A stretch of DNA of 64,000 bases. Origin: Bacteroides sp. CAG:443. GTDB taxonomy: Bacteria > Bacteroidota > Bacteroidia > Bacteroidales > Bacteroidaceae. This document shows positions 1 to 64,000 of this stretch, piece by piece (the first letter of the stretch is position 1; each line of letters begins with the position of its first letter). Location: the NCBI GenBank assembly GCA_000432735.1, contig FR887775.1, forward strand, positions 21,074 to 85,073, given 5' to 3'. The notes beneath the pieces are model-generated. The model saw nothing but the letters and a program-made list of their open reading frames with translations, was not told the DNA's origin and searched no databases. The translations under genes were made by a program, and so were the position numbers.

Positions 1-104
1 TTTTCTTTACTGACAATTACAAGAGTTTCCGGTACTAAAAGATCAGTTATCTTTGAAAATTCTTCTCGGTATGAAGAAAAGAAGATACCGAAAGGCTGGT
101 CATT

Positions 105-164
105 TTTTGTACAAAAGATTTTGTTTTTTGTACAAAAAAATAAAAAAATCTCCCGACGTTTTCT
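105..164. repeat. Two palindromic TTTTGTACAAAA boxes 21 bp centre-to-centre (105-116, 126-137) followed by CGACGTTTTCT (154-164). The same composite motif recurs at 23743-23798.
   Basis: Read directly from the sequence. Perfect palindromes with identical spacing at both loci. Confidence 0.4.
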
Positions 165-279
165 ATTACATACCGAGAGACTCCTTCTACCCTAACACAG
201 CGTTTTGCCGCTATAAACGAAACGAGTCCAGTATTAACATACCGGACTCGGATAAATACAGACTTATTAAATAATCTTT

Positions 280-894
280 TTACTGCTTTTCGAGTTCAAA
301 GCCCAACTGAAGTCCTTCGTACTGATTCAGCAGAGAGGTAGCTGCACTGATAGTAGAATTATTCTTACCTAATGTACCTCCAATGGTCTGAGCCAGCGAC
401 ATCAGCTTGTCTGCCTTGAAAAGCAGACTCATCTTGTTGGGCGATAATGCCTGCTGCGATACGATTGCCGTAAACTTAATGCCCAATCTCGTCTTCATGG
501 TCAGTTCTTTTGTATCGGCATTATAAGAATAAGTTCCACTGGTAGTACGACCTTTCACTGTCGAAGTATACGTACTGTCGGCTTTGAAAACGTACGTACA
601 TCCGTCGGTAAAACCAAGTTTGGAAAGTACATCCGACATTTTATCTTCCACTTTTTTCGATGCGAGTTCTCCACCAGCCTGTGCCAGGAAGTTGTCACTC
701 TCAAACTTACAGTCTGGAGCCGTGTATTTCCAGGTTCCTTCCAAGGATACTCCTGATGAAGTTGTCACTTTATTGGCAACAGCATTTGCCACACCCGAAA
801 GAATAGATTTCAGGTCTTGTGCTTGAGCTGCACTACTTGCCACATACAGAAAGCATGACAAGCAGATTAATCTGATAATGTTCATTCGTTTCAT
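280..894 (-). CDS. Small secreted protein with a signal peptide, possibly lipocalin-like/DUF4923-like. It is the last gene of the fimbrillin-like operon.
   Basis: 204-aa ORF beginning MKRMNIIRLICLSCFLYVASSAAQAQ. The strong signal peptide makes a real CDS likely. The family call is a guess. Confidence 0.5.
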   Translation of the reverse strand: MKRMNIIRLICLSCFLYVASSAAQAQDLKSILSGVANAVANKVTTSSGVSLEGTWKYTAPDCKFESDNFLAQAGGELASKKVEDKMSDVLSKLGFTDGCTYVFKADSTYTSTVKGRTTSGTYSYNADTKELTMKTRLGIKFTAIVSQQALSPNKMSLLFKADKLMSLAQTIGGTLGKNNSTISAATSLLNQYEGLQLGFELEKQ

Positions 895-1071
895 TTTCTT
901 ACGTTCTTTTTATTAATTGAATCAATCTATCATTTTTTAGGATAAATCGATATGCAAAGATAATAATTTCAGCTAAAAGGGAAAGAAATATGATAAAATA
1001 AAATCGGGCACAATACCTGCCAAAAAATCTGCGTGTTCAGGATAATTGTGCCCAACTTTGTGAGAAGAAAA

Positions 1072-3342
1072 TTACTGGTAGATATATTCAACTGCCGATT
1101 TTATGAAACGGACGTTACGGGTATTATTCGCTCCCGCACCGTTATGTTCTAGACTAGCATTGCCTCCTCTTACCAACCAGCCCGTAATATTAGGATTACA
1201 ACAAGCCAAAAGTATCCAGTTGTTGTTAATTCCAGCGTTACTCCATTGGCAACCTACTCCATAAAATGTCAGCGGCTCATCACCGTGCCCTGCCACACTT
1301 CTGACAGAAAAACTCCACAGTTCACCCAAATCGTGTCCGTCAAGCTGTACGCCTGAACGTTTTTCCAAGATAATTTCGCTACGATACTGTCTGCTGTCGG
1401 CATAATTCAGTGGATAAAATCCTCCCCAGCTGGTTGGTATGGTGAATCTGGCCAGAATATTATTATAGTCATTCAAAGTAGGCATTTCGTAACCATCGGG
1501 CGAAAGCGAAGTAGCCGATTCCTTGTTAATATGGTTCGCTTCACTGCTACGCCATCCGTCCAGTGTTACTTTATCGTCACGATATACAGCCTGCAAGGCA
1601 ATACCGTCGTTCCCTTCGTAGGCAGCATTCCACAAGCGCACATATTCGTCCGAAGAACAAGTCTTGAGGTATTCCTGTACCGTCTGTCCTGCAAGACGTG
1701 CCGGATCGTCGGAACTCAAAATCTGGTCGTCAAAGTTTCTGGAGTTGCCAATCGCGTTGTAACGACACCACCAGGTACCATTCAGATAAGTGACCGGCAA
1801 TCCATAGTTGCGACGTGCCACTGTATATACTTCGGTTGCCTGCTTGTCCGCAATACGGCGTACTACCAGTCGTGCAGCCTGTCGGCGTCCGTCGGCTTTC
1901 GGGTCATTGGGCTTCCATCCTCCTACTACGCGGTAAGTATTTGTATCGTCCTCTGTCTTTTCCACTTTCACCCAAGGATCCTCATTATCAAATTCGGCAA
2001 CAAGCTCCATACCTTCAGGCATGGTAAAGCGTCCCATCTCATTGTCAACGTAACGGCCGAAGTCGCAGGTATAGTTCTGACGGTCGAATACAAGTCCTTC
2101 CAGTTGAATAGGATTCGCTTCCAGTACCAGCGTGATACAATCCTCCTCATAACTTTCGTTCAATCCTTTGCGATGGAAATAAACCTTTACCGATTCTTGC
2201 GGATAACCCGGAGGAAGGAGTGTTTTGTGAAACACGAAACGATTCTGTCGCTCACCGGTTCCTTCAGCAGGTGCAGGCTCTACCGTGATGTCTGAACTTT
2301 GTGAAGAAACAAACTCCAGCTCATCATCGCAATCGAATGCCAAGGTAAAGTCCATCGCTTTGCTAGGCAAAGAAACCACCTTGCCCGATTCGGACACGGT
2401 TATTCCTTCCGGCAAGACAGAAGCACTCTTGTCGACGGTTATGGAGCCGTCCAGATCAGGGCGCAACGCAACGTCGCCTCCATCTTCCCATGCGGCAACC
2501 TCCAACTGGATATCTGCCGACAAAGCATCCTTGCGTACGGTAAGTGTATAGACAGCATTACGCTTCACCACCGCCGGCAAATCGGCTTCCTTTACATAAG
2601 TCTTTCCACCCATTTCCATTGTGACGGCAACTTTCAGCTGCGGATTAGCCTGTTCGCATACGTAAGCTATGCCCGAAAGATCCTGCGTCAACGGTTCCGG
2701 GAAATCAACCTGCATATCCTGTACAGCAGCTCCCTCGGGAGAAGCAACTTCATCCCGCGGTATCAGATAAGATGCTTGCATCACATTTTTCAGCGTCAGA
2801 CTCTTTACAGAAATAACACCTCCTGCTCTGAGAAGCAGATCGAAACGGGCTGTTCCATGCTTCAGCGTGACGGGAAGTACAGTCTGTCCCTGCTGTTCCT
2901 TCAAATCTATCTTGCCTGTAAAAAAGCGAGGAGCCTTCCCCTCTTCGGCTTTCACCGTAGTGTTCAGCCAATCCTGTTCCGTAGTACCTTTCTCCTTCAT
3001 CTGCTTCAAGTCGATAATGTCAGCTGCATTGGCAAGCATGTAAAGGGTACCCGACATACTCTTCAGCTTCAGCGAATAAGAGTCAGACGAATTACTCAGG
3101 TTAGTGTAGACTTCAGTCATCAGACCATTTTCGAACAGGCAAGCCTGCATATTCTCTATTTCGTTTTCTCCTTCGAGCGAAGAAACTCTCCCGTCTACCT
3201 GAAAAGCCGAAACACTGGCTTGAACAACGGCCGGAGCTTCGAAGCCGTTCTGTCCGGCCTCGTATTCATCCGAACACGAAGCCACCAGAAAAGCCGAAAG
3301 CAATACGGCAAATAGGCCTAAACAGTTTCTTTTATATATCAT
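1072..3342 (-). CDS. Fimbrillin-like (type V pilus Mfa/FimA-like) lipoprotein with a C-terminal FISUMP-like (Fibrobacter succinogenes major paralogous) domain.
   Basis: 756 aa. It has a lipoprotein signal (..LVASCSDEY) and an N-terminal motif MQACLFENGLMTEVYTNL shared with the 3372 and 4292 paralogues. The C-terminal 300 aa carry GLPVTYLNGTWWCRYN ... DGYEMPTLNDYNNIL ... NVRFIKS. The same domain is shared with the 4292..6547 paralogue. Confidence 0.6.
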   Translation of the reverse strand: MIYKRNCLGLFAVLLSAFLVASCSDEYEAGQNGFEAPAVVQASVSAFQVDGRVSSLEGENEIENMQACLFENGLMTEVYTNLSNSSDSYSLKLKSMSGTLYMLANAADIIDLKQMKEKGTTEQDWLNTTVKAEEGKAPRFFTGKIDLKEQQGQTVLPVTLKHGTARFDLLLRAGGVISVKSLTLKNVMQASYLIPRDEVASPEGAAVQDMQVDFPEPLTQDLSGIAYVCEQANPQLKVAVTMEMGGKTYVKEADLPAVVKRNAVYTLTVRKDALSADIQLEVAAWEDGGDVALRPDLDGSITVDKSASVLPEGITVSESGKVVSLPSKAMDFTLAFDCDDELEFVSSQSSDITVEPAPAEGTGERQNRFVFHKTLLPPGYPQESVKVYFHRKGLNESYEEDCITLVLEANPIQLEGLVFDRQNYTCDFGRYVDNEMGRFTMPEGMELVAEFDNEDPWVKVEKTEDDTNTYRVVGGWKPNDPKADGRRQAARLVVRRIADKQATEVYTVARRNYGLPVTYLNGTWWCRYNAIGNSRNFDDQILSSDDPARLAGQTVQEYLKTCSSDEYVRLWNAAYEGNDGIALQAVYRDDKVTLDGWRSSEANHINKESATSLSPDGYEMPTLNDYNNILARFTIPTSWGGFYPLNYADSRQYRSEIILEKRSGVQLDGHDLGELWSFSVRSVAGHGDEPLTFYGVGCQWSNAGINNNWILLACCNPNITGWLVRGGNASLEHNGAGANNTRNVRFIKSAVEYIYQ

Positions 3343-3371
3343 TTTTCTTATCAGTCAGAATATTATTGCAA

Positions 3372-4262
3372 TTACAGTTGAGGAATAATCTCAGTATCAT
3401 CACCCGGTTCCCAGTCTTCGATACCTACTTTTACCACGATGTCTATATCGTTCTTGCGTACAGTGATAGTATAAATGGCATTACGCTTCAGGTTACCTTC
3501 CAACGTTTTTGTCAGTACTTTAGGCTGTCCGTCTATTACAGCATTGATACTTACCTCCAAACCTTTGTTTTCCTGCTCGTACACATAGAGCACAGCCGGA
3601 GTAGAAGCTGTAAGCGGAGTATCGAAAGCTACAGTCATATCCTTGCGGGTTACGTTTTCGGGTGATTTCACTCCTTCATTCTGTGGAAGCAGATACCCCG
3701 ACTGCGCCACATTTTTTATTGTCAGGCTCTCGATAGATGCCGTTCCGGCTACATCCACATTCAAATCGAAACGAGCCACACCACGCTTCAAGGTCAACGT
3801 CTGTGATGTCTGGTTTTCTCCATTAAGGGTCAACATTCCGGTAAATACGTTGGCAGCCTTATTCTCTTTCAAGCCTATGGTTGTAGCTTTCCATTTATCT
3901 TCGCTGATGCCATCGGCCTGCATCTGCTGCAAGTTCAACAGTCCGTCGGCATTGGCTACCATATACACCGTAGCATCGTAACTATCTATTTGCAGGTTAT
4001 AGCCATTACTTGCTGGTTGCAAGTTCTCAAAAACTTTAGTCATTATTCCTTTTTCGAACACACATGCCTTCATGTCTGTAATCGTATTCTCTCCAGCAAG
4101 TTCCTGTCCGGTTCCTTCGTAGGCCACCTGACGAGTAGCAATCGTCAGCTGATGCAGAGTTCCACCCAAATCTCCGTTTACATCATTATCCTTAGAACAT
4201 GAACCCAAAGCCATTCCCAATAAAACAACACTTACTAATCCTAAATTTTTCATTTTTACCAT
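3372..4262 (-). CDS. Short fimbrillin-family subunit (FimB/Mfa2-like anchor or stalk-sized).
   Basis: 296 aa with a lipoprotein signal (GMALGSCSKD). It shares the KACVFEKGIMTKVFENL motif with the flanking large fimbrillin-like proteins. Confidence 0.55.
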   Translation of the reverse strand: MVKMKNLGLVSVVLLGMALGSCSKDNDVNGDLGGTLHQLTIATRQVAYEGTGQELAGENTITDMKACVFEKGIMTKVFENLQPASNGYNLQIDSYDATVYMVANADGLLNLQQMQADGISEDKWKATTIGLKENKAANVFTGMLTLNGENQTSQTLTLKRGVARFDLNVDVAGTASIESLTIKNVAQSGYLLPQNEGVKSPENVTRKDMTVAFDTPLTASTPAVLYVYEQENKGLEVSINAVIDGQPKVLTKTLEGNLKRNAIYTITVRKNDIDIVVKVGIEDWEPGDDTEIIPQL

Positions 4263-4291
4263 TCTTTCTTTATTTGTGATTCTTTTGATTA

Positions 4292-6547
4292 TTATTCATA
4301 AATATATTCAACCGGAGTCTTTACACATCGTATCGTCCGGGTTTTCTGCGCATTGTGGTTTGCATACTTAAACCAGTTTCCACTGCCGTTACTCTTGGGG
4401 TACCCCTCTATGAGCCAAGTATTATTGGCATTTCCGTAAGTCGCATATAGTACCGCCATCTTCGAGATACTTTTATCTCCCCACTGATGCCCCAAACCAA
4501 ATATCGTCCAGTGAGTACCATTGTAAACGAAGTCGTACAGACCAACCGTACCGTATTCCACTCCATCGACTGTCAATATACGTTCTGCCACCGAGAAATT
4601 CAGTCGTTGTCCCAGATTATTGTTAAATACGCCCCAAGTGTCATATCCCAAATTACTGTTGTTGTTCCACGTAAAGAAACGGTAATTATCATAATTCGGA
4701 ACCTGATAACCATCTGGAGCCATTTCCGTTGGATCCATCGTTCCAAAGTTTCCGGATGTACTCTGATAGCCTTTGTAGTAGAATGTGTCAGCTTCGTGTG
4801 TCAGCTTCAAACCGTCAAGATTGCCAGCCTGATACTGATCTCCCATGGCTTTCAACAATTCTTCGTCGGTACACGTCTTCAGGTAATCGAAAACAGTCGT
4901 ACCCTCTGCAACCGGATCGTCTTTTACCAAAATCTGGTCAGCAAAATTTTTCACATTTCCGCGCAAGTTATATTTACACCACCATGTTCCATTTACATTG
5001 ACTACCGGCAATCCCCAATTTTGTCTTTTGATCGTATAAGTCTCCGGATGTCCTCCGCCTGTATCCGTAACCAGCAAATGTGCCTCCTGTATGCGTCCGT
5101 CGGCTTCCGGATCATTCGGTTTCCAGCCGGCAATAATCCGGTAACTACCCGCGGCTTCATCTGCTTCCACTTTCATCCAGGGAGCAGTACCTACAATTTC
5201 GGCAGTCAGTTTCTTCCCTTCCGGCAAAGTCAGAACCCCAAGTTCACCATCAACATATCCGTTGAAGTCGCACACAGCATCGCCGCTAAAACGGAGCTTG
5301 CCCGTCAGTTTAATCGGACTCGGACGGAAAACCAGTACGACACGTCCGGTACAGACATCCCCTTTATATACATCCAGATAAATGTATTCCTGCACACTTC
5401 CCGGCATCTTCCGGATGCTGCTGACATCCACTTGAGCCACTTGTTGCAAGCTGCGTGTCATAACCTGCGAAGTCACATTAACTCCTTCTACCTTGCCGTC
5501 TATCACCAGACGGGTTCCCTCTTCTGCCATCAGAGCCAGATGAAGATTGCTTTCCAGATAAGGCACAAAGACAGAATCGCCACGCTCGTTGATTTCTACT
5601 CCTTCCGACAATTCAGAAGCGGCCTGATCAATCAACCCCTTCAATACTTGTCCGGACTCTGACGAAGCACCGTTTTCCCAGTCATCGGTCATTACTTCCA
5701 CACGGGCATCTGCTCCATTGCCATACACCTTCAATGTATAGATTGTATTACGCTTTATGACTGGAAGCGATGTTTTCAGGCGATGCCACGCTCCGTCGGC
5801 AGTTGTAATCATCAATTCCACATTGTATGGTCCGCTTCCCTGCTCACACACATAAAACAGCGTTTCTTTTCCATTCTCAAAAGGAGTTCCTCCAAAATCT
5901 TTTACCAGATCGGCAGCTTCAGCTCCAGCAGCAGAATGTACTTCCACTTGCTCATTGACGAAACCGGACGGTATTATACTTTTTATTTTCAAGCTATTTA
6001 CTTTCACTCCTTCGAATGAAGAATCCAAGTCAATACGAGAAACGCTACGTTTCATGGTAACTGTAGCAGTCGTCATCTCTCTGTTTAGTTCTACCTGTCC
6101 AGTCATCACGATGCCCGACGCTGTGAGCTCTTTGGCTGTAGCCTGCAAGTTCAGAAATTCTTCCAAAGTGGTTTTTCCTGCCTGCAAGGAAGCCTTGCGG
6201 ATAATATCCGCTGCATTAGCCAAAAAATACACCGTTCCGCGCATCTGCAACGGCTGTAAATGACAGGTTCCGTCCGCATCGGGATTCAGACGGTCGAAGA
6301 TTTCTTCCAGTATCCCTTCTTCAAATCGAAAACCTTGTACCTCATTTACACGGCTTTCGGCATCAGATGTTTCTCCTTCAGCCATACCGACCGCCATCAG
6401 ACGTACGCCTACCGTACCAGCCGGCAGGGTTCCTTGTATATTGTCATCCGAGCTGCAACTACAGAAAAACAATACCAACAGGCTACATATCCATCCTATA
6501 TTCTTTATTTTATTCATTTTTCCTATCGTTATCATTATCTTATTCAA
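4292..6547 (-). CDS. Fimbrillin-like lipoprotein with a C-terminal FISUMP-like domain (paralogue of 1072..3342).
   Basis: 751 aa with a lipoprotein signal (FFCSCSSDD). It carries the VQGFRFEEGILEEIFDRL motif. The C-terminal region is collinear with 1072..3342 (WKPNDPEADGR..., GLPVVNVNGTWWCKYN, ...PVEYIYE). Confidence 0.6.
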   Translation of the reverse strand: MNKIMITIGKMNKIKNIGWICSLLVLFFCSCSSDDNIQGTLPAGTVGVRLMAVGMAEGETSDAESRVNEVQGFRFEEGILEEIFDRLNPDADGTCHLQPLQMRGTVYFLANAADIIRKASLQAGKTTLEEFLNLQATAKELTASGIVMTGQVELNREMTTATVTMKRSVSRIDLDSSFEGVKVNSLKIKSIIPSGFVNEQVEVHSAAGAEAADLVKDFGGTPFENGKETLFYVCEQGSGPYNVELMITTADGAWHRLKTSLPVIKRNTIYTLKVYGNGADARVEVMTDDWENGASSESGQVLKGLIDQAASELSEGVEINERGDSVFVPYLESNLHLALMAEEGTRLVIDGKVEGVNVTSQVMTRSLQQVAQVDVSSIRKMPGSVQEYIYLDVYKGDVCTGRVVLVFRPSPIKLTGKLRFSGDAVCDFNGYVDGELGVLTLPEGKKLTAEIVGTAPWMKVEADEAAGSYRIIAGWKPNDPEADGRIQEAHLLVTDTGGGHPETYTIKRQNWGLPVVNVNGTWWCKYNLRGNVKNFADQILVKDDPVAEGTTVFDYLKTCTDEELLKAMGDQYQAGNLDGLKLTHEADTFYYKGYQSTSGNFGTMDPTEMAPDGYQVPNYDNYRFFTWNNNSNLGYDTWGVFNNNLGQRLNFSVAERILTVDGVEYGTVGLYDFVYNGTHWTIFGLGHQWGDKSISKMAVLYATYGNANNTWLIEGYPKSNGSGNWFKYANHNAQKTRTIRCVKTPVEYIYE

Positions 6548-6559
6548 ACTATCAGGTAT

Positions 6560-8410
6560 TTATTTGTATCTATGAGGATTAGTCTTACTGTTCAAATAAT
6601 TGGGTGAATCTATCGGGAATCTGCTAAGATTCTGAACATAAAAATTGTTCATCAACTTTTCAGCCCATGGACCGTACGTAAACGAACTGCTATGACCATA
6701 TCCCATTACATGCCCTAACTCATGAAACATGATACTGCATGAATAGGTATTCCAATAATGCTCGAACCAGGCTTGCTGATAAGCTCCGAAGGTACTACCT
6801 CCTCCTAATCCTAAGACACCGTTTCCTGGATAAACCAGTCCGACCTTCAAGCTACGTTTCTGACGCATCTGACTCAATACTTTCTCTACCTGTATAGGAT
6901 TCTTATTGTCGTCGTAAAGCTTATCGGCATTCTCACGTAAGATTTGTTCATGTTCAGGCATATCGACCATATAAGTGAAGTTAAGGAACATAGCTACAGA
7001 TTCGCGGCAATGCACAGGACGGATTCCCATCCAGTTTCCAGCCGGACCTCCATCTTCCCGTTCAGGATCGCCACCATATAAGCCCCAGTAAATATCCCAT
7101 CCATGTTCTATTTTAATCAGTTTAGCCCAATAAGGATCGGTCGACTCTACCTTAAATTCCGCTCCAGCCAACTCGGACGCTTGCAGTTGAGGAACTTCAA
7201 TCTGTCGTCCAGACTCAGTGCGGCACATAGATGAACGTTGTACCAAAGGCGAAGTTTCGTAAAAATCGGCAAATCCCGGAATCGTATCGAAATAAGCAAC
7301 ATCGAAATATTCATCGCTTACCGCCGGAATGCGTACCTTAATCAAAGCACTACCCAAATTACGTGGGGAGTAAAAACGTGCATGTAACTGTCCTTCATCC
7401 GTAAAACTCAACTGAAGTGGCTGTGCCGTATTGAACTTTCTTTGAGAAGGATCCGTATATACTTCTTTAGGTTCATCATCCTGCAAAATTTTGGTATGCT
7501 TGCCTTCGGCATAAGCAGATGTCGTAAGAAACATCACGACCGATTTATCATCAGGATGATTAACCTTTGTTTCAATCTGATGAATGTGATTGGGTTCCAT
7601 TTCCTTTTGAGAGAAAGCATATACCTGATTTACATCCTTGCCTCGGTAATTGCGGGTGCGTATATTGATTTCTCCTGTCAGCACAGAGCCCTTTGCCAGA
7701 GGCATAAAATTATAAGAAGCATTTTCTCCTAATAATAATCCTTGCAGTGTACCATCACTTTCGCCAGCCATATCGCCATTACCAGAAAGTGACGTATAGA
7801 AATAGACCTGATTAAACGAAACATTCTTCGATGTTACAGCTGTACGCACATACGGATTATTATACGCGAAACCAAAGTCAATCCGGCTGATGATTCGCTG
7901 CTGTTTTACATCCTGACGGATTGCTGCAACTTCTTGTTTACCTCCCTCACCTTCTTGCACTGTTACCGCAAACGGAGTCTGTGAATAAAAATACTCAGCA
8001 TCCAGCGGCTTCTGCAAATCTGCCGGAAATTCTAACCAGGTTTCATCGGCATTATTCAAATCGTGGATTGTTGCTCCATCCTGACTTTCATCACCTTTCA
8101 CTCCTAATACCAGCAAGCGATAATTCCCTTCATGTAAACCTTCCACATAAATTTCGGCCGTCAACGGATTATACTTACTCTTTGTATTCTGCACTCGATT
8201 TCCATTTTCATCAACAATGCAGTATTCCAGCCGATCATAACGAGATTCTTCCAGTGTTGAAGCACGCGAAAGAACATCGTTGTATCCCACATCGTAAAGT
8301 TTGAAAACTGCTTCCGGCTTGTCCGTGTTTGTTACATTATCCCATTCTTCCCGGCTACAAGCCATCAGCAACAGGCTACATAAAAATGTAATTAAAGTAA
8401 TTTTCTTCAT
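6560..8410 (-). CDS. Lipoprotein with a C-terminal metzincin-type zinc metalloprotease motif (HExxHxxGxxHS). It is the first gene of the fimbrillin-like operon.
   Basis: 616 aa beginning MKKITLITFLCSLLLMACS. The C-terminus carries MFHELGHVMGYGHSSS. Confidence 0.6.
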   Translation of the reverse strand: MKKITLITFLCSLLLMACSREEWDNVTNTDKPEAVFKLYDVGYNDVLSRASTLEESRYDRLEYCIVDENGNRVQNTKSKYNPLTAEIYVEGLHEGNYRLLVLGVKGDESQDGATIHDLNNADETWLEFPADLQKPLDAEYFYSQTPFAVTVQEGEGGKQEVAAIRQDVKQQRIISRIDFGFAYNNPYVRTAVTSKNVSFNQVYFYTSLSGNGDMAGESDGTLQGLLLGENASYNFMPLAKGSVLTGEINIRTRNYRGKDVNQVYAFSQKEMEPNHIHQIETKVNHPDDKSVVMFLTTSAYAEGKHTKILQDDEPKEVYTDPSQRKFNTAQPLQLSFTDEGQLHARFYSPRNLGSALIKVRIPAVSDEYFDVAYFDTIPGFADFYETSPLVQRSSMCRTESGRQIEVPQLQASELAGAEFKVESTDPYWAKLIKIEHGWDIYWGLYGGDPEREDGGPAGNWMGIRPVHCRESVAMFLNFTYMVDMPEHEQILRENADKLYDDNKNPIQVEKVLSQMRQKRSLKVGLVYPGNGVLGLGGGSTFGAYQQAWFEHYWNTYSCSIMFHELGHVMGYGHSSSFTYGPWAEKLMNNFYVQNLSRFPIDSPNYLNSKTNPHRYK

Positions 8411-8484
8411 TCGTTCTACTGCTTTTACTATATCAAAGTTTTCTTATAAATTTCGTTTATCCTGTCGTATTTGCAAAACGATTG

Positions 8485-8492
8485 CAAAGTTA
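8485..8492 (-). promoter_or_regulatory. Candidate Bacteroides -7 element (TAACTTTG on the minus strand) about 75 nt upstream of the 6560..8410 start.
   Basis: CAAAGTTA on the plus strand matches the TAnnTTTG consensus on the minus strand. A TTTGCAAA palindrome lies immediately adjacent. Confidence 0.25.
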
Positions 8493-8735
8493 CATAGTTA
8501 TACACGTATATTATCCTCCATATTTTCCGTAAAAGAAACGCTCCCTAATCTTGTTTTGTTCGGACTCTTAAAGAAAAAAATTGAAAAGTTCGGCTACTGA
8601 TTTCATGTTCAATCCATGATATATCGGTTTATAAGTTTCATAATGAAGCAATTCCAAATAAACCGTATTAAGTAAACAAATGTAACACCCGTTGATTTTT
8701 TTATTGAAACAGATCGTAAATTCCTGGCTTTTATG

Positions 8736-8743
8736 TAAATTTG
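8736..8743 (+). promoter_or_regulatory. Candidate Bacteroides -7 promoter element TAAATTTG upstream of the yitT-like gene.
   Basis: Matches TAnnTTTG 23 nt before the ATG at 8766. Confidence 0.3.
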
Positions 8744-8765
8744 TTGCATAAAAATAAGATCAATT

Positions 8766-9728
8766 ATGAAGAATACACTCTGTCCATGGCTCAATATTCT
8801 GATAGGATGCATTATTGTAGCAGCTGGTTTTGTCTTTTTTATCAATCCATATAATATTGTTCCGGGAGGAGCTTACGGAGCAAGTATCGTACTTCATAAC
8901 CTTTTTCCATCCATACAGGTCGGAACTTTCGGATACATGTTCGATATTCCGCTACTTGTTCTGTCGGTCATCCTGCTGGGAACAAAACTCGGAGCGCGAA
9001 CCATTGCTGCGGCTCTTACGACTCCCCTCCTGATGAATATGATGTCGAAAATGGCATACCCTACGGAAGAAGCACTTCATGCACTCGACCCTTCTCAACT
9101 GATAGGAGGAACAATGAATCTGTCCGACCATTTGATGTTGGCTTGCGTCATGGGCGCAACGCTAATCGGCATCGGAACGGGAATCGTTGTTCGTAATCAA
9201 GCTACAACCGGAGGAAGTGATATTGTAGGAATGTTACTTCAGAAATACTGTCACATACGTTTTTCGAAAGCGATCTTGCTGGTAGACGGTGCTGTAGTAT
9301 GCTTTGGACTACTTGTTATCGGTTTCGGTATAGGCAGTGCAGAAGATTCCACACAGCCGTCATGGCATTTGTCTTTCTATTCACTGATTGCAATCTTTAT
9401 TATCTCACGTGTTATCGCCTATATGATAAACGGTTCAAAGAATGACAAGTTGATATTCGTTATCAGTGACAAGCAGATGACTGCACTTCACTCATATATA
9501 CTAAAAGATCTGGACCGTACGGCTACTTGCATAAAAAGCAGCGGACTTTATACTGGTAAAGAAAAAGAAATGATATTCCTTGTGGTAAGTTACAAGGAGG
9601 TAGCTGGAGTAAAGCATACCATCAAAGCGGCCGATCCCAAAGCATTCGTCGTCGTCACCGACGCATACGATACTTTTGGAGAAGGTTGGAAACAACTGCC
9701 TTCACCTAACGAAATCGATCCGGAATAA
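8766..9728 (+). CDS. YitT-family membrane protein (DUF161 membrane domain plus C-terminal DUF2179).
   Basis: 320 aa. Several hydrophobic segments are followed by a soluble C-terminal domain (..LDRTATCIKSSGLYTGKEKEMIFLVVSYKEVAGVKHTIKAADPKAFVVVTDAYDTFGEGW), which is typical of YitT. Confidence 0.65.
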   Translation: MKNTLCPWLNILIGCIIVAAGFVFFINPYNIVPGGAYGASIVLHNLFPSIQVGTFGYMFDIPLLVLSVILLGTKLGARTIAAALTTPLLMNMMSKMAYPTEEALHALDPSQLIGGTMNLSDHLMLACVMGATLIGIGTGIVVRNQATTGGSDIVGMLLQKYCHIRFSKAILLVDGAVVCFGLLVIGFGIGSAEDSTQPSWHLSFYSLIAIFIISRVIAYMINGSKNDKLIFVISDKQMTALHSYILKDLDRTATCIKSSGLYTGKEKEMIFLVVSYKEVAGVKHTIKAADPKAFVVVTDAYDTFGEGWKQLPSPNEIDPE

Positions 9729-9856
9729 GCTTGACTATCTGAGTTTCATTTCAGTAATTCGGGTACAAGAATCTGTAATCTGTTTATGTTCTGTTAGCAT
9801 AAAGTCCGGTATTTTTGTGGTACATAAAAAACGATAACCATATAAAAACATGTACC

Positions 9857-11119
9857 ATGAAAATAAAAGGATTTATGACTGTATGTGTCGCATTGGCGGC
9901 ACTGTTTCAAATAACTACATTAAACGCACAGAATATGGAAAAAGAAAATCGTGTACCCGAACATTTGAGTACATTCCCTATTGGAGATGAGAATACACAA
10001 TACGCCAATTTTTTTATAGGGAAATCTTATCTGGCTCAGCTAACAAGCAATAAGGATCTGAATGTACCTGTATGTAATGTAACCTTCGAACCGGGATGCC
10101 GTAACAACTGGCATAGTCATACCGGAGGACAACTTCTGATTGCCGTAGGAGGTAAAGGATATTATCAGGAAAAAGACAAACCTGCGCGTCTGCTACTTCC
10201 GGGAGATATTGTAGAAATTGCTCCAAATGTGATCCATTGGCATGGAGCCGCTCCCGATAGCTGGTTCTCACATCTCGCCATCGAATGTAATCCTCAAACC
10301 AATAAAAATACCTGGCTGGACCCCGTGAACGATGAGGAATATGCAACCGCTACTTCACAAAAGAGTAAACTGTCTGCTCAGGCAGCTCAGAATCAGGCAG
10401 TCTGGTATGCAACATATAATGACAAATTAACGGAAACAGACCCGGAACTGGCCGAAATTTTCGGCAATTTTGCTTTCGGCGATGTACAACAATATGGCAA
10501 GTTAAGTACTCGTAATCGCATTTTAGTGACGATGGCTTCGGCTATAGCAACAAACTCTGTCACCGAATATCGTAAAACACTTTATGCAGCCTTTTCAAAT
10601 GGTATTACTCCTATAGAAATAAAAGAAGTTTTGTATCATGCCGTACCCTATGCCGGAATGTCAAGAATCGAAGATCTGCTGGAAATTGCAAATAGTTTCT
10701 TTACAGAGAAAGGAATAGAACTGCCATTAGCATCTCAATCCGTTGTAACTTCCGAAACGCAGATGGAGAAAGGATTGGCTTTGCAAAAGAGCATTTTCGG
10801 CAATCAGATTGATAGAATGTACGAAACATCACCAGCTAATCAACTGCATATCCAGCAATATCTTTCGGCAAACTGTTTTGGCGATTATCAGACTCGTCCG
10901 GTATTTGATGTCCAGACTCGTGAACTGCTGACCTTTGCTATCTTGATTTCACTGGGAGGATGCGAACCTCAGGTAAAGGGACATATTGCAGGAAATGTAA
11001 ACGTGGGGAACGATAAACAAACATTACTTACAGTAGCGACGCAGTTATTACCTTATATCGGTTATCCACGTACACTCAATGCCATTGCCTGCCTGAATGA
11101 GGTAATCCCTGAAAAATAA
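9857..11119 (+). CDS. Secreted fusion of an N-terminal cupin domain with two carboxymuconolactone-decarboxylase (CMD/AhpD-like) domains.
   Basis: The signal peptide MKIKGFMTVCVALAALFQITTLNAQ starts at an internal Met of the ORF-track ORF. The cupin motif is WHSHTGGQLLIAVGGKGYY...HWHGA. The C-terminal half has CMD-like repeats. Confidence 0.6.
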   Translation: MKIKGFMTVCVALAALFQITTLNAQNMEKENRVPEHLSTFPIGDENTQYANFFIGKSYLAQLTSNKDLNVPVCNVTFEPGCRNNWHSHTGGQLLIAVGGKGYYQEKDKPARLLLPGDIVEIAPNVIHWHGAAPDSWFSHLAIECNPQTNKNTWLDPVNDEEYATATSQKSKLSAQAAQNQAVWYATYNDKLTETDPELAEIFGNFAFGDVQQYGKLSTRNRILVTMASAIATNSVTEYRKTLYAAFSNGITPIEIKEVLYHAVPYAGMSRIEDLLEIANSFFTEKGIELPLASQSVVTSETQMEKGLALQKSIFGNQIDRMYETSPANQLHIQQYLSANCFGDYQTRPVFDVQTRELLTFAILISLGGCEPQVKGHIAGNVNVGNDKQTLLTVATQLLPYIGYPRTLNAIACLNEVIPEK

Positions 11120-11202
11120 TAGTTCGTATAAAATATTCAGCCACATCCATTGCCTGCCAACATCGAATTTCCGGGCAATGTATGTGGCTGAATTATAAAA
11201 AA

Positions 11203-12099
11203 TCACCTGATGACCCGATATTCCGTAGGAGTGTGTCCGACTGTTTTCTTAAATATACGAGTAAAATGTTGAGGATATTGAAAGCCTAATTCGTATGCAA
11301 TCTCACTGACACTTTTGTTTGTTCCCAAAATCTCTTCCTTAGCCACGTCTATCAATTTCTCCAGAATATATTCCTGAGCGGTCTTTCCGGTTTCTTTCTT
11401 TACCAAATCACCGAAATAATTAGGTGAAAGATGTACGCTATCGGCAAAATATTTGACGGTAGGAAGGCCTTGCATCTGCGGAAAATCACTTTGAAAATAC
11501 TTATCCAACAATTCTTCAAACTGAACCAGAATATCCTTATTGACTTTGGTCCGTGTAACAAACTGCCTTTCATAAAACCGCATACAGTAATCCAGAAGTA
11601 ACTCAATATTACGTGAAATCAATCTCTTGCTATGCTTATCGGCCGGTCGTATCAGCTCCATCCGAATCTTTTCCAGACAATCACGAAATATTCCTTTTTC
11701 TTCGTCAGACAGATGCAATGCCTCATTCGAAGCATACGAGAAAAAAGAATAATGCTTAATCTCCTTACCTAATGAAGTTCCTTTTATCAAATCCGGATGA
11801 AACAGCAAGCCTTGACACAATGGTTTCATCCCCGGTTCCATATTTACTTCGACTATTTGTCCCGGTGCAAAGCTTGTAACCGTTCCTTCCTGATAGTCGT
11901 AAGTTTGCTTCCCATAACGTAAATCACCGCAATGCGTCTGCTTCAAGAAAAGTGCATATATTCCAAAATTCATTATAGCATGGGTAGGAAAGGTAGATAC
12001 ATCCGATAAATCGACAACTGTCACTAACGGATGGAGAGTCTCTTGTCCGTATAACTTATTATATCGCTCTATAGAGTCAAGCTTGATAACTTCTTCCAT
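11203..12099 (-). CDS. AraC-family transcriptional regulator.
   Basis: The C-terminal AraC HTH is YFADSVHLSPNYFGDLVKKETGKTAQEYILEKL...IAYELGFQYPQHFTRIFKKTVGHTPTEYR. Confidence 0.8.
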   Translation of the reverse strand: MEEVIKLDSIERYNKLYGQETLHPLVTVVDLSDVSTFPTHAIMNFGIYALFLKQTHCGDLRYGKQTYDYQEGTVTSFAPGQIVEVNMEPGMKPLCQGLLFHPDLIKGTSLGKEIKHYSFFSYASNEALHLSDEEKGIFRDCLEKIRMELIRPADKHSKRLISRNIELLLDYCMRFYERQFVTRTKVNKDILVQFEELLDKYFQSDFPQMQGLPTVKYFADSVHLSPNYFGDLVKKETGKTAQEYILEKLIDVAKEEILGTNKSVSEIAYELGFQYPQHFTRIFKKTVGHTPTEYRVIR

Positions 12100-12267
12100 A
12101 TTTTATCTTTTTCCAATGCAAAGGTAACAATATATTCCGATTCCTGTGACATATAAATCAGTAATATAGGTAATCATATCAAAGATTTGTATACTATAAA
12201 TACTCTTGTCATTCACTACTTTTGTTTCAGTAAAATAACTGAAACTATTAATTAGAAAGGATGTCCT

Positions 12268-13311
12268 ATGAAAAGATTTTTGACTCTCCCATTAATGCTA
12301 CTTACATTTATTTTGCTATCAGCCTGTAGCCCTGCAAATGAACAAATACCTGCCACTGACATGTCCGACCAACAAGGGAATCATGAAGGAGATGAAGAAA
12401 ATATCCCTGACATACCAACCACTGGAAAAAACGGACCATATCTGATTCTTTTTTGTTCTCGCACAAGTAACACGGAACGCCTAGCACAACAAATACAATC
12501 TCAACTCGATTGCGACATATTGGAAGTGCAACCCGTACGACCTTACGAAGAAGATTACAATGCCATGCTAAACCGTACACAAGAAGAGTTGGCAGCCATT
12601 CAGCAAGGCAATTATCCTCCAATATCAACAAGCATGGACAATTTCGATAAATACGATGTCATTTTTGTTGGGTATCCCATCTGGTATGGGTCGATAGCCA
12701 CACCTATGCAAACATTCTTGCATGAACACGCTTCAAAACTCGCAGGAAAACACATCGCACTTTTTGCGACAAGCGGAAGCAGCGGCATTTCTACATCAGC
12801 CGACGAAGCAGCAGAGTTATGCCCTGAATCAGAAATTCTCAGTCCTACACTCCTGCTGACCTCATCACAATTTTCTGAAATGGATAGCCGAGTCACATCA
12901 TGGTTGGAACAACTGAATATTCAAACAGCAAATAACAATAACATGGGAAAAAATCAAATTAGGTTAACAGCCAATGGAAAGTCCTTCACTGCCACACTTG
13001 TAGAAAACTCTTCAACAGAAGCATTGAAGGCACGCCTTAGTCAGAGTAATATAAGTATTCAGATGAATGATTACGGCGATATGGAAAAAGTCGGTTCCTT
13101 AGGATTCTCTCTACCGCGAAATGACCAGCAAACAACTACGGACCCCGGAGATTTAATCCTATATCAAGGAAACTCTTTCGTTATCTATTACGATACTAAC
13201 TCGTGGAACTTTACCCGTCTTGGTAAGATTGATGGTGTTTCTACCCGAGAACAGGTGTTAGATTTATTAGGCGGAAAGGGAGAAGTTACTGTAACCCTTT
13301 CATTGAAATAG
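12268..13311 (+). CDS. Flavodoxin-like lipoprotein with a C-terminal cyclophilin-like-fold domain.
   Basis: Lipoprotein signal (LLSACSP). The flavodoxin core is YLILFCSRTSNTERLA...VIFVGYPIWYGS. The C-terminal 120 aa resemble the cyclophilin-like fold commonly paired with flavodoxins. Confidence 0.55.
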   Translation: MKRFLTLPLMLLTFILLSACSPANEQIPATDMSDQQGNHEGDEENIPDIPTTGKNGPYLILFCSRTSNTERLAQQIQSQLDCDILEVQPVRPYEEDYNAMLNRTQEELAAIQQGNYPPISTSMDNFDKYDVIFVGYPIWYGSIATPMQTFLHEHASKLAGKHIALFATSGSSGISTSADEAAELCPESEILSPTLLLTSSQFSEMDSRVTSWLEQLNIQTANNNNMGKNQIRLTANGKSFTATLVENSSTEALKARLSQSNISIQMNDYGDMEKVGSLGFSLPRNDQQTTTDPGDLILYQGNSFVIYYDTNSWNFTRLGKIDGVSTREQVLDLLGGKGEVTVTLSLK

Positions 13312-13346
13312 AAAAGATATATCTGATTATTGCCTAACCATTCAAC

Positions 13347-13405
13347 AACTCCTTGCCTGATTCTTACAGTCAAATAGTTCTTCAAGCAAGGAGTTCGTCA
13401 TTTTT
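13347..13405. terminator. Hairpin (AACTCCTTGC / GCAAGGAGTT) followed by a T-run, lying between convergent genes.
   Basis: 10-bp perfect stem at 13347-13356 and 13386-13395, then CGTCATTTTTT. Confidence 0.4.
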
Positions 13406-13442
13406 TGAGATTCTTCAAAACTTCGATTTCCATCAAAAACCC

Positions 13443-13982
13443 TTATAATTTTTCAACCAACGCCGCAACCTGCCGGCAGCCATTCGTCTTTTCAATTTCA
13501 CCTTCGTTCAAGACCCCGGGAATAAGTACCTCTCCTATAATATCCCATTTCAGTAAGGCAGCAGAACGCTCTATCGGAATACGTACGCCGTCCATCACGG
13601 TCATATCATTTTCTTCACAGCAGGTGATTAATGCACATTTCTTTCCAGCTATATCCTTTCCACCAACTACGAGTGAGAACAAGCGGTCGATAACACCTTT
13701 TATCTGTGCCGGAATGGAATACCAGTAAACAGGCATAGAAAAGACAACAGCATCCGACTCCAGTATAGCCGGAGCAATGAGATTAAAATCATCGTCAAAA
13801 GAACAAGCCTTTCCCGTCTTATAGCACGTCATGCACGCATGACAACCTCCAATCTTCAGAAATGCCGCATCAAAACGCTGAATGGTATGACCACGCTGTT
13901 CGGCAGCTTTTATAAATGCCTCAGTCATCGCAAAACTATTCCCGTGTTTACGGGGACTTCCGGTAATAACAGTAATTTTCAT
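13443..13982 (-). CDS. Iron-sulfur flavoprotein / NADPH-dependent FMN reductase-like flavodoxin-fold protein.
   Basis: MKITVITGSPRKHGNS at the N-terminus, plus a compact Cys cluster GGCHACMTCYKTGKAC. Confidence 0.7.
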   Translation of the reverse strand: MKITVITGSPRKHGNSFAMTEAFIKAAEQRGHTIQRFDAAFLKIGGCHACMTCYKTGKACSFDDDFNLIAPAILESDAVVFSMPVYWYSIPAQIKGVIDRLFSLVVGGKDIAGKKCALITCCEENDMTVMDGVRIPIERSAALLKWDIIGEVLIPGVLNEGEIEKTNGCRQVAALVEKL

Positions 13983-13992
13983 AACACCTCCT

Positions 13993-14376
13993 TTATTTAT
14001 TAATTGTAGTTGAGTTTTGATTATAAGCCTTAGCCACGCACTTCCACTCTCCGTCCATCTTCATCAACAAGAGATAGTCCGTAAAATCAATACGTCCACC
14101 CCACTTTTCCTCCAGCACACGAACTACTGCAAGCGTCTCTTCTATATCCACAATATCAATACGCGCCTTAAAATCTTTTCCGGCACTGACTGTATCTACA
14201 TTTTTATAAAACTGCTGAATGCTGCCGTGTTCCAGTTTTCCATCCAAATAACCAAACAATACAGCTTCGTCGGTAAACAGTTCTTTGGCGTAACGGCTAT
14301 CTCCTTCGGCCACGCTCTTTACAAATTTCATTGCCGCCTCTTCCACAGCTTTATACTCTTCAATACTTGCTCTCAT
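13993..14376 (-). CDS. NTF2-like/SnoaL-like small protein.
   Basis: 127 aa. A 17-bp gap to the flavoprotein gene suggests an operon. The sequence has NTF2-like character (..DGEWKCVAKAYN). Confidence 0.5.
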   Translation of the reverse strand: MRASIEEYKAVEEAAMKFVKSVAEGDSRYAKELFTDEAVLFGYLDGKLEHGSIQQFYKNVDTVSAGKDFKARIDIVDIEETLAVVRVLEEKWGGRIDFTDYLLLMKMDGEWKCVAKAYNQNSTTINK

Positions 14377-14461
14377 ATCTATACTCTTTTAATGAATTAA
14401 TACAGTTGCAAATGTATGCGGCATAGATGTTTTATACAAGTACCGAAAAATTATTCGCATA

Positions 14462-14477
14462 CCGAAAAATTTTTCGG
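14462..14477. promoter_or_regulatory. Perfect 16-bp palindrome CCGAAAAATTTTTCGG in the divergent intergenic region. It is a candidate operator for the adjacent HxlR-family regulator.
   Basis: Seen in the sequence. It is flanked by a second ACCGAAAAAT half-site. Confidence 0.4.
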
Positions 14478-14512
14478 CATACCCGAAGTTAAAAGTTTCT
14501 CAGTATCTTTGC

Positions 14513-14896
14513 ATGGATGAATTATTTACTACAAGGAAAATTATGTACGAAAGAAAGATACCTGTTGATTTAGACTGCCCTCTCCGACTCACTATGAGCC
14601 TGATTGATTCCAAATGGAAATCGTGTATGCTGGATGAACTACGATACAAATCGCTACGCCCGAGCGAACTGCACAAGATATTTCCCGAAGCAACTCCTCG
14701 TGTGCTCGACATTCAATTAAAGGAACTGGTAGAAGACGGATTAGTTTCCAAAACAACTTACAACGAAGTCCCGCTTCGTACCGAATATTCCTTGACAGAT
14801 TTAGGACGGACGCTCATTCCAATCATCGACTCTATGATTGAATGGGGTAACAAGAATACAGAACTGTTTGAAAAGAAATACGGCGCAACAAAGTAA
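14513..14896 (+). CDS. HxlR-family winged-helix transcriptional regulator.
   Basis: DCPLRLTMSLIDSKWKSCMLDEL...LKELVEDGLVSKTTYNEVPLRTEYSLTDLGRTL matches the HxlR signature. Confidence 0.75.
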   Translation: MDELFTTRKIMYERKIPVDLDCPLRLTMSLIDSKWKSCMLDELRYKSLRPSELHKIFPEATPRVLDIQLKELVEDGLVSKTTYNEVPLRTEYSLTDLGRTLIPIIDSMIEWGNKNTELFEKKYGATK

Positions 14897-14933
14897 TAAG
14901 ATGCTCTGCAACGTCGTATTTTATCTTCCAGTC

Positions 14934-15809
14934 TTATCGGTTCAGTCTGATTTTCTCATGATAGAAATAGTTGACAAGCACCGGTTTCCCTTTCTCGGAA
15001 CGTCCATAAGGCAAATCGTTCACCCGATAAGGAAAGCCTTGCGTTTGTGCATACTGGGATATGTCCTGCTCCAATGCCTGCCAATAATCAAGTTTCTTCT
15101 TGTTGTATATTTCCTCGTATAACGGAAAGAGTTCGGGATGCTTCTCACGAATATATGTCATTATTCCTCCTTTAAATTGTCCGCGCAGATTCAGGTTTTC
15201 AAGCCAGATTAAATCAGCATATCCCTTTACTTCTTCGATAATCGCTTTCACATCGGTTATTCCCGGAAATATGGGCGAAACAAAACACACGGTACGAATA
15301 CCTGCCTCATAAACTTGACGCATCGCTTTCAAACGGCGTTCGATGCTCACGGCATTATCCATATCCGCACGAAACTCCTCTTCGAGGGTATTAACAGACC
15401 ATGATACCGTTACTTTGGGAAAACTCTTCAACAAATCGAGATCGCGCAGGACGAGATCAGACTTCGTGCATATCATAATTTCGGCATTGCTTCCACGTAG
15501 TTCTTGGAGCAACCTGCGGGTACGACAGAATTGCTCTTCATACGGATTATAACCGTCCGTCACGGAACCTATCACAATCCGTTCACCGTCATACTTATGC
15601 GGATTCGCTATCGGTTTCCAATTTTTTACATCTAGAAACGCACCCCACGGCTCTGTATGTCCGGTGAAACGTTTCATAAATGATGCGTAGCAATATTTGC
15701 AGGCGTGCGGACAACCCACGTATGGATTCACCGAATAGCCTCCCACTGGCAGAGATGACTTGGTCATAATGCTCTGTACGTCTATTTCTTTAATTATTTC
15801 AGTATTCAT
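14934..15809 (-). CDS. SPL-family radical SAM protein (spore-photoproduct-lyase-like DNA repair photolyase, COG1533-like).
   Basis: Carries VNPYVGCPHACKYCYASFMKRF (CxxxCxxC). It is 291 aa. Its ATG overlaps the upstream gene stop (ATGA at 15806-15809). Confidence 0.7.
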   Translation of the reverse strand: MNTEIIKEIDVQSIMTKSSLPVGGYSVNPYVGCPHACKYCYASFMKRFTGHTEPWGAFLDVKNWKPIANPHKYDGERIVIGSVTDGYNPYEEQFCRTRRLLQELRGSNAEIMICTKSDLVLRDLDLLKSFPKVTVSWSVNTLEEEFRADMDNAVSIERRLKAMRQVYEAGIRTVCFVSPIFPGITDVKAIIEEVKGYADLIWLENLNLRGQFKGGIMTYIREKHPELFPLYEEIYNKKKLDYWQALEQDISQYAQTQGFPYRVNDLPYGRSEKGKPVLVNYFYHEKIRLNR

Positions 15810-16474
15810 TGTATGCGTTTAATAAATTGTTCCGGCAGTTCCTGAATCATCCTTTCTTCGCCCATGATAGGCAACAAATCCTCTTTCATAAACACGGGGA
15901 TTCCCTGTGACTTAGCTTGTTCGGCAATATGAAGCACCCATTCGGGGCGAGAATCCACCTTGCCTTTCCGATGTCCCGTTTCCGTGCCTATGACAATCCA
16001 GTCGATACCCTCAAAGTCTATCTCACCGATTTCATCGAATATGGGCTCAAACGTGACGTGGTAGTGCTTGGCTTTGATATTCCTTCTTAAATCGCCCAGT
16101 CTCTTTTTTTCGGAACTACGCGTGACGGTCACCCCCATCCAGACGTTTTCATCATCCGTAGAAAAGCAAACCTTATCCGGACGTTTCGTAAGAAAGATAT
16201 AAGTATGTTGCGGATTATTTTTCATCCGCCCGAAAATTTCCGCATTCCATTCGGGCTTCCAATCAGAGAAGTCGCTCATTCCGGTCATCAACCATACGTG
16301 AGGTTTGACCGTATCAATAATGTGCAACTTACATTCCATATATTCCGGTTCGGAAAAGTCGTCCGTAATATGAAAGCGGCGGCAATTGTTACGAGCATAA
16401 CAGTAGTTGCATCCGATGGTACAGCCTACCACTATATTCATATTCTTTATCAGGGATTTGATACAGACACTCAT
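15806..16474 (-). CDS. Small CxxxCxxC protein, either a minimal radical SAM-like protein or a DUF5131/Gp37-Gp68-like protein.
   Basis: Carries NIVVGCTIGCNYCYARN near the N-terminus. It is 222 aa. It is translationally coupled on both sides (ATGA overlaps at 16471-16474 and 15806-15809). Confidence 0.5.
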   Translation of the reverse strand: MSVCIKSLIKNMNIVVGCTIGCNYCYARNNCRRFHITDDFSEPEYMECKLHIIDTVKPHVWLMTGMSDFSDWKPEWNAEIFGRMKNNPQHTYIFLTKRPDKVCFSTDDENVWMGVTVTRSSEKKRLGDLRRNIKAKHYHVTFEPIFDEIGEIDFEGIDWIVIGTETGHRKGKVDSRPEWVLHIAEQAKSQGIPVFMKEDLLPIMGEERMIQELPEQFIKRIQ

Positions 16475-17250
16475 AATATAATACTTTCTCCATCCTCTGG
16501 TATAATCAGTCGACTCATATCTGCCCCGTGGTGGCGCGCTTCGTTACGCAGGATTTCGCGTGTTGTCTGGCAATGATCAATGGCATCCATGTGCACGGCT
16601 ATCAGTTTGATGTGTGTGGGAAGTGCGTCGAGCATCGCCATCACTTCCTCCTCATCGGGGATGATGCAGCCGCCTATCTTGGAAAATTCGGGAAACACTG
16701 CACCGCCACTGTTTACAACAATATAGTCGGGACGGTACTTTTCTACTATTTCAAGAATATACGGTTCCCATTTGCAGTCGCCCATGATGTAAACAGTCGG
16801 AAGCCCTTCTGCCATCAATACATAGCCCGACACGGGACCCATCATCTGACCAATCAGCCCGAAGCCATGATGTCCCGTAGTACGATAGATGATCAGATTG
16901 CCCATTTCCTTGTTCCCTTCAATTACTTCCACACTCGTAAAGCCGTCCTGTACGAGAGTATCCTTATCTTGCGGCTGGGTGTAAAAAGGAATGTCCTTCG
17001 GCAGATATTGTTTCACGCTCGGTTCATAATGGTCAATATGATTATGGGTAAGCAATACCATATCTACACCTTCGGTGATTTCGCTGATAGGCATTACCAA
17101 ATGTACTCTCGGAGTCTTATATACGCCGAGAGCAGATTGCAGAGTTCCCTTGTCAGCGAATACGGGGTCAACAAGGATGGTATGTCCTGCATAATTGATT
17201 TTCAAGGTAGCATTGCGCACCAATCGGATAATAGCTTTTTCGTTCATCAT
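16471..17250 (-). CDS. MBL-fold metallo-hydrolase.
   Basis: LLTHNHIDHYE HxHxDH motif. It is 259 aa. Confidence 0.75.
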   Translation of the reverse strand: MMNEKAIIRLVRNATLKINYAGHTILVDPVFADKGTLQSALGVYKTPRVHLVMPISEITEGVDMVLLTHNHIDHYEPSVKQYLPKDIPFYTQPQDKDTLVQDGFTSVEVIEGNKEMGNLIIYRTTGHHGFGLIGQMMGPVSGYVLMAEGLPTVYIMGDCKWEPYILEIVEKYRPDYIVVNSGGAVFPEFSKIGGCIIPDEEEVMAMLDALPTHIKLIAVHMDAIDHCQTTREILRNEARHHGADMSRLIIPEDGESIIL

Positions 17251-17335
17251 GCTATGCTTTTATAATTTACTGGAAGCAAAGTTCGGAAGAATCTCCTGAG
17301 GACTCTATGCCTTAAAAAGAAGAATATATGCCATT

Positions 17336-18283
17336 TTGATAAAAGAATGGCATATATTTGCAGAAAGTAAAGAAACAAGAGTGATGAAAACGATCATTAA
17401 CCCCGAAAGACTGGTCAGCGTTCCGTTCAGCAAGACACGTTGTGGCGTGGACTTCTATATCAATACGGGCGAAAGCAAGGATATCTGCGGTGTTTTGACC
17501 GAACACCGGACATTCAAGACGGATTTTTTCAGTTTCTATTTCTTGCGTCGCGCCAACGGATATGTACTGCTGAATTTTCGTAAAATAATGCTACATGACA
17601 ATATGATACTGTTACTTTCGCCTCACCAGCAGCAAGAGTGGCATGTAGACGAGGCGGAACTGGACTACACCTTCCTCATCTTCCGCGAAGACTTTATGCG
17701 CACGTTTCTCGCAGATAAGTTTTTCGTGTACCGCCTGCTGTATTATTACCAGACCGACACACCTCCATATCTGTTTGCAGCTCCGGAAGAATTGGCCGAC
17801 TATATGCACCTTTTAGGAAAGATAAAACAGGAATTGCTGCATCCTGTAGCAGATACCTACAACCTTATCGTATCTGTGCTATACTACCTGCTGCTGGTTA
17901 TCAATCGGGCCTACGCCAAAGCCTACCACCTACCCGTCGAAGCGCCGAAAAACCATTACGCCTACCAATACAAAGACCTGCTTGAAAAGCATATTCGCGA
18001 CGTACAGCGTGTTCAGGAGTATGCCGATATGCTCCATATCAGCCGAATTACCCTGAACAACTCCGTAATAGCGCAGTTCGGCGTATCTGCCTCTCATCTG
18101 CTCAAACAACGCTTGTTGGAAGAACTAAAAAATGAGTTGCTATTTTCCAACCGCAGTGTAAGCCAGTTGGCCGATGACTTCCACTTTTCCGACCCCAGTC
18201 ATCTGATGCGCTTTTTCAAACAGCAGACGAGCAAAACCTGTTCGCAATACCTGTCCGACTATCAGAACGGCATTTACGAATAG
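17336..18283 (+). CDS. AraC-family transcriptional regulator.
   Basis: The C-terminal AraC HTH is ...HISRITLNNSVIAQFGVSASHLLKQRLLEELKNELLFSNRSVSQLADDFHFSDPSHLMRFFKQQT. Confidence 0.8.
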   Translation: MIKEWHIFAESKETRVMKTIINPERLVSVPFSKTRCGVDFYINTGESKDICGVLTEHRTFKTDFFSFYFLRRANGYVLLNFRKIMLHDNMILLLSPHQQQEWHVDEAELDYTFLIFREDFMRTFLADKFFVYRLLYYYQTDTPPYLFAAPEELADYMHLLGKIKQELLHPVADTYNLIVSVLYYLLLVINRAYAKAYHLPVEAPKNHYAYQYKDLLEKHIRDVQRVQEYADMLHISRITLNNSVIAQFGVSASHLLKQRLLEELKNELLFSNRSVSQLADDFHFSDPSHLMRFFKQQTSKTCSQYLSDYQNGIYE

Positions 18284-18299
18284 TCTTAATGTGTCCACC

Positions 18300-19061
18300 T
18301 TACAAGTAAAGTTCATTCTCTTTCCGCTGAGAACAAGCTTTCTTGAGCAATGCATTAACCAGAAACAGCATCAGACCATTCACTTTTCGGGCAGCATGCG
18401 GACAAACCGCCACACAACGCATACAAGAGATACAAACCTTCTTGTCGACTTTTCGGGAATTTGTTTTGTCAATAGCTCCTACCGGACACTTCTTTGCACA
18501 TATTCCACAATTGATGCACTCCTTTGTTGGCTTGGGAACAATCCCCACGGCTCCTGCTTTTCTGTAAGGACGATGGCCGGGAATATGCGGTTCAGTCATT
18601 ATGTCCGACCCCAACTTCTCCGATATCTGACGGGCAAAGGCTGTAAGCTGCATCCGGTCTTGCTCATCTGGTCGTCCAGCCGCATAGCGCCGGGCAATGG
18701 AGTGTTCGGCAACGGCTGCAACCGCAGCAATAACCTTGAAACCATTCCTTTGTACAGTATCGTACAACTCTATCAAGGTATCTTCGTAAGCACGATTTCC
18801 ATAAACACAAGCAATAACAGTTTTTGCGCCATTACCCTGCAACCGGCTGATCCGCTTGACAGCAATTTCAGGAACGCGCCCGCTATAAGACGGCACCACA
18901 ATCAGAGCCACATCCTCTTTTGTGAGCTTGAAGCCTGTAAAATCGGTTTTACAATCTGTCAAATCTACTTTCACGATCTCATCTATCCATTCCGTTGCCA
19001 ATATATCTGCAACCTTTTGTGTTCCTCCTGTCGGACTAAAACAAATCTGATAATACTTCAT
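18300..19061 (-). CDS. EFR1-like ferredoxin: flavodoxin-like domain plus two 4Fe-4S ferredoxin motifs.
   Basis: CINCGICAKKCPVGAI and CISCMRCVAVCPHAA follow an N-terminal flavodoxin-like domain. Confidence 0.65.
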   Translation of the reverse strand: MKYYQICFSPTGGTQKVADILATEWIDEIVKVDLTDCKTDFTGFKLTKEDVALIVVPSYSGRVPEIAVKRISRLQGNGAKTVIACVYGNRAYEDTLIELYDTVQRNGFKVIAAVAAVAEHSIARRYAAGRPDEQDRMQLTAFARQISEKLGSDIMTEPHIPGHRPYRKAGAVGIVPKPTKECINCGICAKKCPVGAIDKTNSRKVDKKVCISCMRCVAVCPHAARKVNGLMLFLVNALLKKACSQRKENELYL

Positions 19062-19100
19062 TTCTTTCCTTTTTAGTTAGTCATCCATTCTATTTTCAGG

Positions 19101-20112
19101 CTACAGCCGGACAATCACCTTGCCATCCGTATGTCCATGTGCCATAAAGCGAATCGCTTCGGCAGTCTGTTCGAGGGTAAAAACAGAAGAAGAAATTCTC
19201 GGGCGAACCTGCCTTTCCTCCACTATCCGAGTTACCTTTTCCAACTGCTTCCCGTCTGCACGCACAAACATGAACCGGTATTCTTTCCCCTGCCTGCGTG
19301 CCTTACGATCATACAGAGTTCCTGCAGCTGTAAACAACAATCTTTTCAGCAGCGAAAAGCCACTGCGTTCGGCAAATCTCTTATTGGGAGCCGTACGCAA
19401 ACTCAACAGTCGTCCTCCCTTTTTCAATACAGCCAGTTCGTGTTCGAATTCTTTCGCTCCCAGTGTATCAATTACATGGTCTACTTCCGATAACACTTCC
19501 CAATAGTTTTCCTTTCGATAATCCAAGTAGCGGTCGGCTCCGATATGCAACATACGCTCTTTTGCCCGTTCATTTCCTGAAACAATCACATTTACACCCA
19601 ACGCTTTTGCTATAGGAACAGCCATTTCACCGAAGCTACCCGAACCTCCTGTTATCAGAACCGTTTCGCCCGGTCGGACTTCCAGCTCTTCCGTAAATGC
19701 CTGATAAGCCGTCAGCCCTGTCAGAGGAATAGCAGCAGCCGTCAGAAAATCACAATCTTTCGGCATGAACGCCAAGGCATCCTGATCTACAGCCACATAA
19801 TCGGCAAAAGCTCCAATTTTGGCAAGAGGCAGACATGTATATACTTTATCGCCTACTTTAAATCGAGTAACTTCCGCTCCCGTTTGTTCTACCACACCGG
19901 CACATTCATTTCCCAAAGTCAACGGCATACGATAATCCTGAATCAGCCGGATACTACCCGTCAGAATCAACTGTTCCAAGGGGTTCACTGCTGCCGCCTT
20001 GACCTTTACTAATACATCCGACGGACCTATTTCCGGTATAGAAAGTTGATTAATAGTTATTTGAACATTCTTTGAATATCGTTTAATCTGAGCTGCTCGC
20101 ATAGAATCTTTC
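19101..20112 (-). CDS. Medium-chain dehydrogenase/reductase (zinc-type ADH-like NADPH:quinone oxidoreductase).
   Basis: MKDSMRAAQIKRYSK... start, the GDKVYTC motif, and the GGSGSFGEMAVPIAKALG Rossmann motif. The real start is probably internal to the ORF-track ORF. Confidence 0.75.
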
Positions 20113-20324
20113 ATCCTTTCAATATCAAAATTATAAAAAACTTTTTTCAGAGAACAAAAGTAAAAAGAATAAAAAGACAATAAAATGCCAAAGGAACCGG
20201 AAAAATGGTAATATATTCAGGATTTTTTATACTCTTTACTTGCTTAACTATGCTTATTTTTGCAACAAGAAAAAGTAAAACCTTCTAAATACAAACAAAT
20301 ACGAATAGAAAAAACATTATCTGA

Positions 20325-22229
20325 ATGAAAAAAGTATACGCTTCCATGTTGTTGTTAGGTCTCGCTTGTCATACGGGGATGGCCCAAGAGCAACCACACG
20401 ACACACTAATGACCAATCGTACCTATAAGATAAACGAAGTAGTGGTAACCGGAGCACGCAATGAAACAGATGTGCGTCATCTTTCGCAGACTGTTTCTGT
20501 TATCGGACGGGCACAGATAGAACGTTCGATGCAGCCCTCCCTGCTCCCGGTCCTCACGGAACAGATTCCCGGACTGTTTGTTACCTCACGGGGAGTTATG
20601 GGCTATGGAGTCTCAAACGGTGCGGCAGGCAGCATCTCCCTGCGAGGGCTAAGTGGAGGAAGCGCCCGCCTCATGGTCATGATCGACGGGCATCCGCAAT
20701 ATGCCGGTATCTTCGGCCATCCGATATCCGATGCTTATCAGTCATTTCTGGCCGAACGGGTAGAAGTTCTGCGAGGTCCGGCTTCGGTACTTTACGGTTC
20801 CAATGCCATGGGCGGTGTGATAAACATCGTTACCCGCAAGATGAAGGAAGACGGCGTAAACACAAATATCCATGCAGGCTATGGCTCATATAATACCTTG
20901 GAAACCGAGGTAACCAATCGCATTCGCAAGGGACGTTTCTCGAGCGTGGTATCGGGTTCCTACAATCGTACCGACGGACATCGTGCCGACATGGAGTTTG
21001 AACAATACGGAGGCTACGCCAAACTGGGATATGAGGTGACAGACAACTGGAATCTGCGCGGTGACGTAGACGTTACGCATTTCAATGCTTCCTATCCCGG
21101 ACCGGTCAGTGCTCCCCTGCTCGACGGCGACCAGCGTATCACGCGAGGCATGACTTCTTTTGCTTTGGAGAATAATTATCAAAAGACCTCTGGGGCGATC
21201 AGTTTCTTTTACAACTGGGGCGACCATTGGATCAACGACGGATATACACCTTCCGCGGGTGAAGGGCCTCAGGACGACCGCTTTCTTTCACATGACAACA
21301 TGATGGGAATTTCGCTCTATCAGAGTATGCAACTGTTTAAGGGGAATCGAATCACTTTGGGTTTCGACTGGTTCCGGTACGGCGGCCGGGCATGGAATGA
21401 ATATGTCAGCGGAGAAAAGGTTGGAACGACTTCCGATCTGGTAGACAAACACGAAGACGAACTGGCAGGATATGTCGATCTGCGCCAAGAAATCCGTTCC
21501 TGGCTGACCTTCAATGCCGGCCTCCGGGTTGACCATCACTCGCGGGTCGGTACGGAATGGGTGCCTCAGGCAGGACTGGCTTTCCATCTTCCCCACACCA
21601 TCGAACTGAAAGCTTCTGCGTCGAAGGGGTTCCGTTACCCGATTCTCCGGGAAATGTATATGTTTCCTCCGCAGAATCCCAACCTGCAACCGGAGTCGAT
21701 GTGGAATTATGAGCTTGCTTTCTCGCAGCGATTGATAAACGGTCAGCTCACTTATGGAGTAAATGTATTTTACATCGACGGAAAGAATTTAATTCAGACA
21801 CTTCCCAATCCCAACGGTAGCGGCATGCTGAACCAGAACTCCGGTCACATTGAAAACGCAGGAGTTGAACTACAAGCTGCTTACCGCATCAACCGCCGCT
21901 GGTCGGTAGACGGCAACTATAGCTACCTGCACATGAAGAATCCCGTCATTGCCGCCCCCGAACATAAGCTATATGCCGGCATGAACTTTTCACAAGGGCG
22001 CTGGAACGTGTCTACCGGCCTGCAATATATCGCCGGACTTTATACGCAGGTAGACCCCGACGTGACGGAGAATTTTGTTTTATGGAACCTGCGTGCCGCC
22101 TTTCATGCCAACCGCTGGCTGGATGTCTGGGCACGCGGCGAAAACCTGCTTGCACAAAAGTATGAAATCAATGCAGGCTACCCTATGCCACGAGCTACAG
22201 TCACAGCCGGAGTCAATATTAATTTTTAA
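20325..22229 (+). CDS. TonB-dependent outer-membrane receptor (BtuB/CirA-size, 634 aa).
   Basis: Signal peptide. The plug domain carries VEVLRGPASVLYGSNAMGGVINIVTRK. It has a C-terminal beta-barrel ending ...GVNINF. Confidence 0.8.
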   Translation: MKKVYASMLLLGLACHTGMAQEQPHDTLMTNRTYKINEVVVTGARNETDVRHLSQTVSVIGRAQIERSMQPSLLPVLTEQIPGLFVTSRGVMGYGVSNGAAGSISLRGLSGGSARLMVMIDGHPQYAGIFGHPISDAYQSFLAERVEVLRGPASVLYGSNAMGGVINIVTRKMKEDGVNTNIHAGYGSYNTLETEVTNRIRKGRFSSVVSGSYNRTDGHRADMEFEQYGGYAKLGYEVTDNWNLRGDVDVTHFNASYPGPVSAPLLDGDQRITRGMTSFALENNYQKTSGAISFFYNWGDHWINDGYTPSAGEGPQDDRFLSHDNMMGISLYQSMQLFKGNRITLGFDWFRYGGRAWNEYVSGEKVGTTSDLVDKHEDELAGYVDLRQEIRSWLTFNAGLRVDHHSRVGTEWVPQAGLAFHLPHTIELKASASKGFRYPILREMYMFPPQNPNLQPESMWNYELAFSQRLINGQLTYGVNVFYIDGKNLIQTLPNPNGSGMLNQNSGHIENAGVELQAAYRINRRWSVDGNYSYLHMKNPVIAAPEHKLYAGMNFSQGRWNVSTGLQYIAGLYTQVDPDVTENFVLWNLRAAFHANRWLDVWARGENLLAQKYEINAGYPMPRATVTAGVNINF

Positions 22230-22252
22230 CGACAAACTAATATCTTACGAGT

Positions 22253-23233
22253 ATGAAAAAGAGTATTCTGACAATTATGTGTACCATGTTGCTTACAACA
22301 TTTGGCTGTGCCAATGCACAAACCAATCAGGCTTCTCCACAAACGGAGCCATCGACCACGGAAACAACTCTTCCCAAAGTTTATTTCTACAAAGAAATCT
22401 CATCGGAGAACCTGATCAAGATTTACGAAGCCCTCGGACGCAAAGCCGAAGGGAAAGTTGCCGTCAAGCTCTCTACCGGAGAACCGGGAGGACACAACTT
22501 TCTGCAACCGGCACTGATAAAGGATCTGGTACAGCAAGTGGGCGGTACCATCGTTGAATGTAATACAGCCTATGGAGGCGGTCGCTCCGATACCAAAAGT
22601 CACCTGAAAGCAGCAGCCGACCATGGATTTACGGCCATCGCTCCAGTAGTCATCATGGATGCCGAAGGCGAAGCCGAGCTGCCCGTAAAAGGAGGCAAAC
22701 ATCTCACCCGCGACATTGTGGGAAAAGACTTCTTGAATTACGATTTTGTCATTATTCTTTCCCATTTCAAGGGACATGCTATGGGAGGATTCGGAGGTGC
22801 CATCAAGAATATGTCTATCGGCATTGCTTCGTCCAATGGCAAGCGACTGATTCATTCAGCAGGAGCCAGCACCACGAGCTGGGGAAATCCGGCACAAGAT
22901 GATTTTCTGGAATCGATGGCAGAAGCTGCCAAAGCCGTGGCCGATCATTGCGGACAAAATATTCTTTACATCAGCGTAGCCAATAATCTTTCGGTAGATT
23001 GCGACTGCGATTCATCTCCTGCCGATCCACAAATGGGTGATATAGGCATTCTGGCTTCTCTCGATCCGGTAGCACTCGACCGTGCTTGCACTGATCTGGT
23101 ACGTTCTTCAAACGATCATGGAAAGATTCACCTCATTGAGCGTATTGATTCACGTCACGGCATGCATACACTAGATCACGCGGAAGCACTCGGCATGGGC
23201 AGTCAGAAATACGAACTGGTAACGCTTGATTAA
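22253..23233 (+). CDS. Lipoprotein, possibly DUF362-like. It is cotranscribed with the TonB-dependent receptor.
   Basis: Lipoprotein signal (LLTTFGCANAQ). It lies 23 bp after the receptor stop. It contains HFKGHAMGGFGGAIKNMSIG and a CDCDSSPADP segment. Confidence 0.45.
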   Translation: MKKSILTIMCTMLLTTFGCANAQTNQASPQTEPSTTETTLPKVYFYKEISSENLIKIYEALGRKAEGKVAVKLSTGEPGGHNFLQPALIKDLVQQVGGTIVECNTAYGGGRSDTKSHLKAAADHGFTAIAPVVIMDAEGEAELPVKGGKHLTRDIVGKDFLNYDFVIILSHFKGHAMGGFGGAIKNMSIGIASSNGKRLIHSAGASTTSWGNPAQDDFLESMAEAAKAVADHCGQNILYISVANNLSVDCDCDSSPADPQMGDIGILASLDPVALDRACTDLVRSSNDHGKIHLIERIDSRHGMHTLDHAEALGMGSQKYELVTLD

Positions 23234-23400
23234 AGTAAATATTCTGACATTTTTCTACTGAGAGCAATTGTGGCAAAACCTATCTTCCCCCAAAAAATGA
23301 AGTGCTGAGCTTAGCCAACGACTCTAAACACAAAAGAAGAAACCTTCTATAAATAGAGAGATTGAACAGACTGACTTATCATCGATAAGTTGTAATACAC

Positions 23401-23460
23401 AAATCTCCTGCTTTTAACCACGTAATTAAAATAAACGACGGCTAAGAGTAGGAGATTTTT
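23401..23460. terminator. Imperfect hairpin (AAATCTCCTGCTTTTA / TAAGAGTAGGAGATTT) plus a T-run. It belongs to the same hairpin family as 39215-39272.
   Basis: Seen in the sequence. It shares the core AGTAGGAGATTTTT. Confidence 0.4.
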
Positions 23461-23742
23461 ACTTTGGAAATTTCATTTTAAGACAGCTTCTTTTGATATT
23501 TACGCACCTCAATCTACGCCCGTCAAAATAAGCATTAGGAACTCAGTCTATCTTTGCAGGGATACAAAAAAGCGTTACAACTTTGCATGCAGAGTGGTCA
23601 TCAGGAAATTGACGCACTCCCTTGACTGTATTCAAAAACTGGATACTTTTTATCCCCTCCTATCAGTTCTAATAAACGTATTTCTTACAGAGGAAATCAC
23701 TCCCCTGCAAAAGTCGTTTATCATCACACGAAGTTTTTCCAA

Positions 23743-23798
23743 AAACGTCTCGACGTTTTCTCAAAATTTGTACAAAAAATTTTTGTTTTTGTACAAAA
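23743..23798. repeat. Second copy of the composite motif: palindrome AAAACGTC-TC-GACGTTTT (23743-23760), CGACGTTTTCT (23751-23761), and two TTTTGTACAAAA-type boxes 21 bp apart (23767-23777, 23787-23798).
   Basis: Seen in the sequence. Same box spacing as at 105-137. Confidence 0.4.
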
Positions 23799-24009
23799 CA
23801 TGAACGGTTCTTCTGCACGACTACAAAACTCCGACAGCTCCTTTCCTTTCAGACCTGCCGAACAATTCACAAAGGCCCGTGTAAAGCATAAACCGCATAT
23901 CTACAGGATGAACATGATACGAACTTTCCTCACTGTACAAAAGCATACCCCTAAAGATTTCAAAATATAAAATCAGTAAAAAAGGTCATGATCTCTGTAA
24001 TTTGTCTAC

Positions 24010-24627
24010 ATGCAATTTGTCACGTCTGTCGTATCTTTGTATCCTGAATTATTAATGCATCTAAATATGACACTTCCAGAATTTTTAGCATACGTAAAGA
24101 CACGCCGTGCTCTCAATACGGCCGAAATTCATCAGTTTATGAACGATATGAGTAACGAGGCACGACGCATCACCTTCGAGTTGAACAATGCCTATCATAC
24201 TCCCGATGAAGTACGTGCCTTGCTGTCACGCCTGTTTGGAAAAGAAGTCGACAGCTCTTTCCGTGTTTTTCCGCCTTTTTATACCGACTTCGGAAAAAAC
24301 ATTACGGTAGGAAAAGATGTGTTCATCAACGCCTGCTGCCATTTTCAGGATCACGGAGGCGTTATCTTGGGCGACGGCTGCCAGATCGGACACAACGTAG
24401 TGTTTGCCACTCTGAACCACGGGCTGGCTCCGGAAGACCGGCAGACCACTTATCCGGCACCCATCGTTTTGGGTAAAAATGTTTGGGTGGGTTCCAACTC
24501 TACCATTCTGCAAGGAGTGACCATCGGTGACAATGCAGTGGTAGGAGCCGGTGCGGTAGTCACGAAAGATGTGCCCGAAAATACAATTGTCGGTGGAGTT
24601 CCGGCACGGATCATCCGCCACATTTAA
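24010..24627 (+). CDS. Sugar O-acetyltransferase of the hexapeptide-repeat family (maltose/galactoside acetyltransferase-like).
   Basis: Left-handed beta-helix repeats (GKNVWVGSNSTILQGVTIGDNAVVGAGAVVTKDVPENTIVGGVPARII). The start is probably an internal Met (MTLPEF...). Confidence 0.75.
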   Translation: MQFVTSVVSLYPELLMHLNMTLPEFLAYVKTRRALNTAEIHQFMNDMSNEARRITFELNNAYHTPDEVRALLSRLFGKEVDSSFRVFPPFYTDFGKNITVGKDVFINACCHFQDHGGVILGDGCQIGHNVVFATLNHGLAPEDRQTTYPAPIVLGKNVWVGSNSTILQGVTIGDNAVVGAGAVVTKDVPENTIVGGVPARIIRHI

Positions 24628-24646
24628 CTTAGCGAAACGATTTCAT

Positions 24647-25966
24647 TTATTTCCATAGCTGCATGAGGTCGGTTTCTCCCCAGTACCAGTGGGTATATCC
24701 TGCAATGACGTTTTTGTATCGGTACAAAGGAGTATCGACCTCAGCACCGCAAGCATCGTATAGTCGGGCAGCAGAAGACAGGTTACCGGATGAAGCCACT
24801 TCCGAAAAGTGAAACTCATGTCCTCGCAGCGACACGCCGTTGTATTTCATTTCCCGATAGCCCAGATGAAGCCGTGGATGCTCTACGGTAAAGTCGACAG
24901 GCAGTACACCTGCCATCTCATACGTCGATCCTTTTCTCGTAGTGAGCGTACGCCCCAAGTACATCATGCCACCACATTCGGCATACACCTTTCCCCCTTC
25001 TTCCGCATAAGCACGCAACTGCTGCATGATTTCCCGGCGGTGGTGCAGACGACGTGCATAGAGTTCGGGATACCCTCCCGGGAGATAAACTAAGTCGGCT
25101 GCCGGGAGTTTGTTATCGCGCAGAGGACTGAAAAACGTAATCCGTCCCTGCTCACCCAGTCGCTTCAGGTTTTCGTAATAGATAAAGCAGAACGCTTCAT
25201 CCCTTGCAACCGCTATCTTCAGTTTCCGGCGTACGGTTTCTTCAATGGCTGTTTCGGAAACGTAAGGCAATGTATACGGACAGGGGAAAACCGACTGGCA
25301 AAGGTTCAGCAACTTATCGAGTTCCACATATTTTTCGACCAGCGTCGAGGCTTTTTCCACAATCTCATTCATGGAAGCCCGCGCCGTCAGCGTCAGTCCC
25401 AAATGTCGTGAAGGCACAAACAGCTCTTCCGCATACGGCAGATACCCCAAAGCCTCCAGTCCGGCATCGGTGCAAGCCTCCTTCAGAAAAGCATAATGCG
25501 AGGCCGATGAAACCTGATTGAACACAACTCCTGCTATCTTCATGCCACGTGCAAAATGCTTGAATCCGAAAAGCATGGGAGCTACGGAATATGCTGCAGC
25601 ACGCGCATTCACCACCAGCACCACTGGAAGGTTCAGAAGCCGGGCTATTTCCGCCGCACTCCCTTTGTCGCGGCTGTACCCGTCGAATAAGCCCATAACC
25701 CCCTCGGTCACACAGACATCAGCATCCTCCGACTGGCGATTATAGATACGCTGAATGTGATGATGATGCATCATCCACGTATCGAGATTCACCGACGGAC
25801 GTCCGGCTGCTACCGCGTGAAACTGGGTATCAATATAATCGGGACCGCACTTAAACGGCTGTGCCTGCAAGCCCCGTTTCTTCAGTGCCCGCAGCAGTCC
25901 CATGGTAAAAATAGTTTTTCCACTGCCCGAAGCGGCAGCTCCAATCAGTAGTTGTGGTTTCATCAT
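24647..25966 (-). CDS. cbiA: Cobyrinate a,c-diamide synthase (CbiA/CobB family).
   Basis: MMKPQLLIGAAASGSGKT P-loop at the N-terminus. C-terminal glutamine amidotransferase-like domain (ECGGMMYLG). Confidence 0.8.
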   Translation of the reverse strand: MMKPQLLIGAAASGSGKTIFTMGLLRALKKRGLQAQPFKCGPDYIDTQFHAVAAGRPSVNLDTWMMHHHHIQRIYNRQSEDADVCVTEGVMGLFDGYSRDKGSAAEIARLLNLPVVLVVNARAAAYSVAPMLFGFKHFARGMKIAGVVFNQVSSASHYAFLKEACTDAGLEALGYLPYAEELFVPSRHLGLTLTARASMNEIVEKASTLVEKYVELDKLLNLCQSVFPCPYTLPYVSETAIEETVRRKLKIAVARDEAFCFIYYENLKRLGEQGRITFFSPLRDNKLPAADLVYLPGGYPELYARRLHHRREIMQQLRAYAEEGGKVYAECGGMMYLGRTLTTRKGSTYEMAGVLPVDFTVEHPRLHLGYREMKYNGVSLRGHEFHFSEVASSGNLSSAARLYDACGAEVDTPLYRYKNVIAGYTHWYWGETDLMQLWK

Positions 25967-26058
25967 GCCGCAAATGTAAGGATTTTCTGTATGCCTGTAA
26001 AATATTCCGTGGTTTTTACTACCTTTATCGCGTAAAACCAAAAATTAATATCTCAGAA

Positions 26059-26832
26059 ATGAAATTAGGAAAATGGATTGGTGGTATCATGGGATTCATG
26101 GCCATGGGACCACTGGGAGCACTGGCCGGCTATGCCATCGGCTCACTGTTCGACAAAGCTGCATACGTTCCGGAAAATACGGGCACTGACGATGGGAACG
26201 CAACATACGAAGGACAACGAAACAGCTTTTTGTTTTCACTGCTGGTCATGGCATCGTACATCATACGTGCCGACGGGAAAATCATGCACAGTGAAATGGA
26301 GTTTGTACGACGCTTTCTGCGTACCAATTTCGGAGAGAATGCCGTAGCGGAAGGTGAGCAGATTTTGCTGAACTTGTTTGAACAGCGCAAGCAGATGGAC
26401 GCAACCAACCCACACGCCTTTCAGAATACGATCCGCGAATGTGGCGCACAGATTGCTGCCAACATGAGCTATGAGGAGCGTCTGCAACTGCTGAGCTTTC
26501 TGGCACAGATAGCACGCAGCGACGGAAATGTGTGTGCGGCCGAAATTGACACACTGAAAGAAGTTGCACAGTCCATGCAACTGTCGGCCAAAGAAGTAGA
26601 ATCGATGCTGAACTTGTCCGGCGACTCGCTGGAAGAAGCCTACAAGGTACTGGAAGTGGAACCTACGGCTACCGATGATGAGGTACGCGCCGCTTACCGC
26701 CGCCTTGCGCTGAAGCATCATCCCGACCGCGTAGCTACGCTGGGAGAAGACATCCGCAAGGCCGCAGAAGAAAAGTTCCAGGGCATCAACAATGCCAAGG
26801 AACGTATCTACAAGGCTAGAGGCATGAAATAA
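26059..26832 (+). CDS. djlA: DjlA-like membrane co-chaperone: N-terminal TM segment, TerB-like domain, C-terminal J domain.
   Basis: Hydrophobic N-terminus IGGIMGFMAMGPLGALAGYAIG. The C-terminal J domain is YKVLEVEPTATDDEVRAAYRRLALKHHPDR (HPD motif). Confidence 0.7.
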   Translation: MKLGKWIGGIMGFMAMGPLGALAGYAIGSLFDKAAYVPENTGTDDGNATYEGQRNSFLFSLLVMASYIIRADGKIMHSEMEFVRRFLRTNFGENAVAEGEQILLNLFEQRKQMDATNPHAFQNTIRECGAQIAANMSYEERLQLLSFLAQIARSDGNVCAAEIDTLKEVAQSMQLSAKEVESMLNLSGDSLEEAYKVLEVEPTATDDEVRAAYRRLALKHHPDRVATLGEDIRKAAEEKFQGINNAKERIYKARGMK

Positions 26833-27952
26833 TATGCGGGACAAATTCGGAGAGGTTGTCGGTTATCTCAGTACGGTTTTCACGAATACCGATTCCGGCA
26901 GGCTCTCCTCCCACTATCCACGACCCGATGACCGGATAACGTCCGCCATAAGTTGTGGGCTTGACATACTCCTGATAGACATAAGCCCCCGTATTGTAGT
27001 CACCTTCCGTTTCTTCCAGAATCGCATGTTCTTCCCATTGGCGGATATCGACCACACTTACATTGTGGCCTTCGCGCGAGAATACTGGTTTCTTGCAAAA
27101 CGTTCCCTGCTGCGGACGCGACAAGTAACAAGGCAGGACATAAGGTGAATCGGGAAACAATTCATACAAGACACTCAGAATGGCCTTGTTCGACATCACC
27201 AGTTTCCAGATGGGTTCCAGCCATTCTACCTGTGCCAGACATCCGTCGGGACTTTCGTTTACCATCCATTCCCAAGGATAAAGTTTGAAACACCTCCGGA
27301 TACGCTCACCGGAAGGATCATAAAAAAGACCGTCCTGCAAGCTCATGGCATTCATATCGAGCACACGGGTAGAGAAACCTGCCTCCATGGCCGTACTTGC
27401 CAGATATTGCAAGGTTCCGGTATCTTCGTGGTCGTCGAGTGCTCCGGCAAAATGGATATCGCTTCCCGCCGGAAAAATATCTTTCCACGACTGCACCAAA
27501 CCTTCATGAATACCATTATACTGGTCGCACTCCGGAAAACATTCTTCCTTCCACTGCCACTGGATGACTGACGCTTCGAGCAAGGATGTCGGAGTATCCG
27601 CATTGAACTCCAGAATACGAGGTACTCCCCTCTCGTCGAGCAGGAAATCGAAACGTCCGTACAAGCTCAGTTCATCCTGATCCCACGATTCGCGGATACG
27701 CTTACAAATCTCAGGAGGAATCTGCAACATGCGTTCCATAAATTCCGGCTTTTCCGAGATAATGTATTCGGCAGCCTCACAATACATGCGATAGGCTTCC
27801 CTCGTTGCTTCTTCCAGTTGTTCAATTTCGGCTGTCGTAAAGCGGTAACAGGCTTCCTCCCGCCAGTAATCGCCATGAAAATCGAAGCCCAAAGCCTCTA
27901 TTTTTTCCTTGTAATCGGAACGGGGAGTCACATTGATTCTTTCCATCTGCAT
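26816..27952 (-). CDS. Glutathionylspermidine-synthase-family protein (YgiC/YjfC-like ATP-grasp enzyme, no amidase domain).
   Basis: 378 aa with collinear resemblance to the GspS synthetase half. A lipoprotein gene sits 6 bp upstream. Confidence 0.6.
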   Translation of the reverse strand: MQMERINVTPRSDYKEKIEALGFDFHGDYWREEACYRFTTAEIEQLEEATREAYRMYCEAAEYIISEKPEFMERMLQIPPEICKRIRESWDQDELSLYGRFDFLLDERGVPRILEFNADTPTSLLEASVIQWQWKEECFPECDQYNGIHEGLVQSWKDIFPAGSDIHFAGALDDHEDTGTLQYLASTAMEAGFSTRVLDMNAMSLQDGLFYDPSGERIRRCFKLYPWEWMVNESPDGCLAQVEWLEPIWKLVMSNKAILSVLYELFPDSPYVLPCYLSRPQQGTFCKKPVFSREGHNVSVVDIRQWEEHAILEETEGDYNTGAYVYQEYVKPTTYGGRYPVIGSWIVGGEPAGIGIRENRTEITDNLSEFVPHIISCL

Positions 27953-27958
27953 CGAAGT

Positions 27959-28312
27959 TTATCCGTGAATACTGAATGAACGGCGGGTAGTACCAAACAC
28001 ATTCCCGCTCGATTTCGACTTACTTGTACCCGACGGGCTGACCTTTACCCCCGAAGGAGCATTTACACGCGTGCCATTCGCATCGGTCCACGAACCCGAC
28101 TGTGGATAATAATAATGAGTAGTACTCAGTCCGTTGGCAAGAGAGGGCATCAAGGCCCAGCGCATCAGCATGGCATTGTAAATCCAACTGTTGCCCTGAC
28201 TGTCGCGATATTCTTCCTTGTCTTTCGGATTCTCGGGCAATTCGGTCTTCTGTGTGCAAGCCGCCAGTGTCATCAGGCACATGGCTGCCACCAGATAGTG
28301 TCGTTTATTCAT
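27959..28312 (-). CDS. Small lipoprotein, operonic with the GspS-family gene.
   Basis: MNKRHYLVAAMCLMTLAACTQ lipobox. It is 117 aa with a Ser/Gly/Thr-rich C-terminus. Confidence 0.5.
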   Translation of the reverse strand: MNKRHYLVAAMCLMTLAACTQKTELPENPKDKEEYRDSQGNSWIYNAMLMRWALMPSLANGLSTTHYYYPQSGSWTDANGTRVNAPSGVKVSPSGTSKSKSSGNVFGTTRRSFSIHG

Positions 28313-28645
28313 TGAGTCTTAATAGTTTTATATAATAGAATGCACAAATGTAAGCAATTCTAGCCTATTAACTGTGTGTTTTAAATATAATTTCCTCCTT
28401 CTCATCAGGGCTTAGAGAATATATTTTTGAAATATCATTTTACAGACAACACTATTACATTAGTCCCAATAGATTGTATTTCCACCATAATAGCAATATT
28501 TATCCGAGACTCAAAACGACAACTATAACGATACCATTAAAGTAGATATAGAACGCATATAAGTCACTTTATATTTGAAAACTTTGCAAGGAAACAAAAA
28601 ACTTCTTACTTTGCATAAAAATCGAAAAATATACAATAAACAATT

Positions 28646-29536
28646 ATGAAAGGTATAGTTTTAGCCGGAGGTTCGGGTACACGCCTCTACCCCATTACAA
28701 AAGGAGTTTCGAAGCAGTTGCTTCCTATTTTCGACAAGCCTATGGTATATTATCCTATTTCAGTATTGATGCTTGCCGGAATACGTGATATACTGATAAT
28801 ATCTACTCCATACGATCTTCCGGGATTCCGTCGTTTGCTGGGTGACGGAAGTGATTTTGGTGTACATTTTGAATATGCCGAACAGCCTTCACCCGACGGA
28901 CTAGCACAGGCTTTCATCATTGGAGAAAAGTTTATCGGCAATGATGCCGTTTGTCTGGTACTTGGCGATAACATTTTCCACGGGAATGGATTTACTGCCA
29001 TGCTGAAAGAAGCTGTCCGCACAGCGGAAGAAGAAGCTAAAGCGACTGTATTCGGCTACTGGGTCAGTGATCCTGAGCGTTATGGAGTTGCGGAGTTCGA
29101 CGAGGCTGGCAACTGTCTTTCCATTGAAGAAAAGCCTGAACATCCCAAATCGAATTATGCCGTTACGGGACTTTATTTCTATCCGAACAAGGTTGTAGAC
29201 ATAGCCAAGCATATCAAACCGTCGGCACGTGGTGAGCTGGAAATCACAACCGTCAACCAACGTTTCCTTGCCGATGGAGAATTAAAAGTGCAAACACTGG
29301 GACGTGGATTTGCATGGCTTGACACGGGAACACACGATTCGCTGGCAGAAGCATCTACTTATATCGAAGTGATAGAAAAACGTCAGGGACTGAAAGTAGC
29401 CTGTCTGGAAGGCATTGCTTTACGCCATGGCTGGATCACAGCCGAAAAAATGCGTCAGCTCGCACAGCCTATGCTAAAGAACCAATATGGCCAGTACCTG
29501 CTGAAAGTAATCGACGAACTGGGACTAAACGATTAA
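28646..29536 (+). CDS. rfbA: Glucose-1-phosphate thymidylyltransferase.
   Basis: [38 protein letters not shown] is a near-canonical RmlA N-terminus. Confidence 0.9.
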
Positions 29537-29557
29537 ATACTTATTTATATACAGAAG

Positions 29558-30130
29558 ATGAACGTTATCAAAACAGCTATCGACGGGGTAGTTATTATCG
29601 AACCCCGTTTGTTTAAAGACGACAGAGGATATTTTTTTGAATCTTTTTCTGAAAGAGATTTCAACGCACAAGTACGTACCGTACGTTTCGTGCAGGACAA
29701 TGAAAGTAAATCAAGTTATGGAGTATTGCGCGGACTGCATTTCCAGAAACCACCTTTCGCACAAAGCAAGCTGGTTCGCGTGGTAAAAGGAGCTGTCCTC
29801 GACGTAGCAGTCGACATTCGTAAAGGCTCTCCTACTTTCGGCCAGCATGTGGCAGTTGAACTGACCGAAGAAAATCATCGCCAGTTCTTCATTCCACGTG
29901 GCTTCGCTCATGGTTTCAGTGTCCTGACCGATGAAGTTATCTTCCAGTATAAGTGCGACAACTTCTATGCTCCTCAGAGTGAAGGTGCCATAGCATGGAA
30001 TGATCCGGCTCTCGGCATTGACTGGCGGATTCCGGCTGACAAGGTTGTTCTTTCTGAAAAAGACAAACATCATCCGCTCCTGAAGGAGGCCGACTGGCTA
30101 TTCAACTACGAAGAAGATCTTTACAAATAA
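29558..30130 (+). CDS. rfbC: dTDP-4-dehydrorhamnose 3,5-epimerase.
   Basis: RmlC cupin signature (GVLRGLHFQ..., FIPRGFAHGF). It lies directly downstream of rfbA. Confidence 0.9.
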   Translation: MNVIKTAIDGVVIIEPRLFKDDRGYFFESFSERDFNAQVRTVRFVQDNESKSSYGVLRGLHFQKPPFAQSKLVRVVKGAVLDVAVDIRKGSPTFGQHVAVELTEENHRQFFIPRGFAHGFSVLTDEVIFQYKCDNFYAPQSEGAIAWNDPALGIDWRIPADKVVLSEKDKHHPLLKEADWLFNYEEDLYK

Positions 30131-30228
30131 GGAGAGATCATAACTAAAAGAGGATATATCCCTGGCTATCATGCAGTAGCCGAAGAATATATCCTTTTTT
30201 TATGTGATCTAATCAGAACGAATGACAA

Positions 30229-30672
30229 TCAATCGTCATCCCGGTCCATATCAATCAAGTTATACTTCAAATCGAACTTCAACTCCCAGAAATTTGACAA
30301 TCTCACTTCATATTCGTAGCGGTCCTTTTCAATCTGTAAGATTTTAGCATCCGGATAATTTGTCTTTACGTACTTTACAATCTGTGTCGGAACAGCTGCT
30401 TCGGGAACGAACGTACGTTTACATTTCATTTCTGTCCAGTTGCCTTGCTTATCAAACTCTATTTTGTCTCCGTCGACAAACATCACGTCGTAAGTTGTAT
30501 CGAACAAGCCTTTATCTACCTTTGAGAATGCCACATTCTTATTGGCAAAATGTTTCTTTACAAACGACTGAGCTGCCTTCGGAAGTTGTTCGAAACTGAT
30601 AGGTTTATCATTATCTGCCATTACAACTTGCATTGTGAACAAACAAACCAGGAAGAATACCAATTTTTTCAT
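30229..30672 (-). CDS. PepSY-like / beta-lactamase-inhibitor-like periplasmic protein (DUF2874-like).
   Basis: Signal peptide. Repeated LP.A...F......YP.A.I..IE.D...YEV.L patterning. Confidence 0.6.
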   Translation of the reverse strand: MKKLVFFLVCLFTMQVVMADNDKPISFEQLPKAAQSFVKKHFANKNVAFSKVDKGLFDTTYDVMFVDGDKIEFDKQGNWTEMKCKRTFVPEAAVPTQIVKYVKTNYPDAKILQIEKDRYEYEVRLSNFWELKFDLKYNLIDMDRDDD

Positions 30673-30782
30673 AATCGTAATTTTTTAAGTTTATACTTGT
30701 TTTGCTTTAATTTTCCACTGCAAAACTATTGTCCGAATCTGAAAAGAATTGGGAATCTTCCTGTAAAATTCGTTTTTTTATT

Positions 30783-32315
30783 TTATTTCTTCATCTTGAG
30801 CTCATACAAGTCGTTACGACGGTCGCGAAGGTTACGTACACTTCCGTATGTATGCAACTCGTTCAGCAAATCAAGGTCTACATCCGATACCAGAATCATT
30901 TCCGTATTCGGAGTCGCTTCAGCACGTTTTCCATCTGTCGGGAATCCAAAGTCACAAGGAGTAAATACTCCCGACTGCGCATACTGAATATCCATATTGT
31001 GAACACGCGGCAAGTTACCTACACTTCCTGCTATTACGACGAAGCACTCATTTTCTATGGCACGAGCCTGTGCGCATACACGTACACGCGAATAACCATT
31101 CTGCGTATCGGTCAGGAAAGGAACAAACAATATCTGCATACCCTGATCAGCCATAAGACGTGACAGTTCTGGGAATTCCACATCGTAACAAATCAGCACA
31201 CCGATCTTGGCGCAGTCCGTATCGAATGTCTTTACCATACGTCCGCCACTCAGTCCCCAGCTCTTTACTTCGTCCGGGGTAACATGTACTTTTTCGTACA
31301 TTTCGTACGTACCGTCACGACGGCACAGGAAACCAACGTTGTACAATCCGTTATCTTCCTTTACATAAGGCATACTTCCGGTAATAATATTGATGTTATG
31401 CTTGATGGCAAGATTGATGAAACGGTCGCGAACCTCTTCCGTATATTGAGCCAGAGCACGGATAGACTGAGCTTCTCCCATGTCGTTAAACTTTGCCATC
31501 AACGGAGCATTGAAATATTCGGGGAACAATACAAAATCACTCTGATAGCCAGATACGGCATCGATAAAGAACTCTACCTGTTCGAATACGTCATCCAGCG
31601 TCTTGTACGAACGCATCTGCCACTGAACCAGTCCCACACGAACCGTTGTCTTACGGTCTACATACGAATCTGTAGGCGGCTGATAATAAATGTTATCCCA
31701 CTGCAACAAAGTGGCGCAATGCTTGGATTCCTCATCGTTCGGCAAATAATTACGCATCACACGACGTACGTGGAAATCGTTTGAAAGCTGGAAAGTCAAT
31801 ACCGGGTCATAAATTTCACGCGAACGGACTTTCTCAATATATTCCTTCGGACGCATCGTATCGGCATACTTGTGATAGTTTGGAATACGTCCGCCAAACA
31901 TAATGGCTTTCAGATTCAGCTTTTCACAAAGTTCCTTACGGTATTCATACATACGGCGAGCCAGTCTCAGACCTCTATAATCGGGATGAATGAATACTTC
32001 TATACCATACAAAATATTCCCTTTAGGATTATGTGTATTGAATGTTTCGTTTCCTGTTACTTTTGCATACGTATGATCTCCCTTTACCATATCGTAATCT
32101 ACAATGATAGAAAGTGCACATCCCACAATCTTATCATCAACGACGGTAACAATCTGTCCTTCTGGAAAAATCTTAATTAACTTCTCTATCTGCTCATGTG
32201 TCCAGAATACATCCTTGTCTGCATAAACGCGGGTAAACGACTGAGCTAACTGGGCATAGTCCTCGATTTGCAGGTTGCGGACTTCCACCTTGTTGATCTT
32301 TTGAATCGGTTTCAT
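30783..32315 (-). CDS. Bifunctional GNAT N-acetyltransferase / carbon-nitrogen hydrolase (nitrilase superfamily).
   Basis: The N-terminal GNAT fold is ...IVGCALSIIVDYD...GIEVFIHPDYRGLRLARRMYEY. The C-terminal CN-hydrolase domain has the ECFVV... and GVLICYD motifs. The start is probably the ATG at 32315. Confidence 0.75.
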   Translation of the reverse strand: MKPIQKINKVEVRNLQIEDYAQLAQSFTRVYADKDVFWTHEQIEKLIKIFPEGQIVTVVDDKIVGCALSIIVDYDMVKGDHTYAKVTGNETFNTHNPKGNILYGIEVFIHPDYRGLRLARRMYEYRKELCEKLNLKAIMFGGRIPNYHKYADTMRPKEYIEKVRSREIYDPVLTFQLSNDFHVRRVMRNYLPNDEESKHCATLLQWDNIYYQPPTDSYVDRKTTVRVGLVQWQMRSYKTLDDVFEQVEFFIDAVSGYQSDFVLFPEYFNAPLMAKFNDMGEAQSIRALAQYTEEVRDRFINLAIKHNINIITGSMPYVKEDNGLYNVGFLCRRDGTYEMYEKVHVTPDEVKSWGLSGGRMVKTFDTDCAKIGVLICYDVEFPELSRLMADQGMQILFVPFLTDTQNGYSRVRVCAQARAIENECFVVIAGSVGNLPRVHNMDIQYAQSGVFTPCDFGFPTDGKRAEATPNTEMILVSDVDLDLLNELHTYGSVRNLRDRRNDLYELKMKK

Positions 32316-32669
32316 AACATCTATTGTTTTTGCGGAGCAAAAGTACAAATAAATCTATTTAGCTATACCATAGGTCATCATTTTTTCAGCCAGCTCTTTG
32401 TCTAAAGGATAAGGATAGCCGGAAACGGTTTCCCCTTCGGACTCGTTCCAGAGCATTCCGTTAAAATCATGCGATTGTATATACGGCTATATAAATTTAG
32501 ATTGTTTAAACAAGTTAAGCCATTCTCGGAATACGTAAAATTGTCATAAGCCACGAAATGGTTTTCAATATAAATGTAAGAAAAACAAGCAAGTCTTGGT
32601 CATGCTAGTTTTTTAATATAACTTTGCCCTTAATAAAATGAGATTTAATCTTTTGAGAAAAGTTTATTT

Positions 32670-33743
32670 ATGAGAAAAGTTGCTTTAATTACCGGTATTA
32701 CCGGACAAGACGGTTCTTACCTGGCCGAATTTCTTATTGAGAAAGGTTATGAGGTCCATGGTATCCTGCGCCGTTCATCGTCATTCAATACGGGACGTAT
32801 TGAACATTTATATCTGGACGAATGGGTGCGCGACATGAAACAATCGCGTTTAGTCAATCTGCATTGGGGAGATATGACTGACTCCAGTTCGCTGATCCGT
32901 ATCATTGGCGACATCCACCCTACCGAGATTTATAACCTGGCAGCCCAAAGCCATGTAAAGGTTTCATTCGATGTTCCTGAATATACGGCCGAAGCTGATG
33001 CTATAGGCACATTACGGTTGCTGGAAGCCGTACGTATTTGTGGATTGGAAAAGACTTGCCGTATCTACCAGGCATCTACTTCCGAACTTTTCGGAAAGGT
33101 ACAGGAAGTTCCTCAAAAAGAAACAACCCCATTCTACCCACGCTCTCCGTACGGAGTAGCCAAACAATATGGCTTCTGGATTACCAAGAACTATCGTGAA
33201 AGCTACAATATGTTTGCCGTAAACGGAATCTTGTTCAACCACGAGTCCGAGCGCCGAGGAGAAACTTTCGTAACCCGAAAAATCACACTGGCTGCTGCAC
33301 GTATCAAACAAGGGTTCCAAGATAAATTATATCTGGGTAACTTGGATGCACGCCGTGACTGGGGATATGCCAAAGATTATGTAGAATGTATGTGGCTTAT
33401 CCTGCAATATGAAAAGCCTGAAGACTTTGTTATAGCAACCGGAGAAATGCATACCGTACGTGAATTCTGTACACTGGCCTTCCAGTATTTAGGTATTGAA
33501 CTTGAATGGCAAGGAAGTGGCGTTGACGAAAAAGGTATCGACCGTGCAACCGGACGTGTATTGGTAGAAGTTGATCCCAAATATTTCCGCCCGTGTGAAG
33601 TTGAACAGTTACTGGGTGACCCAAGCAAAGCCAAAGATTTGTTGGGCTGGAATCCGACAAAGACTCCTTTCGCAGAACTCGTACGTATCATGGTAGAGCA
33701 TGACATGAAGTTCGTAAAGAAATTGCATACAAAAGTAGTATAA
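32670..33743 (+). CDS. gmd: GDP-mannose 4,6-dehydratase.
   Basis: [32 protein letters not shown] is a canonical Gmd N-terminus. Confidence 0.9.
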
Positions 33744-33878
33744 TTGCCGTGCTTCGATTCTGCAATAGAAGAAGTAGAAATGGAAGTCCGTTTCTTTAGT
33801 TTTGCTTAGAACTTGAAAAATTTCAGGAACGCGGACTTAGTTATTACAGTCCGCGTTTCTGCTTTAACGTAATTCAAC

Positions 33879-34979
33879 ATGTTAGAAAAATCAGCAAAAA
33901 TATACGTAGCAGGGCATCGTGGGCTGGTTGGCTCTGCTATTTGGGAAAATCTGATACAGCGCGGATATACGAACTTGGTAGGACGCACACATAAAGAACT
34001 AGACCTGCTCGATCCGGTAGCTGTACGGACATTTTTCGATGAAGAATGTCCCGATGCCGTTGTTCTGGCAGCAGCACATGTGGGAGGCATTATGGCAAAC
34101 CTGCAATACCGCGCAGATTTCATTTACCAGAATTTACAAATCCAGCAGAACGTAATAGGAGAAAGCTTCCGTCACGGAGTAAAGAAATTATTATTCTTAG
34201 GCAGCACATGTATTTATCCACGCGAGGCTCCTCAACCAATGAAAGAGGAAGCTCTGCTTACCTCTCCACTGGAATACACCAACGAACCGTATGCTATTGC
34301 AAAAATCGCCGGATTGAAGATGTGTGAGAGCTTCAACTTGCAATATGGTACAAATTACATTGCAGTAATGCCAACCAACTTATATGGTCCTAACGATAAT
34401 TTCCATCTTGAAAACAGTCATGTATTGCCAGCCATGATCCGCAAAATCCATCTGGCTAAATGCCTGAATGAAGGCAACTGGGATGCTGTCCGCAAGGATA
34501 TCAATCTGCGACCGGTGGAAGGTGTGAACGGCAACTGCTCCAATCAGGAAATTCTAGACAAGCTGGAAAAATTCGGTATTACTCCTCAGGCTGTCACTCT
34601 TTGGGGAACCGGCAAGCCGTTGCGCGAATTTTTGTGGAGTGAAGAAATGGCAGATGCCAGCGTTCACGTATTACTGAATGTAGACTTCAAAGATACTTAT
34701 ACTGAAGGAGCGAAAGAAATCCGTAATTGCCACATCAACGTTGGTACGGGTAAAGAGCTGTCCATCCGTGAAGTTGCTGAAAAAATCATGAAAGAAATTG
34801 ATTTTAAAGGCGAACTGCACTGGGATGCTTCCAAGCCAGATGGAACCATGCGCAAGCTGACAGATGTTTCCAAACTGCATGGTTTAGGCTGGCACCACAA
34901 GATTGAGATAGACGAAGGTATACACCGCTTGTATGAATGGTACCTGAAAGGTATTTGCATCAATCATCAAACCGTATAA
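33879..34979 (+). CDS. fcl: GDP-L-fucose synthase (GDP-4-keto-6-deoxymannose epimerase/reductase).
   Basis: IYVAGHRGLVGSAI Rossmann N-terminus and an SDR-extended pattern. It lies directly downstream of gmd. Confidence 0.85.
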   Translation: MLEKSAKIYVAGHRGLVGSAIWENLIQRGYTNLVGRTHKELDLLDPVAVRTFFDEECPDAVVLAAAHVGGIMANLQYRADFIYQNLQIQQNVIGESFRHGVKKLLFLGSTCIYPREAPQPMKEEALLTSPLEYTNEPYAIAKIAGLKMCESFNLQYGTNYIAVMPTNLYGPNDNFHLENSHVLPAMIRKIHLAKCLNEGNWDAVRKDINLRPVEGVNGNCSNQEILDKLEKFGITPQAVTLWGTGKPLREFLWSEEMADASVHVLLNVDFKDTYTEGAKEIRNCHINVGTGKELSIREVAEKIMKEIDFKGELHWDASKPDGTMRKLTDVSKLHGLGWHHKIEIDEGIHRLYEWYLKGICINHQTV

Positions 34980-34984
34980 CAAAA

Positions 34985-37843
34985 ATGAAAAAATTATTAT
35001 CGCTTCCACCAAATCTGGTGGAATGCTTTTACGATATAGAACATGCCAACCGAAACGAATGGTTTTGTACGTCCGATCCTATAGGAGCAAAATTAGGATC
35101 TGGAGGAGGGACTGCATGGCTTCTACAAGCATGCAAGACAGAGGAAGGAAATACCTCCTCACTCACTGACTGGCTAGGCAATGAAAAACGTATTCTACTA
35201 CATGCCGGCGGACAAAGTCGAAGATTACCAGCTTATGCTCCATCTGGAAAAATATTGACACCCATCCCGGTATTCCGCTGGGGACGCGGACAACGGCTCA
35301 CACAGAATCTGTTGTCGCTCCAGCTCCCGCTTTACGAGCAGATTATGCAAAAGGCCCCCGATGGCTTGCATACTCTCATTGCCAGCGGCGATGTATACAT
35401 TCGCGCCAAGGAAGCGCTACAAGATATTCCAGATGCCGACGTTGTATGCTACGGATTATGGGTAGACCCTGAACTGGCAAAGAATCACGGCGTATTTGTT
35501 TCTTCACGCACCAATCCAGAGGAACTGGACTTTATGCTTCAGAAACCCAGTGTAGAAGAACTGGGCTCTTTGATGCAGAATTATCTCTTCCTGATGGATA
35601 TCGGTATTTGGCTGCTAAGCGACCGGGCTGTAGAACTGATGGTAAAACGCTCAACTAAATCAGACGGATCCATCGGCTTTTATGACATGTATTCCGAATT
35701 CGGTCCGGCCTTGGGCAAACATCCGCGTATAAACGACAAGGAGTTGAATGAACTGACTGTAGCAATCCTTCCACTACCGGGAGGAGAATTCCATCATTAC
35801 GGAACAAGTCGGGAAATGATTTCATCTACACTGGCTGTACAGAATTGTGTCATCGACCAGCGTGCCATCATGCATAAAAAGGTAAAACCGCATCCGGCTA
35901 TCTTTGTACAAAATGCAATAATCGATTATACACTGACAGCAGACAATCCTGAAGTCTGGATAGAAAACAGTTGTATAGGTAAAGGCTGGTCTCTCCACCG
36001 CCGCAACATCATCACAGGAGTCCCTGTCAATCAATGGCATATCAATGTACCCGAAGGTATTTGTATCGATGTAGTGCCAATGGGAGAAAACGACTATGTA
36101 GCTCGTCCTTATGGCTTCAACGACGCTTTCAAAGGAAGTTTGGATAATGACTCTACACTCTATCAAGGAATACCGGTAAAGGAATGGCTTACCCTTCGCG
36201 GACTAAGTCCGGAAAATATTGAACAGCCTTACGACCTTCAGGCTGCCCGTATCTTCCCGGTATGTCATACGATTGAGGATTTGGGATTAGTCATACGATG
36301 GATGACCAGTGAGCCCGAATTAGAAGCGGGAAAAGAAATTTGGCTGAAATCTAAAAAAGTATCGGCTGATGAGATTTCTGCCTATGCTAATCTGCGCAGA
36401 CTGACACAGCAGCGCAACTTGTTCCGCAAGGATAGTTGGACTGCTTTGGCAAAAAACTACGAGCGCAGTGTGTTCTATCAGATCAATTTGCAAGAAGCAG
36501 CAGAAGAATATGCACGCTACCAGTTGCCGCTGCCTGCTCCCCTTCCCGATTCAGCTCCTCTGATGACACGTATCAGCGATGCGATGTTCCGTGCACGAAC
36601 ATTACAACTTTGTGATACTGACGGACAGCGAACAAATGAAATTGCACGGGAAGAAGAAAAAGCATTCAGTCTGATGCGCGAAGGCCTGACTTCGACGGTC
36701 GACCACAAACAGCAGCCTCGCCTTTCGGTTTATCCGGACCAGATTGTATGGGGACGAAGCCCCGTACGTATTGACCTGGCAGGAGGATGGACCGATACAC
36801 CGCCCTATAGTCTGATGGAAGGCGGAAATGTGGTAAATATCGCCATCGAATTAAACGGGCAACCTCCGTTACAAGTGTATGTAAAACCTTGCAAGGAGTA
36901 CAAAATCATTCTCCGTTCCATTGATTTGGGAGCAATGGAAGTTATTACGACTTTCGAAGAACTTCATACCTTTAATAAGGTAGGTTCTCCCTTCTCTATT
37001 CCTAAGGCCGCATTGGTATTAGCCGGCTTCCATCCTGATTTCTCAGCCGAAACTTGTACCTCATTAGAGGATAAGCTTCGCTCTTTCGGAGCAGGTATTG
37101 AAGTAACCCTTCTTTCAGCCATTCCTGCCGGTTCCGGATTAGGTACAAGTTCCATTCTTGCATCTACAGTCTTGGGAGCGATTAATGATTTCTGCGGCCT
37201 GAACTGGGATAAACATGAAATAGGTAGTCGCACACTTATACTGGAACAACTGCTTACTACCGGTGGTGGCTGGCAAGATCAATACGGAGGAGTCCTGCAA
37301 GGTGTTAAATTGTTACAAACGCATTCCGGATGGAATCAGGAACCCATGGTACGCTGGCTCCCCGATCATCTGTTTACAGGCGATGAATACCGTCAGTGCC
37401 ATCTGCTGTATTATACGGGTATTACCCGTACGGCAAAAGGTATCCTGGCCGAAATCGTACGTGGAATGTTCCTCAATTCGACAGAACATCTGAACCTGCT
37501 TGGACAGATGAAGCAACATGCACTCGATCTATACGATGCCATCCTGCGCAGCAGTTTCGAAGAAATGGGACGTTTGGTTCGAAAGACCTGGCAACAGAAT
37601 CAGTTGCTTGATGCCGGAACCAATCCGGCTGCGGTAGCTGCCATAACCCGCCAGATAGACGATCTCTGCTTAGGATACAAACTTCCTGGAGCCGGAGGAG
37701 GAGGATATTTGTACATGGTCGCAAAAGATCCGGAAGCAGCCGTACGCATTCGCAAAATTCTGACTCAGAATCCACCCAACAATCGTGCCCGTTTCGTTGA
37801 AATGAGTCTTTCGAACAAAGGACTGGAAGTGAGCCGCAGTTAA
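34985..37843 (+). CDS. fkp: Bifunctional L-fucokinase / L-fucose-1-phosphate guanylyltransferase (Fkp).
   Basis: About 950 aa. It has an N-terminal nucleotidyltransferase region and a C-terminal GHMP kinase region (PAGSGLGTSSILASTVLGAI). The start is taken at the ATG at 34985, not at the ORF-track start that overlaps fcl. Confidence 0.8.
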   Translation: MKKLLSLPPNLVECFYDIEHANRNEWFCTSDPIGAKLGSGGGTAWLLQACKTEEGNTSSLTDWLGNEKRILLHAGGQSRRLPAYAPSGKILTPIPVFRWGRGQRLTQNLLSLQLPLYEQIMQKAPDGLHTLIASGDVYIRAKEALQDIPDADVVCYGLWVDPELAKNHGVFVSSRTNPEELDFMLQKPSVEELGSLMQNYLFLMDIGIWLLSDRAVELMVKRSTKSDGSIGFYDMYSEFGPALGKHPRINDKELNELTVAILPLPGGEFHHYGTSREMISSTLAVQNCVIDQRAIMHKKVKPHPAIFVQNAIIDYTLTADNPEVWIENSCIGKGWSLHRRNIITGVPVNQWHINVPEGICIDVVPMGENDYVARPYGFNDAFKGSLDNDSTLYQGIPVKEWLTLRGLSPENIEQPYDLQAARIFPVCHTIEDLGLVIRWMTSEPELEAGKEIWLKSKKVSADEISAYANLRRLTQQRNLFRKDSWTALAKNYERSVFYQINLQEAAEEYARYQLPLPAPLPDSAPLMTRISDAMFRARTLQLCDTDGQRTNEIAREEEKAFSLMREGLTSTVDHKQQPRLSVYPDQIVWGRSPVRIDLAGGWTDTPPYSLMEGGNVVNIAIELNGQPPLQVYVKPCKEYKIILRSIDLGAMEVITTFEELHTFNKVGSPFSIPKAALVLAGFHPDFSAETCTSLEDKLRSFGAGIEVTLLSAIPAGSGLGTSSILASTVLGAINDFCGLNWDKHEIGSRTLILEQLLTTGGGWQDQYGGVLQGVKLLQTHSGWNQEPMVRWLPDHLFTGDEYRQCHLLYYTGITRTAKGILAEIVRGMFLNSTEHLNLLGQMKQHALDLYDAILRSSFEEMGRLVRKTWQQNQLLDAGTNPAAVAAITRQIDDLCLGYKLPGAGGGGYLYMVAKDPEAAVRIRKILTQNPPNNRARFVEMSLSNKGLEVSRS

Positions 37844-37862
37844 ACATTATCAAGAAAGTTAT

Positions 37863-39080
37863 ATGAAGCCAAAAATAAAATTGGTACAGACGGCCGACGG
37901 GGTGAATTACCTCGTGCCGTTTGTACTCATTACTACATTGTTCTTTTTGTGGGGATTTGCCCATAGCATTCTGGATGTACTGAACAAACATTTTCAAGAT
38001 GCACTAAGTATTTCGAAAACACATTCCGCACTAGTGCAGGCTGTTGTATACGGTGGATATTTCCTGATGGCCATGCCTGCGGGAGAAATCATCCGTCGCT
38101 ACGGCTATCGGGCAGGAGTTGTCACCGGATTGTTACTCTACGGTATCGGGGCACTCATGTTTATTCCGGGAGAACGGATTATGTCTTTCGAATTTTTCTT
38201 GTTATCGTTATTTATCATCGGATGTGGACTGACTTGTCTGGAAACAGCAGCCAATCCCTACGTGACAGTATTAGGCGACAAAGAATCTTCTGAAAGAAGA
38301 ATTAATCTGGCACAGTCATTCAACGGACTAGGATGGATCTGCGGTCCGCTGGTCGGAGGACTGTTTCTTTTCTCTGCCGACGGTGGAAGCGGAAACATTG
38401 CCATTCCATACGCTATCATCGGCATACTGGTACTTCTTGTAGCGATTGTCTTTGCACGCATTCATTTGCCTGAAATAGCTCTTCCAGAAGAACCGACAGG
38501 AGCAACTACGACTTGTGAACGATCTTCTTTATGGAAGCATCGCAACTTCACCTTCGGACTTATTGCCCTGTTTTTCTATGTTGCAGCCCAAACAGGAATC
38601 AACAGCTTCTTTATCAACTATGTGACAGAGCATGTCAACATATCTGCCCGTGAAGCTGCCCTATGGCTTTCGTTTGTAGGTATGGGATTGTTCATGGCAG
38701 GACGAATGGCTGGCAGCTGGGTTATGGGATTCATTCGTGCCGAACGTCTATTAGCTTTTGTATCAGCGGGAGCTATAGTGGCAATGGTATTAGTTATTAT
38801 GGGATTAGGTAACATATCCTCAGGAGCTTTCTTCTTTTGCTTTTTATGTGAATCGATTATGTTCCCTACCATTTTTGCCTTAGCCATCCGCGGTGTAGGC
38901 GAACATACCAAACGAGCTTCCTCGTACCTTATTATGAGTATTGTAGGTGGTGCTATAGCTCCCATTATCATGGGCTACATAGCTGATACAATCAATACTG
39001 CCACTGGATTCATTGTACCTCTGCTCTGCTTCATCGTTATATTGGCCTATGCCATCGATTTGCAGAAGAAAAAGAAATGA
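37863..39080 (+). CDS. fucP: L-fucose:H+ symporter (MFS).
   Basis: 12-TM MFS. The LFFLWGFAHSILDVLNKHFQD N-terminal motif is typical of FucP. Confidence 0.85.
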   Translation: MKPKIKLVQTADGVNYLVPFVLITTLFFLWGFAHSILDVLNKHFQDALSISKTHSALVQAVVYGGYFLMAMPAGEIIRRYGYRAGVVTGLLLYGIGALMFIPGERIMSFEFFLLSLFIIGCGLTCLETAANPYVTVLGDKESSERRINLAQSFNGLGWICGPLVGGLFLFSADGGSGNIAIPYAIIGILVLLVAIVFARIHLPEIALPEEPTGATTTCERSSLWKHRNFTFGLIALFFYVAAQTGINSFFINYVTEHVNISAREAALWLSFVGMGLFMAGRMAGSWVMGFIRAERLLAFVSAGAIVAMVLVIMGLGNISSGAFFFCFLCESIMFPTIFALAIRGVGEHTKRASSYLIMSIVGGAIAPIIMGYIADTINTATGFIVPLLCFIVILAYAIDLQKKKK

Positions 39081-39214
39081 TTTTCGCTAAGTGATGAATC
39101 TCAACATAGAATTTTGGAATTCTTTTTCTTATTGAAACGAAAAGGGGCTGTTAAAGAGGCCGTCTCAAAATAGAATTTCAAAAGTAAAAATCTTATAGAT
39201 CGAAGCTTAGAAGT

Positions 39215-39272
39215 AAAAAATCTCCTACTTTTAGTCCTGTAATTGAAAAAAAAGACTAAAGTAGGAGATTTT
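39215..39272. terminator. Perfect 21-bp-stem hairpin (AAAAATCTCCTACTTTTAGTC / GACTAAAGTAGGAGATTTTT) with an A-run on the 5' side and a T-run on the 3' side. It acts as a bidirectional terminator between convergent fucP and pflA.
   Basis: Seen in the sequence. The loop is 17 nt. Confidence 0.55.
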
Positions 39273-39426
39273 TATGTTGTAACTTATAGATTATAAGTAA
39301 ACCTATCTTAGCTTTACAGTCACTATATATGTAATGAAGCTTTAATTTCCAATCACCTCTCGTTTCATAGATTTATAATAAACAAGTTACGCCATGCAAC
39401 CAGTCATGTAGGTATAAAGCAAAAAA

Positions 39427-40155
39427 TCAATTTACATAAACCGTCTGAAAATACTTCTCGAAAAGTGTCCGGGCTTCCTCTAACTGTTCAGGGGTATTTT
39501 GCTTCACCTCTTTCAGCTTATACTCCAGCTTCATCGCTTCATATTTATGTACTCCCAATGTATGATACGGAAGAATTTCCACCCGTTGTATCATACGATA
39601 GTCTTTAAAATGTTCTCCTAAAGCTTCTATATCTTCACGGAAGAAACTATATCCTTGTACCAATACATAACGCAGCCAAAATGGCTTTCCATTCTCTTCC
39701 AGCCATGCTGCCGTACGAAGTGTCTGCTCATTGCTGCGCGAAGTAAGTGTTTTATGCCGCTCGTTATTAAACTCCTTTACATCGAGTAATACCAAGTCGG
39801 CAAGCGAAAAAAGCTCTTTCACATCTTCATTCCAGATTCCACCATTGGTATCAACGCAAATATGAATACCCGCCTCTTTCAGCATCCGGAACAAAGGAAT
39901 CAATGCTTTGGCCTGAAAAGTCGGCTCACCGCCGCTAAACGTAATTCCTCCTTTCTTTCCGAAAAAAGGCTTCTGGCTGACAGCCATCTTCAAAATATCT
40001 TCAGGAGCAGTTTCTTTACTCTCCCCTTTCGCATCAATTGTATCCGGGTTGGCACAATACAAGCAACGGAAATTACAGCCTTGCAAAAAAACGACAAGAC
40101 GAATACCCGGTCCGTCGTAAGTACCAAGCGATTCGTATGAATGTACTCTAATCAT
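39427..40155 (-). CDS. pflA: Pyruvate formate-lyase activating enzyme.
   Basis: FLQGCNFRCLYCANPDT radical SAM motif. 242 aa. Confidence 0.9.
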   Translation of the reverse strand: MIRVHSYESLGTYDGPGIRLVVFLQGCNFRCLYCANPDTIDAKGESKETAPEDILKMAVSQKPFFGKKGGITFSGGEPTFQAKALIPLFRMLKEAGIHICVDTNGGIWNEDVKELFSLADLVLLDVKEFNNERHKTLTSRSNEQTLRTAAWLEENGKPFWLRYVLVQGYSFFREDIEALGEHFKDYRMIQRVEILPYHTLGVHKYEAMKLEYKLKEVKQNTPEQLEEARTLFEKYFQTVYVN

Positions 40156-40250
40156 CAGTTTCAGCTTATCGGTCTAAAGAAAAAACATTTGCCGTCCAGC
40201 TCGGCGAGGAGAACGACAAATGTTTATTGATCTATTAATAATCACAAAAA

Positions 40251-42473
40251 TTACATACGTTCGTGGAAACTGCGCGAAATTACTTCCAACTGATGCTCAC
40301 GGCTCAGTTTGATGAAGTTCACAGCATAGCCCGACACACGAATAGTAAGTTGCGGATATTTTTCAGGATGCTCCATGGCATCTTCCAGCATTTCACGATT
40401 CAATACATTTACATTCAAATGGTGAGCGCCCTTGATGAAATAACCATCCATCATCGTTACAAGATTTTCTACACGATTCTCCATGTCTACACCGAGTGAT
40501 TTCGGAACGATAGAGAACGTATTACTGATACCATCCTGAGAATCACGATAACGCAATTTGGCAACAGAACTCAACGAAGCAACAGCACCATTCTTGTCGC
40601 GTCCATGCATCGGGTTGGCACCAGGAGCAAAAGCTACACCTTTAGCACGACCGTCCGGAGTAGCACCTGTCTTCTTACCATACATTACATTCGAGGTAAT
40701 AGTCAAGATAGACAAGGTAGGTTTCGCATTCTTATAAACCGGCAATTTCTTCAATTCCTCATCGAAGTAGTAAATCAGGTCTACAGCCAAGTGGTCTACA
40801 CGATCATCATCATTACCGAAGCAAGGGAATTCACCTTCAATATCGAAGCTTTCTGTCAAGCCGATATCATTACGCTTAGCAGTAACCTTCGCATATTTAA
40901 TAGCAGAAAGAGAATCGACAGCAATAGACATACCTGCTACACCATAAGCCAAGTTAATAGCCGGATTCGTGTCGACAAATGCCATCTGAGCTTTTTCATA
41001 ATAATACTTATCGTGCATGTAATGAATGATGTTCATTGCCTCATTATATACACGTGCCATCTCCTTCAAAACCTTCTTATAGTTAGCCAAAACTTCTTCG
41101 AAGTTCAGCACGTCACCAGTCAGCACCGGAATATCCTTCACCATCAATGTACCTGTATTCTCACAACGTCCACCATTGATAGCCAGCAACAAAGCTTTAG
41201 CCAGATTACAACGTGCACCGAAGAACTGAATATGACGGCCTATATCTTGATAAGATACGCAGCAAGCAATACCGTAATCATCTGAATTACGCACTTCACG
41301 CATCAAGTCGTCGTTCTCATACTGAATAGAAGAAGTGTCGATAGATACACGAGCACAGAAATCTTTAAAGCCTTCCGGCAACTGCGGACTCCACAGAACC
41401 GTCAAGTTTGGTTCTGGAGAAGGGCCGAGGTTATACAAGGTCTGCAAGAAACGGAAAGATGTCTTAGTTACTTTTGTACGACCATCGTTGAAACGGCCAC
41501 CAATAGACTCTGTCACCCAAGTAGGATCTCCGGCAAAGATATCCGTATAAGCCTGCATACGCAGGTGGCGTACCATACGCAATTTGATAACGAACTGGTC
41601 AATCAACTCCTGAGCATGTAACTCATCAAGATTGCCATGGTTCATATCATATTCTATATAAATATCAAGGAAAGATGAAACATTACCCAGTGACATAGCC
41701 GCACCATCCTGTTCCTTCACGGCTGCCAAGTAAGCCATATATACCCACTGAACAGCTTCCTGTGCTGTAGTTGCCGGACGACTCAAATCAAGTCCGTACT
41801 GCTGTCCTAACACCTTGATTTCTTTCAATGCCTTGATTTGTTCTGCAACTTCTTCACGCAAACGAATGCGTTCATCAGTCATAGGTCCCGTCAAATGGCG
41901 CAAATCATCCTGCTTTGTTTCAATCAAACGATCCAGACCATACAAAGCCAGACGACGATAGTCACCAATTATACGACCACGTGCATAGTTATCTGGCAAA
42001 CCTGTCAGGAATCCCAAAGAACGGAATGAACGAATTTCTTCCGTATATGCATCAAATACACCATCATTATGTGTCTTGCGGTAATGAGTAAAAATATCTT
42101 TTACTCTGGGATCAACCTCTACCCCATTTTCACGACATGCTTTTTCTACTACCTTAATACCTCCGAAAGGCTTGATGGCACGACGTAACACTTCGTCAGT
42201 CTGCAAACCAACAATAACCTCGTTATCCTTATCAATATATCCAGCAGCAAAAGATGTGATAGTTGAAACAGTAGAAGGATCGAGCGAGCGTACTCCGTTA
42301 TTTGCACGTTCTTCAGCCAAAGCTTCCAAACACTTATTCCATACAGCCTTTGTACGTTCAGTAGGACCAGCCAAAAATGAGGCGTCGCCTTCGTAAGGGG
42401 TTATGTTTGTCTTTACGAAATCGGTAACGTTGATTTCATGGTTCCAACGACCTTCTTTAAAATTCATTGCCAT
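40251..42473 (-). CDS. pflB: Formate C-acetyltransferase (pyruvate formate-lyase).
   Basis: 740 aa. The C-terminal glycyl-radical motif is RVSGYAVNF. It lies upstream of pflA. Confidence 0.9.
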
Positions 42474-42816
42474 AATCGATAATTTAATCTAGTTCTAATT
42501 CTATTTGAAAACCGAGTGCAAAGATAGCCAATAAACACAAATTACACAATACCTAAAATTAGTGATATTATTAATTTGTAATAATTACAAAACACGTATT
42601 AATAATTTAATAAGATGTGACCATTCCTTATATTAAACAGAAGGTACATAATTGAAGAAAAAAAATAAAATTCTTAACCAGTTTAGAATCAGAAAACTAT
42701 CCAAACTGCATCACAGACAGCATAAAAAAAGTATTGCAAAAGTTTGCACAAATCAAAAAATCCCTCTATCTTCGCACCGCGTTTGAGAGAAAACGCAATC
42801 AGAAACTACGGAAACT

Positions 42817-42903
42817 GGAAGTTTGGGTGAGTGGCTGAAACCAGCAGTTTGCTAAACTGCCGTACGGGTTACCGTACCGGGGGTTCGAATCCCCCAGCTT
42901 CCG
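42817..42903 (+). tRNA. tRNA-Ser (anticodon GCT), class II with a long variable arm.
   Basis: Hand-folded. Acceptor GGAAGTT/AGCTTCC. The anticodon stem GCAGT/ACTGC carries loop TTGCTAA. Variable arm CGTACGG-GTTA-CCGTACG. T-arm GGGGG-TTCGAAT-CCCCC. Confidence 0.85.
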
Positions 42904-42925
42904 CTTCAGTTTCGATGATCAAAAT

Positions 42926-42998
42926 GGCGCTTTCGTCTAGTGGCCTAGGACGCGGCCCTCTCACGGCTGAAACACGGGTTCGATTCCCGTATGCGCTA
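42926..42998 (+). tRNA. tRNA-Glu (anticodon CTC).
   Basis: Hand-folded. D-arm TCGTCTAGTGGCCTAGGAC. The anticodon stem CGGCC/GGCTG carries loop CTCTCAC. T-arm ACGGG-TTCGATT-CCCGT. The acceptor stem has one U-U mismatch as folded. Confidence 0.65.
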
Positions 42999-43005
42999 CC
43001 TTTTT

Positions 43006-43092
43006 GGAAGTTTGGGTGAGTGGCTGAAACCAGCAGTTTGCTAAACTGCCGTACGGGTTACCGTACCGGGGGTTCGAATCCCCCAGCTTCCG
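43006..43092 (+). tRNA. tRNA-Ser (anticodon GCT), exact duplicate of 42817-42903.
   Basis: Identical over 87 nt to the first copy. Confidence 0.85.
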
Positions 43093-43207
43093 CAGAGAGA
43101 TTAATCAAGCATTGTAGTCAATTGGCTATAGTGCTTTTTTTATTTCCCCTAAGAGATACATTTCATACTGCAAGCAAGCCAAGCTCGGATCAACGTAACA
43201 AGGGTCA

Positions 43208-44613
43208 GTAGAAATTTAGTGGGGATATCCATACAACATCGCAATTCTGAAAAGGAAGAACCTTTTGCCAGTTATCCCCGCGCAGATTTGCTCTGAAGAG
43301 TTTAATTTTGGCATTGAATGATTCCGCAGCAGCGTTAGACGAGCGGTTATTGTCGAAGTTCAGGATTTCATCATAATGTTCATAGAAAGTAGCTGCAATG
43401 ATGTGGAACTATTTCATTCCAGCAGCCTCTACCTTGTTGTACCATCTGGCCATACTTAACTTTGCAGCATCCTTGACAGTGTTCTTTGAGAATATCATTC
43501 TCAGTGAATGTGACAGACCATAGGCGATTTTAATATCAGGATATTCCTTAAAAGAGGATTCTGGCCCTCTCTTTCTATTTTTCAGTCCACTTGTCAGTGG
43601 ATTTAAACAGCAGATGGCAGCTTCTAATGAGCAATTCCGGACGTGTGTCTCCGTTAGAGAAGCGAAACGGTACATAGGGAATACCGGAGTGTTTGCATTC
43701 TTCCATTTCCTCGTTGTTTTGTTGCAAGGCATCTCAACGGTGTGCCACACGAAGCTCCAGCACAGCCTCGCAGGCCAGTTTCTGTATATGGAAACGGTCG
43801 ATAACTCTTTAGACCTTGGGAAAGGGCGTAGAAACAATTCTGCGCATCGAATCGGAAAGATCAAGGGTCACTTCCTCCACTTTCATGCGCTCTTCCACGT
43901 CTATCCGTCTTAGTACTTGTATGACGTCTTCTGATTTTGTACCGGAAACGACTGCTACCAAGCTTCCCTCATGGGTGTGTCGGTCACGGTTGGTGACGAA
44001 CGTATACAGCTAGCCGTCAGACAGGGAAGACTCATCTATGGCAAGATGAGAACCTGTGTTTTCAGGGAACAACAGCCATTTCTCGGGGTGACCAAGCTGT
44101 TCCCAGCGACGGAAACCGCTTAGCATTTCCTTGTACTGCTTTTCAAAAGTATGCGCGTTTATGTGGTAGAACGTTTCAAGCGTACGGCAGGTCACTGGGG
44201 ATGTCTCCATACGTTTCTTAAAAACAACGAACTTCTTGGAGTAAGGGGTACCTTTACACACTATTTCAAGGTTGATGGGGATGCTGAAACTCATACCGGT
44301 GCGCAGGTTGTCCATCTTCTGCGGCGTACAACCAATATGACCTTGTGGTCATGGATTGGGAAATCGGTAACATTTACAGGTTCCATAAAACCCTTGGGCT
44401 CAAAATGAACATCACAAGACAAACTCGGATTCATCAGTTCATCAAGGTGAATGTGAATCTCGGTTGAAGGCTGTTCAACATTTACTATCTCAAAATAATC
44501 CAGTATTTCCGAAGGTAGCACAATACGGGCTAGAATCTCCAATTGATTCGTTTCCATAAGGCAAAGTTCGGAATTCCTATAGAACTGAAAAACAAATCCC
44601 CACTAAATTTCTC
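43208..44613. mobile_element. Degenerate ISL3-family-like insertion sequence (about 1.4 kb) bounded by 17-19 bp terminal inverted repeats.
   Basis: The left terminal inverted repeat GTAGAAATTTAGTGGGGAT is at 43208-43226. The right terminal inverted repeat ATCCCCACTAAATTTCTCC is at 44595-44613. The interior holds frameshifted transposase fragments. No clean target duplication is seen. Confidence 0.6.
43235..44557 (-). pseudogene. Transposase pseudogene (ISL3-like) split into at least three frames.
   Basis: ORF fragments at 44291..44557, 44010..44315 and 43409..43864. The C-terminal tail ...SSNAAAESFNAKIKLFRANLRGITGKRFFLFRIAML resembles the ISL3 C-terminal signature (NG..EG.NNKIK...R.AYGFRNF..FR.RIL). 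Confidence 0.55.
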
Positions 44614-44886
44614 CTGAGCCATTAATAAGATATAGCAGATTAAGCGTATTACTAAAGAGCTACGACATCTTATTATTATTTAAAAGAATTATTGAATTTT
44701 ACTGTTGGGCAACAAGATAGCCCTTCTGTAAATGTTACTGCAATGGCTGTACTTAGAGTTCCGTCAAACGATTGTAAACGATTATAATTGTACTATTATG
44801 TTTTTTAAATCTATCACAAAAATACGACCTTTCTCCGAAAGGTACTAAAGGTTAAACGAAAAAATACCCCTTGCTGACATTATAAA

Positions 44887-46209
44887 TCAATAGCGCTTAC
44901 GGATGTGTGAGTGAGGTTGCATCCATTGTCCGCATTTCTCACAATATTCGTCGGGATAAGGAGTGCCAGTGTAATTAGGACGGTAATAAATTGTCTCAAT
45001 ATAGTCGTTGTGCCGCACGTTCTGTTGTGATGATTGGCTACGATATTGCGACTCTACCTCCCGATGGGCCTGCATGTAGGCTTCGGCTTCGCCGGGTAGC
45101 CAGGTCTTGGTAAAACTGGTAAAGCCTGTTCCCTTGCATGTGCCGCAACATCCGGTAGCCCCACAGGCCGGGCAGGGCATATATCGGTTGATAGCGTAAT
45201 AGCCGTTACCTGTACCCATACAAATGTTGCATTTCAACGAACCCTGACAAGAATAGCACCGCATGTTTTGCGTGATGGTGCACGATCCATCGGGGTGTTG
45301 CCACATGTGCATATTGCCCGCATAGCCTAAATTAAAGTAGTAATATTTATCGCCTTCTTGTTCGTTTTGCGGTGACTGGGGTTGAGGTCGTGCAGCCACG
45401 GCGTTTGTTGTGGTGTAAGAGGCCATAGCCGGATAACCGCCGCCAAGATAGGCAATATTTTGCGATTTATCCCATCGTTGCTGTATGAAGTTACCTACAT
45501 CCTGGGGGTTAACCTGGTAAGTTTGCGTACGTCCGTTATTGGCGCGGTATTTGCAATACACTACAAAGTACTTGCCGGCTGCATACTCAATAGACTGGAT
45601 GTTGTAGCCCTGGTCCCATACCTTTGACTTGATTTTTGACTGCAAAATGTCTGTGTCAGAAGCCCACAGGTATCCCTGTGCTATATAGGGGGCGTATTTG
45701 CTCATCACTATCGTCCAGTTAGTGCCATTATAGGCCGTTCCGGTAATGTAGAAGTTTTCATCCCATTTCTGTTTTATCCAGGTAGCCAGTTTGTCAATCG
45801 TATCACGGTTCCAACTTTGTTCGGAATAATCGGCATGTTTTGACATTACAACGACCCACTGCTTATTGCCATAGGCGATAGAAGTAAGATAATAGTCTTC
45901 CTCCCAATTGTTTTTTATCCAGCTGCTTGGCCATGCCTCAGATACATTATAAGTCTGTTGCCCGATACCGGTACCAGTAGCCATTGTTACAAACCATCCA
46001 TGGTCTGTGTAGGCTACCGATGTTATACGCTTGCCCTTATCCCAACAGGCTTTTATTTTTGTTCCTTGCAGGGCATTTCCTGCACCTGCGTAAAACCACT
46101 CTTGCTGATCGTAGGGCAGGTTTGATTCGGCTATTACAATGGTTTTTTCTTGCGACAGGCAGGGAGGCGCCATTAAGAATATCAACAGGAGAAAAAGAAG
46201 ATTTTTCAT
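44887..46209 (-). CDS. Secreted protein with 4-5 tandem 45-48-aa repeats and a C-terminal DnaJ-type zinc-finger (four CxxCxGxG motifs).
   Basis: Signal peptide MKNLLFLLLIFLMAPPCLSQ starts at an internal Met of the ORF-track ORF. The repeats follow IK..W[DE]...Y[IL]TS[IV]AY....W.[VI]VMSK...Y..Q. The CR-like segment is CYSCQGSLKCNICMGTGNGYY...CPACGATGCCGTCKGTGF. Confidence 0.6.
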   Translation of the reverse strand: MKNLLFLLLIFLMAPPCLSQEKTIVIAESNLPYDQQEWFYAGAGNALQGTKIKACWDKGKRITSVAYTDHGWFVTMATGTGIGQQTYNVSEAWPSSWIKNNWEEDYYLTSIAYGNKQWVVVMSKHADYSEQSWNRDTIDKLATWIKQKWDENFYITGTAYNGTNWTIVMSKYAPYIAQGYLWASDTDILQSKIKSKVWDQGYNIQSIEYAAGKYFVVYCKYRANNGRTQTYQVNPQDVGNFIQQRWDKSQNIAYLGGGYPAMASYTTTNAVAARPQPQSPQNEQEGDKYYYFNLGYAGNMHMWQHPDGSCTITQNMRCYSCQGSLKCNICMGTGNGYYAINRYMPCPACGATGCCGTCKGTGFTSFTKTWLPGEAEAYMQAHREVESQYRSQSSQQNVRHNDYIETIYYRPNYTGTPYPDEYCEKCGQWMQPHSHIRKRY

Positions 46210-46700
46210 AACGCACAATAAGATAAAAATTAGACTTAATATCATAAAAGGCGGGCGCAGAAAGATAAGTTTACTCGATTCTATGCCGAGCCACATCCTA
46301 TTTTATTCAAAGATAACAAAATGCTCTGTCATAACAAATAATATACCGAGAAAAATCTCGTAAATCCTTGCTATAAGATTAACAATTTATATATATGTTA
46401 ATGATACAATTCAATACACTCAATGTAGTCCACGTTATAGTTCTCATCGGCATGCAAAAAAAAACTACCAATACTTTTTTATCATTCATGTTGCTTTGTC
46501 CTTTCTTTGCATTGTCTTGTGCACACAATGTCAATGGCAGAAAACTCATTAGCATTGCGCACAGTGTTATCAGTTTTGCTTTCATACAATTTAAGCTAAA
46601 GATGGAACAGATGAGCAAACAAAATGCTGCTCACGCTTGGCAATCCACCAGCGGCTGTCCAATTTGACATATTTATCATGATAGCACATGGCATACAAGA

Positions 46701-47027
46701 TCAGCTTGTCCTTACTATTTTCTTCGGTGCCCAGGGTGGCAATAGCATAACAGATACAGTGACATGCGTTTCGTCCATGAAATCCACAACCTGTTGCCCA
46801 TTTTGGTGGAACGAGGCCTTTGCCGTGCCGAAAGTCTTGTATTGGATAATCATATCCTCCACATTATTGATGTCCATACTCAAATTTTCTCCAAGATAGA
46901 CTTTCAGTTTGATTTCCGGGCAGAAAATTTCGCAATAATAATCCTGATTATTCTTGTCCGATTCTGTGGCATAGCGATCTATTAAGTCTTTCAACGCCAT
47001 GCGGTCTTGCCATTCTTGTTGAGTCAT
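46701..47027 (-). CDS. NTF2-like small protein.
   Basis: 108-aa ORF with NTF2/SnoaL-like character. It has no signal peptide. Confidence 0.45.
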   Translation of the reverse strand: MTQQEWQDRMALKDLIDRYATESDKNNQDYYCEIFCPEIKLKVYLGENLSMDINNVEDMIIQYKTFGTAKASFHQNGQQVVDFMDETHVTVSVMLLPPWAPKKIVRTS

Positions 47028-47258
47028 AACTATATTTATTTTAGTTAATTTTTTAATTTACTGCAAAGGTAGTCTGTCAGTGAAAAATAGATTTTTGTCA
47101 ATCAAACCGAAACTTGCTCAAATCAAACAATCTTATTTTTATCTACATATTCCAACTATCTTTTCAAGATCCTTTTGATCCGACGATTTAAAGTCCGACA
47201 GAATGCCGTTACATATACTTTTTCCGCCATGATAGAGGAATGAATTGTCAGCAACTTT

Positions 47259-48944
47259 TTGTATCTTCGCAAACAAACTAATAAACAATCAATTATGAGA
47301 AAAAAGATGATTAACCTTTCGGCATCATTATTGGGAGTCGTAGCTGTAACTGCAACATTATTCTCTTGCAGTAATCAACAACAAGAGTCTCCCCTGAAAG
47401 CCAAAGTAGAAGAGTATGCCCGTGTAGAATTAAAATCCGACCTTGTAAACAACCTGAATGACAAGGAAAAGGAATTAGTAAGAATATTCTTTCAGGTAGG
47501 AGAAATCACCGACAATCTTTTCTGGAAGCAGACCTTTGGTGACAAGAGCCAGCTCGATACCATCACCGACAGCTATGCGAAAGAATTTGCCATGATTCAA
47601 TATGGGGCGTGGGACCGTCTTGACAATAACAAACCATTCCTGGCTGGATATGGTGAAAAACCGGCAGTATGCAATTATTATCCACATGACATTACAGCAG
47701 AAGAGTTCGACGCATTCGAAGACGCTAACAAAAACTCATGGTACACCGTTATCCGAAGGAATGAAGATGGTTCTCTCAAAAGCGTCTGGTATCATGAAGC
47801 CTATGCCGAAGAAATAGGACACATCTGTACTTTATTGGAGAAAGCAGTGACATTGGCAGAAGATCCGGGCTTGAAGAACTACCTTGAAAAGCGTATCGAG
47901 GCATTTAAGACAGATGATTATCTGGAAAGCGACCTTGCATGGATGGACATGAAAGATAGCAAGATAGATTTCGTAACAGGTCCTATTGAAAGTTACGACG
48001 ACAAGTTCCAGGAAACTAAAGCTTCGTACGAGTCGTTCATCCTATTGAAAGATGAAGCAAGAAGCAAAGACCTTGCTAAGTTCGTATCCATGCTTCCAGC
48101 TCTCCAGAAAGAGTTGCCTTGCGCACCAGAATACAAAACATTTGTTCCGGGTACGTCATCCGACCTGAATGTATATGATGCTGTGTACTATGCAGGCGAC
48201 TGTAACGCCGGCAGTAAGACTATCGCGATTAATCTGCCGAACGATGAAAGAGTACACGCATTGAAAGGTACCCGCCGTTTGCAACTAAGAAACTCCATGA
48301 AAGCAAAATTTGATAAAATTCTTATGCCTATCGGACAACTTATCGTAACCCCTGAACAGCAGAAATATCTTAATTTCGACGCATTCTTCTGGAATGTTAC
48401 CTTCCATGAAGTTGCACATGGACTGGGTGTCAAGCAGACCATCAACACCAACGAAAGTGTGGATGCCGTGATGGGTACAGAAAAGACATCGTGGGAAGAG
48501 GCTAAAGCAGATATCTTAGGTCTGTTTATGGTAACCAAACTCATCGAAATGGGTGAAATTACAAATATTACGGCCGAAGACGCCATTACTACCTATATTG
48601 CAGGTATCTTGCGTTCCGTAAGATTTGGAGCTGCGTCATCTCATGGAAAAGCCAACATGATGTGCTTCAACTACATGGAGAAAGCTGGAGCATTTTCGCG
48701 TGATGCTAAAGAGCAGTATGTTATAGATTTCGAAAAAGCAAAAGAAGCTATGAACGGCTGGGCTGCACTAATCCTCCAGACACAAGGAGACGGTAATATA
48801 GAATTCGCAACGAAGTACAGAGCCGAAAACGGTGGAATCACTCCTGCCCTTCAGGCAGATCTTAACAAAATCAATGAAGCAGGCATACCACGTGATATTA
48901 CATTTATCCAAGGTGTAGATGTCCTTTTAGGAGAAACCAAATAA
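47259..48944 (+). CDS. Zinc metallopeptidase lipoprotein, M49 (dipeptidyl-peptidase III)-like.
   Basis: Lipoprotein signal (TATLFSCSNQ). FHEVAHGLG (HExxH) followed about 45 aa later by EEAKADILG (the EExxAE/D second zinc-ligand motif of M49). Confidence 0.55.
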   Translation: MYLRKQTNKQSIMRKKMINLSASLLGVVAVTATLFSCSNQQQESPLKAKVEEYARVELKSDLVNNLNDKEKELVRIFFQVGEITDNLFWKQTFGDKSQLDTITDSYAKEFAMIQYGAWDRLDNNKPFLAGYGEKPAVCNYYPHDITAEEFDAFEDANKNSWYTVIRRNEDGSLKSVWYHEAYAEEIGHICTLLEKAVTLAEDPGLKNYLEKRIEAFKTDDYLESDLAWMDMKDSKIDFVTGPIESYDDKFQETKASYESFILLKDEARSKDLAKFVSMLPALQKELPCAPEYKTFVPGTSSDLNVYDAVYYAGDCNAGSKTIAINLPNDERVHALKGTRRLQLRNSMKAKFDKILMPIGQLIVTPEQQKYLNFDAFFWNVTFHEVAHGLGVKQTINTNESVDAVMGTEKTSWEEAKADILGLFMVTKLIEMGEITNITAEDAITTYIAGILRSVRFGAASSHGKANMMCFNYMEKAGAFSRDAKEQYVIDFEKAKEAMNGWAALILQTQGDGNIEFATKYRAENGGITPALQADLNKINEAGIPRDITFIQGVDVLLGETK

Positions 48945-49218
48945 TCAGATAACTATTTCATACTTCATTCATGAAAAACTGTGTTCCAACGATCATCATG
49001 CAAAGGATCAGTTGAAGTATATTAAAAAAGCAGTGTTGCATTAGTTATAAGAGCCGCAGGTATTGCAATCAATCAGACTGGAATGTATAAAAGCAGTAGG
49101 CTGTTCACCATTGGTCTATCAGAATATGAAATACTCTATTATTCTGCCTAATGGGAACAGCCCCTGCTTTATTTTTATACAAATACGAAATATTTTGGTA
49201 TATACACCCGCAATTACA

Positions 49219-50196
49219 TCAAGCAGAGAATTGCCTTCTGATCAATTTCAAGCACCCCCAAAAAGGAGAAACCAAGTTTCCCCACAGATTATTTGCCAAG
49301 TATAATCCTTTCCCTGGTAGCCCGAATTGTCGTTTTTCCAAAGGCAATTCATCAGAAGTATGCAGGGTTCCAAACATGAAATCCCATAATGCCAGTCTGG
49401 ATCCATAATTACTATGACAAAATTTACCTTTCTTATCATGATGCATTTGATGCTGATAAGGACTCATAAAAACATGTTCAAGAAGTTTAGGGTATCGCAA
49501 CGGCACATGAGAATGACGCAGATTGGCACCCGCCACAAAAAATACAAAACTAAAGGCATTAACCCCTAAAATAGTAGCCCTCACCAATACTGTATTATTA
49601 CAATAGTAGAAAACGCCAGTTACCAGGACAAAAGCCAAAAATCCCTGAAGATTCTGCAAAATCATTTCTACCGGATGCATACGATAAAGCGTAAAAGGAT
49701 TCATCGTATCGGCCGAATGATGCACTTTATGAAACTCCCATAAATATCTATTACGATGCAACAAATAATGTGTGACGTAAATGGAAAAATCCTTAACAAG
49801 AAAGAGAACTATAGGATAAAGATACATCACAACATAAGCCGACAGATGTATGGATGGAGTTCCCAGCCACGATGTCATTTTCATGCTGAGTAAGTAAGCA
49901 AGCATATTTCCGCTTACTAAAAAAGGAATGACAAAAATAGCTTTACAGACTCCACATATCAAAAACAGACTATAATCCGTTTTTGCGGAACGACTCCACC
50001 AATATTCTTTCTTAAAAATTTCTCTTATACTATTTCTGAATGAGAATTTAAGAACATACATATACCATATACAAGCCAGTATCCCCGAAATAAGCAAATA
50101 TACCCACGCAATTCTTCTGCCCGGATCAAATAAATAGGAAACAGGTCCGACAATTCCTTCTCGAAAAAGATATTCTATACTTTCTACCATATTCAA
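49219..50196 (-). CDS. Fatty-acid hydroxylase / sterol desaturase-superfamily integral membrane di-iron enzyme.
   Basis: Multiple TM helices. His boxes HYLLHRNRYLWEFHKVHHS and HQMHHD. It is the last gene of the 62459-49219 operon. Confidence 0.75.
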   Translation of the reverse strand: MNMVESIEYLFREGIVGPVSYLFDPGRRIAWVYLLISGILACIWYMYVLKFSFRNSIREIFKKEYWWSRSAKTDYSLFLICGVCKAIFVIPFLVSGNMLAYLLSMKMTSWLGTPSIHLSAYVVMYLYPIVLFLVKDFSIYVTHYLLHRNRYLWEFHKVHHSADTMNPFTLYRMHPVEMILQNLQGFLAFVLVTGVFYYCNNTVLVRATILGVNAFSFVFFVAGANLRHSHVPLRYPKLLEHVFMSPYQHQMHHDKKGKFCHSNYGSRLALWDFMFGTLHTSDELPLEKRQFGLPGKGLYLANNLWGNLVSPFWGCLKLIRRQFSA

Positions 50197-50201
50197 ACGA
50201 T

Positions 50202-52487
50202 TTACAAATGAAACATTACTGTTCCCATAAAATTAAAAGGAGCAGACGGAATGATACCTGGTCCCGGATAACCGGATGCCCTTCTTGTCATATAAATACT
50301 GTTGTTGATATTTTGGAATGATAATACCAAGTCTATATATTTATTTAATCGATAATCCAAATTCAGATCAACAACACAATATCCCGGTATGGCACCATAA
50401 ATACCATAGACTGCATCATTCGGATCCATTGGCTCATTAGCTGCATCCGTAAACTGAAAGGAAGTAAAACCGGCCTGCAAAGCCATAGAAATCCTTTTGT
50501 ATTGTGCAGTAAGTCCTCCCTTCAGATTATACAAAGGAACAAACTCCATCTTATTGCCTTCAATATTATAACCAGCTTTACTTTTTAAGTATCTGGAACC
50601 CGTAATCGCCCAGTTAGCAAAAATATTTATCTTTAAATCCGAGCAATTCAGCAGATCCGTCAAGTGCTGCAAGTCGTAATTACACATGCCTTCCACCCCG
50701 TAACTGATTCCGTTTCCAATATTATCCCTATATCTCTGATAAGTCCCCTTGACAGCCGGATTTTCTCTGAAAAATTCTCCTATCCGGTTCCCATAATATA
50801 AGAAAAACAGACTGACATCATAAGTCAGTAATGTACTGCCTCGTGAACGGATACCTACGTCCGAAGAAAATCCTGTTTCATCTTTCAAGTCTGGATTTAC
50901 CTCCAGTGCAGGAGATATGGTACGCATGTCATTGAATGTTATGGCGCGATAGTTTCGGGTAACATTTGCATACACCTCCGACTGAGTTGCTTTATACGAC
51001 AGTGCCATTCCAGCTAAGCATATCCGTCTGGAATTAGTCTTATTGTCTATCAGTATGTCTTCCGTCATAGGATAACCTTCCGTCGCATAATCAATACCGT
51101 AATAGCTTCTTTTCCCTCTGATACCTGTCTGGATGTATTCCATTCGTACACCAGGGACGATACTCCACTTTTCATTCAACCTCAAATTGACTTCAGAGAA
51201 AAGGGCAAAATTCAGATTAGGAAGTCTGTACGATGAACGATACGGAATCTTATTCTGCCGGAAATGACTTCCCGACAAAACAGGCTCCACCAACGTAAAG
51301 TCCGCATCAGTACCTGTTGTACCTGCTCCCTGATGACTCAGATTATTGGCTTGAAAATATTTAAACCCAACAGCCCATGAAGAAGGAACAGATGTCGTTC
51401 CCAAATTAAATCTTTTCAAAAATCCGATCTCTGCACTCCAGTTTCTGAAGGTTCCTTTTTGTAAATCTCTTTCTGTATTTCCCGGATCCGGAGTACCAAC
51501 CCGTTTGTCCCGATAGCCTAAAGCAAAACGATCGGCATACAATCCCGTCATTTTTACATCCAGATCAGCACGCAGTTCAGGCATATTTCGGTGATAGGAC
51601 AAAGAAATGATATTCCAGTCTATCAAAAACCAGTTTCGGCTTCTATTACTTTGTTTCGGATTCTCAAGAAACATCACATCTGTCAATCCCCCCGGCTGAT
51701 GTTCCAGATAATGATATTTCAACCAATCGATTCCCCAAAGATCATTTTCTCCTGACTGATATCTTAACTGTGCCAGCACGTTATAACTTTTATAATCGGA
51801 ATTTTCCCGATATCCATCTCCTCGTTTTAGAAGTGCAGACAGATAATAAGAGAATTTACCGATTGTTCCCGATATTCTGGAATAACTTCCCAAAAAGCCA
51901 TAGCTCCCAGCTGAAAAATGTTGCCGGATATCTATTTTTTTATCGGCTGGAGGAGTAGCTAACTTAAAATTAATCATTCCTCCGAACTGTGAACCATACT
52001 GCAAGGCAGAAGCCCCTCTCAGTACTTGTATCTCTTTTATATCATCGGCATTGGGGGTATAATAACTCTCCGGATAACCTAAGGGATCAGCGCTGATATC
52101 ATAACCGTTCTGCCGAATGTTAAAGTTAGCCGAACGATTCGGATTCAATCCTCGGGAGCCGATATTCAACTGTAAGCCTCCGTCGCTCCCTTCGTGAATC
52201 ACGATACCCGATACATTCCGAAACATCTGTCGGGTATTATTTGCTGCCTTGTTCAACAACATATTTTCCAAGAGAGAAACCGTACTCTTTTTCCCTGCAA
52301 AAATCATAGTACCTTCCACATCACGCATGAAACGAGGTTTAGCTGCCGTATTTTCCTTATTACTGTAAATATATACTTCATCCAGCACTATTTCCTTATT
52401 TTCCATACAACTGTCTGGGAGCAATTGCGCATAGACACCTGCCGGCAAAAATGTAAACAGACATATACTAAGATAAGTTTTCATCAC
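50202..52487 (-). CDS. TonB-dependent outer-membrane receptor (classical siderophore/haem-type, 761 aa).
   Basis: Signal peptide. Plug domain carrying IQVLRGASALQYGSQFGGMINFK. Large C-terminal beta-barrel. Confidence 0.8.
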   Translation of the reverse strand: MMKTYLSICLFTFLPAGVYAQLLPDSCMENKEIVLDEVYIYSNKENTAAKPRFMRDVEGTMIFAGKKSTVSLLENMLLNKAANNTRQMFRNVSGIVIHEGSDGGLQLNIGSRGLNPNRSANFNIRQNGYDISADPLGYPESYYTPNADDIKEIQVLRGASALQYGSQFGGMINFKLATPPADKKIDIRQHFSAGSYGFLGSYSRISGTIGKFSYYLSALLKRGDGYRENSDYKSYNVLAQLRYQSGENDLWGIDWLKYHYLEHQPGGLTDVMFLENPKQSNRSRNWFLIDWNIISLSYHRNMPELRADLDVKMTGLYADRFALGYRDKRVGTPDPGNTERDLQKGTFRNWSAEIGFLKRFNLGTTSVPSSWAVGFKYFQANNLSHQGAGTTGTDADFTLVEPVLSGSHFRQNKIPYRSSYRLPNLNFALFSEVNLRLNEKWSIVPGVRMEYIQTGIRGKRSYYGIDYATEGYPMTEDILIDNKTNSRRICLAGMALSYKATQSEVYANVTRNYRAITFNDMRTISPALEVNPDLKDETGFSSDVGIRSRGSTLLTYDVSLFFLYYGNRIGEFFRENPAVKGTYQRYRDNIGNGISYGVEGMCNYDLQHLTDLLNCSDLKINIFANWAITGSRYLKSKAGYNIEGNKMEFVPLYNLKGGLTAQYKRISMALQAGFTSFQFTDAANEPMDPNDAVYGIYGAIPGYCVVDLNLDYRLNKYIDLVLSFQNINNSIYMTRRASGYPGPGIIPSAPFNFMGTVMFHL

Positions 52488-53660
52488 TTAATCTCCCTCC
52501 TCTCCGTCGGTATACGTAACCGTCAGATTTAATTCAACAATAAGCTTGGCTTTTAACAAACCTACCACTTTCTGCAACTCTCCATAAATTTCTTTCAAAC
52601 GCTCCATTCCGTCAGGAGTATTTACCAATACGGCTATATCATCATGATTCAGATTTCCAGTTTCGCCTTCAAGCACATCCAAGGTTTTCCCAAACAGATT
52701 GATTAGTCCGTTGTCCCCTTTTCCTGAAACAGCCAACTGTTCCTCCATAAAACGTCTAAAACTATTTGCCGGCAATGGCATCGATTCATTATAAGGCACA
52801 CCATTATAAAAGTTCTTCAACGCCAAGATACTTCTGTGAAGAAGCTGAGTAGACAAACCTTTTCCGCAATAATAACCTTCTACCGCTTGAGGAGCCGGTT
52901 TTTTCTGTACGATAGCTGCTCCATATATACCAATCGGAATACCTACTTTTAGGGTACGTATATATACCTCATATTGCTTCATCAGTGTATTAATCAATAC
53001 ACAAAGACTTCCTCGTGCCGAAAAGTCATTGTTGGAAACAAAAGCATTTTCATTTTCAACATAATAGCTTTCAGCTGCTTTCGCATAATGATTGATGACT
53101 TCACACACCGTGCATATATATTGAATACAAGCAGCATCCATTGGTATCTCTCCGCTATACAGCATATAATCCAATGCTGCAAACCCTGTGGCATTAGGCT
53201 GATTTAATCCTTCTTCCAGTTCTTGAATGATCTCACTGGAGGAAAATCGGCTGTTTTCAATAGCCGATTTAACCAACGTCTTATTTACTTGTGATGTCCC
53301 AGCCAGTTCATATACCCCGCTTACGCCACTATGGAAAATTGCATGATCAAAAATAATGACATCCTGAAGGCTTAGGAACGCTTCCTTGTATAACTCTTTC
53401 AGATGCCCTATAGCAGCCTCCCGTTCCGCACCCTCTTCTGTATCTTTCAGAGCATAGGCAGCCTGAAGCATTTCTTTTGTTTTCAGTTGATAGTTTGAGA
53501 ACGCCGGAATAATCTGTCTTTTATACCAGAAAGACAAGTAAGTAGCATCAATGGTCCTCTTTTCCGAAACACCTTTTATCGGAGTATATACACATCCCGC
53601 CAGTATCAGCAACGCCCCGACAGAAATACATAATATCTGCTTATAAAATCTGTTATTCAT
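52488..53660 (-). CDS. Lipoprotein, possibly imelysin-like (iron-regulated protein A-like helical periplasmic protein).
   Basis: Lipoprotein signal (LILAGCVYTP). About 390 aa. The call rests on its position between a DUF4856-like gene and a TonB-dependent receptor. No HxxE motif is seen, so the family call is weak. Confidence 0.35.
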   Translation of the reverse strand: MNNRFYKQILCISVGALLILAGCVYTPIKGVSEKRTIDATYLSFWYKRQIIPAFSNYQLKTKEMLQAAYALKDTEEGAEREAAIGHLKELYKEAFLSLQDVIIFDHAIFHSGVSGVYELAGTSQVNKTLVKSAIENSRFSSSEIIQELEEGLNQPNATGFAALDYMLYSGEIPMDAACIQYICTVCEVINHYAKAAESYYVENENAFVSNNDFSARGSLCVLINTLMKQYEVYIRTLKVGIPIGIYGAAIVQKKPAPQAVEGYYCGKGLSTQLLHRSILALKNFYNGVPYNESMPLPANSFRRFMEEQLAVSGKGDNGLINLFGKTLDVLEGETGNLNHDDIAVLVNTPDGMERLKEIYGELQKVVGLLKAKLIVELNLTVTYTDGEEGD

Positions 53661-54793
53661 AAATTATAATATGCCTTAAGTTTCTTGTTTACATCAATAA
53701 TAGATCCAGTCTGATTCCCTTCTATTCGTTCTTTGTCCCAAATACCTTTTTCTCCATAAGTCAATTCGTCATATAATTCTTTTGCCTGATCCATAGTCAT
53801 GAAATACTCTCCCTTTTCATTCTTTACGAAAGGCAAAGCGAGTATGAATCCCAATGCCTCACCCATATTATGGAAATACTGTTCATTCAACTCCTTTCCA
53901 CTTTTCTGACGTAAGATTTTGGAACTTTCATTCAAATAATACATCGTACGGAGTACCAACATTTTGGAAAGCAATTTCCGAATTTCCGCTACCTGCTTTT
54001 TCATTTCTTCAGGATGACTGTCTACGACGGCCTTTCTCCCAGCCCGAAATGCATGATAGACTGCTACATTTATATTCTCCAAACCTTTCATACCCACCGA
54101 CTCTTTTTCAATATAATTGGCAAGAAACAATGGAGAAATACGGTCCGGATCTGCATTTATACTACCAATATATCCCCAAGCAATATCCCAGTAATATTCC
54201 ATTTCCGTACAGTTTTTACCCTTCACAACAGTCTGATTGTCGGCCGTAAGAGATTTCATCAGGAAATAATCGATATTCGACACTTGCAAAGCCCCTATCA
54301 TCATTTTCTGGATCACCTGCCCTAGCTCTACTCCCTTTTCGTTGACTAAACGCTGTTCATCATTGCTTACTTGAACAATACCTATTTTACCTTCACGAGC
54401 AAAGGTACCTGCAAAAGCACTTTTGGAAGCCTCTGTTATTTCATCAAGAAAATTTTCCAAGATATTCCGAACCTTTTCCTGCTCCTTAAAACCAACAGCA
54501 ATATGGGAAGCCAGTTCATTCCGATAATCCCTCCTCTTTCCTTCAAGATTTGTCAGGACCTTGGCATTAATTCCATTGTTGAAATTTCTAAAATCAAGAA
54601 GGACCTTTTTGGACTCCCCTATATCTACACTGGATATACCATTTCTGAAAAACCTGTAGTCGGTACTATAAGTATCAGAAGAAATTATCCCATCAGAAGC
54701 CTTGTCCTCTCTTTTTATTTCCTGTTTACTACAACTTGAGCCACCCAAAAGTACACAAGCAGCCCACGCCAATCCGATAAATTTTCCTTTCAT
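53657..54793 (-). CDS. Lipoprotein, possibly DUF4856-like.
   Basis: Lipoprotein signal (LLGGSSCSKQ). 378 aa. EMEYYWDIAWGYIG segment. It overlaps the next gene by 4 bp. Confidence 0.4.
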   Translation of the reverse strand: MKGKFIGLAWAACVLLGGSSCSKQEIKREDKASDGIISSDTYSTDYRFFRNGISSVDIGESKKVLLDFRNFNNGINAKVLTNLEGKRRDYRNELASHIAVGFKEQEKVRNILENFLDEITEASKSAFAGTFAREGKIGIVQVSNDEQRLVNEKGVELGQVIQKMMIGALQVSNIDYFLMKSLTADNQTVVKGKNCTEMEYYWDIAWGYIGSINADPDRISPLFLANYIEKESVGMKGLENINVAVYHAFRAGRKAVVDSHPEEMKKQVAEIRKLLSKMLVLRTMYYLNESSKILRQKSGKELNEQYFHNMGEALGFILALPFVKNEKGEYFMTMDQAKELYDELTYGEKGIWDKERIEGNQTGSIIDVNKKLKAYYNL

Positions 54794-54833
54794 TGTTAGT
54801 CTATTTTAGTTTTTGTATGATTTATATTTCTCC

Positions 54834-55508
54834 TTATGGAAGATACATCGCTTGAGAATATACATTATAATTTTTTCCTATTTCAGAAATATGAAACGAC
54901 TCCAAGGTTCTGCTGTAACGATGACTTAAGTCAGGAAGACTTTCCATGCCGTCCTGCGTTTCGGTACTCATGGTCACACTCATGTCGAAATGGGCATAAG
55001 GACTATAAAATACAGCAAAATAAACGGGATCGCCAGATTGTTTTGTAATTGACACAGGCTCTACATCCGAGAAATAAGGCTTAAAACGATTCCTTTTATC
55101 TCTTTCTATGACATTATGACCATCCATTATCGTATCAATTTTCAGTTCATTATTCTCATCTAAATATTGTAAAATTACCACCGAAAGATTCTGTTTATCA
55201 AAGCTTCCATAATAATTGGCCATTACGTCTATAGATAGCGAAACCTGATATTTTTCACGATAGCCTCCCAAGGGTATTTCTTCACTACGATTGAATCCAA
55301 GCTCCCCCACCTCTTTAGGAAAACAATTAAAAGGAACTCCGGGCTCATGAGGTACCTGTTCCGCTGGTTTAAGTTCTATGAATTTTGAGAAATCTTCTGT
55401 CAGACTTTCCGTATTTTCTCTGGAACAAGAAGCCGAAAGTACAGACATATATACAGCATAAGCTATCATATAAAACACATGTCTATTCATAATATCTATT
55501 TTTGACAA
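54834..55508 (-). CDS. Small lipoprotein (HmuY-sized, 200-224 aa) of unknown function.
   Basis: Signal and lipobox (SVLSASCSRE), probably from the internal Met MNRHVFYM.... It directly abuts the upstream gene. Confidence 0.45.
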   Translation of the reverse strand: MSKIDIMNRHVFYMIAYAVYMSVLSASCSRENTESLTEDFSKFIELKPAEQVPHEPGVPFNCFPKEVGELGFNRSEEIPLGGYREKYQVSLSIDVMANYYGSFDKQNLSVVILQYLDENNELKIDTIMDGHNVIERDKRNRFKPYFSDVEPVSITKQSGDPVYFAVFYSPYAHFDMSVTMSTETQDGMESLPDLSHRYSRTLESFHISEIGKNYNVYSQAMYLP

Positions 55509-56639
55509 TTAGTGATTTTTTTCAACAAAAGTGATGTAGGCGGTATATATCCCGCTCGTACTCTTCCACTCCTTCTTATCCGTTGAGCGGACAAACTCTG
55601 TAAAGATTACATCTTCATTAAACTTAAATCCCGGACGAAATTCAATGCCAGATTCTGTAGCAATATATCCGGACCCCAATCCGGTATAATAAGTACTTCC
55701 ATCATATCCATGAACAGTCCGGTTAGGTTGTTCGTTCTTCAAGAATAATTCATATTGCATCCGGTCATATCGAGCTACTTTCCGATGCGATTGCAAGTCT
55801 TTGGAAAATGAAGAAGACAATCTGTATTGCATCATCTGCTGCCCGAAATCGAAAGTTGTTTCATACGCTACCTGTTGCGTTGCAGTTAATACAATTCTTA
55901 AAATGCAGTTTCTGTCTTCCTTCAGATTCTGCCTCAAATCCTTGAAAGAACGTGTTCTGAACACTTCTTTTTCATTGATTATTTTTTTCATCCGATCTTT
56001 CCAATGTTCTTCCGGTATATCCAATGGAGTCAGTTCTATGAATTCTTTGTCCGTTTCATTGTAGTTCATTGTCGTCAGTACGATACGCTGGGGTGAAACA
56101 ACGACTGGCAAAAACTTATTAGTTGCATTTACCTGATAAGGATACAATTCTTCCAGCATCGTATTCGTACGGAAAAACAACGTTAAGCCATCAGAAATAG
56201 TAATACCATACTGAGCCTGACTAATCTCCGTCTGATACACCGGAGTATAATGACTTTTTACATCCGTAGGTGCATAAGCGATATCTGTTAGGACATCCAT
56301 CTCTCCTCCTTCCTTGAATTTCAGAAAGAGATTATAACCACCAACCCCCATTCGACGTTGCAGATATACATCTGTAAGAGAATAAACTTCAGTCTTATAA
56401 TTTTCAGTGATATCCGTATTCAAGCGAGTATTGATACTAGGGAAATAGGTCATCTTCCATCCATTGGGTGCACCACAAAGAACAGTCTTCAGTTCATCAA
56501 TAGCCTTATTTTCTCTGCTTGTTACCGAGAGTCCATCCCAATCGGCTTCTTTTCTACACGCCGTAAACAAAACCAGTGACACAACTGTCAGTATAAATTT
56601 ATATTTTATCATTATCAAAAATAAGTTAAGGTTCAACAA
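55509..56639 (-). CDS. Lipoprotein of unknown function (SusD-downstream accessory, DUF4302/DUF4843-class by position).
   Basis: Lipobox (VVSLVLFTACRKE) from an internal Met. About 365 aa. It overlaps the upstream gene by 14 bp. Confidence 0.45.
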   Translation of the reverse strand: MLNLNLFLIMIKYKFILTVVSLVLFTACRKEADWDGLSVTSRENKAIDELKTVLCGAPNGWKMTYFPSINTRLNTDITENYKTEVYSLTDVYLQRRMGVGGYNLFLKFKEGGEMDVLTDIAYAPTDVKSHYTPVYQTEISQAQYGITISDGLTLFFRTNTMLEELYPYQVNATNKFLPVVVSPQRIVLTTMNYNETDKEFIELTPLDIPEEHWKDRMKKIINEKEVFRTRSFKDLRQNLKEDRNCILRIVLTATQQVAYETTFDFGQQMMQYRLSSSFSKDLQSHRKVARYDRMQYELFLKNEQPNRTVHGYDGSTYYTGLGSGYIATESGIEFRPGFKFNEDVIFTEFVRSTDKKEWKSTSGIYTAYITFVEKNH

Positions 56640-57555
56640 GATTATCCGAAGTACCCTTCATGCATTTCTCTGGATACTGCAATATCATGCGAGGTAATAC
56701 ACGCGACAAATCCGACAAACGCTTTATTCCGAAATTCTCCAACAAATATTTATCAATGAAAGCTACCTTCTTCTGAAGAACCAGCTTATAGGGAGGAGGC
56801 GTTTCATATTCGTCAATCTTCATAAGCCCATTTACATTCTTGGGCAACTGGCAGAGCAACAAGCTCATCGTTTCCGCGAAATCTACAACAGGTCCCGATT
56901 GTGCAGCCTTCGTAAAATACCCGAAAGATGCCATCAAGTCGGAGCGATCCGAATATTCTCCCTGCAATTCATTTTCCGTCCACTTGTTGTATTTCACGAT
57001 ATTATATTCGGAAAACTCCCGAAGATCAACTGGCCGCAATTCCAGCATATTTTTGGTAAAACAAAAGGTCGCTTCCCGCATCAAACGATATACAGCTTCC
57101 GAGCGAGAACAGTCAAAAACATTTACATTGTACAAAGGCATAATTTGCGTTCCCAATCCAGGCGTATCCATATCCTCCACCAGTCTGTCATCGAAGTTTG
57201 GAGCACCATAAAGGCGTATTTCTTTCGGATGATAACGCCGGACAAAATCCCTTCCGAAAAGTTTTTCCAAGTAGTCTATCCACAGTTCTTTATATGCTTT
57301 CATTACAGGCTTTACACGAGATAGCTCTACGGAGCGATTATTCAAAGCTATCGGATCCTTAAAAGGCATTTGCCTGTATACAACCTTGATATTATAAGGT
57401 ATTTCAAACTCAGCAGCAAGCCATTTATCCAGTTCGGATACTTGTGCTTCGGGATACCCATCATTATCCCGAATATCATTGAGTTCTTTCTTGCATCCAC
57501 CTAACATCATTAAGCTTGAAAGCAAGATAAAAGTATAGTATATGAATCTAGTCAT
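56626..57555 (-). CDS. Lipoprotein of unknown function (SusD-downstream accessory).
   Basis: MTRFIYYTFILLSSLMMLGGCKKE lipobox. 309 aa. It overlaps SusD-like by 8 bp. No HExxH motif is present. Confidence 0.45.
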   Translation of the reverse strand: MTRFIYYTFILLSSLMMLGGCKKELNDIRDNDGYPEAQVSELDKWLAAEFEIPYNIKVVYRQMPFKDPIALNNRSVELSRVKPVMKAYKELWIDYLEKLFGRDFVRRYHPKEIRLYGAPNFDDRLVEDMDTPGLGTQIMPLYNVNVFDCSRSEAVYRLMREATFCFTKNMLELRPVDLREFSEYNIVKYNKWTENELQGEYSDRSDLMASFGYFTKAAQSGPVVDFAETMSLLLCQLPKNVNGLMKIDEYETPPPYKLVLQKKVAFIDKYLLENFGIKRLSDLSRVLPRMILQYPEKCMKGTSDNLVEP

Positions 57556-59065
57556 TGTAATTTATTTTTTCAATATAATTAATAGCCTCACTAGGAAACG
57601 GCAAATACTTTCTAGAATCTTCAGGCTTTAAAACCCAATTCACATTGCGGACATCTCCCGTCTGATTCCGATCCACACTCATATTAAAACGTCGCAAATC
57701 AAACCATCTCAATCCTTCGTGCATGAACTGCTGCCTGCTCATTTCCGATATCACAAACAGCAATGAAGCCTGACTGGCCGACAGAGGCCGATAATACGGC
57801 TGTATCCTATCCCGATCGGATGTCGGGATGAAATCCAATTCTTCCCTTTCCGGAGCTTCTCCCACACCCTTCGCCGTCACATGTTTTGCCAGGAAAAACG
57901 TTACGATATCATTCAGTGCCAGCTCTTTGTTCTCAAGCATGGCATAGGCTTCTGCCCGGTGCAGCAGCACTTCCTCTGTTGTAAACAATACATTCATACA
58001 GAAATGCCCTCTCTTGCTGTTCAATAAACCTTCCGCATTGTTGAAATGAAAAAATTTAGGGAAATACACACTGTTTGAACCTGTATGTTTCGCCATTTTA
58101 TTATATCCGGCAATCTGATACAATGTTTTCGCCCCACTTCTTCCGACAACCCTCTGAAAAGTCGGCTCATCCAGTCCAAATCTGCCATCTACATAGTACT
58201 TATACCATAAAGACTCAGTAACTGTAAGCAATAAATTACTTGGATTCTGCTCCGAAGCATAATAAGCAGTTCTTTCATCTGTCTGCAAATCACTGATATC
58301 CAAAAATGCAGTTATTGCCTTTTCCGGCTGCTGACCAAGTACATAGGCACTATAATCTATCACCTCCTGCCATTGTCCCGTATAACTGAAAAATCTTACA
58401 GCAAAGGCATAAGCAGCTTTCTTGTTGAAATGATATTTTACCTGATCGTAAAAATCATCTCTTACCCAGGCAAGTCCCAATCTCAGATCACGTTCTATTT
58501 TACGATACGTATCCGCCAGATTATCCATCTTGTATTTTACCAACGCGTTCTTTTCTGGAGATTCTACATACACAATTCCAGGAAGATTTTTCGAATCCTC
58601 CTCTCCCTGATAAGGCGGTGCCCAGATATTGGCAATCATAAAATGCAAATACGCTCTGACCAGCAAAGCTTCAGCATATAAAGCCTGAATCTGAGGATCA
58701 TGCTTGTCGGAGAATCCTGCCAATGCCTCCAATGCCTGATTAGCTTGCGCAATTCCTCTATAGCACTCCATCCAGTAGGCTTTCGGCGAATCCGGTTCCT
58801 CTTCATCGTAATCTTTCCAATAAAACATTGACTCATCCAGTCTGGACGCTTCCAGAGAATTTCTTTTATCACCCACATTGTCCGTCCTCATCTCCAAAAA
58901 ACGGAAATAACTACTCTTCGGATAAGCACCAGTCAACAACTCCTTTATCTTCTCCTTCGAATCAATACGCACATCCGCATTAGAATCGGGAAACTTATCT
59001 AAAAACTGACAAGAACTCAGTGATATAAGAATCGGAAGTAAATAAATTTTTAAGGATAATTTCAT
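57548..59065 (-). CDS. SusD/RagB-family outer-membrane lipoprotein.
   Basis: Lipobox (LISLSSCQF). TPR-like length of 505 aa. The C-terminal SusD signature is HEGLRWFDLRRF. It lies directly downstream of SusC-like. Confidence 0.8.
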   Translation of the reverse strand: MKLSLKIYLLPILISLSSCQFLDKFPDSNADVRIDSKEKIKELLTGAYPKSSYFRFLEMRTDNVGDKRNSLEASRLDESMFYWKDYDEEEPDSPKAYWMECYRGIAQANQALEALAGFSDKHDPQIQALYAEALLVRAYLHFMIANIWAPPYQGEEDSKNLPGIVYVESPEKNALVKYKMDNLADTYRKIERDLRLGLAWVRDDFYDQVKYHFNKKAAYAFAVRFFSYTGQWQEVIDYSAYVLGQQPEKAITAFLDISDLQTDERTAYYASEQNPSNLLLTVTESLWYKYYVDGRFGLDEPTFQRVVGRSGAKTLYQIAGYNKMAKHTGSNSVYFPKFFHFNNAEGLLNSKRGHFCMNVLFTTEEVLLHRAEAYAMLENKELALNDIVTFFLAKHVTAKGVGEAPEREELDFIPTSDRDRIQPYYRPLSASQASLLFVISEMSRQQFMHEGLRWFDLRRFNMSVDRNQTGDVRNVNWVLKPEDSRKYLPFPSEAINYIEKINYND

Positions 59066-59075
59066 AATACATAAT

Positions 59076-62000
59076 TTAAAAAGTCGTATTGATAGATAAG
59101 CTGTAGGTACGCTGTATCGGAGCTGCTACTCCTCCGGAACTCACAAATTCAGGATCCCTTCCGTTCAGTTTCTTGTCCGAATAAATCAAGAAAGGATTTT
59201 GCAGCTGCAAATTGACAGAAGCAGATTTTAGTTTCAAGCGTTCACAAGCCTTAGTCGGAATCCGATAAGTCAGAGAAATACTTTTCATACGGATAAAACT
59301 ACCATCTACCACATTGACATTCGAGAAATTATATGCATTGTAAGCCCGCTCGATATTCTGACGCCCTATCAATGTTATCAAGTCAGTACCCGGAATTACC
59401 GGAACATCCGTACGTGATTCATCCCCTTTCGACAGCCATCTTTTACGATAACGGGTAGTAAACACATTCAAATCTCCATATTCAGCGTCGAAGGTAGGAG
59501 CCAGTCGCAATTTATTACCAATTTGACCAGACAGGAAGACTGAAAGTTCCCAATTCTTGAACTGAAACACATTCGACAATCCCGTGGTAATATACGGATC
59601 GACAGGTCCGTTATACACCAGATAAGACTGATTGTACCGGGTATCATAAAAATTAGCCCCCGAAACCCGGGACAAAGCATTATCCTCCAACGGTAAGTTT
59701 CCCCAGTTAAATGTAGGCAGTCCCCGTTCATTCAACCCGGCAAATTCGAACGAGTACAAAGCCCCTCTCGGGAAACCTTCCAGATTTCCCCTTCCGGTTC
59801 CTGCCACAAGATCGAATGTAGACGGCGTATTGATGAGCCTCGTTATCCGCTGGTTATAGTAAGAAAAATTAAAGATTGTAGTCCACTGAAACGTCTTAGT
59901 CTGAACATTCATGGTTTGCAGACTCAGGTCAAATCCGGTTGTTTTCATATCCCCGAAATTAGCCCACTTCTGATATTCTCCACCAATCCCCGGAGTACGA
60001 ATCAAGTCAATCAGGTCGAAAGAATTGCGACGATATACATCCAGACTTCCAGAAATACGGTCATTCCACAAGCCCACGTCCAGTCCCACATTAAACTCAT
60101 ACATCTTTTCCCATGTCAAATCCCTGTTTTCCAGATGCCGTAAATAGATAGCATATTCTCTGCTATGTACATCGGGACGGAAAGTTACCTTGCTGTCAAA
60201 TACACTGACAGAGTTGATAGCATGCGGATTCATTTTCGCCACCAATCCATAACTCATCCTCACAGCCAGCTTATTCCATACATTCTTTGCCGGTTGGAAA
60301 AAATTTTCCTCACTGATATTCCATCGTCCTCCCACATTCCAAGTAGGCAACCATCTCACCCGGTCACTCGTTCCCGAAAGATTGGAGCCCTCATAATTGC
60401 CAACCACATTCGCCACATAGCGGTTCTTATAGCTATAAGTCAACGAACCAGAAAAGACAATTCCCCTGTCGTACGTATGCTGCACACCAAAGTAGTCATC
60501 CCCCTCGGCTATCGTCTTTTTGAATATATCCGGACTGGTCGCAATACCATTTGCTTTATCAAATGTAATTCCGTAACCCTTGAAACGATCCATATCGCTA
60601 TCTGACATTTTTACCTCAGCAAATGAAAAGATCTTCAGCCGATGCTCTCCCAAACTATAACTATAATCCCCCGAAATACGAGCTATATAACTTTGCAGCG
60701 AACGAGTAGTCTTATCAAATATTCCACCCATCGGAATAGCCACCTGTGCCGCCGACGACTGACCATCCCGATACAAATAAATATTATCCCTACGGAACAC
60801 CTCATTTCCATTGGCACGATAAGCACCTATTACATTCGACCGCTCACCGATGCTATGCATCATGTGTGTCACCGCATGCCTTACATTCAGCAGAGCCGAT
60901 AAATGCAGATCGTTTACCGGAGTCCAGTTCCCTTGTAAAAACAAACGGAACTCATTCATTTTTATTCTCATCTTATTTTGCTGATATTCCTCCATGATAT
61001 TGAAAGGTGCCCAGTCATTACGATAATACTCATATCGACCACTATCATCATACGGCCTCAATGTACGGGAAGTGTTCAGCGCATAAGAAAAAGGATTAAT
61101 ATCGAAGTCACGTTTATAAGCTCCCGCTTCCAGATTTTTGATTCTCGGGAAAGTTCCCGGCGCATACTGATCTCTGAAATTAGCCTGAATACCGATAACA
61201 GTTTTCACCTTGTCCGAAAGGAATAGAGTGTTTTTCAAATTAACGGTCACTCTTTTAGTCCGGTCGGCAACTGTTTCTCCCGGATCATTATAAAAACTCA
61301 GAGAAGCGTATGTAGTACTTTTCTCTCCTCCATAAGACAATGAAAAAGAATGATTCTGCATCAGCGCATCCTTATAAATCAAATCGAACCAGTCAGTATT
61401 ATACCCTGCGGCTTGTCTTAAAAAAATATCTTTTGCTGCATCCGTATTTGCCAGTTCAACCCCATTTCCATTATAATTCGTAATACGCTCAAACATCTGT
61501 GTATACACTCCTCCTCTACGTGCATACAAAGCATCATTCATCGTAAAATATCCTTTGTTGGCCATTTCCCGATAGACCTTCATCGTTTCCCGGGAATCCA
61601 TCATATCGAATTGTCCATAATCAGGTTTAAATCTTTTCGACAACGTCAAATTATACGAAAGATTCAAACCTTTTCCTCTTTCTCCCGATTTAGTCGTTAC
61701 AATAATGACACCATTCATTCCTCTGGCTCCATACAGCGAAGTAGCCGACGCATCCTTCAGAACTTCAATGCTTTCAATATCAGCCGGATTCAATCCTGCT
61801 ATATTGGAACTGATTAACGTAATGGCATCACCCGACAGTAATTGTTCACTGTCGAGCGGTGCAAAATCTTCCAATATTGCTCCATCTACCACCCATAAGG
61901 GCTGCACATTACCATTGATAGAACCTCCTCCCCGAATATTCATTTTAGGCGCCACACCAAAAGTACTCGAAACAGAAGAGATATTCAGTCCCGGAGCCCT

Positions 62001-62459
62001 GCCTTCCAACAAACGAGAAAAATCTGCCTGTGGAGAAAAAGCAAAATCTTTCGTAGAAATCTTGGCAGCAGCTCCGACGAATATTCGACTATTGACTTGA
62101 TTATATCCTGTAACGACCACTTCTTCCAGCGAGTTATCGGAAGATTCCAACTCTACTTTTATAAATCGGTCCTCCCCAACCAATATGCTTTTCTGCTTCA
62201 TCCCGACATAATCGAAAAGCAATGTCTGCCCTTTATGGACCTGCATGGAAAACTTTCCGTCAAGATCGGAAACCGTACCTTTGGAAGTACGTAACTCTCG
62301 CACAGTCGCCCCCACTAAAGGTTCCCCATGAACATCCGTAATAATACCTTGTAGCAGCCAGCCAGAAGTCTGTTCTGGCTTGTTCTGTGCCCCAACCTCA
62401 TCTGTACCTATGAATAATAATACAAAGAGTACTTGTAAAATGGTTTTCATATCTCTCAT
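59076..62459 (-). CDS. SusC/RagA-family TonB-dependent outer-membrane transporter.
   Basis: 1127 aa. The N-terminal carboxypeptidase-regulatory-like domain is GIITDVHGEPLVGATVRELRTSKGTVSDLDGKFSM. The plug carries ATSLYGARGMNGVIIVTTK. The C-terminus ...SINTTF. It has no STN (anti-sigma signalling) domain. Confidence 0.85.
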   Translation of the reverse strand: MRDMKTILQVLFVLLFIGTDEVGAQNKPEQTSGWLLQGIITDVHGEPLVGATVRELRTSKGTVSDLDGKFSMQVHKGQTLLFDYVGMKQKSILVGEDRFIKVELESSDNSLEEVVVTGYNQVNSRIFVGAAAKISTKDFAFSPQADFSRLLEGRAPGLNISSVSSTFGVAPKMNIRGGGSINGNVQPLWVVDGAILEDFAPLDSEQLLSGDAITLISSNIAGLNPADIESIEVLKDASATSLYGARGMNGVIIVTTKSGERGKGLNLSYNLTLSKRFKPDYGQFDMMDSRETMKVYREMANKGYFTMNDALYARRGGVYTQMFERITNYNGNGVELANTDAAKDIFLRQAAGYNTDWFDLIYKDALMQNHSFSLSYGGEKSTTYASLSFYNDPGETVADRTKRVTVNLKNTLFLSDKVKTVIGIQANFRDQYAPGTFPRIKNLEAGAYKRDFDINPFSYALNTSRTLRPYDDSGRYEYYRNDWAPFNIMEEYQQNKMRIKMNEFRLFLQGNWTPVNDLHLSALLNVRHAVTHMMHSIGERSNVIGAYRANGNEVFRRDNIYLYRDGQSSAAQVAIPMGGIFDKTTRSLQSYIARISGDYSYSLGEHRLKIFSFAEVKMSDSDMDRFKGYGITFDKANGIATSPDIFKKTIAEGDDYFGVQHTYDRGIVFSGSLTYSYKNRYVANVVGNYEGSNLSGTSDRVRWLPTWNVGGRWNISEENFFQPAKNVWNKLAVRMSYGLVAKMNPHAINSVSVFDSKVTFRPDVHSREYAIYLRHLENRDLTWEKMYEFNVGLDVGLWNDRISGSLDVYRRNSFDLIDLIRTPGIGGEYQKWANFGDMKTTGFDLSLQTMNVQTKTFQWTTIFNFSYYNQRITRLINTPSTFDLVAGTGRGNLEGFPRGALYSFEFAGLNERGLPTFNWGNLPLEDNALSRVSGANFYDTRYNQSYLVYNGPVDPYITTGLSNVFQFKNWELSVFLSGQIGNKLRLAPTFDAEYGDLNVFTTRYRKRWLSKGDESRTDVPVIPGTDLITLIGRQNIERAYNAYNFSNVNVVDGSFIRMKSISLTYRIPTKACERLKLKSASVNLQLQNPFLIYSDKKLNGRDPEFVSSGGVAAPIQRTYSLSINTTF

Positions 62460-62714
62460 TTGCTAATTTTTTTTGCAAAAATATTCAGTATATACGGTAT
62501 ATGTCAATACCAACAAATAGGTATTTTTAATATTTATGCAAATAAAATACAACATTTTCTCTATCTTACAATAAGGGAAAATGTACTTTGTCGTTGTTTA
62601 TCAAGGAAATGCCTAGTATTAGTTTTCATAATAAATATTTACTATCACTATAAAGTGTTTATACGATTGTCTTTTATAGGCAGCGCTCTGTTGAGATGAA
62701 GGCATAAAAGAAAA

Positions 62715-62751
62715 TTCCCGTCACTGCCTAATTTGCCAACAGTGACGGGAA
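62715..62751. terminator. 12-bp perfect-stem hairpin (TTCCCGTCACTG / CAGTGACGGGAA) between the partial upstream gene and the SusC-like promoter region.
   Basis: Seen in the sequence. The loop is 13 nt. Confidence 0.4.
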
Positions 62752-62897
62752 CGATATTCTTCGTACAACCATTGAAAGCAACTATCACAGAAAATCATTG
62801 CTTTGGTTGAGTCTGAGAAGGAACGCATTAAGGTGAGCTTACTCTAAACACACAGAATGAAACACTACCTCCTCTTTGTTGAATAATCCACAAACTA

Positions 62898-64000
62898 TTA
62901 TTTGCCTATAGTAAAATTCAGACTTTTCATATTCTGTGCAATAACCCAAAGATACATAGTAGAAACAATGTGGATTGCAGAATTAAGTTCTTTCATTGAA
63001 GCATCCGGAGCATTATGCGACTCGCTGTTTCTCCATTGCTTTACTAATTCCAGATAATCATAGAATTTATGATACCTTTCATCTGTATTGTTTTTCAGAC
63101 CTCTCAGACAGCTGAGTGAGAATATACAATTTATAAATGTAGGCATACTGTTCTCATCCTTGTCATTTACCATTTCCTTGCCGTTCAACAAATAATATAC
63201 TTTTTTCAGGAACACTTCATATTTTGTCACAATGGTATTGAAATGCCTTCTTTTGTCTACCAGTTTCATTCCTTCCAGACAGTAAAGTCTGTTAAAAGAA
63301 TCAAGTAACAGCTCGTTTGCTCCATCGATAGAAGATGTAGTTTGAACTTTCAATACATCAATAAAGCACGATGCTACTGAATTGAAATCAGGAAGGAACT
63401 GCTTTAAGTCGGCAAACTCACTTTCTACATCTGATAGCAATTTTTGCTTGAACAGTTCCGGTATAAACGGTATTTCATCTTCCTTTTTCTTATAGTTTTC
63501 ATACATCACCTTAGCCATCTGTGTCATAACATTACGGTAGAAATCACTGTTTTCAAACAGTTTGGCGAAAGAGTCCATCTGCTCTACATAGCAGCCTCTT
63601 GCCACCTCATCGAATATCTGGGGAAAGATACTTTCCTCAAACTGCTTCTCGTCCGTATTGTTCGCCTGTTTTGTCAGCTTCTTTTTGGCTGTCGTGACCA
63701 TCTTATCGTAAATAGATTCCACTATAACACGGTCTGCCTCAGAGAACTGTCCCTGATACATGATGTTTACTTTATCAATGATACGGCTCAGCAAATCTTC
63801 ATTGTCGTTCTTTGGCTTTCCTGCTTTTGGATTTTCACCTTTTATCGGTTTATTGTTGTCACCCAAACAAATGGAAACGGTTTCTCCTTCAGATATTTTG
63901 GAGTTTACCAGCATAATCTGTTTGTCCAGATCTATTCTTTCCTTGGCGTTCTTAGGCAGCAGTCTGTACAGGTAGTCGGCATATACGTATGCTTTGTACA
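62898..64000 (-). CDS. Partial CDS (C-terminal 367 aa or more; the frame stays open to the window edge) with a DUF4145-like C-terminal domain.
   Basis: The reading frame has no stop between 63914 and 64000. The C-terminal WRNSESHNAPD region resembles the DUF4145 R..N.AH motif found at the ends of restriction/abortive-infection proteins. Confidence 0.55.
   Translation of the reverse strand, partial: YKAYVYADYLYRLLPKNAKERIDLDKQIMLVNSKISEGETVSICLGDNNKPIKGENPKAGKPKNDNEDLLSRIIDKVNIMYQGQFSEADRVIVESIYDKMVTTAKKKLTKQANNTDEKQFEESIFPQIFDEVARGCYVEQMDSFAKLFENSDFYRNVMTQMAKVMYENYKKKEDEIPFIPELFKQKLLSDVESEFADLKQFLPDFNSVASCFIDVLKVQTTSSIDGANELLLDSFNRLYCLEGMKLVDKRRHFNTIVTKYEVFLKKVYYLLNGKEMVNDKDENSMPTFINCIFSLSCLRGLKNNTDERYHKFYDYLELVKQWRNSESHNAPDASMKELNSAIHIVSTMYLWVIAQNMKSLNFTIGK

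What the first reader, a model, noticed from the sequence alone, without database searches (positions are those of the whole stretch)
49219..62459. Nine-gene operon fusing a SusC/SusD importer, three orphan lipoproteins, an iron/haem-style DUF4856-imelysin-TonB-receptor module and a membrane fatty-acid hydroxylase/sterol desaturase
Nine minus-strand ORFs run from 62459 to 49219 with gaps of 0-40 bp or overlaps of 4-14 bp, so they are almost certainly one transcript. The order is as follows. (1) SusC-like transporter. (2) SusD-like lipoprotein. (3-5) Three lipoproteins of 309, 376 and 224 aa with no catalytic motif I can recognise. (6) DUF4856-like lipoprotein. (7) Imelysin-like lipoprotein. 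(8) A second, classical 761-aa TonB-dependent receptor. (9) An integral-membrane His-box di-iron enzyme of the fatty-acid hydroxylase / sterol desaturase superfamily. There is no glycoside hydrolase, no polysaccharide lyase, and no HTCS, SusR or ECF-sigma/anti-sigma regulator. The SusC-like protein also lacks an STN signalling domain. Canonical polysaccharide-utilisation loci (PULs) pair SusC/D with CAZymes. DUF4856/imelysin/TonB-receptor triads are typical of iron or haem acquisition loci. The terminal lipid-oxidising membrane enzyme fits neither class. Together these suggest an outer-membrane import system for a non-glycan substrate, such as a lipid, sterol, sphingoid or metallo-cofactor, that is then oxidatively modified in the inner membrane. 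I do not know of a described Bacteroidales system with this composition.
Basis: partly seen in the sequence, partly recalled or inferred. Interest (0 to 1): 0.75.

Follow-up and report, generated by a model that had tools for sequence, protein, structure and literature searches.

The report
Sus-like iron-capture operon, gut Phocaeicola
The nine genes are a real operon-like block, but it is not an unknown lipid importer: it is a gut-Bacteroidales version of an outer-membrane iron-capture system already described in Capnocytophaga and Riemerella, and its one new feature is a membrane di-iron oxygenase in the place where relatives carry a vitamin-K-carboxylase-like protein.

Summary
Nine minus-strand ORFs run from 62459 to 49219 with gaps of 0-40 bp or short overlaps.

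Two of the three "orphan" lipoproteins belong to known families: Peptidase_Mx1/TIGR04549, here without its HExxH motif, and DUF4302. The third belongs to a rare family.

The first six genes (SusC, SusD, Mx1, DUF4302, small lipoprotein, DUF4856) match a Riemerella columbina block gene for gene. The SusC proteins are 52% identical. Published work equates the R. anatipestifer counterpart with icsC-icsH of the Capnocytophaga canimorsus iron capture system. That work also shows the R. anatipestifer cluster, together with the adjacent imelysin, HTTM and TonB-receptor genes, is induced by low iron and regulated by Fur.

Elsewhere in Bacteroidota the module is DUF4856-imelysin-HTTM-TonB receptor (48 loci). 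The His-box enzyme occurs only where HTTM is absent (10 loci). In metagenomes, 27 of 30 well-flanked members of its subfamily lie next to imelysin genes.

The block is therefore most likely an iron-acquisition operon. The His-box enzyme is a dedicated module component, not a lipid-pathway passenger.

Novelty: a new variant of a known kind. Iron regulation in this organism and the enzyme's chemistry remain untested.

The parts
62506..62527 (-). Conserved upstream element AAAATACCTATTTGTTGGTATT, containing the inverted repeat AATACC-N8-GGTATT. It is a candidate operator or promoter element.
   Evidence: The sequence was read. The core is conserved in the upstream alignment of six orthologous loci whose proteins are only 30-80% identical. 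Its function is not determined. It matches neither the Riemerella nor the E. coli Fur-box consensus.
62476..62483 (-). TATTTTTG, which matches the Bacteroides -7 promoter consensus TAnnTTTG. It lies 17 nt upstream of the SusC ATG.
   Evidence: It is invariant as TAT(T/A)TTTG-CA in all six aligned upstream regions. The consensus itself comes from general knowledge of Bacteroides promoters (Bayley et al. 2000) and was not tested here.
59076..62459 (-). SusC/RagA-type TonB-dependent transporter, IcsC-type, 1127 aa, with no STN domain
   Evidence: TIGR04056 scores 610 bits; CarbopepD_reg_2 and Plug domains are present. It is 52% identical over 1040 aa to the first gene of the Riemerella columbina block.
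57548..59065 (-). SusD-like lipoprotein, IcsD-type, 505 aa
   Evidence: SusD-like_3, E 3.9e-37. It holds the same position in all orthologous loci.
56626..57555 (-). Peptidase_Mx1/TIGR04549-family lipoprotein that has lost the HExxH zinc site. It is an IcsE-type pseudo-metallohydrolase of 309 aa.
   Evidence: Pfam 131 bits and TIGR04549 95 bits, cut-off 75. PDB entries 9urd_A and 4l7a_A have HHEFAH where this protein has ATFCFT. All members of this locus type lack HExxH, whereas Mx1 proteins from a BACON-type PUL keep HHEFTH.
55509..56639 (-). DUF4302 lipoprotein, position of IcsF. It is 376 aa from the TTG start and 367 aa in independent gene calls.
   Evidence: PF14135 scores 79.7 bits. It holds the same position in the Riemerella block.
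54834..55508 (-). Small lipoprotein of a rare family, position of IcsG (224 or 218 aa). The predicted fold is a beta-sandwich.
   Evidence: No Pfam or NCBIfam hit. Only 15 representatives were found among 1.84 billion proteins. It is related to the 202-aa fifth gene of the R. columbina block: hhalign probability 95%, E 3.8e-8, with bridging sequences. The AF2 model has pLDDT 67 and eight strands, with no significant PDB match.
53657..54793 (-). DUF4856 lipoprotein, position of IcsH. It is also the first gene of the widespread DUF4856-imelysin-(HTTM)-TonB receptor module.
   Evidence: PF16148 scores 168 bits. Its closest relative outside the clade is the sixth gene of the R. columbina block, at 136 bits against 112 or less for the other module copies.
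52488..53660 (-). Imelysin-like lipoprotein of the module-specific subtype. It carries a GF(A/P)ALDY motif instead of GxHxxE.
   Evidence: Peptidase_M75 scores 26.9 bits, cut-off 23.5. A profile built from the module finds it in every locus.
50202..52487 (-). Classical TonB-dependent receptor of the module type, 761 aa. It lacks the N-terminal roughly 85-aa domain that relatives carry.
   Evidence: Plug and TonB_dep_Rec_b-barrel domains. It is 44% identical over 734 aa to the module receptor of Flavobacterium psychrophilum. All named siderophore and haem receptor models score far below their cut-offs.
49219..50196 (-). Integral-membrane His-box di-iron enzyme of the FA_hydroxylase superfamily. 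It occupies the role that HTTM has in other loci.

Best explanation
**What it is.** The block is an iron-acquisition operon of the 'iron capture system' (ICS) type. It sits in an uncultured Phocaeicola-like gut bacterium.

**Proposed mechanism, in order.**
1. A promoter upstream of SusC drives all nine genes. In relatives the equivalent cluster is repressed by Fur and induced by iron starvation.
2. At the cell surface, the SusC barrel with its SusD lid works with four lipoproteins: a catalytically dead Mx1 protein, DUF4302, a small beta-sandwich protein and DUF4856. Together they bind an iron source and pass iron, or an iron chelate, through the outer membrane. In Capnocytophaga the source is serum transferrin. 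In the gut it may be lactoferrin, transferrin or another iron carrier.
3. The second, classical TonB receptor and the imelysin-like lipoprotein form the widespread Bacteroidota DUF4856-imelysin-receptor module. This module handles the iron species in or across the outer membrane and periplasm.
4. The inner-membrane His-box di-iron enzyme performs the redox step that an HTTM (vitamin-K-dependent-carboxylase-like) protein performs in most other versions of the module.

**Shown here.**
- Gene content, orthology and synteny.
- Loss of HExxH in the Mx1 protein.
- Mutual exclusion of FA_hydroxylase and HTTM.
- Linkage of the FA_hydroxylase subfamily to imelysin genes.

**Taken from papers.**
- Iron and Fur regulation in Riemerella.
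- The transferrin-iron function in Capnocytophaga.

**Inferred.**
- Iron regulation and the iron substrate in this organism.
- Surface exposure of the lipoproteins.
- The chemistry of the His-box enzyme. Most likely it is an O2-dependent oxidation involving a membrane quinone or lipid, or a modification of a partner protein.
For: **Orthology to the Riemerella block.** The R. columbina locus L075 has SusC, SusD, Mx1, DUF4302, a 202-aa lipoprotein and DUF4856 in the same order.
- The SusC proteins are 52% identical over 1040 aa.
- The DUF4856 proteins are 30% identical, E 7e-44.
- The small lipoprotein is related to the 202-aa protein at hhalign probability 95%, with bridging sequences.
- L075 carries a Riemerella-type Fur box 33 bp before the SusC ATG. 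This is the same distance reported for RAYM_09824.

**Published function and regulation.**
- PMC5429918 equates R. anatipestifer B739_0103-0098 with icsC-icsH of the C. canimorsus ICS. It reports B739_0093-0103 all induced by iron depletion.
[quoted passage not shown] Fur bound the 09824 promoter in EMSA.

**Conservation of the module.** DUF4856-imelysin-HTTM-TonB receptor occurs in 48 of 64 genome loci across Bacteroidota. The window receptor is 44% identical to the F. psychrophilum module receptor.

**The His-box enzyme belongs to the module.**
- It is present in 10 loci, none of which has HTTM. No HTTM locus has it.
- Of 30 metagenome loci of its subfamily with at least 3 kb on both sides, 27 carry an imelysin gene within 7 kb. 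Fifteen carry the full triad, and none carries HTTM.
- Further variants are imelysin-DHOR-imelysin-FA_hydroxylase, one of them beside FeoB.
- All His boxes are invariant.

**The Mx1 protein is not a peptidase here.** HExxH is lost in every member of this locus type.
Against: - Iron regulation was not shown for this organism. No Riemerella-type or E. coli-type Fur box is detectable upstream; the best matches are no better than shuffled sequence.
The link to icsC-H therefore rests on another paper's statement and on the Riemerella sequence, not on a direct comparison.
- An icsA homologue was not identified. The R. anatipestifer paper maps icsA to a receptor elsewhere (B739_1068), not to the cluster's own receptor.
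- The imelysin-like protein lacks the canonical GxHxxE motif.
- Transferrin as the direct iron source was, by my recollection of the original abstract, not formally demonstrated even in Capnocytophaga.
- FA_hydroxylase enzymes need O2, which is scarce for a gut anaerobe.
- Nothing here shows what the enzyme acts on.
Confidence: 0.7

Rival explanations
1. The operon imports a non-glycan hydrophobic substrate (lipid, sterol or sphingoid) through SusC/D. The terminal His-box enzyme then hydroxylates or desaturates that substrate in the inner membrane.
For: - The last gene is a bona fide FA_hydroxylase-superfamily protein with intact His boxes.
- Its nearest solved fold is the ceramide fatty-acid hydroxylase Scs7p.
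- The block contains no CAZymes.
Against: - The enzyme's subfamily is linked to imelysin iron modules in marine and other Bacteroidota that have no SusC/D nearby: 27 of 30 loci.
- It is interchangeable with HTTM.
- It also follows imelysin-DHOR-imelysin clusters, one of them beside FeoB.
- The orthologous Riemerella cluster responds to iron and Fur.
- No lipid-binding or lipid-metabolic gene is present in the block.
Confidence: 0.08
2. Two independent systems lie side by side. One is a protein- or peptide-utilisation Sus-like locus (SusC/D plus an Mx1 metallopeptidase, DUF4302 and a small lipoprotein). The other is a separate DUF4856-imelysin-receptor iron locus with its own promoter.
For: - Mx1/TIGR04549 and DUF4302 also occur in other SusC/D loci that lack the iron module, for example L076 with BACON domains and FecR.
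- The DUF4856 module exists on its own in most Bacteroidota.
- The largest gap in the block, 40 bp, lies exactly between the two halves.
Against: - The Mx1 protein has lost its catalytic HExxH motif, so a peptidase role is unlikely.
- In R. columbina, DUF4856 stays with the Sus-like block even though imelysin and the receptor are absent.
- The window DUF4856 is closest to that copy.
- The two halves stay joined across proteins diverged to 30-50% identity and across changing flanks.
- In R. anatipestifer all genes of both halves are co-induced by iron depletion.
- A 40-bp gap leaves little room for a promoter.
Confidence: 0.12
3. The His-box enzyme is a membrane-lipid remodelling enzyme, such as an OlsE-like ornithine-lipid or sphingolipid hydroxylase. 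On this view it is merely co-regulated with iron uptake as a stress adaptation and takes no part in iron handling.
For: - The best NCBIfam hit is OlsE.
- Its superfamily acts on lipids.
- Membrane remodelling under iron limitation has been reported in a marine Bacteroidetes (title of PMC9478572).
Against: - The OlsE score is 58.6 bits against a cut-off of 475.
- Strict mutual exclusion with HTTM inside the same module suggests an equivalent module role rather than a general stress gene.
- Physical adjacency across many gene orders and phylogenetically distant lineages suggests the same.
Confidence: 0.1

Closest known systems
Iron capture system (ICS, PUL3) of Capnocytophaga canimorsus (Manfredi et al. 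2015, Infect Immun 83:300) and its Riemerella anatipestifer counterpart B739_0093-0103 / RAYM_09774-09824
   Same: - It is a Sus-like machine without CAZymes.
- SusC, SusD and a TIGR04549 'zinc metallohydrolase' lipoprotein are followed by further lipoproteins.
- In R. anatipestifer the block is followed by imelysin, an inner-membrane protein and a FecA-like TonB receptor.
- In R. columbina the first six genes have the same families and order, and SusC is 52% identical.
   Different: - The inner-membrane partner here is an FA_hydroxylase His-box enzyme placed after the receptor. In R. anatipestifer it is an HTTM protein placed before it.
- The extra T9SS-type 'carbohydrate-binding' gene seen in Riemerella is absent.
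- No icsA homologue was identified.
- The host is a gut commensal rather than a pathogen.
- No recognisable Fur box was found.
- A direct comparison with the C. canimorsus sequences could not be made.
DUF4856-imelysin-HTTM-TonB receptor module of Bacteroidota (e.g. Flavobacterium psychrophilum L044)
   Same: - DUF4856 and an imelysin of the GF(P/A)ALDY subtype are present.
- The receptor is orthologous, 44% identical.
- The genes lie in the same order and on the same strand.
   Different: - HTTM is absent and replaced by FA_hydroxylase.
- The module is fused downstream of a SusC/D block.
- The receptor lacks its N-terminal domain.
Imelysin-type iron systems of Proteobacteria (EfeUOB; P. aeruginosa PA4370-PA4373), as discussed in Xu et al. 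2011, PMC3143127
   Same: - An imelysin-fold protein is encoded in an iron-regulated cluster.
- FA_hydroxylase relatives also follow imelysin-DHOR-imelysin clusters of this kind in metagenomes.
   Different: - The window has no EfeU permease and no EfeB or di-haem peroxidase.
- The imelysin lacks the GxHxxE motif.
- An outer-membrane TonB receptor and SusC/D are present.
Canonical polysaccharide utilisation loci (Sus of Bacteroides thetaiotaomicron)
   Same: A SusC/SusD pair followed by surface lipoproteins in one operon.
   Different: It has no glycoside hydrolase or lyase, no SusR/HTCS/ECF-anti-sigma regulator, and no STN domain on SusC.
Giant-virus vitamin-K redox modules (bioRxiv 10.64898/2026.03.26.714578)
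   Same: A VKGC/HTTM-like epoxidase and an FA_hydroxylase-type 'sterol desaturase' are functionally associated. They are adjacent or fused. This shows the two membrane-enzyme families can belong to one pathway.
   Different: There the two co-occur, whereas here they are mutually exclusive alternatives. The viral context is lipid modification, not iron uptake.

Membership tests
ICS-type Sus-like iron capture locus (C. canimorsus PUL3 / Riemerella cluster) | SusC-like and SusD-like genes head the locus | tested here: met
   TIGR04056 at 610 bits and SusD-like_3. SusC is 52% identical to that of the R. columbina block.
ICS-type Sus-like iron capture locus (C. canimorsus PUL3 / Riemerella cluster) | A TIGR04549/Mx1 lipoprotein (IcsE position) is followed by three further lipoproteins (IcsF-H positions) | tested here: met
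   Mx1, DUF4302, the small lipoprotein and DUF4856 lie in the same order as in R. columbina L075. The R. anatipestifer gene-to-ics mapping is taken from PMC5429918.
ICS-type Sus-like iron capture locus (C. canimorsus PUL3 / Riemerella cluster) | Direct sequence homology to the C. canimorsus IcsA and IcsC-IcsH proteins | not testable with these tools
IcsA is reported to map to a receptor outside the Riemerella cluster.
ICS-type Sus-like iron capture locus (C. canimorsus PUL3 / Riemerella cluster) | Induced by iron limitation and controlled by Fur | tested here: inconclusive
   No Fur-box match better than chance lies upstream of the window SusC. A conserved upstream element of unknown function exists. 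Expression cannot be tested here.
ICS-type Sus-like iron capture locus (C. canimorsus PUL3 / Riemerella cluster) | Required for growth on host iron (serum or transferrin) | not testable with these tools
   Needs genetics and growth assays.
DUF4856-imelysin-HTTM-TonB receptor module | DUF4856, a module-type imelysin and a module-type TonB receptor in one strand-wise array | tested here: met
DUF4856-imelysin-HTTM-TonB receptor module | An HTTM/VKGC-like inner-membrane protein lies between imelysin and the receptor | tested here: not met
   No HTTM is present in the window clade. FA_hydroxylase is present instead.
Canonical glycan PUL | CAZymes and a dedicated sensor/regulator (SusR, HTCS or ECF/anti-sigma with an STN domain on SusC) | tested here: not met
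   Pfam and NCBIfam scans of all nine proteins and of the upstream ORF found none.
Peptidase_Mx1 / TIGR04549 zinc metallohydrolase | Family-level sequence match | tested here: met
   131 bits (Pfam) and 95 bits (TIGR04549, cut-off 75).
Peptidase_Mx1 / TIGR04549 zinc metallohydrolase | HExxH zinc-binding catalytic motif | tested here: not met
   The motif is aligned to HHEFAH of 9urd_A and 4l7a_A, and the window has ATFCFT. It is absent in all members of the clade and in R. columbina.
FA_hydroxylase (membrane di-iron His-box) superfamily | HxxxH, HxxHH and HxxHH histidine boxes in a polytopic membrane protein | tested here: met
   H143, H147, H156, H159, H160, H174, H228, H249, H252 and H253 are invariant in 61 sequences. 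The all-helical model has pLDDT 94.
FA_hydroxylase (membrane di-iron His-box) superfamily | Membership of a characterised subfamily (OlsE, sterol desaturase, sphingolipid hydroxylase) | tested here: not met
Imelysin (Peptidase_M75) superfamily | Conserved GxHxxE functional-site motif | tested here: not met
   The window has GFAALDY, and the whole module subfamily has GF(P/A)ALDY. The Pfam match is just above threshold, 26.9 against 23.5.
EfeUOB-type ferrous iron transporter | EfeU/Ftr1 permease and EfeB peroxidase encoded with the imelysin-domain protein | tested here: not met
   Neither family occurs among the nine proteins.

The most novel reading that the evidence does not exclude
A dedicated subfamily of membrane His-box di-iron oxygenases may be an unrecognised, integral component of imelysin-based iron-uptake modules. 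On this reading it is functionally interchangeable with the HTTM (vitamin-K-dependent-carboxylase-like) protein. That would imply that Bacteroidota iron uptake includes an inner-membrane, O2- and probably quinone-dependent oxidation step. Candidates are modification of a partner lipoprotein, of a quinone, or of the iron ligand. Two unrelated enzyme families would then have been recruited to perform that step.
Probability: 0.35. Interest if true: 0.7.

Novelty: new variant of a known kind. Interest (0 to 1): 0.45.

Why it matters
Iron acquisition by gut Bacteroidales is known mainly through haem uptake and xenosiderophore piracy. This locus shows that the Sus-like iron capture system, described as a virulence trait of Capnocytophaga and Riemerella, also exists as a complete conserved operon in commensal Phocaeicola. 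The His-box protein's cluster has 244 member sequences, so it is seen often in metagenomes.

The comparative data also give a handle on two long-unassigned bacterial protein families. HTTM and this FA_hydroxylase subfamily occupy the same slot in an iron module. This generates a concrete, testable hypothesis about a redox step in imelysin-type iron uptake, whose mechanism is still unknown.

The work also corrects a likely annotation trap. The 'zinc metallohydrolase' of this locus type has no zinc site.

Tried and rejected
- **Riemerella Fur-box scan.** I scanned the window and orthologous upstream regions with the consensus ATTTAGAATTATTCTAAAT. It hits R. columbina only, with 3 mismatches 33 bp from the ATG. 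The window's best match has 6 mismatches.
- **E. coli Fur-box scan.** The result was no better than shuffled sequence.
- **Sigma-70 promoter and terminator scan.** It found no more sites than in shuffled sequence and is uninformative for Bacteroides promoters.
- **Profile-profile comparison of DUF4856 and imelysin.** This tested whether DUF4856 is a cryptic imelysin. Probability was 49% over 50 columns, so the idea was rejected.
- **Foldseek of the small lipoprotein model against PDB.** Only generic C2/DUF4425-like beta-sandwiches appeared, with E about 0.01 and TM below 0.3. This is not informative, and the model has only moderate confidence.
- **PDB sequence searches.** DUF4856, DUF4302 and the His-box profile all returned nothing.
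- **Word-indexed profile search for the small lipoprotein.** It found only 4 clusters. The exhaustive search found 15.
- **The original ICS paper.** I tried to read it, but it is not held. Other Capnocytophaga papers give no gene-level description.
- **The B. thetaiotaomicron iron-stimulon paper.** It mentions DUF4302 only for an unrelated, down-regulated gene.
- **Literature on the His-box/imelysin link.** Searches combining imelysin with sterol desaturase or fatty acid hydroxylase found no paper describing the linkage.
- **A housekeeping gene stranded at the operon end.** I considered this for the His-box enzyme and rejected it on the linkage statistics.

Full report
**1. Observation**

The junctions are a 10-bp gap, an 8-bp overlap, a 14-bp overlap, 0 bp, a 40-bp gap, a 4-bp overlap, 0 bp and a 5-bp gap. 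Gene calls on identical metagenome contigs choose later starts for four genes, but every gap still stays at or below 40 bp. GC skew is uniformly negative through the block. A consensus scan found no excess of terminator-like sites. A 440-bp non-coding stretch precedes SusC. The next gene downstream is convergent and is an M49 peptidase.

**2. What the proteins are** (Pfam and NCBIfam)

| Gene | Assignment |
|---|---|
| 1 | SusC/RagA, TIGR04056 at 610 bits; CarbopepD_reg_2 and Plug; no STN |
| 2 | SusD-like_3 |
| 3 | Peptidase_Mx1 / TIGR04549, 'substrate import-associated zinc metallohydrolase lipoprotein' |
| 4 | DUF4302 |
| 5 | no family |
| 6 | DUF4856 |
| 7 | weak imelysin match, 26.9 bits |
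| 8 | Plug plus beta-barrel TonB receptor; all named siderophore and haem receptor models score far below cut-off |
| 9 | FA_hydroxylase; OlsE is the best named model but scores 58.6 bits against a cut-off of 475 |

The Mx1 protein has lost its active site. Where the solved relatives 9urd_A and 4l7a_A have HHEFAH, the window has ATFCFT. Every member of this locus type lacks HExxH, including the Riemerella copy. Mx1 proteins from a different, BACON-containing PUL keep HHEFTH.

Gene 5 belongs to a very small family. A profile finds only 15 representatives among 1.84 billion proteins. Its model is a moderate-confidence eight-strand beta-sandwich with no significant PDB match.

**3. Conservation of the whole block**

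The His-box protein has a 99% identical cluster with 244 member sequences. One metagenome contig, OJKY01000020.1, is 100% identical and is probably the source of the window. Contigs carrying homologues that are 53% and 47% identical have all nine genes in the same order but entirely different flanks.

I scanned one genome per species with a DUF4856 profile. The full nine-gene order appeared in 7 genomes: Phocaeicola faecicola (the closest, 80% identical), P. fibrisolvens, two Bacteroides mediterraneensis assemblies and three uncultured Bacteroides. The block is therefore a conserved unit of one Phocaeicola/Bacteroides subclade.

**4. The link to a known system**

A profile of the Mx1 protein found very few relatives. 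The nearest named one is from Riemerella columbina. Its locus reads SusC, SusD, Mx1, DUF4302, a 202-aa lipoprotein and DUF4856.
- The SusC proteins are 52% identical over 1040 residues, which I take as orthology across two orders.
- The DUF4856 proteins match at E 7e-44.
- The 202-aa protein is related to gene 5: hhalign probability 95%, E 3.8e-8. Sequences found with the gene-5 profile match the 202-aa protein at E 1e-47 to 1e-55.

Two open papers describe the R. anatipestifer counterpart.
- PMC5429918 states that B739_0103 to B739_0098 are the homologues of icsC to icsH of the Capnocytophaga canimorsus iron capture system. Their annotations are SusC/RagA, RagB, 'substrate import-associated zinc metallohydrolase' and three hypothetical proteins. 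[quoted passage not shown] The paper also reports B739_0093-0103, including a FecA-like receptor, as induced by iron depletion.
[quoted passage not shown] It shows Fur binding to the 09824 promoter and gives a Fur box 33 bp before its ATG.

R. columbina has a matching box at the same distance from its SusC.

By locus-tag spacing and annotation, the R. anatipestifer cluster is the five-gene Sus-like block, then DUF4856, one extra gene, imelysin, HTTM and the receptor. This ordering is my inference from the two papers and the R. columbina sequence. The window operon has the same architecture, without the extra gene and with a different inner-membrane protein.

**5. The second half and the His-box enzyme**

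In 48 of the 64 genome loci, the DUF4856 and imelysin genes are followed by a 455-aa protein and then the receptor. The 455-aa protein was checked on Pfam in the F. psychrophilum locus (HTTM plus the VKGC lumenal domain). In the other loci it was identified by phmmer with that sequence. The window receptor is 44% identical to the F. psychrophilum module receptor. The module's imelysins share GF(P/A)ALDY instead of the canonical GxHxxE.

FA_hydroxylase and HTTM exclude each other:

| Locus content | Number of loci |
|---|---|
| HTTM, no FA_hydroxylase | 48 |
| FA_hydroxylase, no HTTM | 10 |
| Neither (four on contigs cut short near the module; L025 and L064 not examined further) | 6 |

The 10 FA_hydroxylase loci include Flavicella, Flavobacterium laiguense and a Fulvivirga MAG, none of which has the SusC/SusD-Mx1 block. 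The Fulvivirga copy is only 19% identical and belongs to a different FA_hydroxylase subfamily.

I then searched metagenomes from the enzyme's side.
- Of 30 loci with at least 3 kb on both sides, 27 have an imelysin gene within 7 kb.
- Fifteen have DUF4856, imelysin and the receptor.
- None has HTTM.
- Other arrangements are imelysin, di-haem oxidoreductase (DHOR), imelysin and FA_hydroxylase. This was verified on Pfam for L120 and L118, and L120 lies beside FeoB.
- One genome, Aureispira, shows no linkage.

The enzyme is therefore very probably active. It is also a dedicated partner of imelysin iron modules. It is neither a housekeeping lipid enzyme nor the end of a lipid-import pathway.

**6. 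Regulation**

No regulator is encoded in or next to the block. This fits control by a global regulator such as Fur.

I could not find a Fur box of either the Riemerella or the E. coli type. The upstream alignment of six orthologous loci shows two conserved features. One is TATTTTTG, which fits the Bacteroides -7 consensus as I know it, at 62476-62483. The other is a conserved 22-bp element with an inverted repeat at 62506-62527. What binds there is unknown.

**7. Mechanism proposed**

The mechanism is set out under Best explanation. In short, it is an iron-starvation operon.
- A surface SusCD machine with four lipoproteins captures an iron source. The Mx1 protein acts as a binding protein rather than a hydrolase.
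- The module receptor and the imelysin-like lipoprotein handle iron at the outer membrane and periplasm.
- The inner-membrane His-box enzyme performs the step done elsewhere by HTTM.

Four of the lipoproteins have K/E/D-rich sequences directly after the lipidated cysteine. The imelysin does not; it has CVYTPIKG. By the Bacteroidetes lipoprotein export signal as I recall it (Lauber et al. 2016), the first four would be surface-exposed and the imelysin periplasmic. This is an inference and was not tested.

The chemistry of the last step is open. A 2026 preprint reports VKGC-like epoxidases fused or adjacent to FA_hydroxylase-type desaturases in giant viruses. That shows the two families can work in one quinone-linked pathway, but it does not say what they do here.

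**8. Comparison and novelty**

The locus works like the Capnocytophaga/Riemerella ICS, and at the sequence level it is orthologous to the Riemerella block.

It fails the definition of a glycan PUL. It also fails the definition of the standard HTTM module, because the HTTM gene is missing.

Three points appear to be new, as far as the searchable literature shows:
- the replacement of HTTM by FA_hydroxylase, and the tight imelysin linkage of that enzyme subfamily;
- the loss of the zinc site in the ICS-type Mx1 proteins;
- the presence of the complete system in commensal gut Phocaeicola.

I rate it a new variant of a known kind, with moderate interest.

**9. Limits**

Everything about expression, substrate and enzyme chemistry is inferred. 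The equation of Riemerella genes with ics genes rests on another paper's statement. The linkage counts depend on my own HMMs, which were built from the loci themselves. They also depend on pattern-seeded scans, which favour sequences similar to the queries.

Noticed in passing
window 56626-57555 (and P0125-P0138): The TIGR04549 'zinc metallohydrolase' of this locus type has no HExxH motif: TFCFT or TFAFA in the gut clade and HHHFAK in Riemerella columbina. Mx1 proteins from a BACON-type PUL keep HHEFTH. Automatic annotation as a metallopeptidase is therefore misleading for this subfamily.
   Followed up: yes
L044 6818-9821 (Flavobacterium psychrophilum): Divergently upstream of the DUF4856-imelysin-HTTM-receptor module lie a thioredoxin-like protein, ApbE (flavin transferase) and a DUF3570 protein. 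This is a redox-maturation-type neighbourhood and may bear on the module's chemistry.
   Followed up: no
L120 3187-10042 and L118 3323-9035: These loci carry variant clusters of imelysin, di-haem oxidoreductase (DHOR), imelysin and FA_hydroxylase. One lies next to FeoB. The other is followed by a di-haem cytochrome c peroxidase. The His-box enzyme thus also joins the Pseudomonas-type imelysin cluster.
   Followed up: partly
window 50202-52487: The module TonB receptor is 761 aa. It starts aligning at residue 115 of the 829-aa F. psychrophilum orthologue. Orthologues in related nine-gene loci are 838-847 aa. This copy has therefore lost the N-terminal (CarbopepD_reg-like) domain.
   Followed up: partly
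window 62506-62527: A 22-bp element with the inverted repeat AATACC-N8-GGTATT is conserved upstream of SusC across loci whose proteins have diverged to 30-50% identity. It matches no Fur consensus tried.
   Followed up: partly
window 62898-63914: A 338-aa ORF immediately upstream on the same strand has no Pfam or NCBIfam match. It is separated from SusC by 440 bp and is not part of the conserved block.
   Followed up: no
L075 13683-15745 (Riemerella columbina): Two T9SS-cargo genes with Por_Secre_tail domains, one carrying LRR repeats, directly follow the six-gene block. An LRR protein (RAYM_09774) next to the R. anatipestifer cluster is reported as iron-induced.
   Followed up: no
window 34937-42473: This stretch carries ordinary Bacteroidales housekeeping genes: a bifunctional fucokinase/fucose-1-phosphate guanylyltransferase-like protein (968 aa), an MFS transporter, and pyruvate formate-lyase with its radical-SAM activase.
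   Followed up: no
window 44887-46296: A 469-aa ORF matches the recently defined DUF7477 (94 bits). Its function is unknown.
   Followed up: no
window 53657-54793 (alignment A1): Invariant residues of DUF4856 include an adjacent Tyr-Tyr pair (Y285, Y286), H308 and E312, along with E199 and D203. This residue set recalls ferric-binding sites such as the Tyr-Tyr-His-Glu of FbpA. Whether they cluster in three dimensions was not checked.
   Followed up: no
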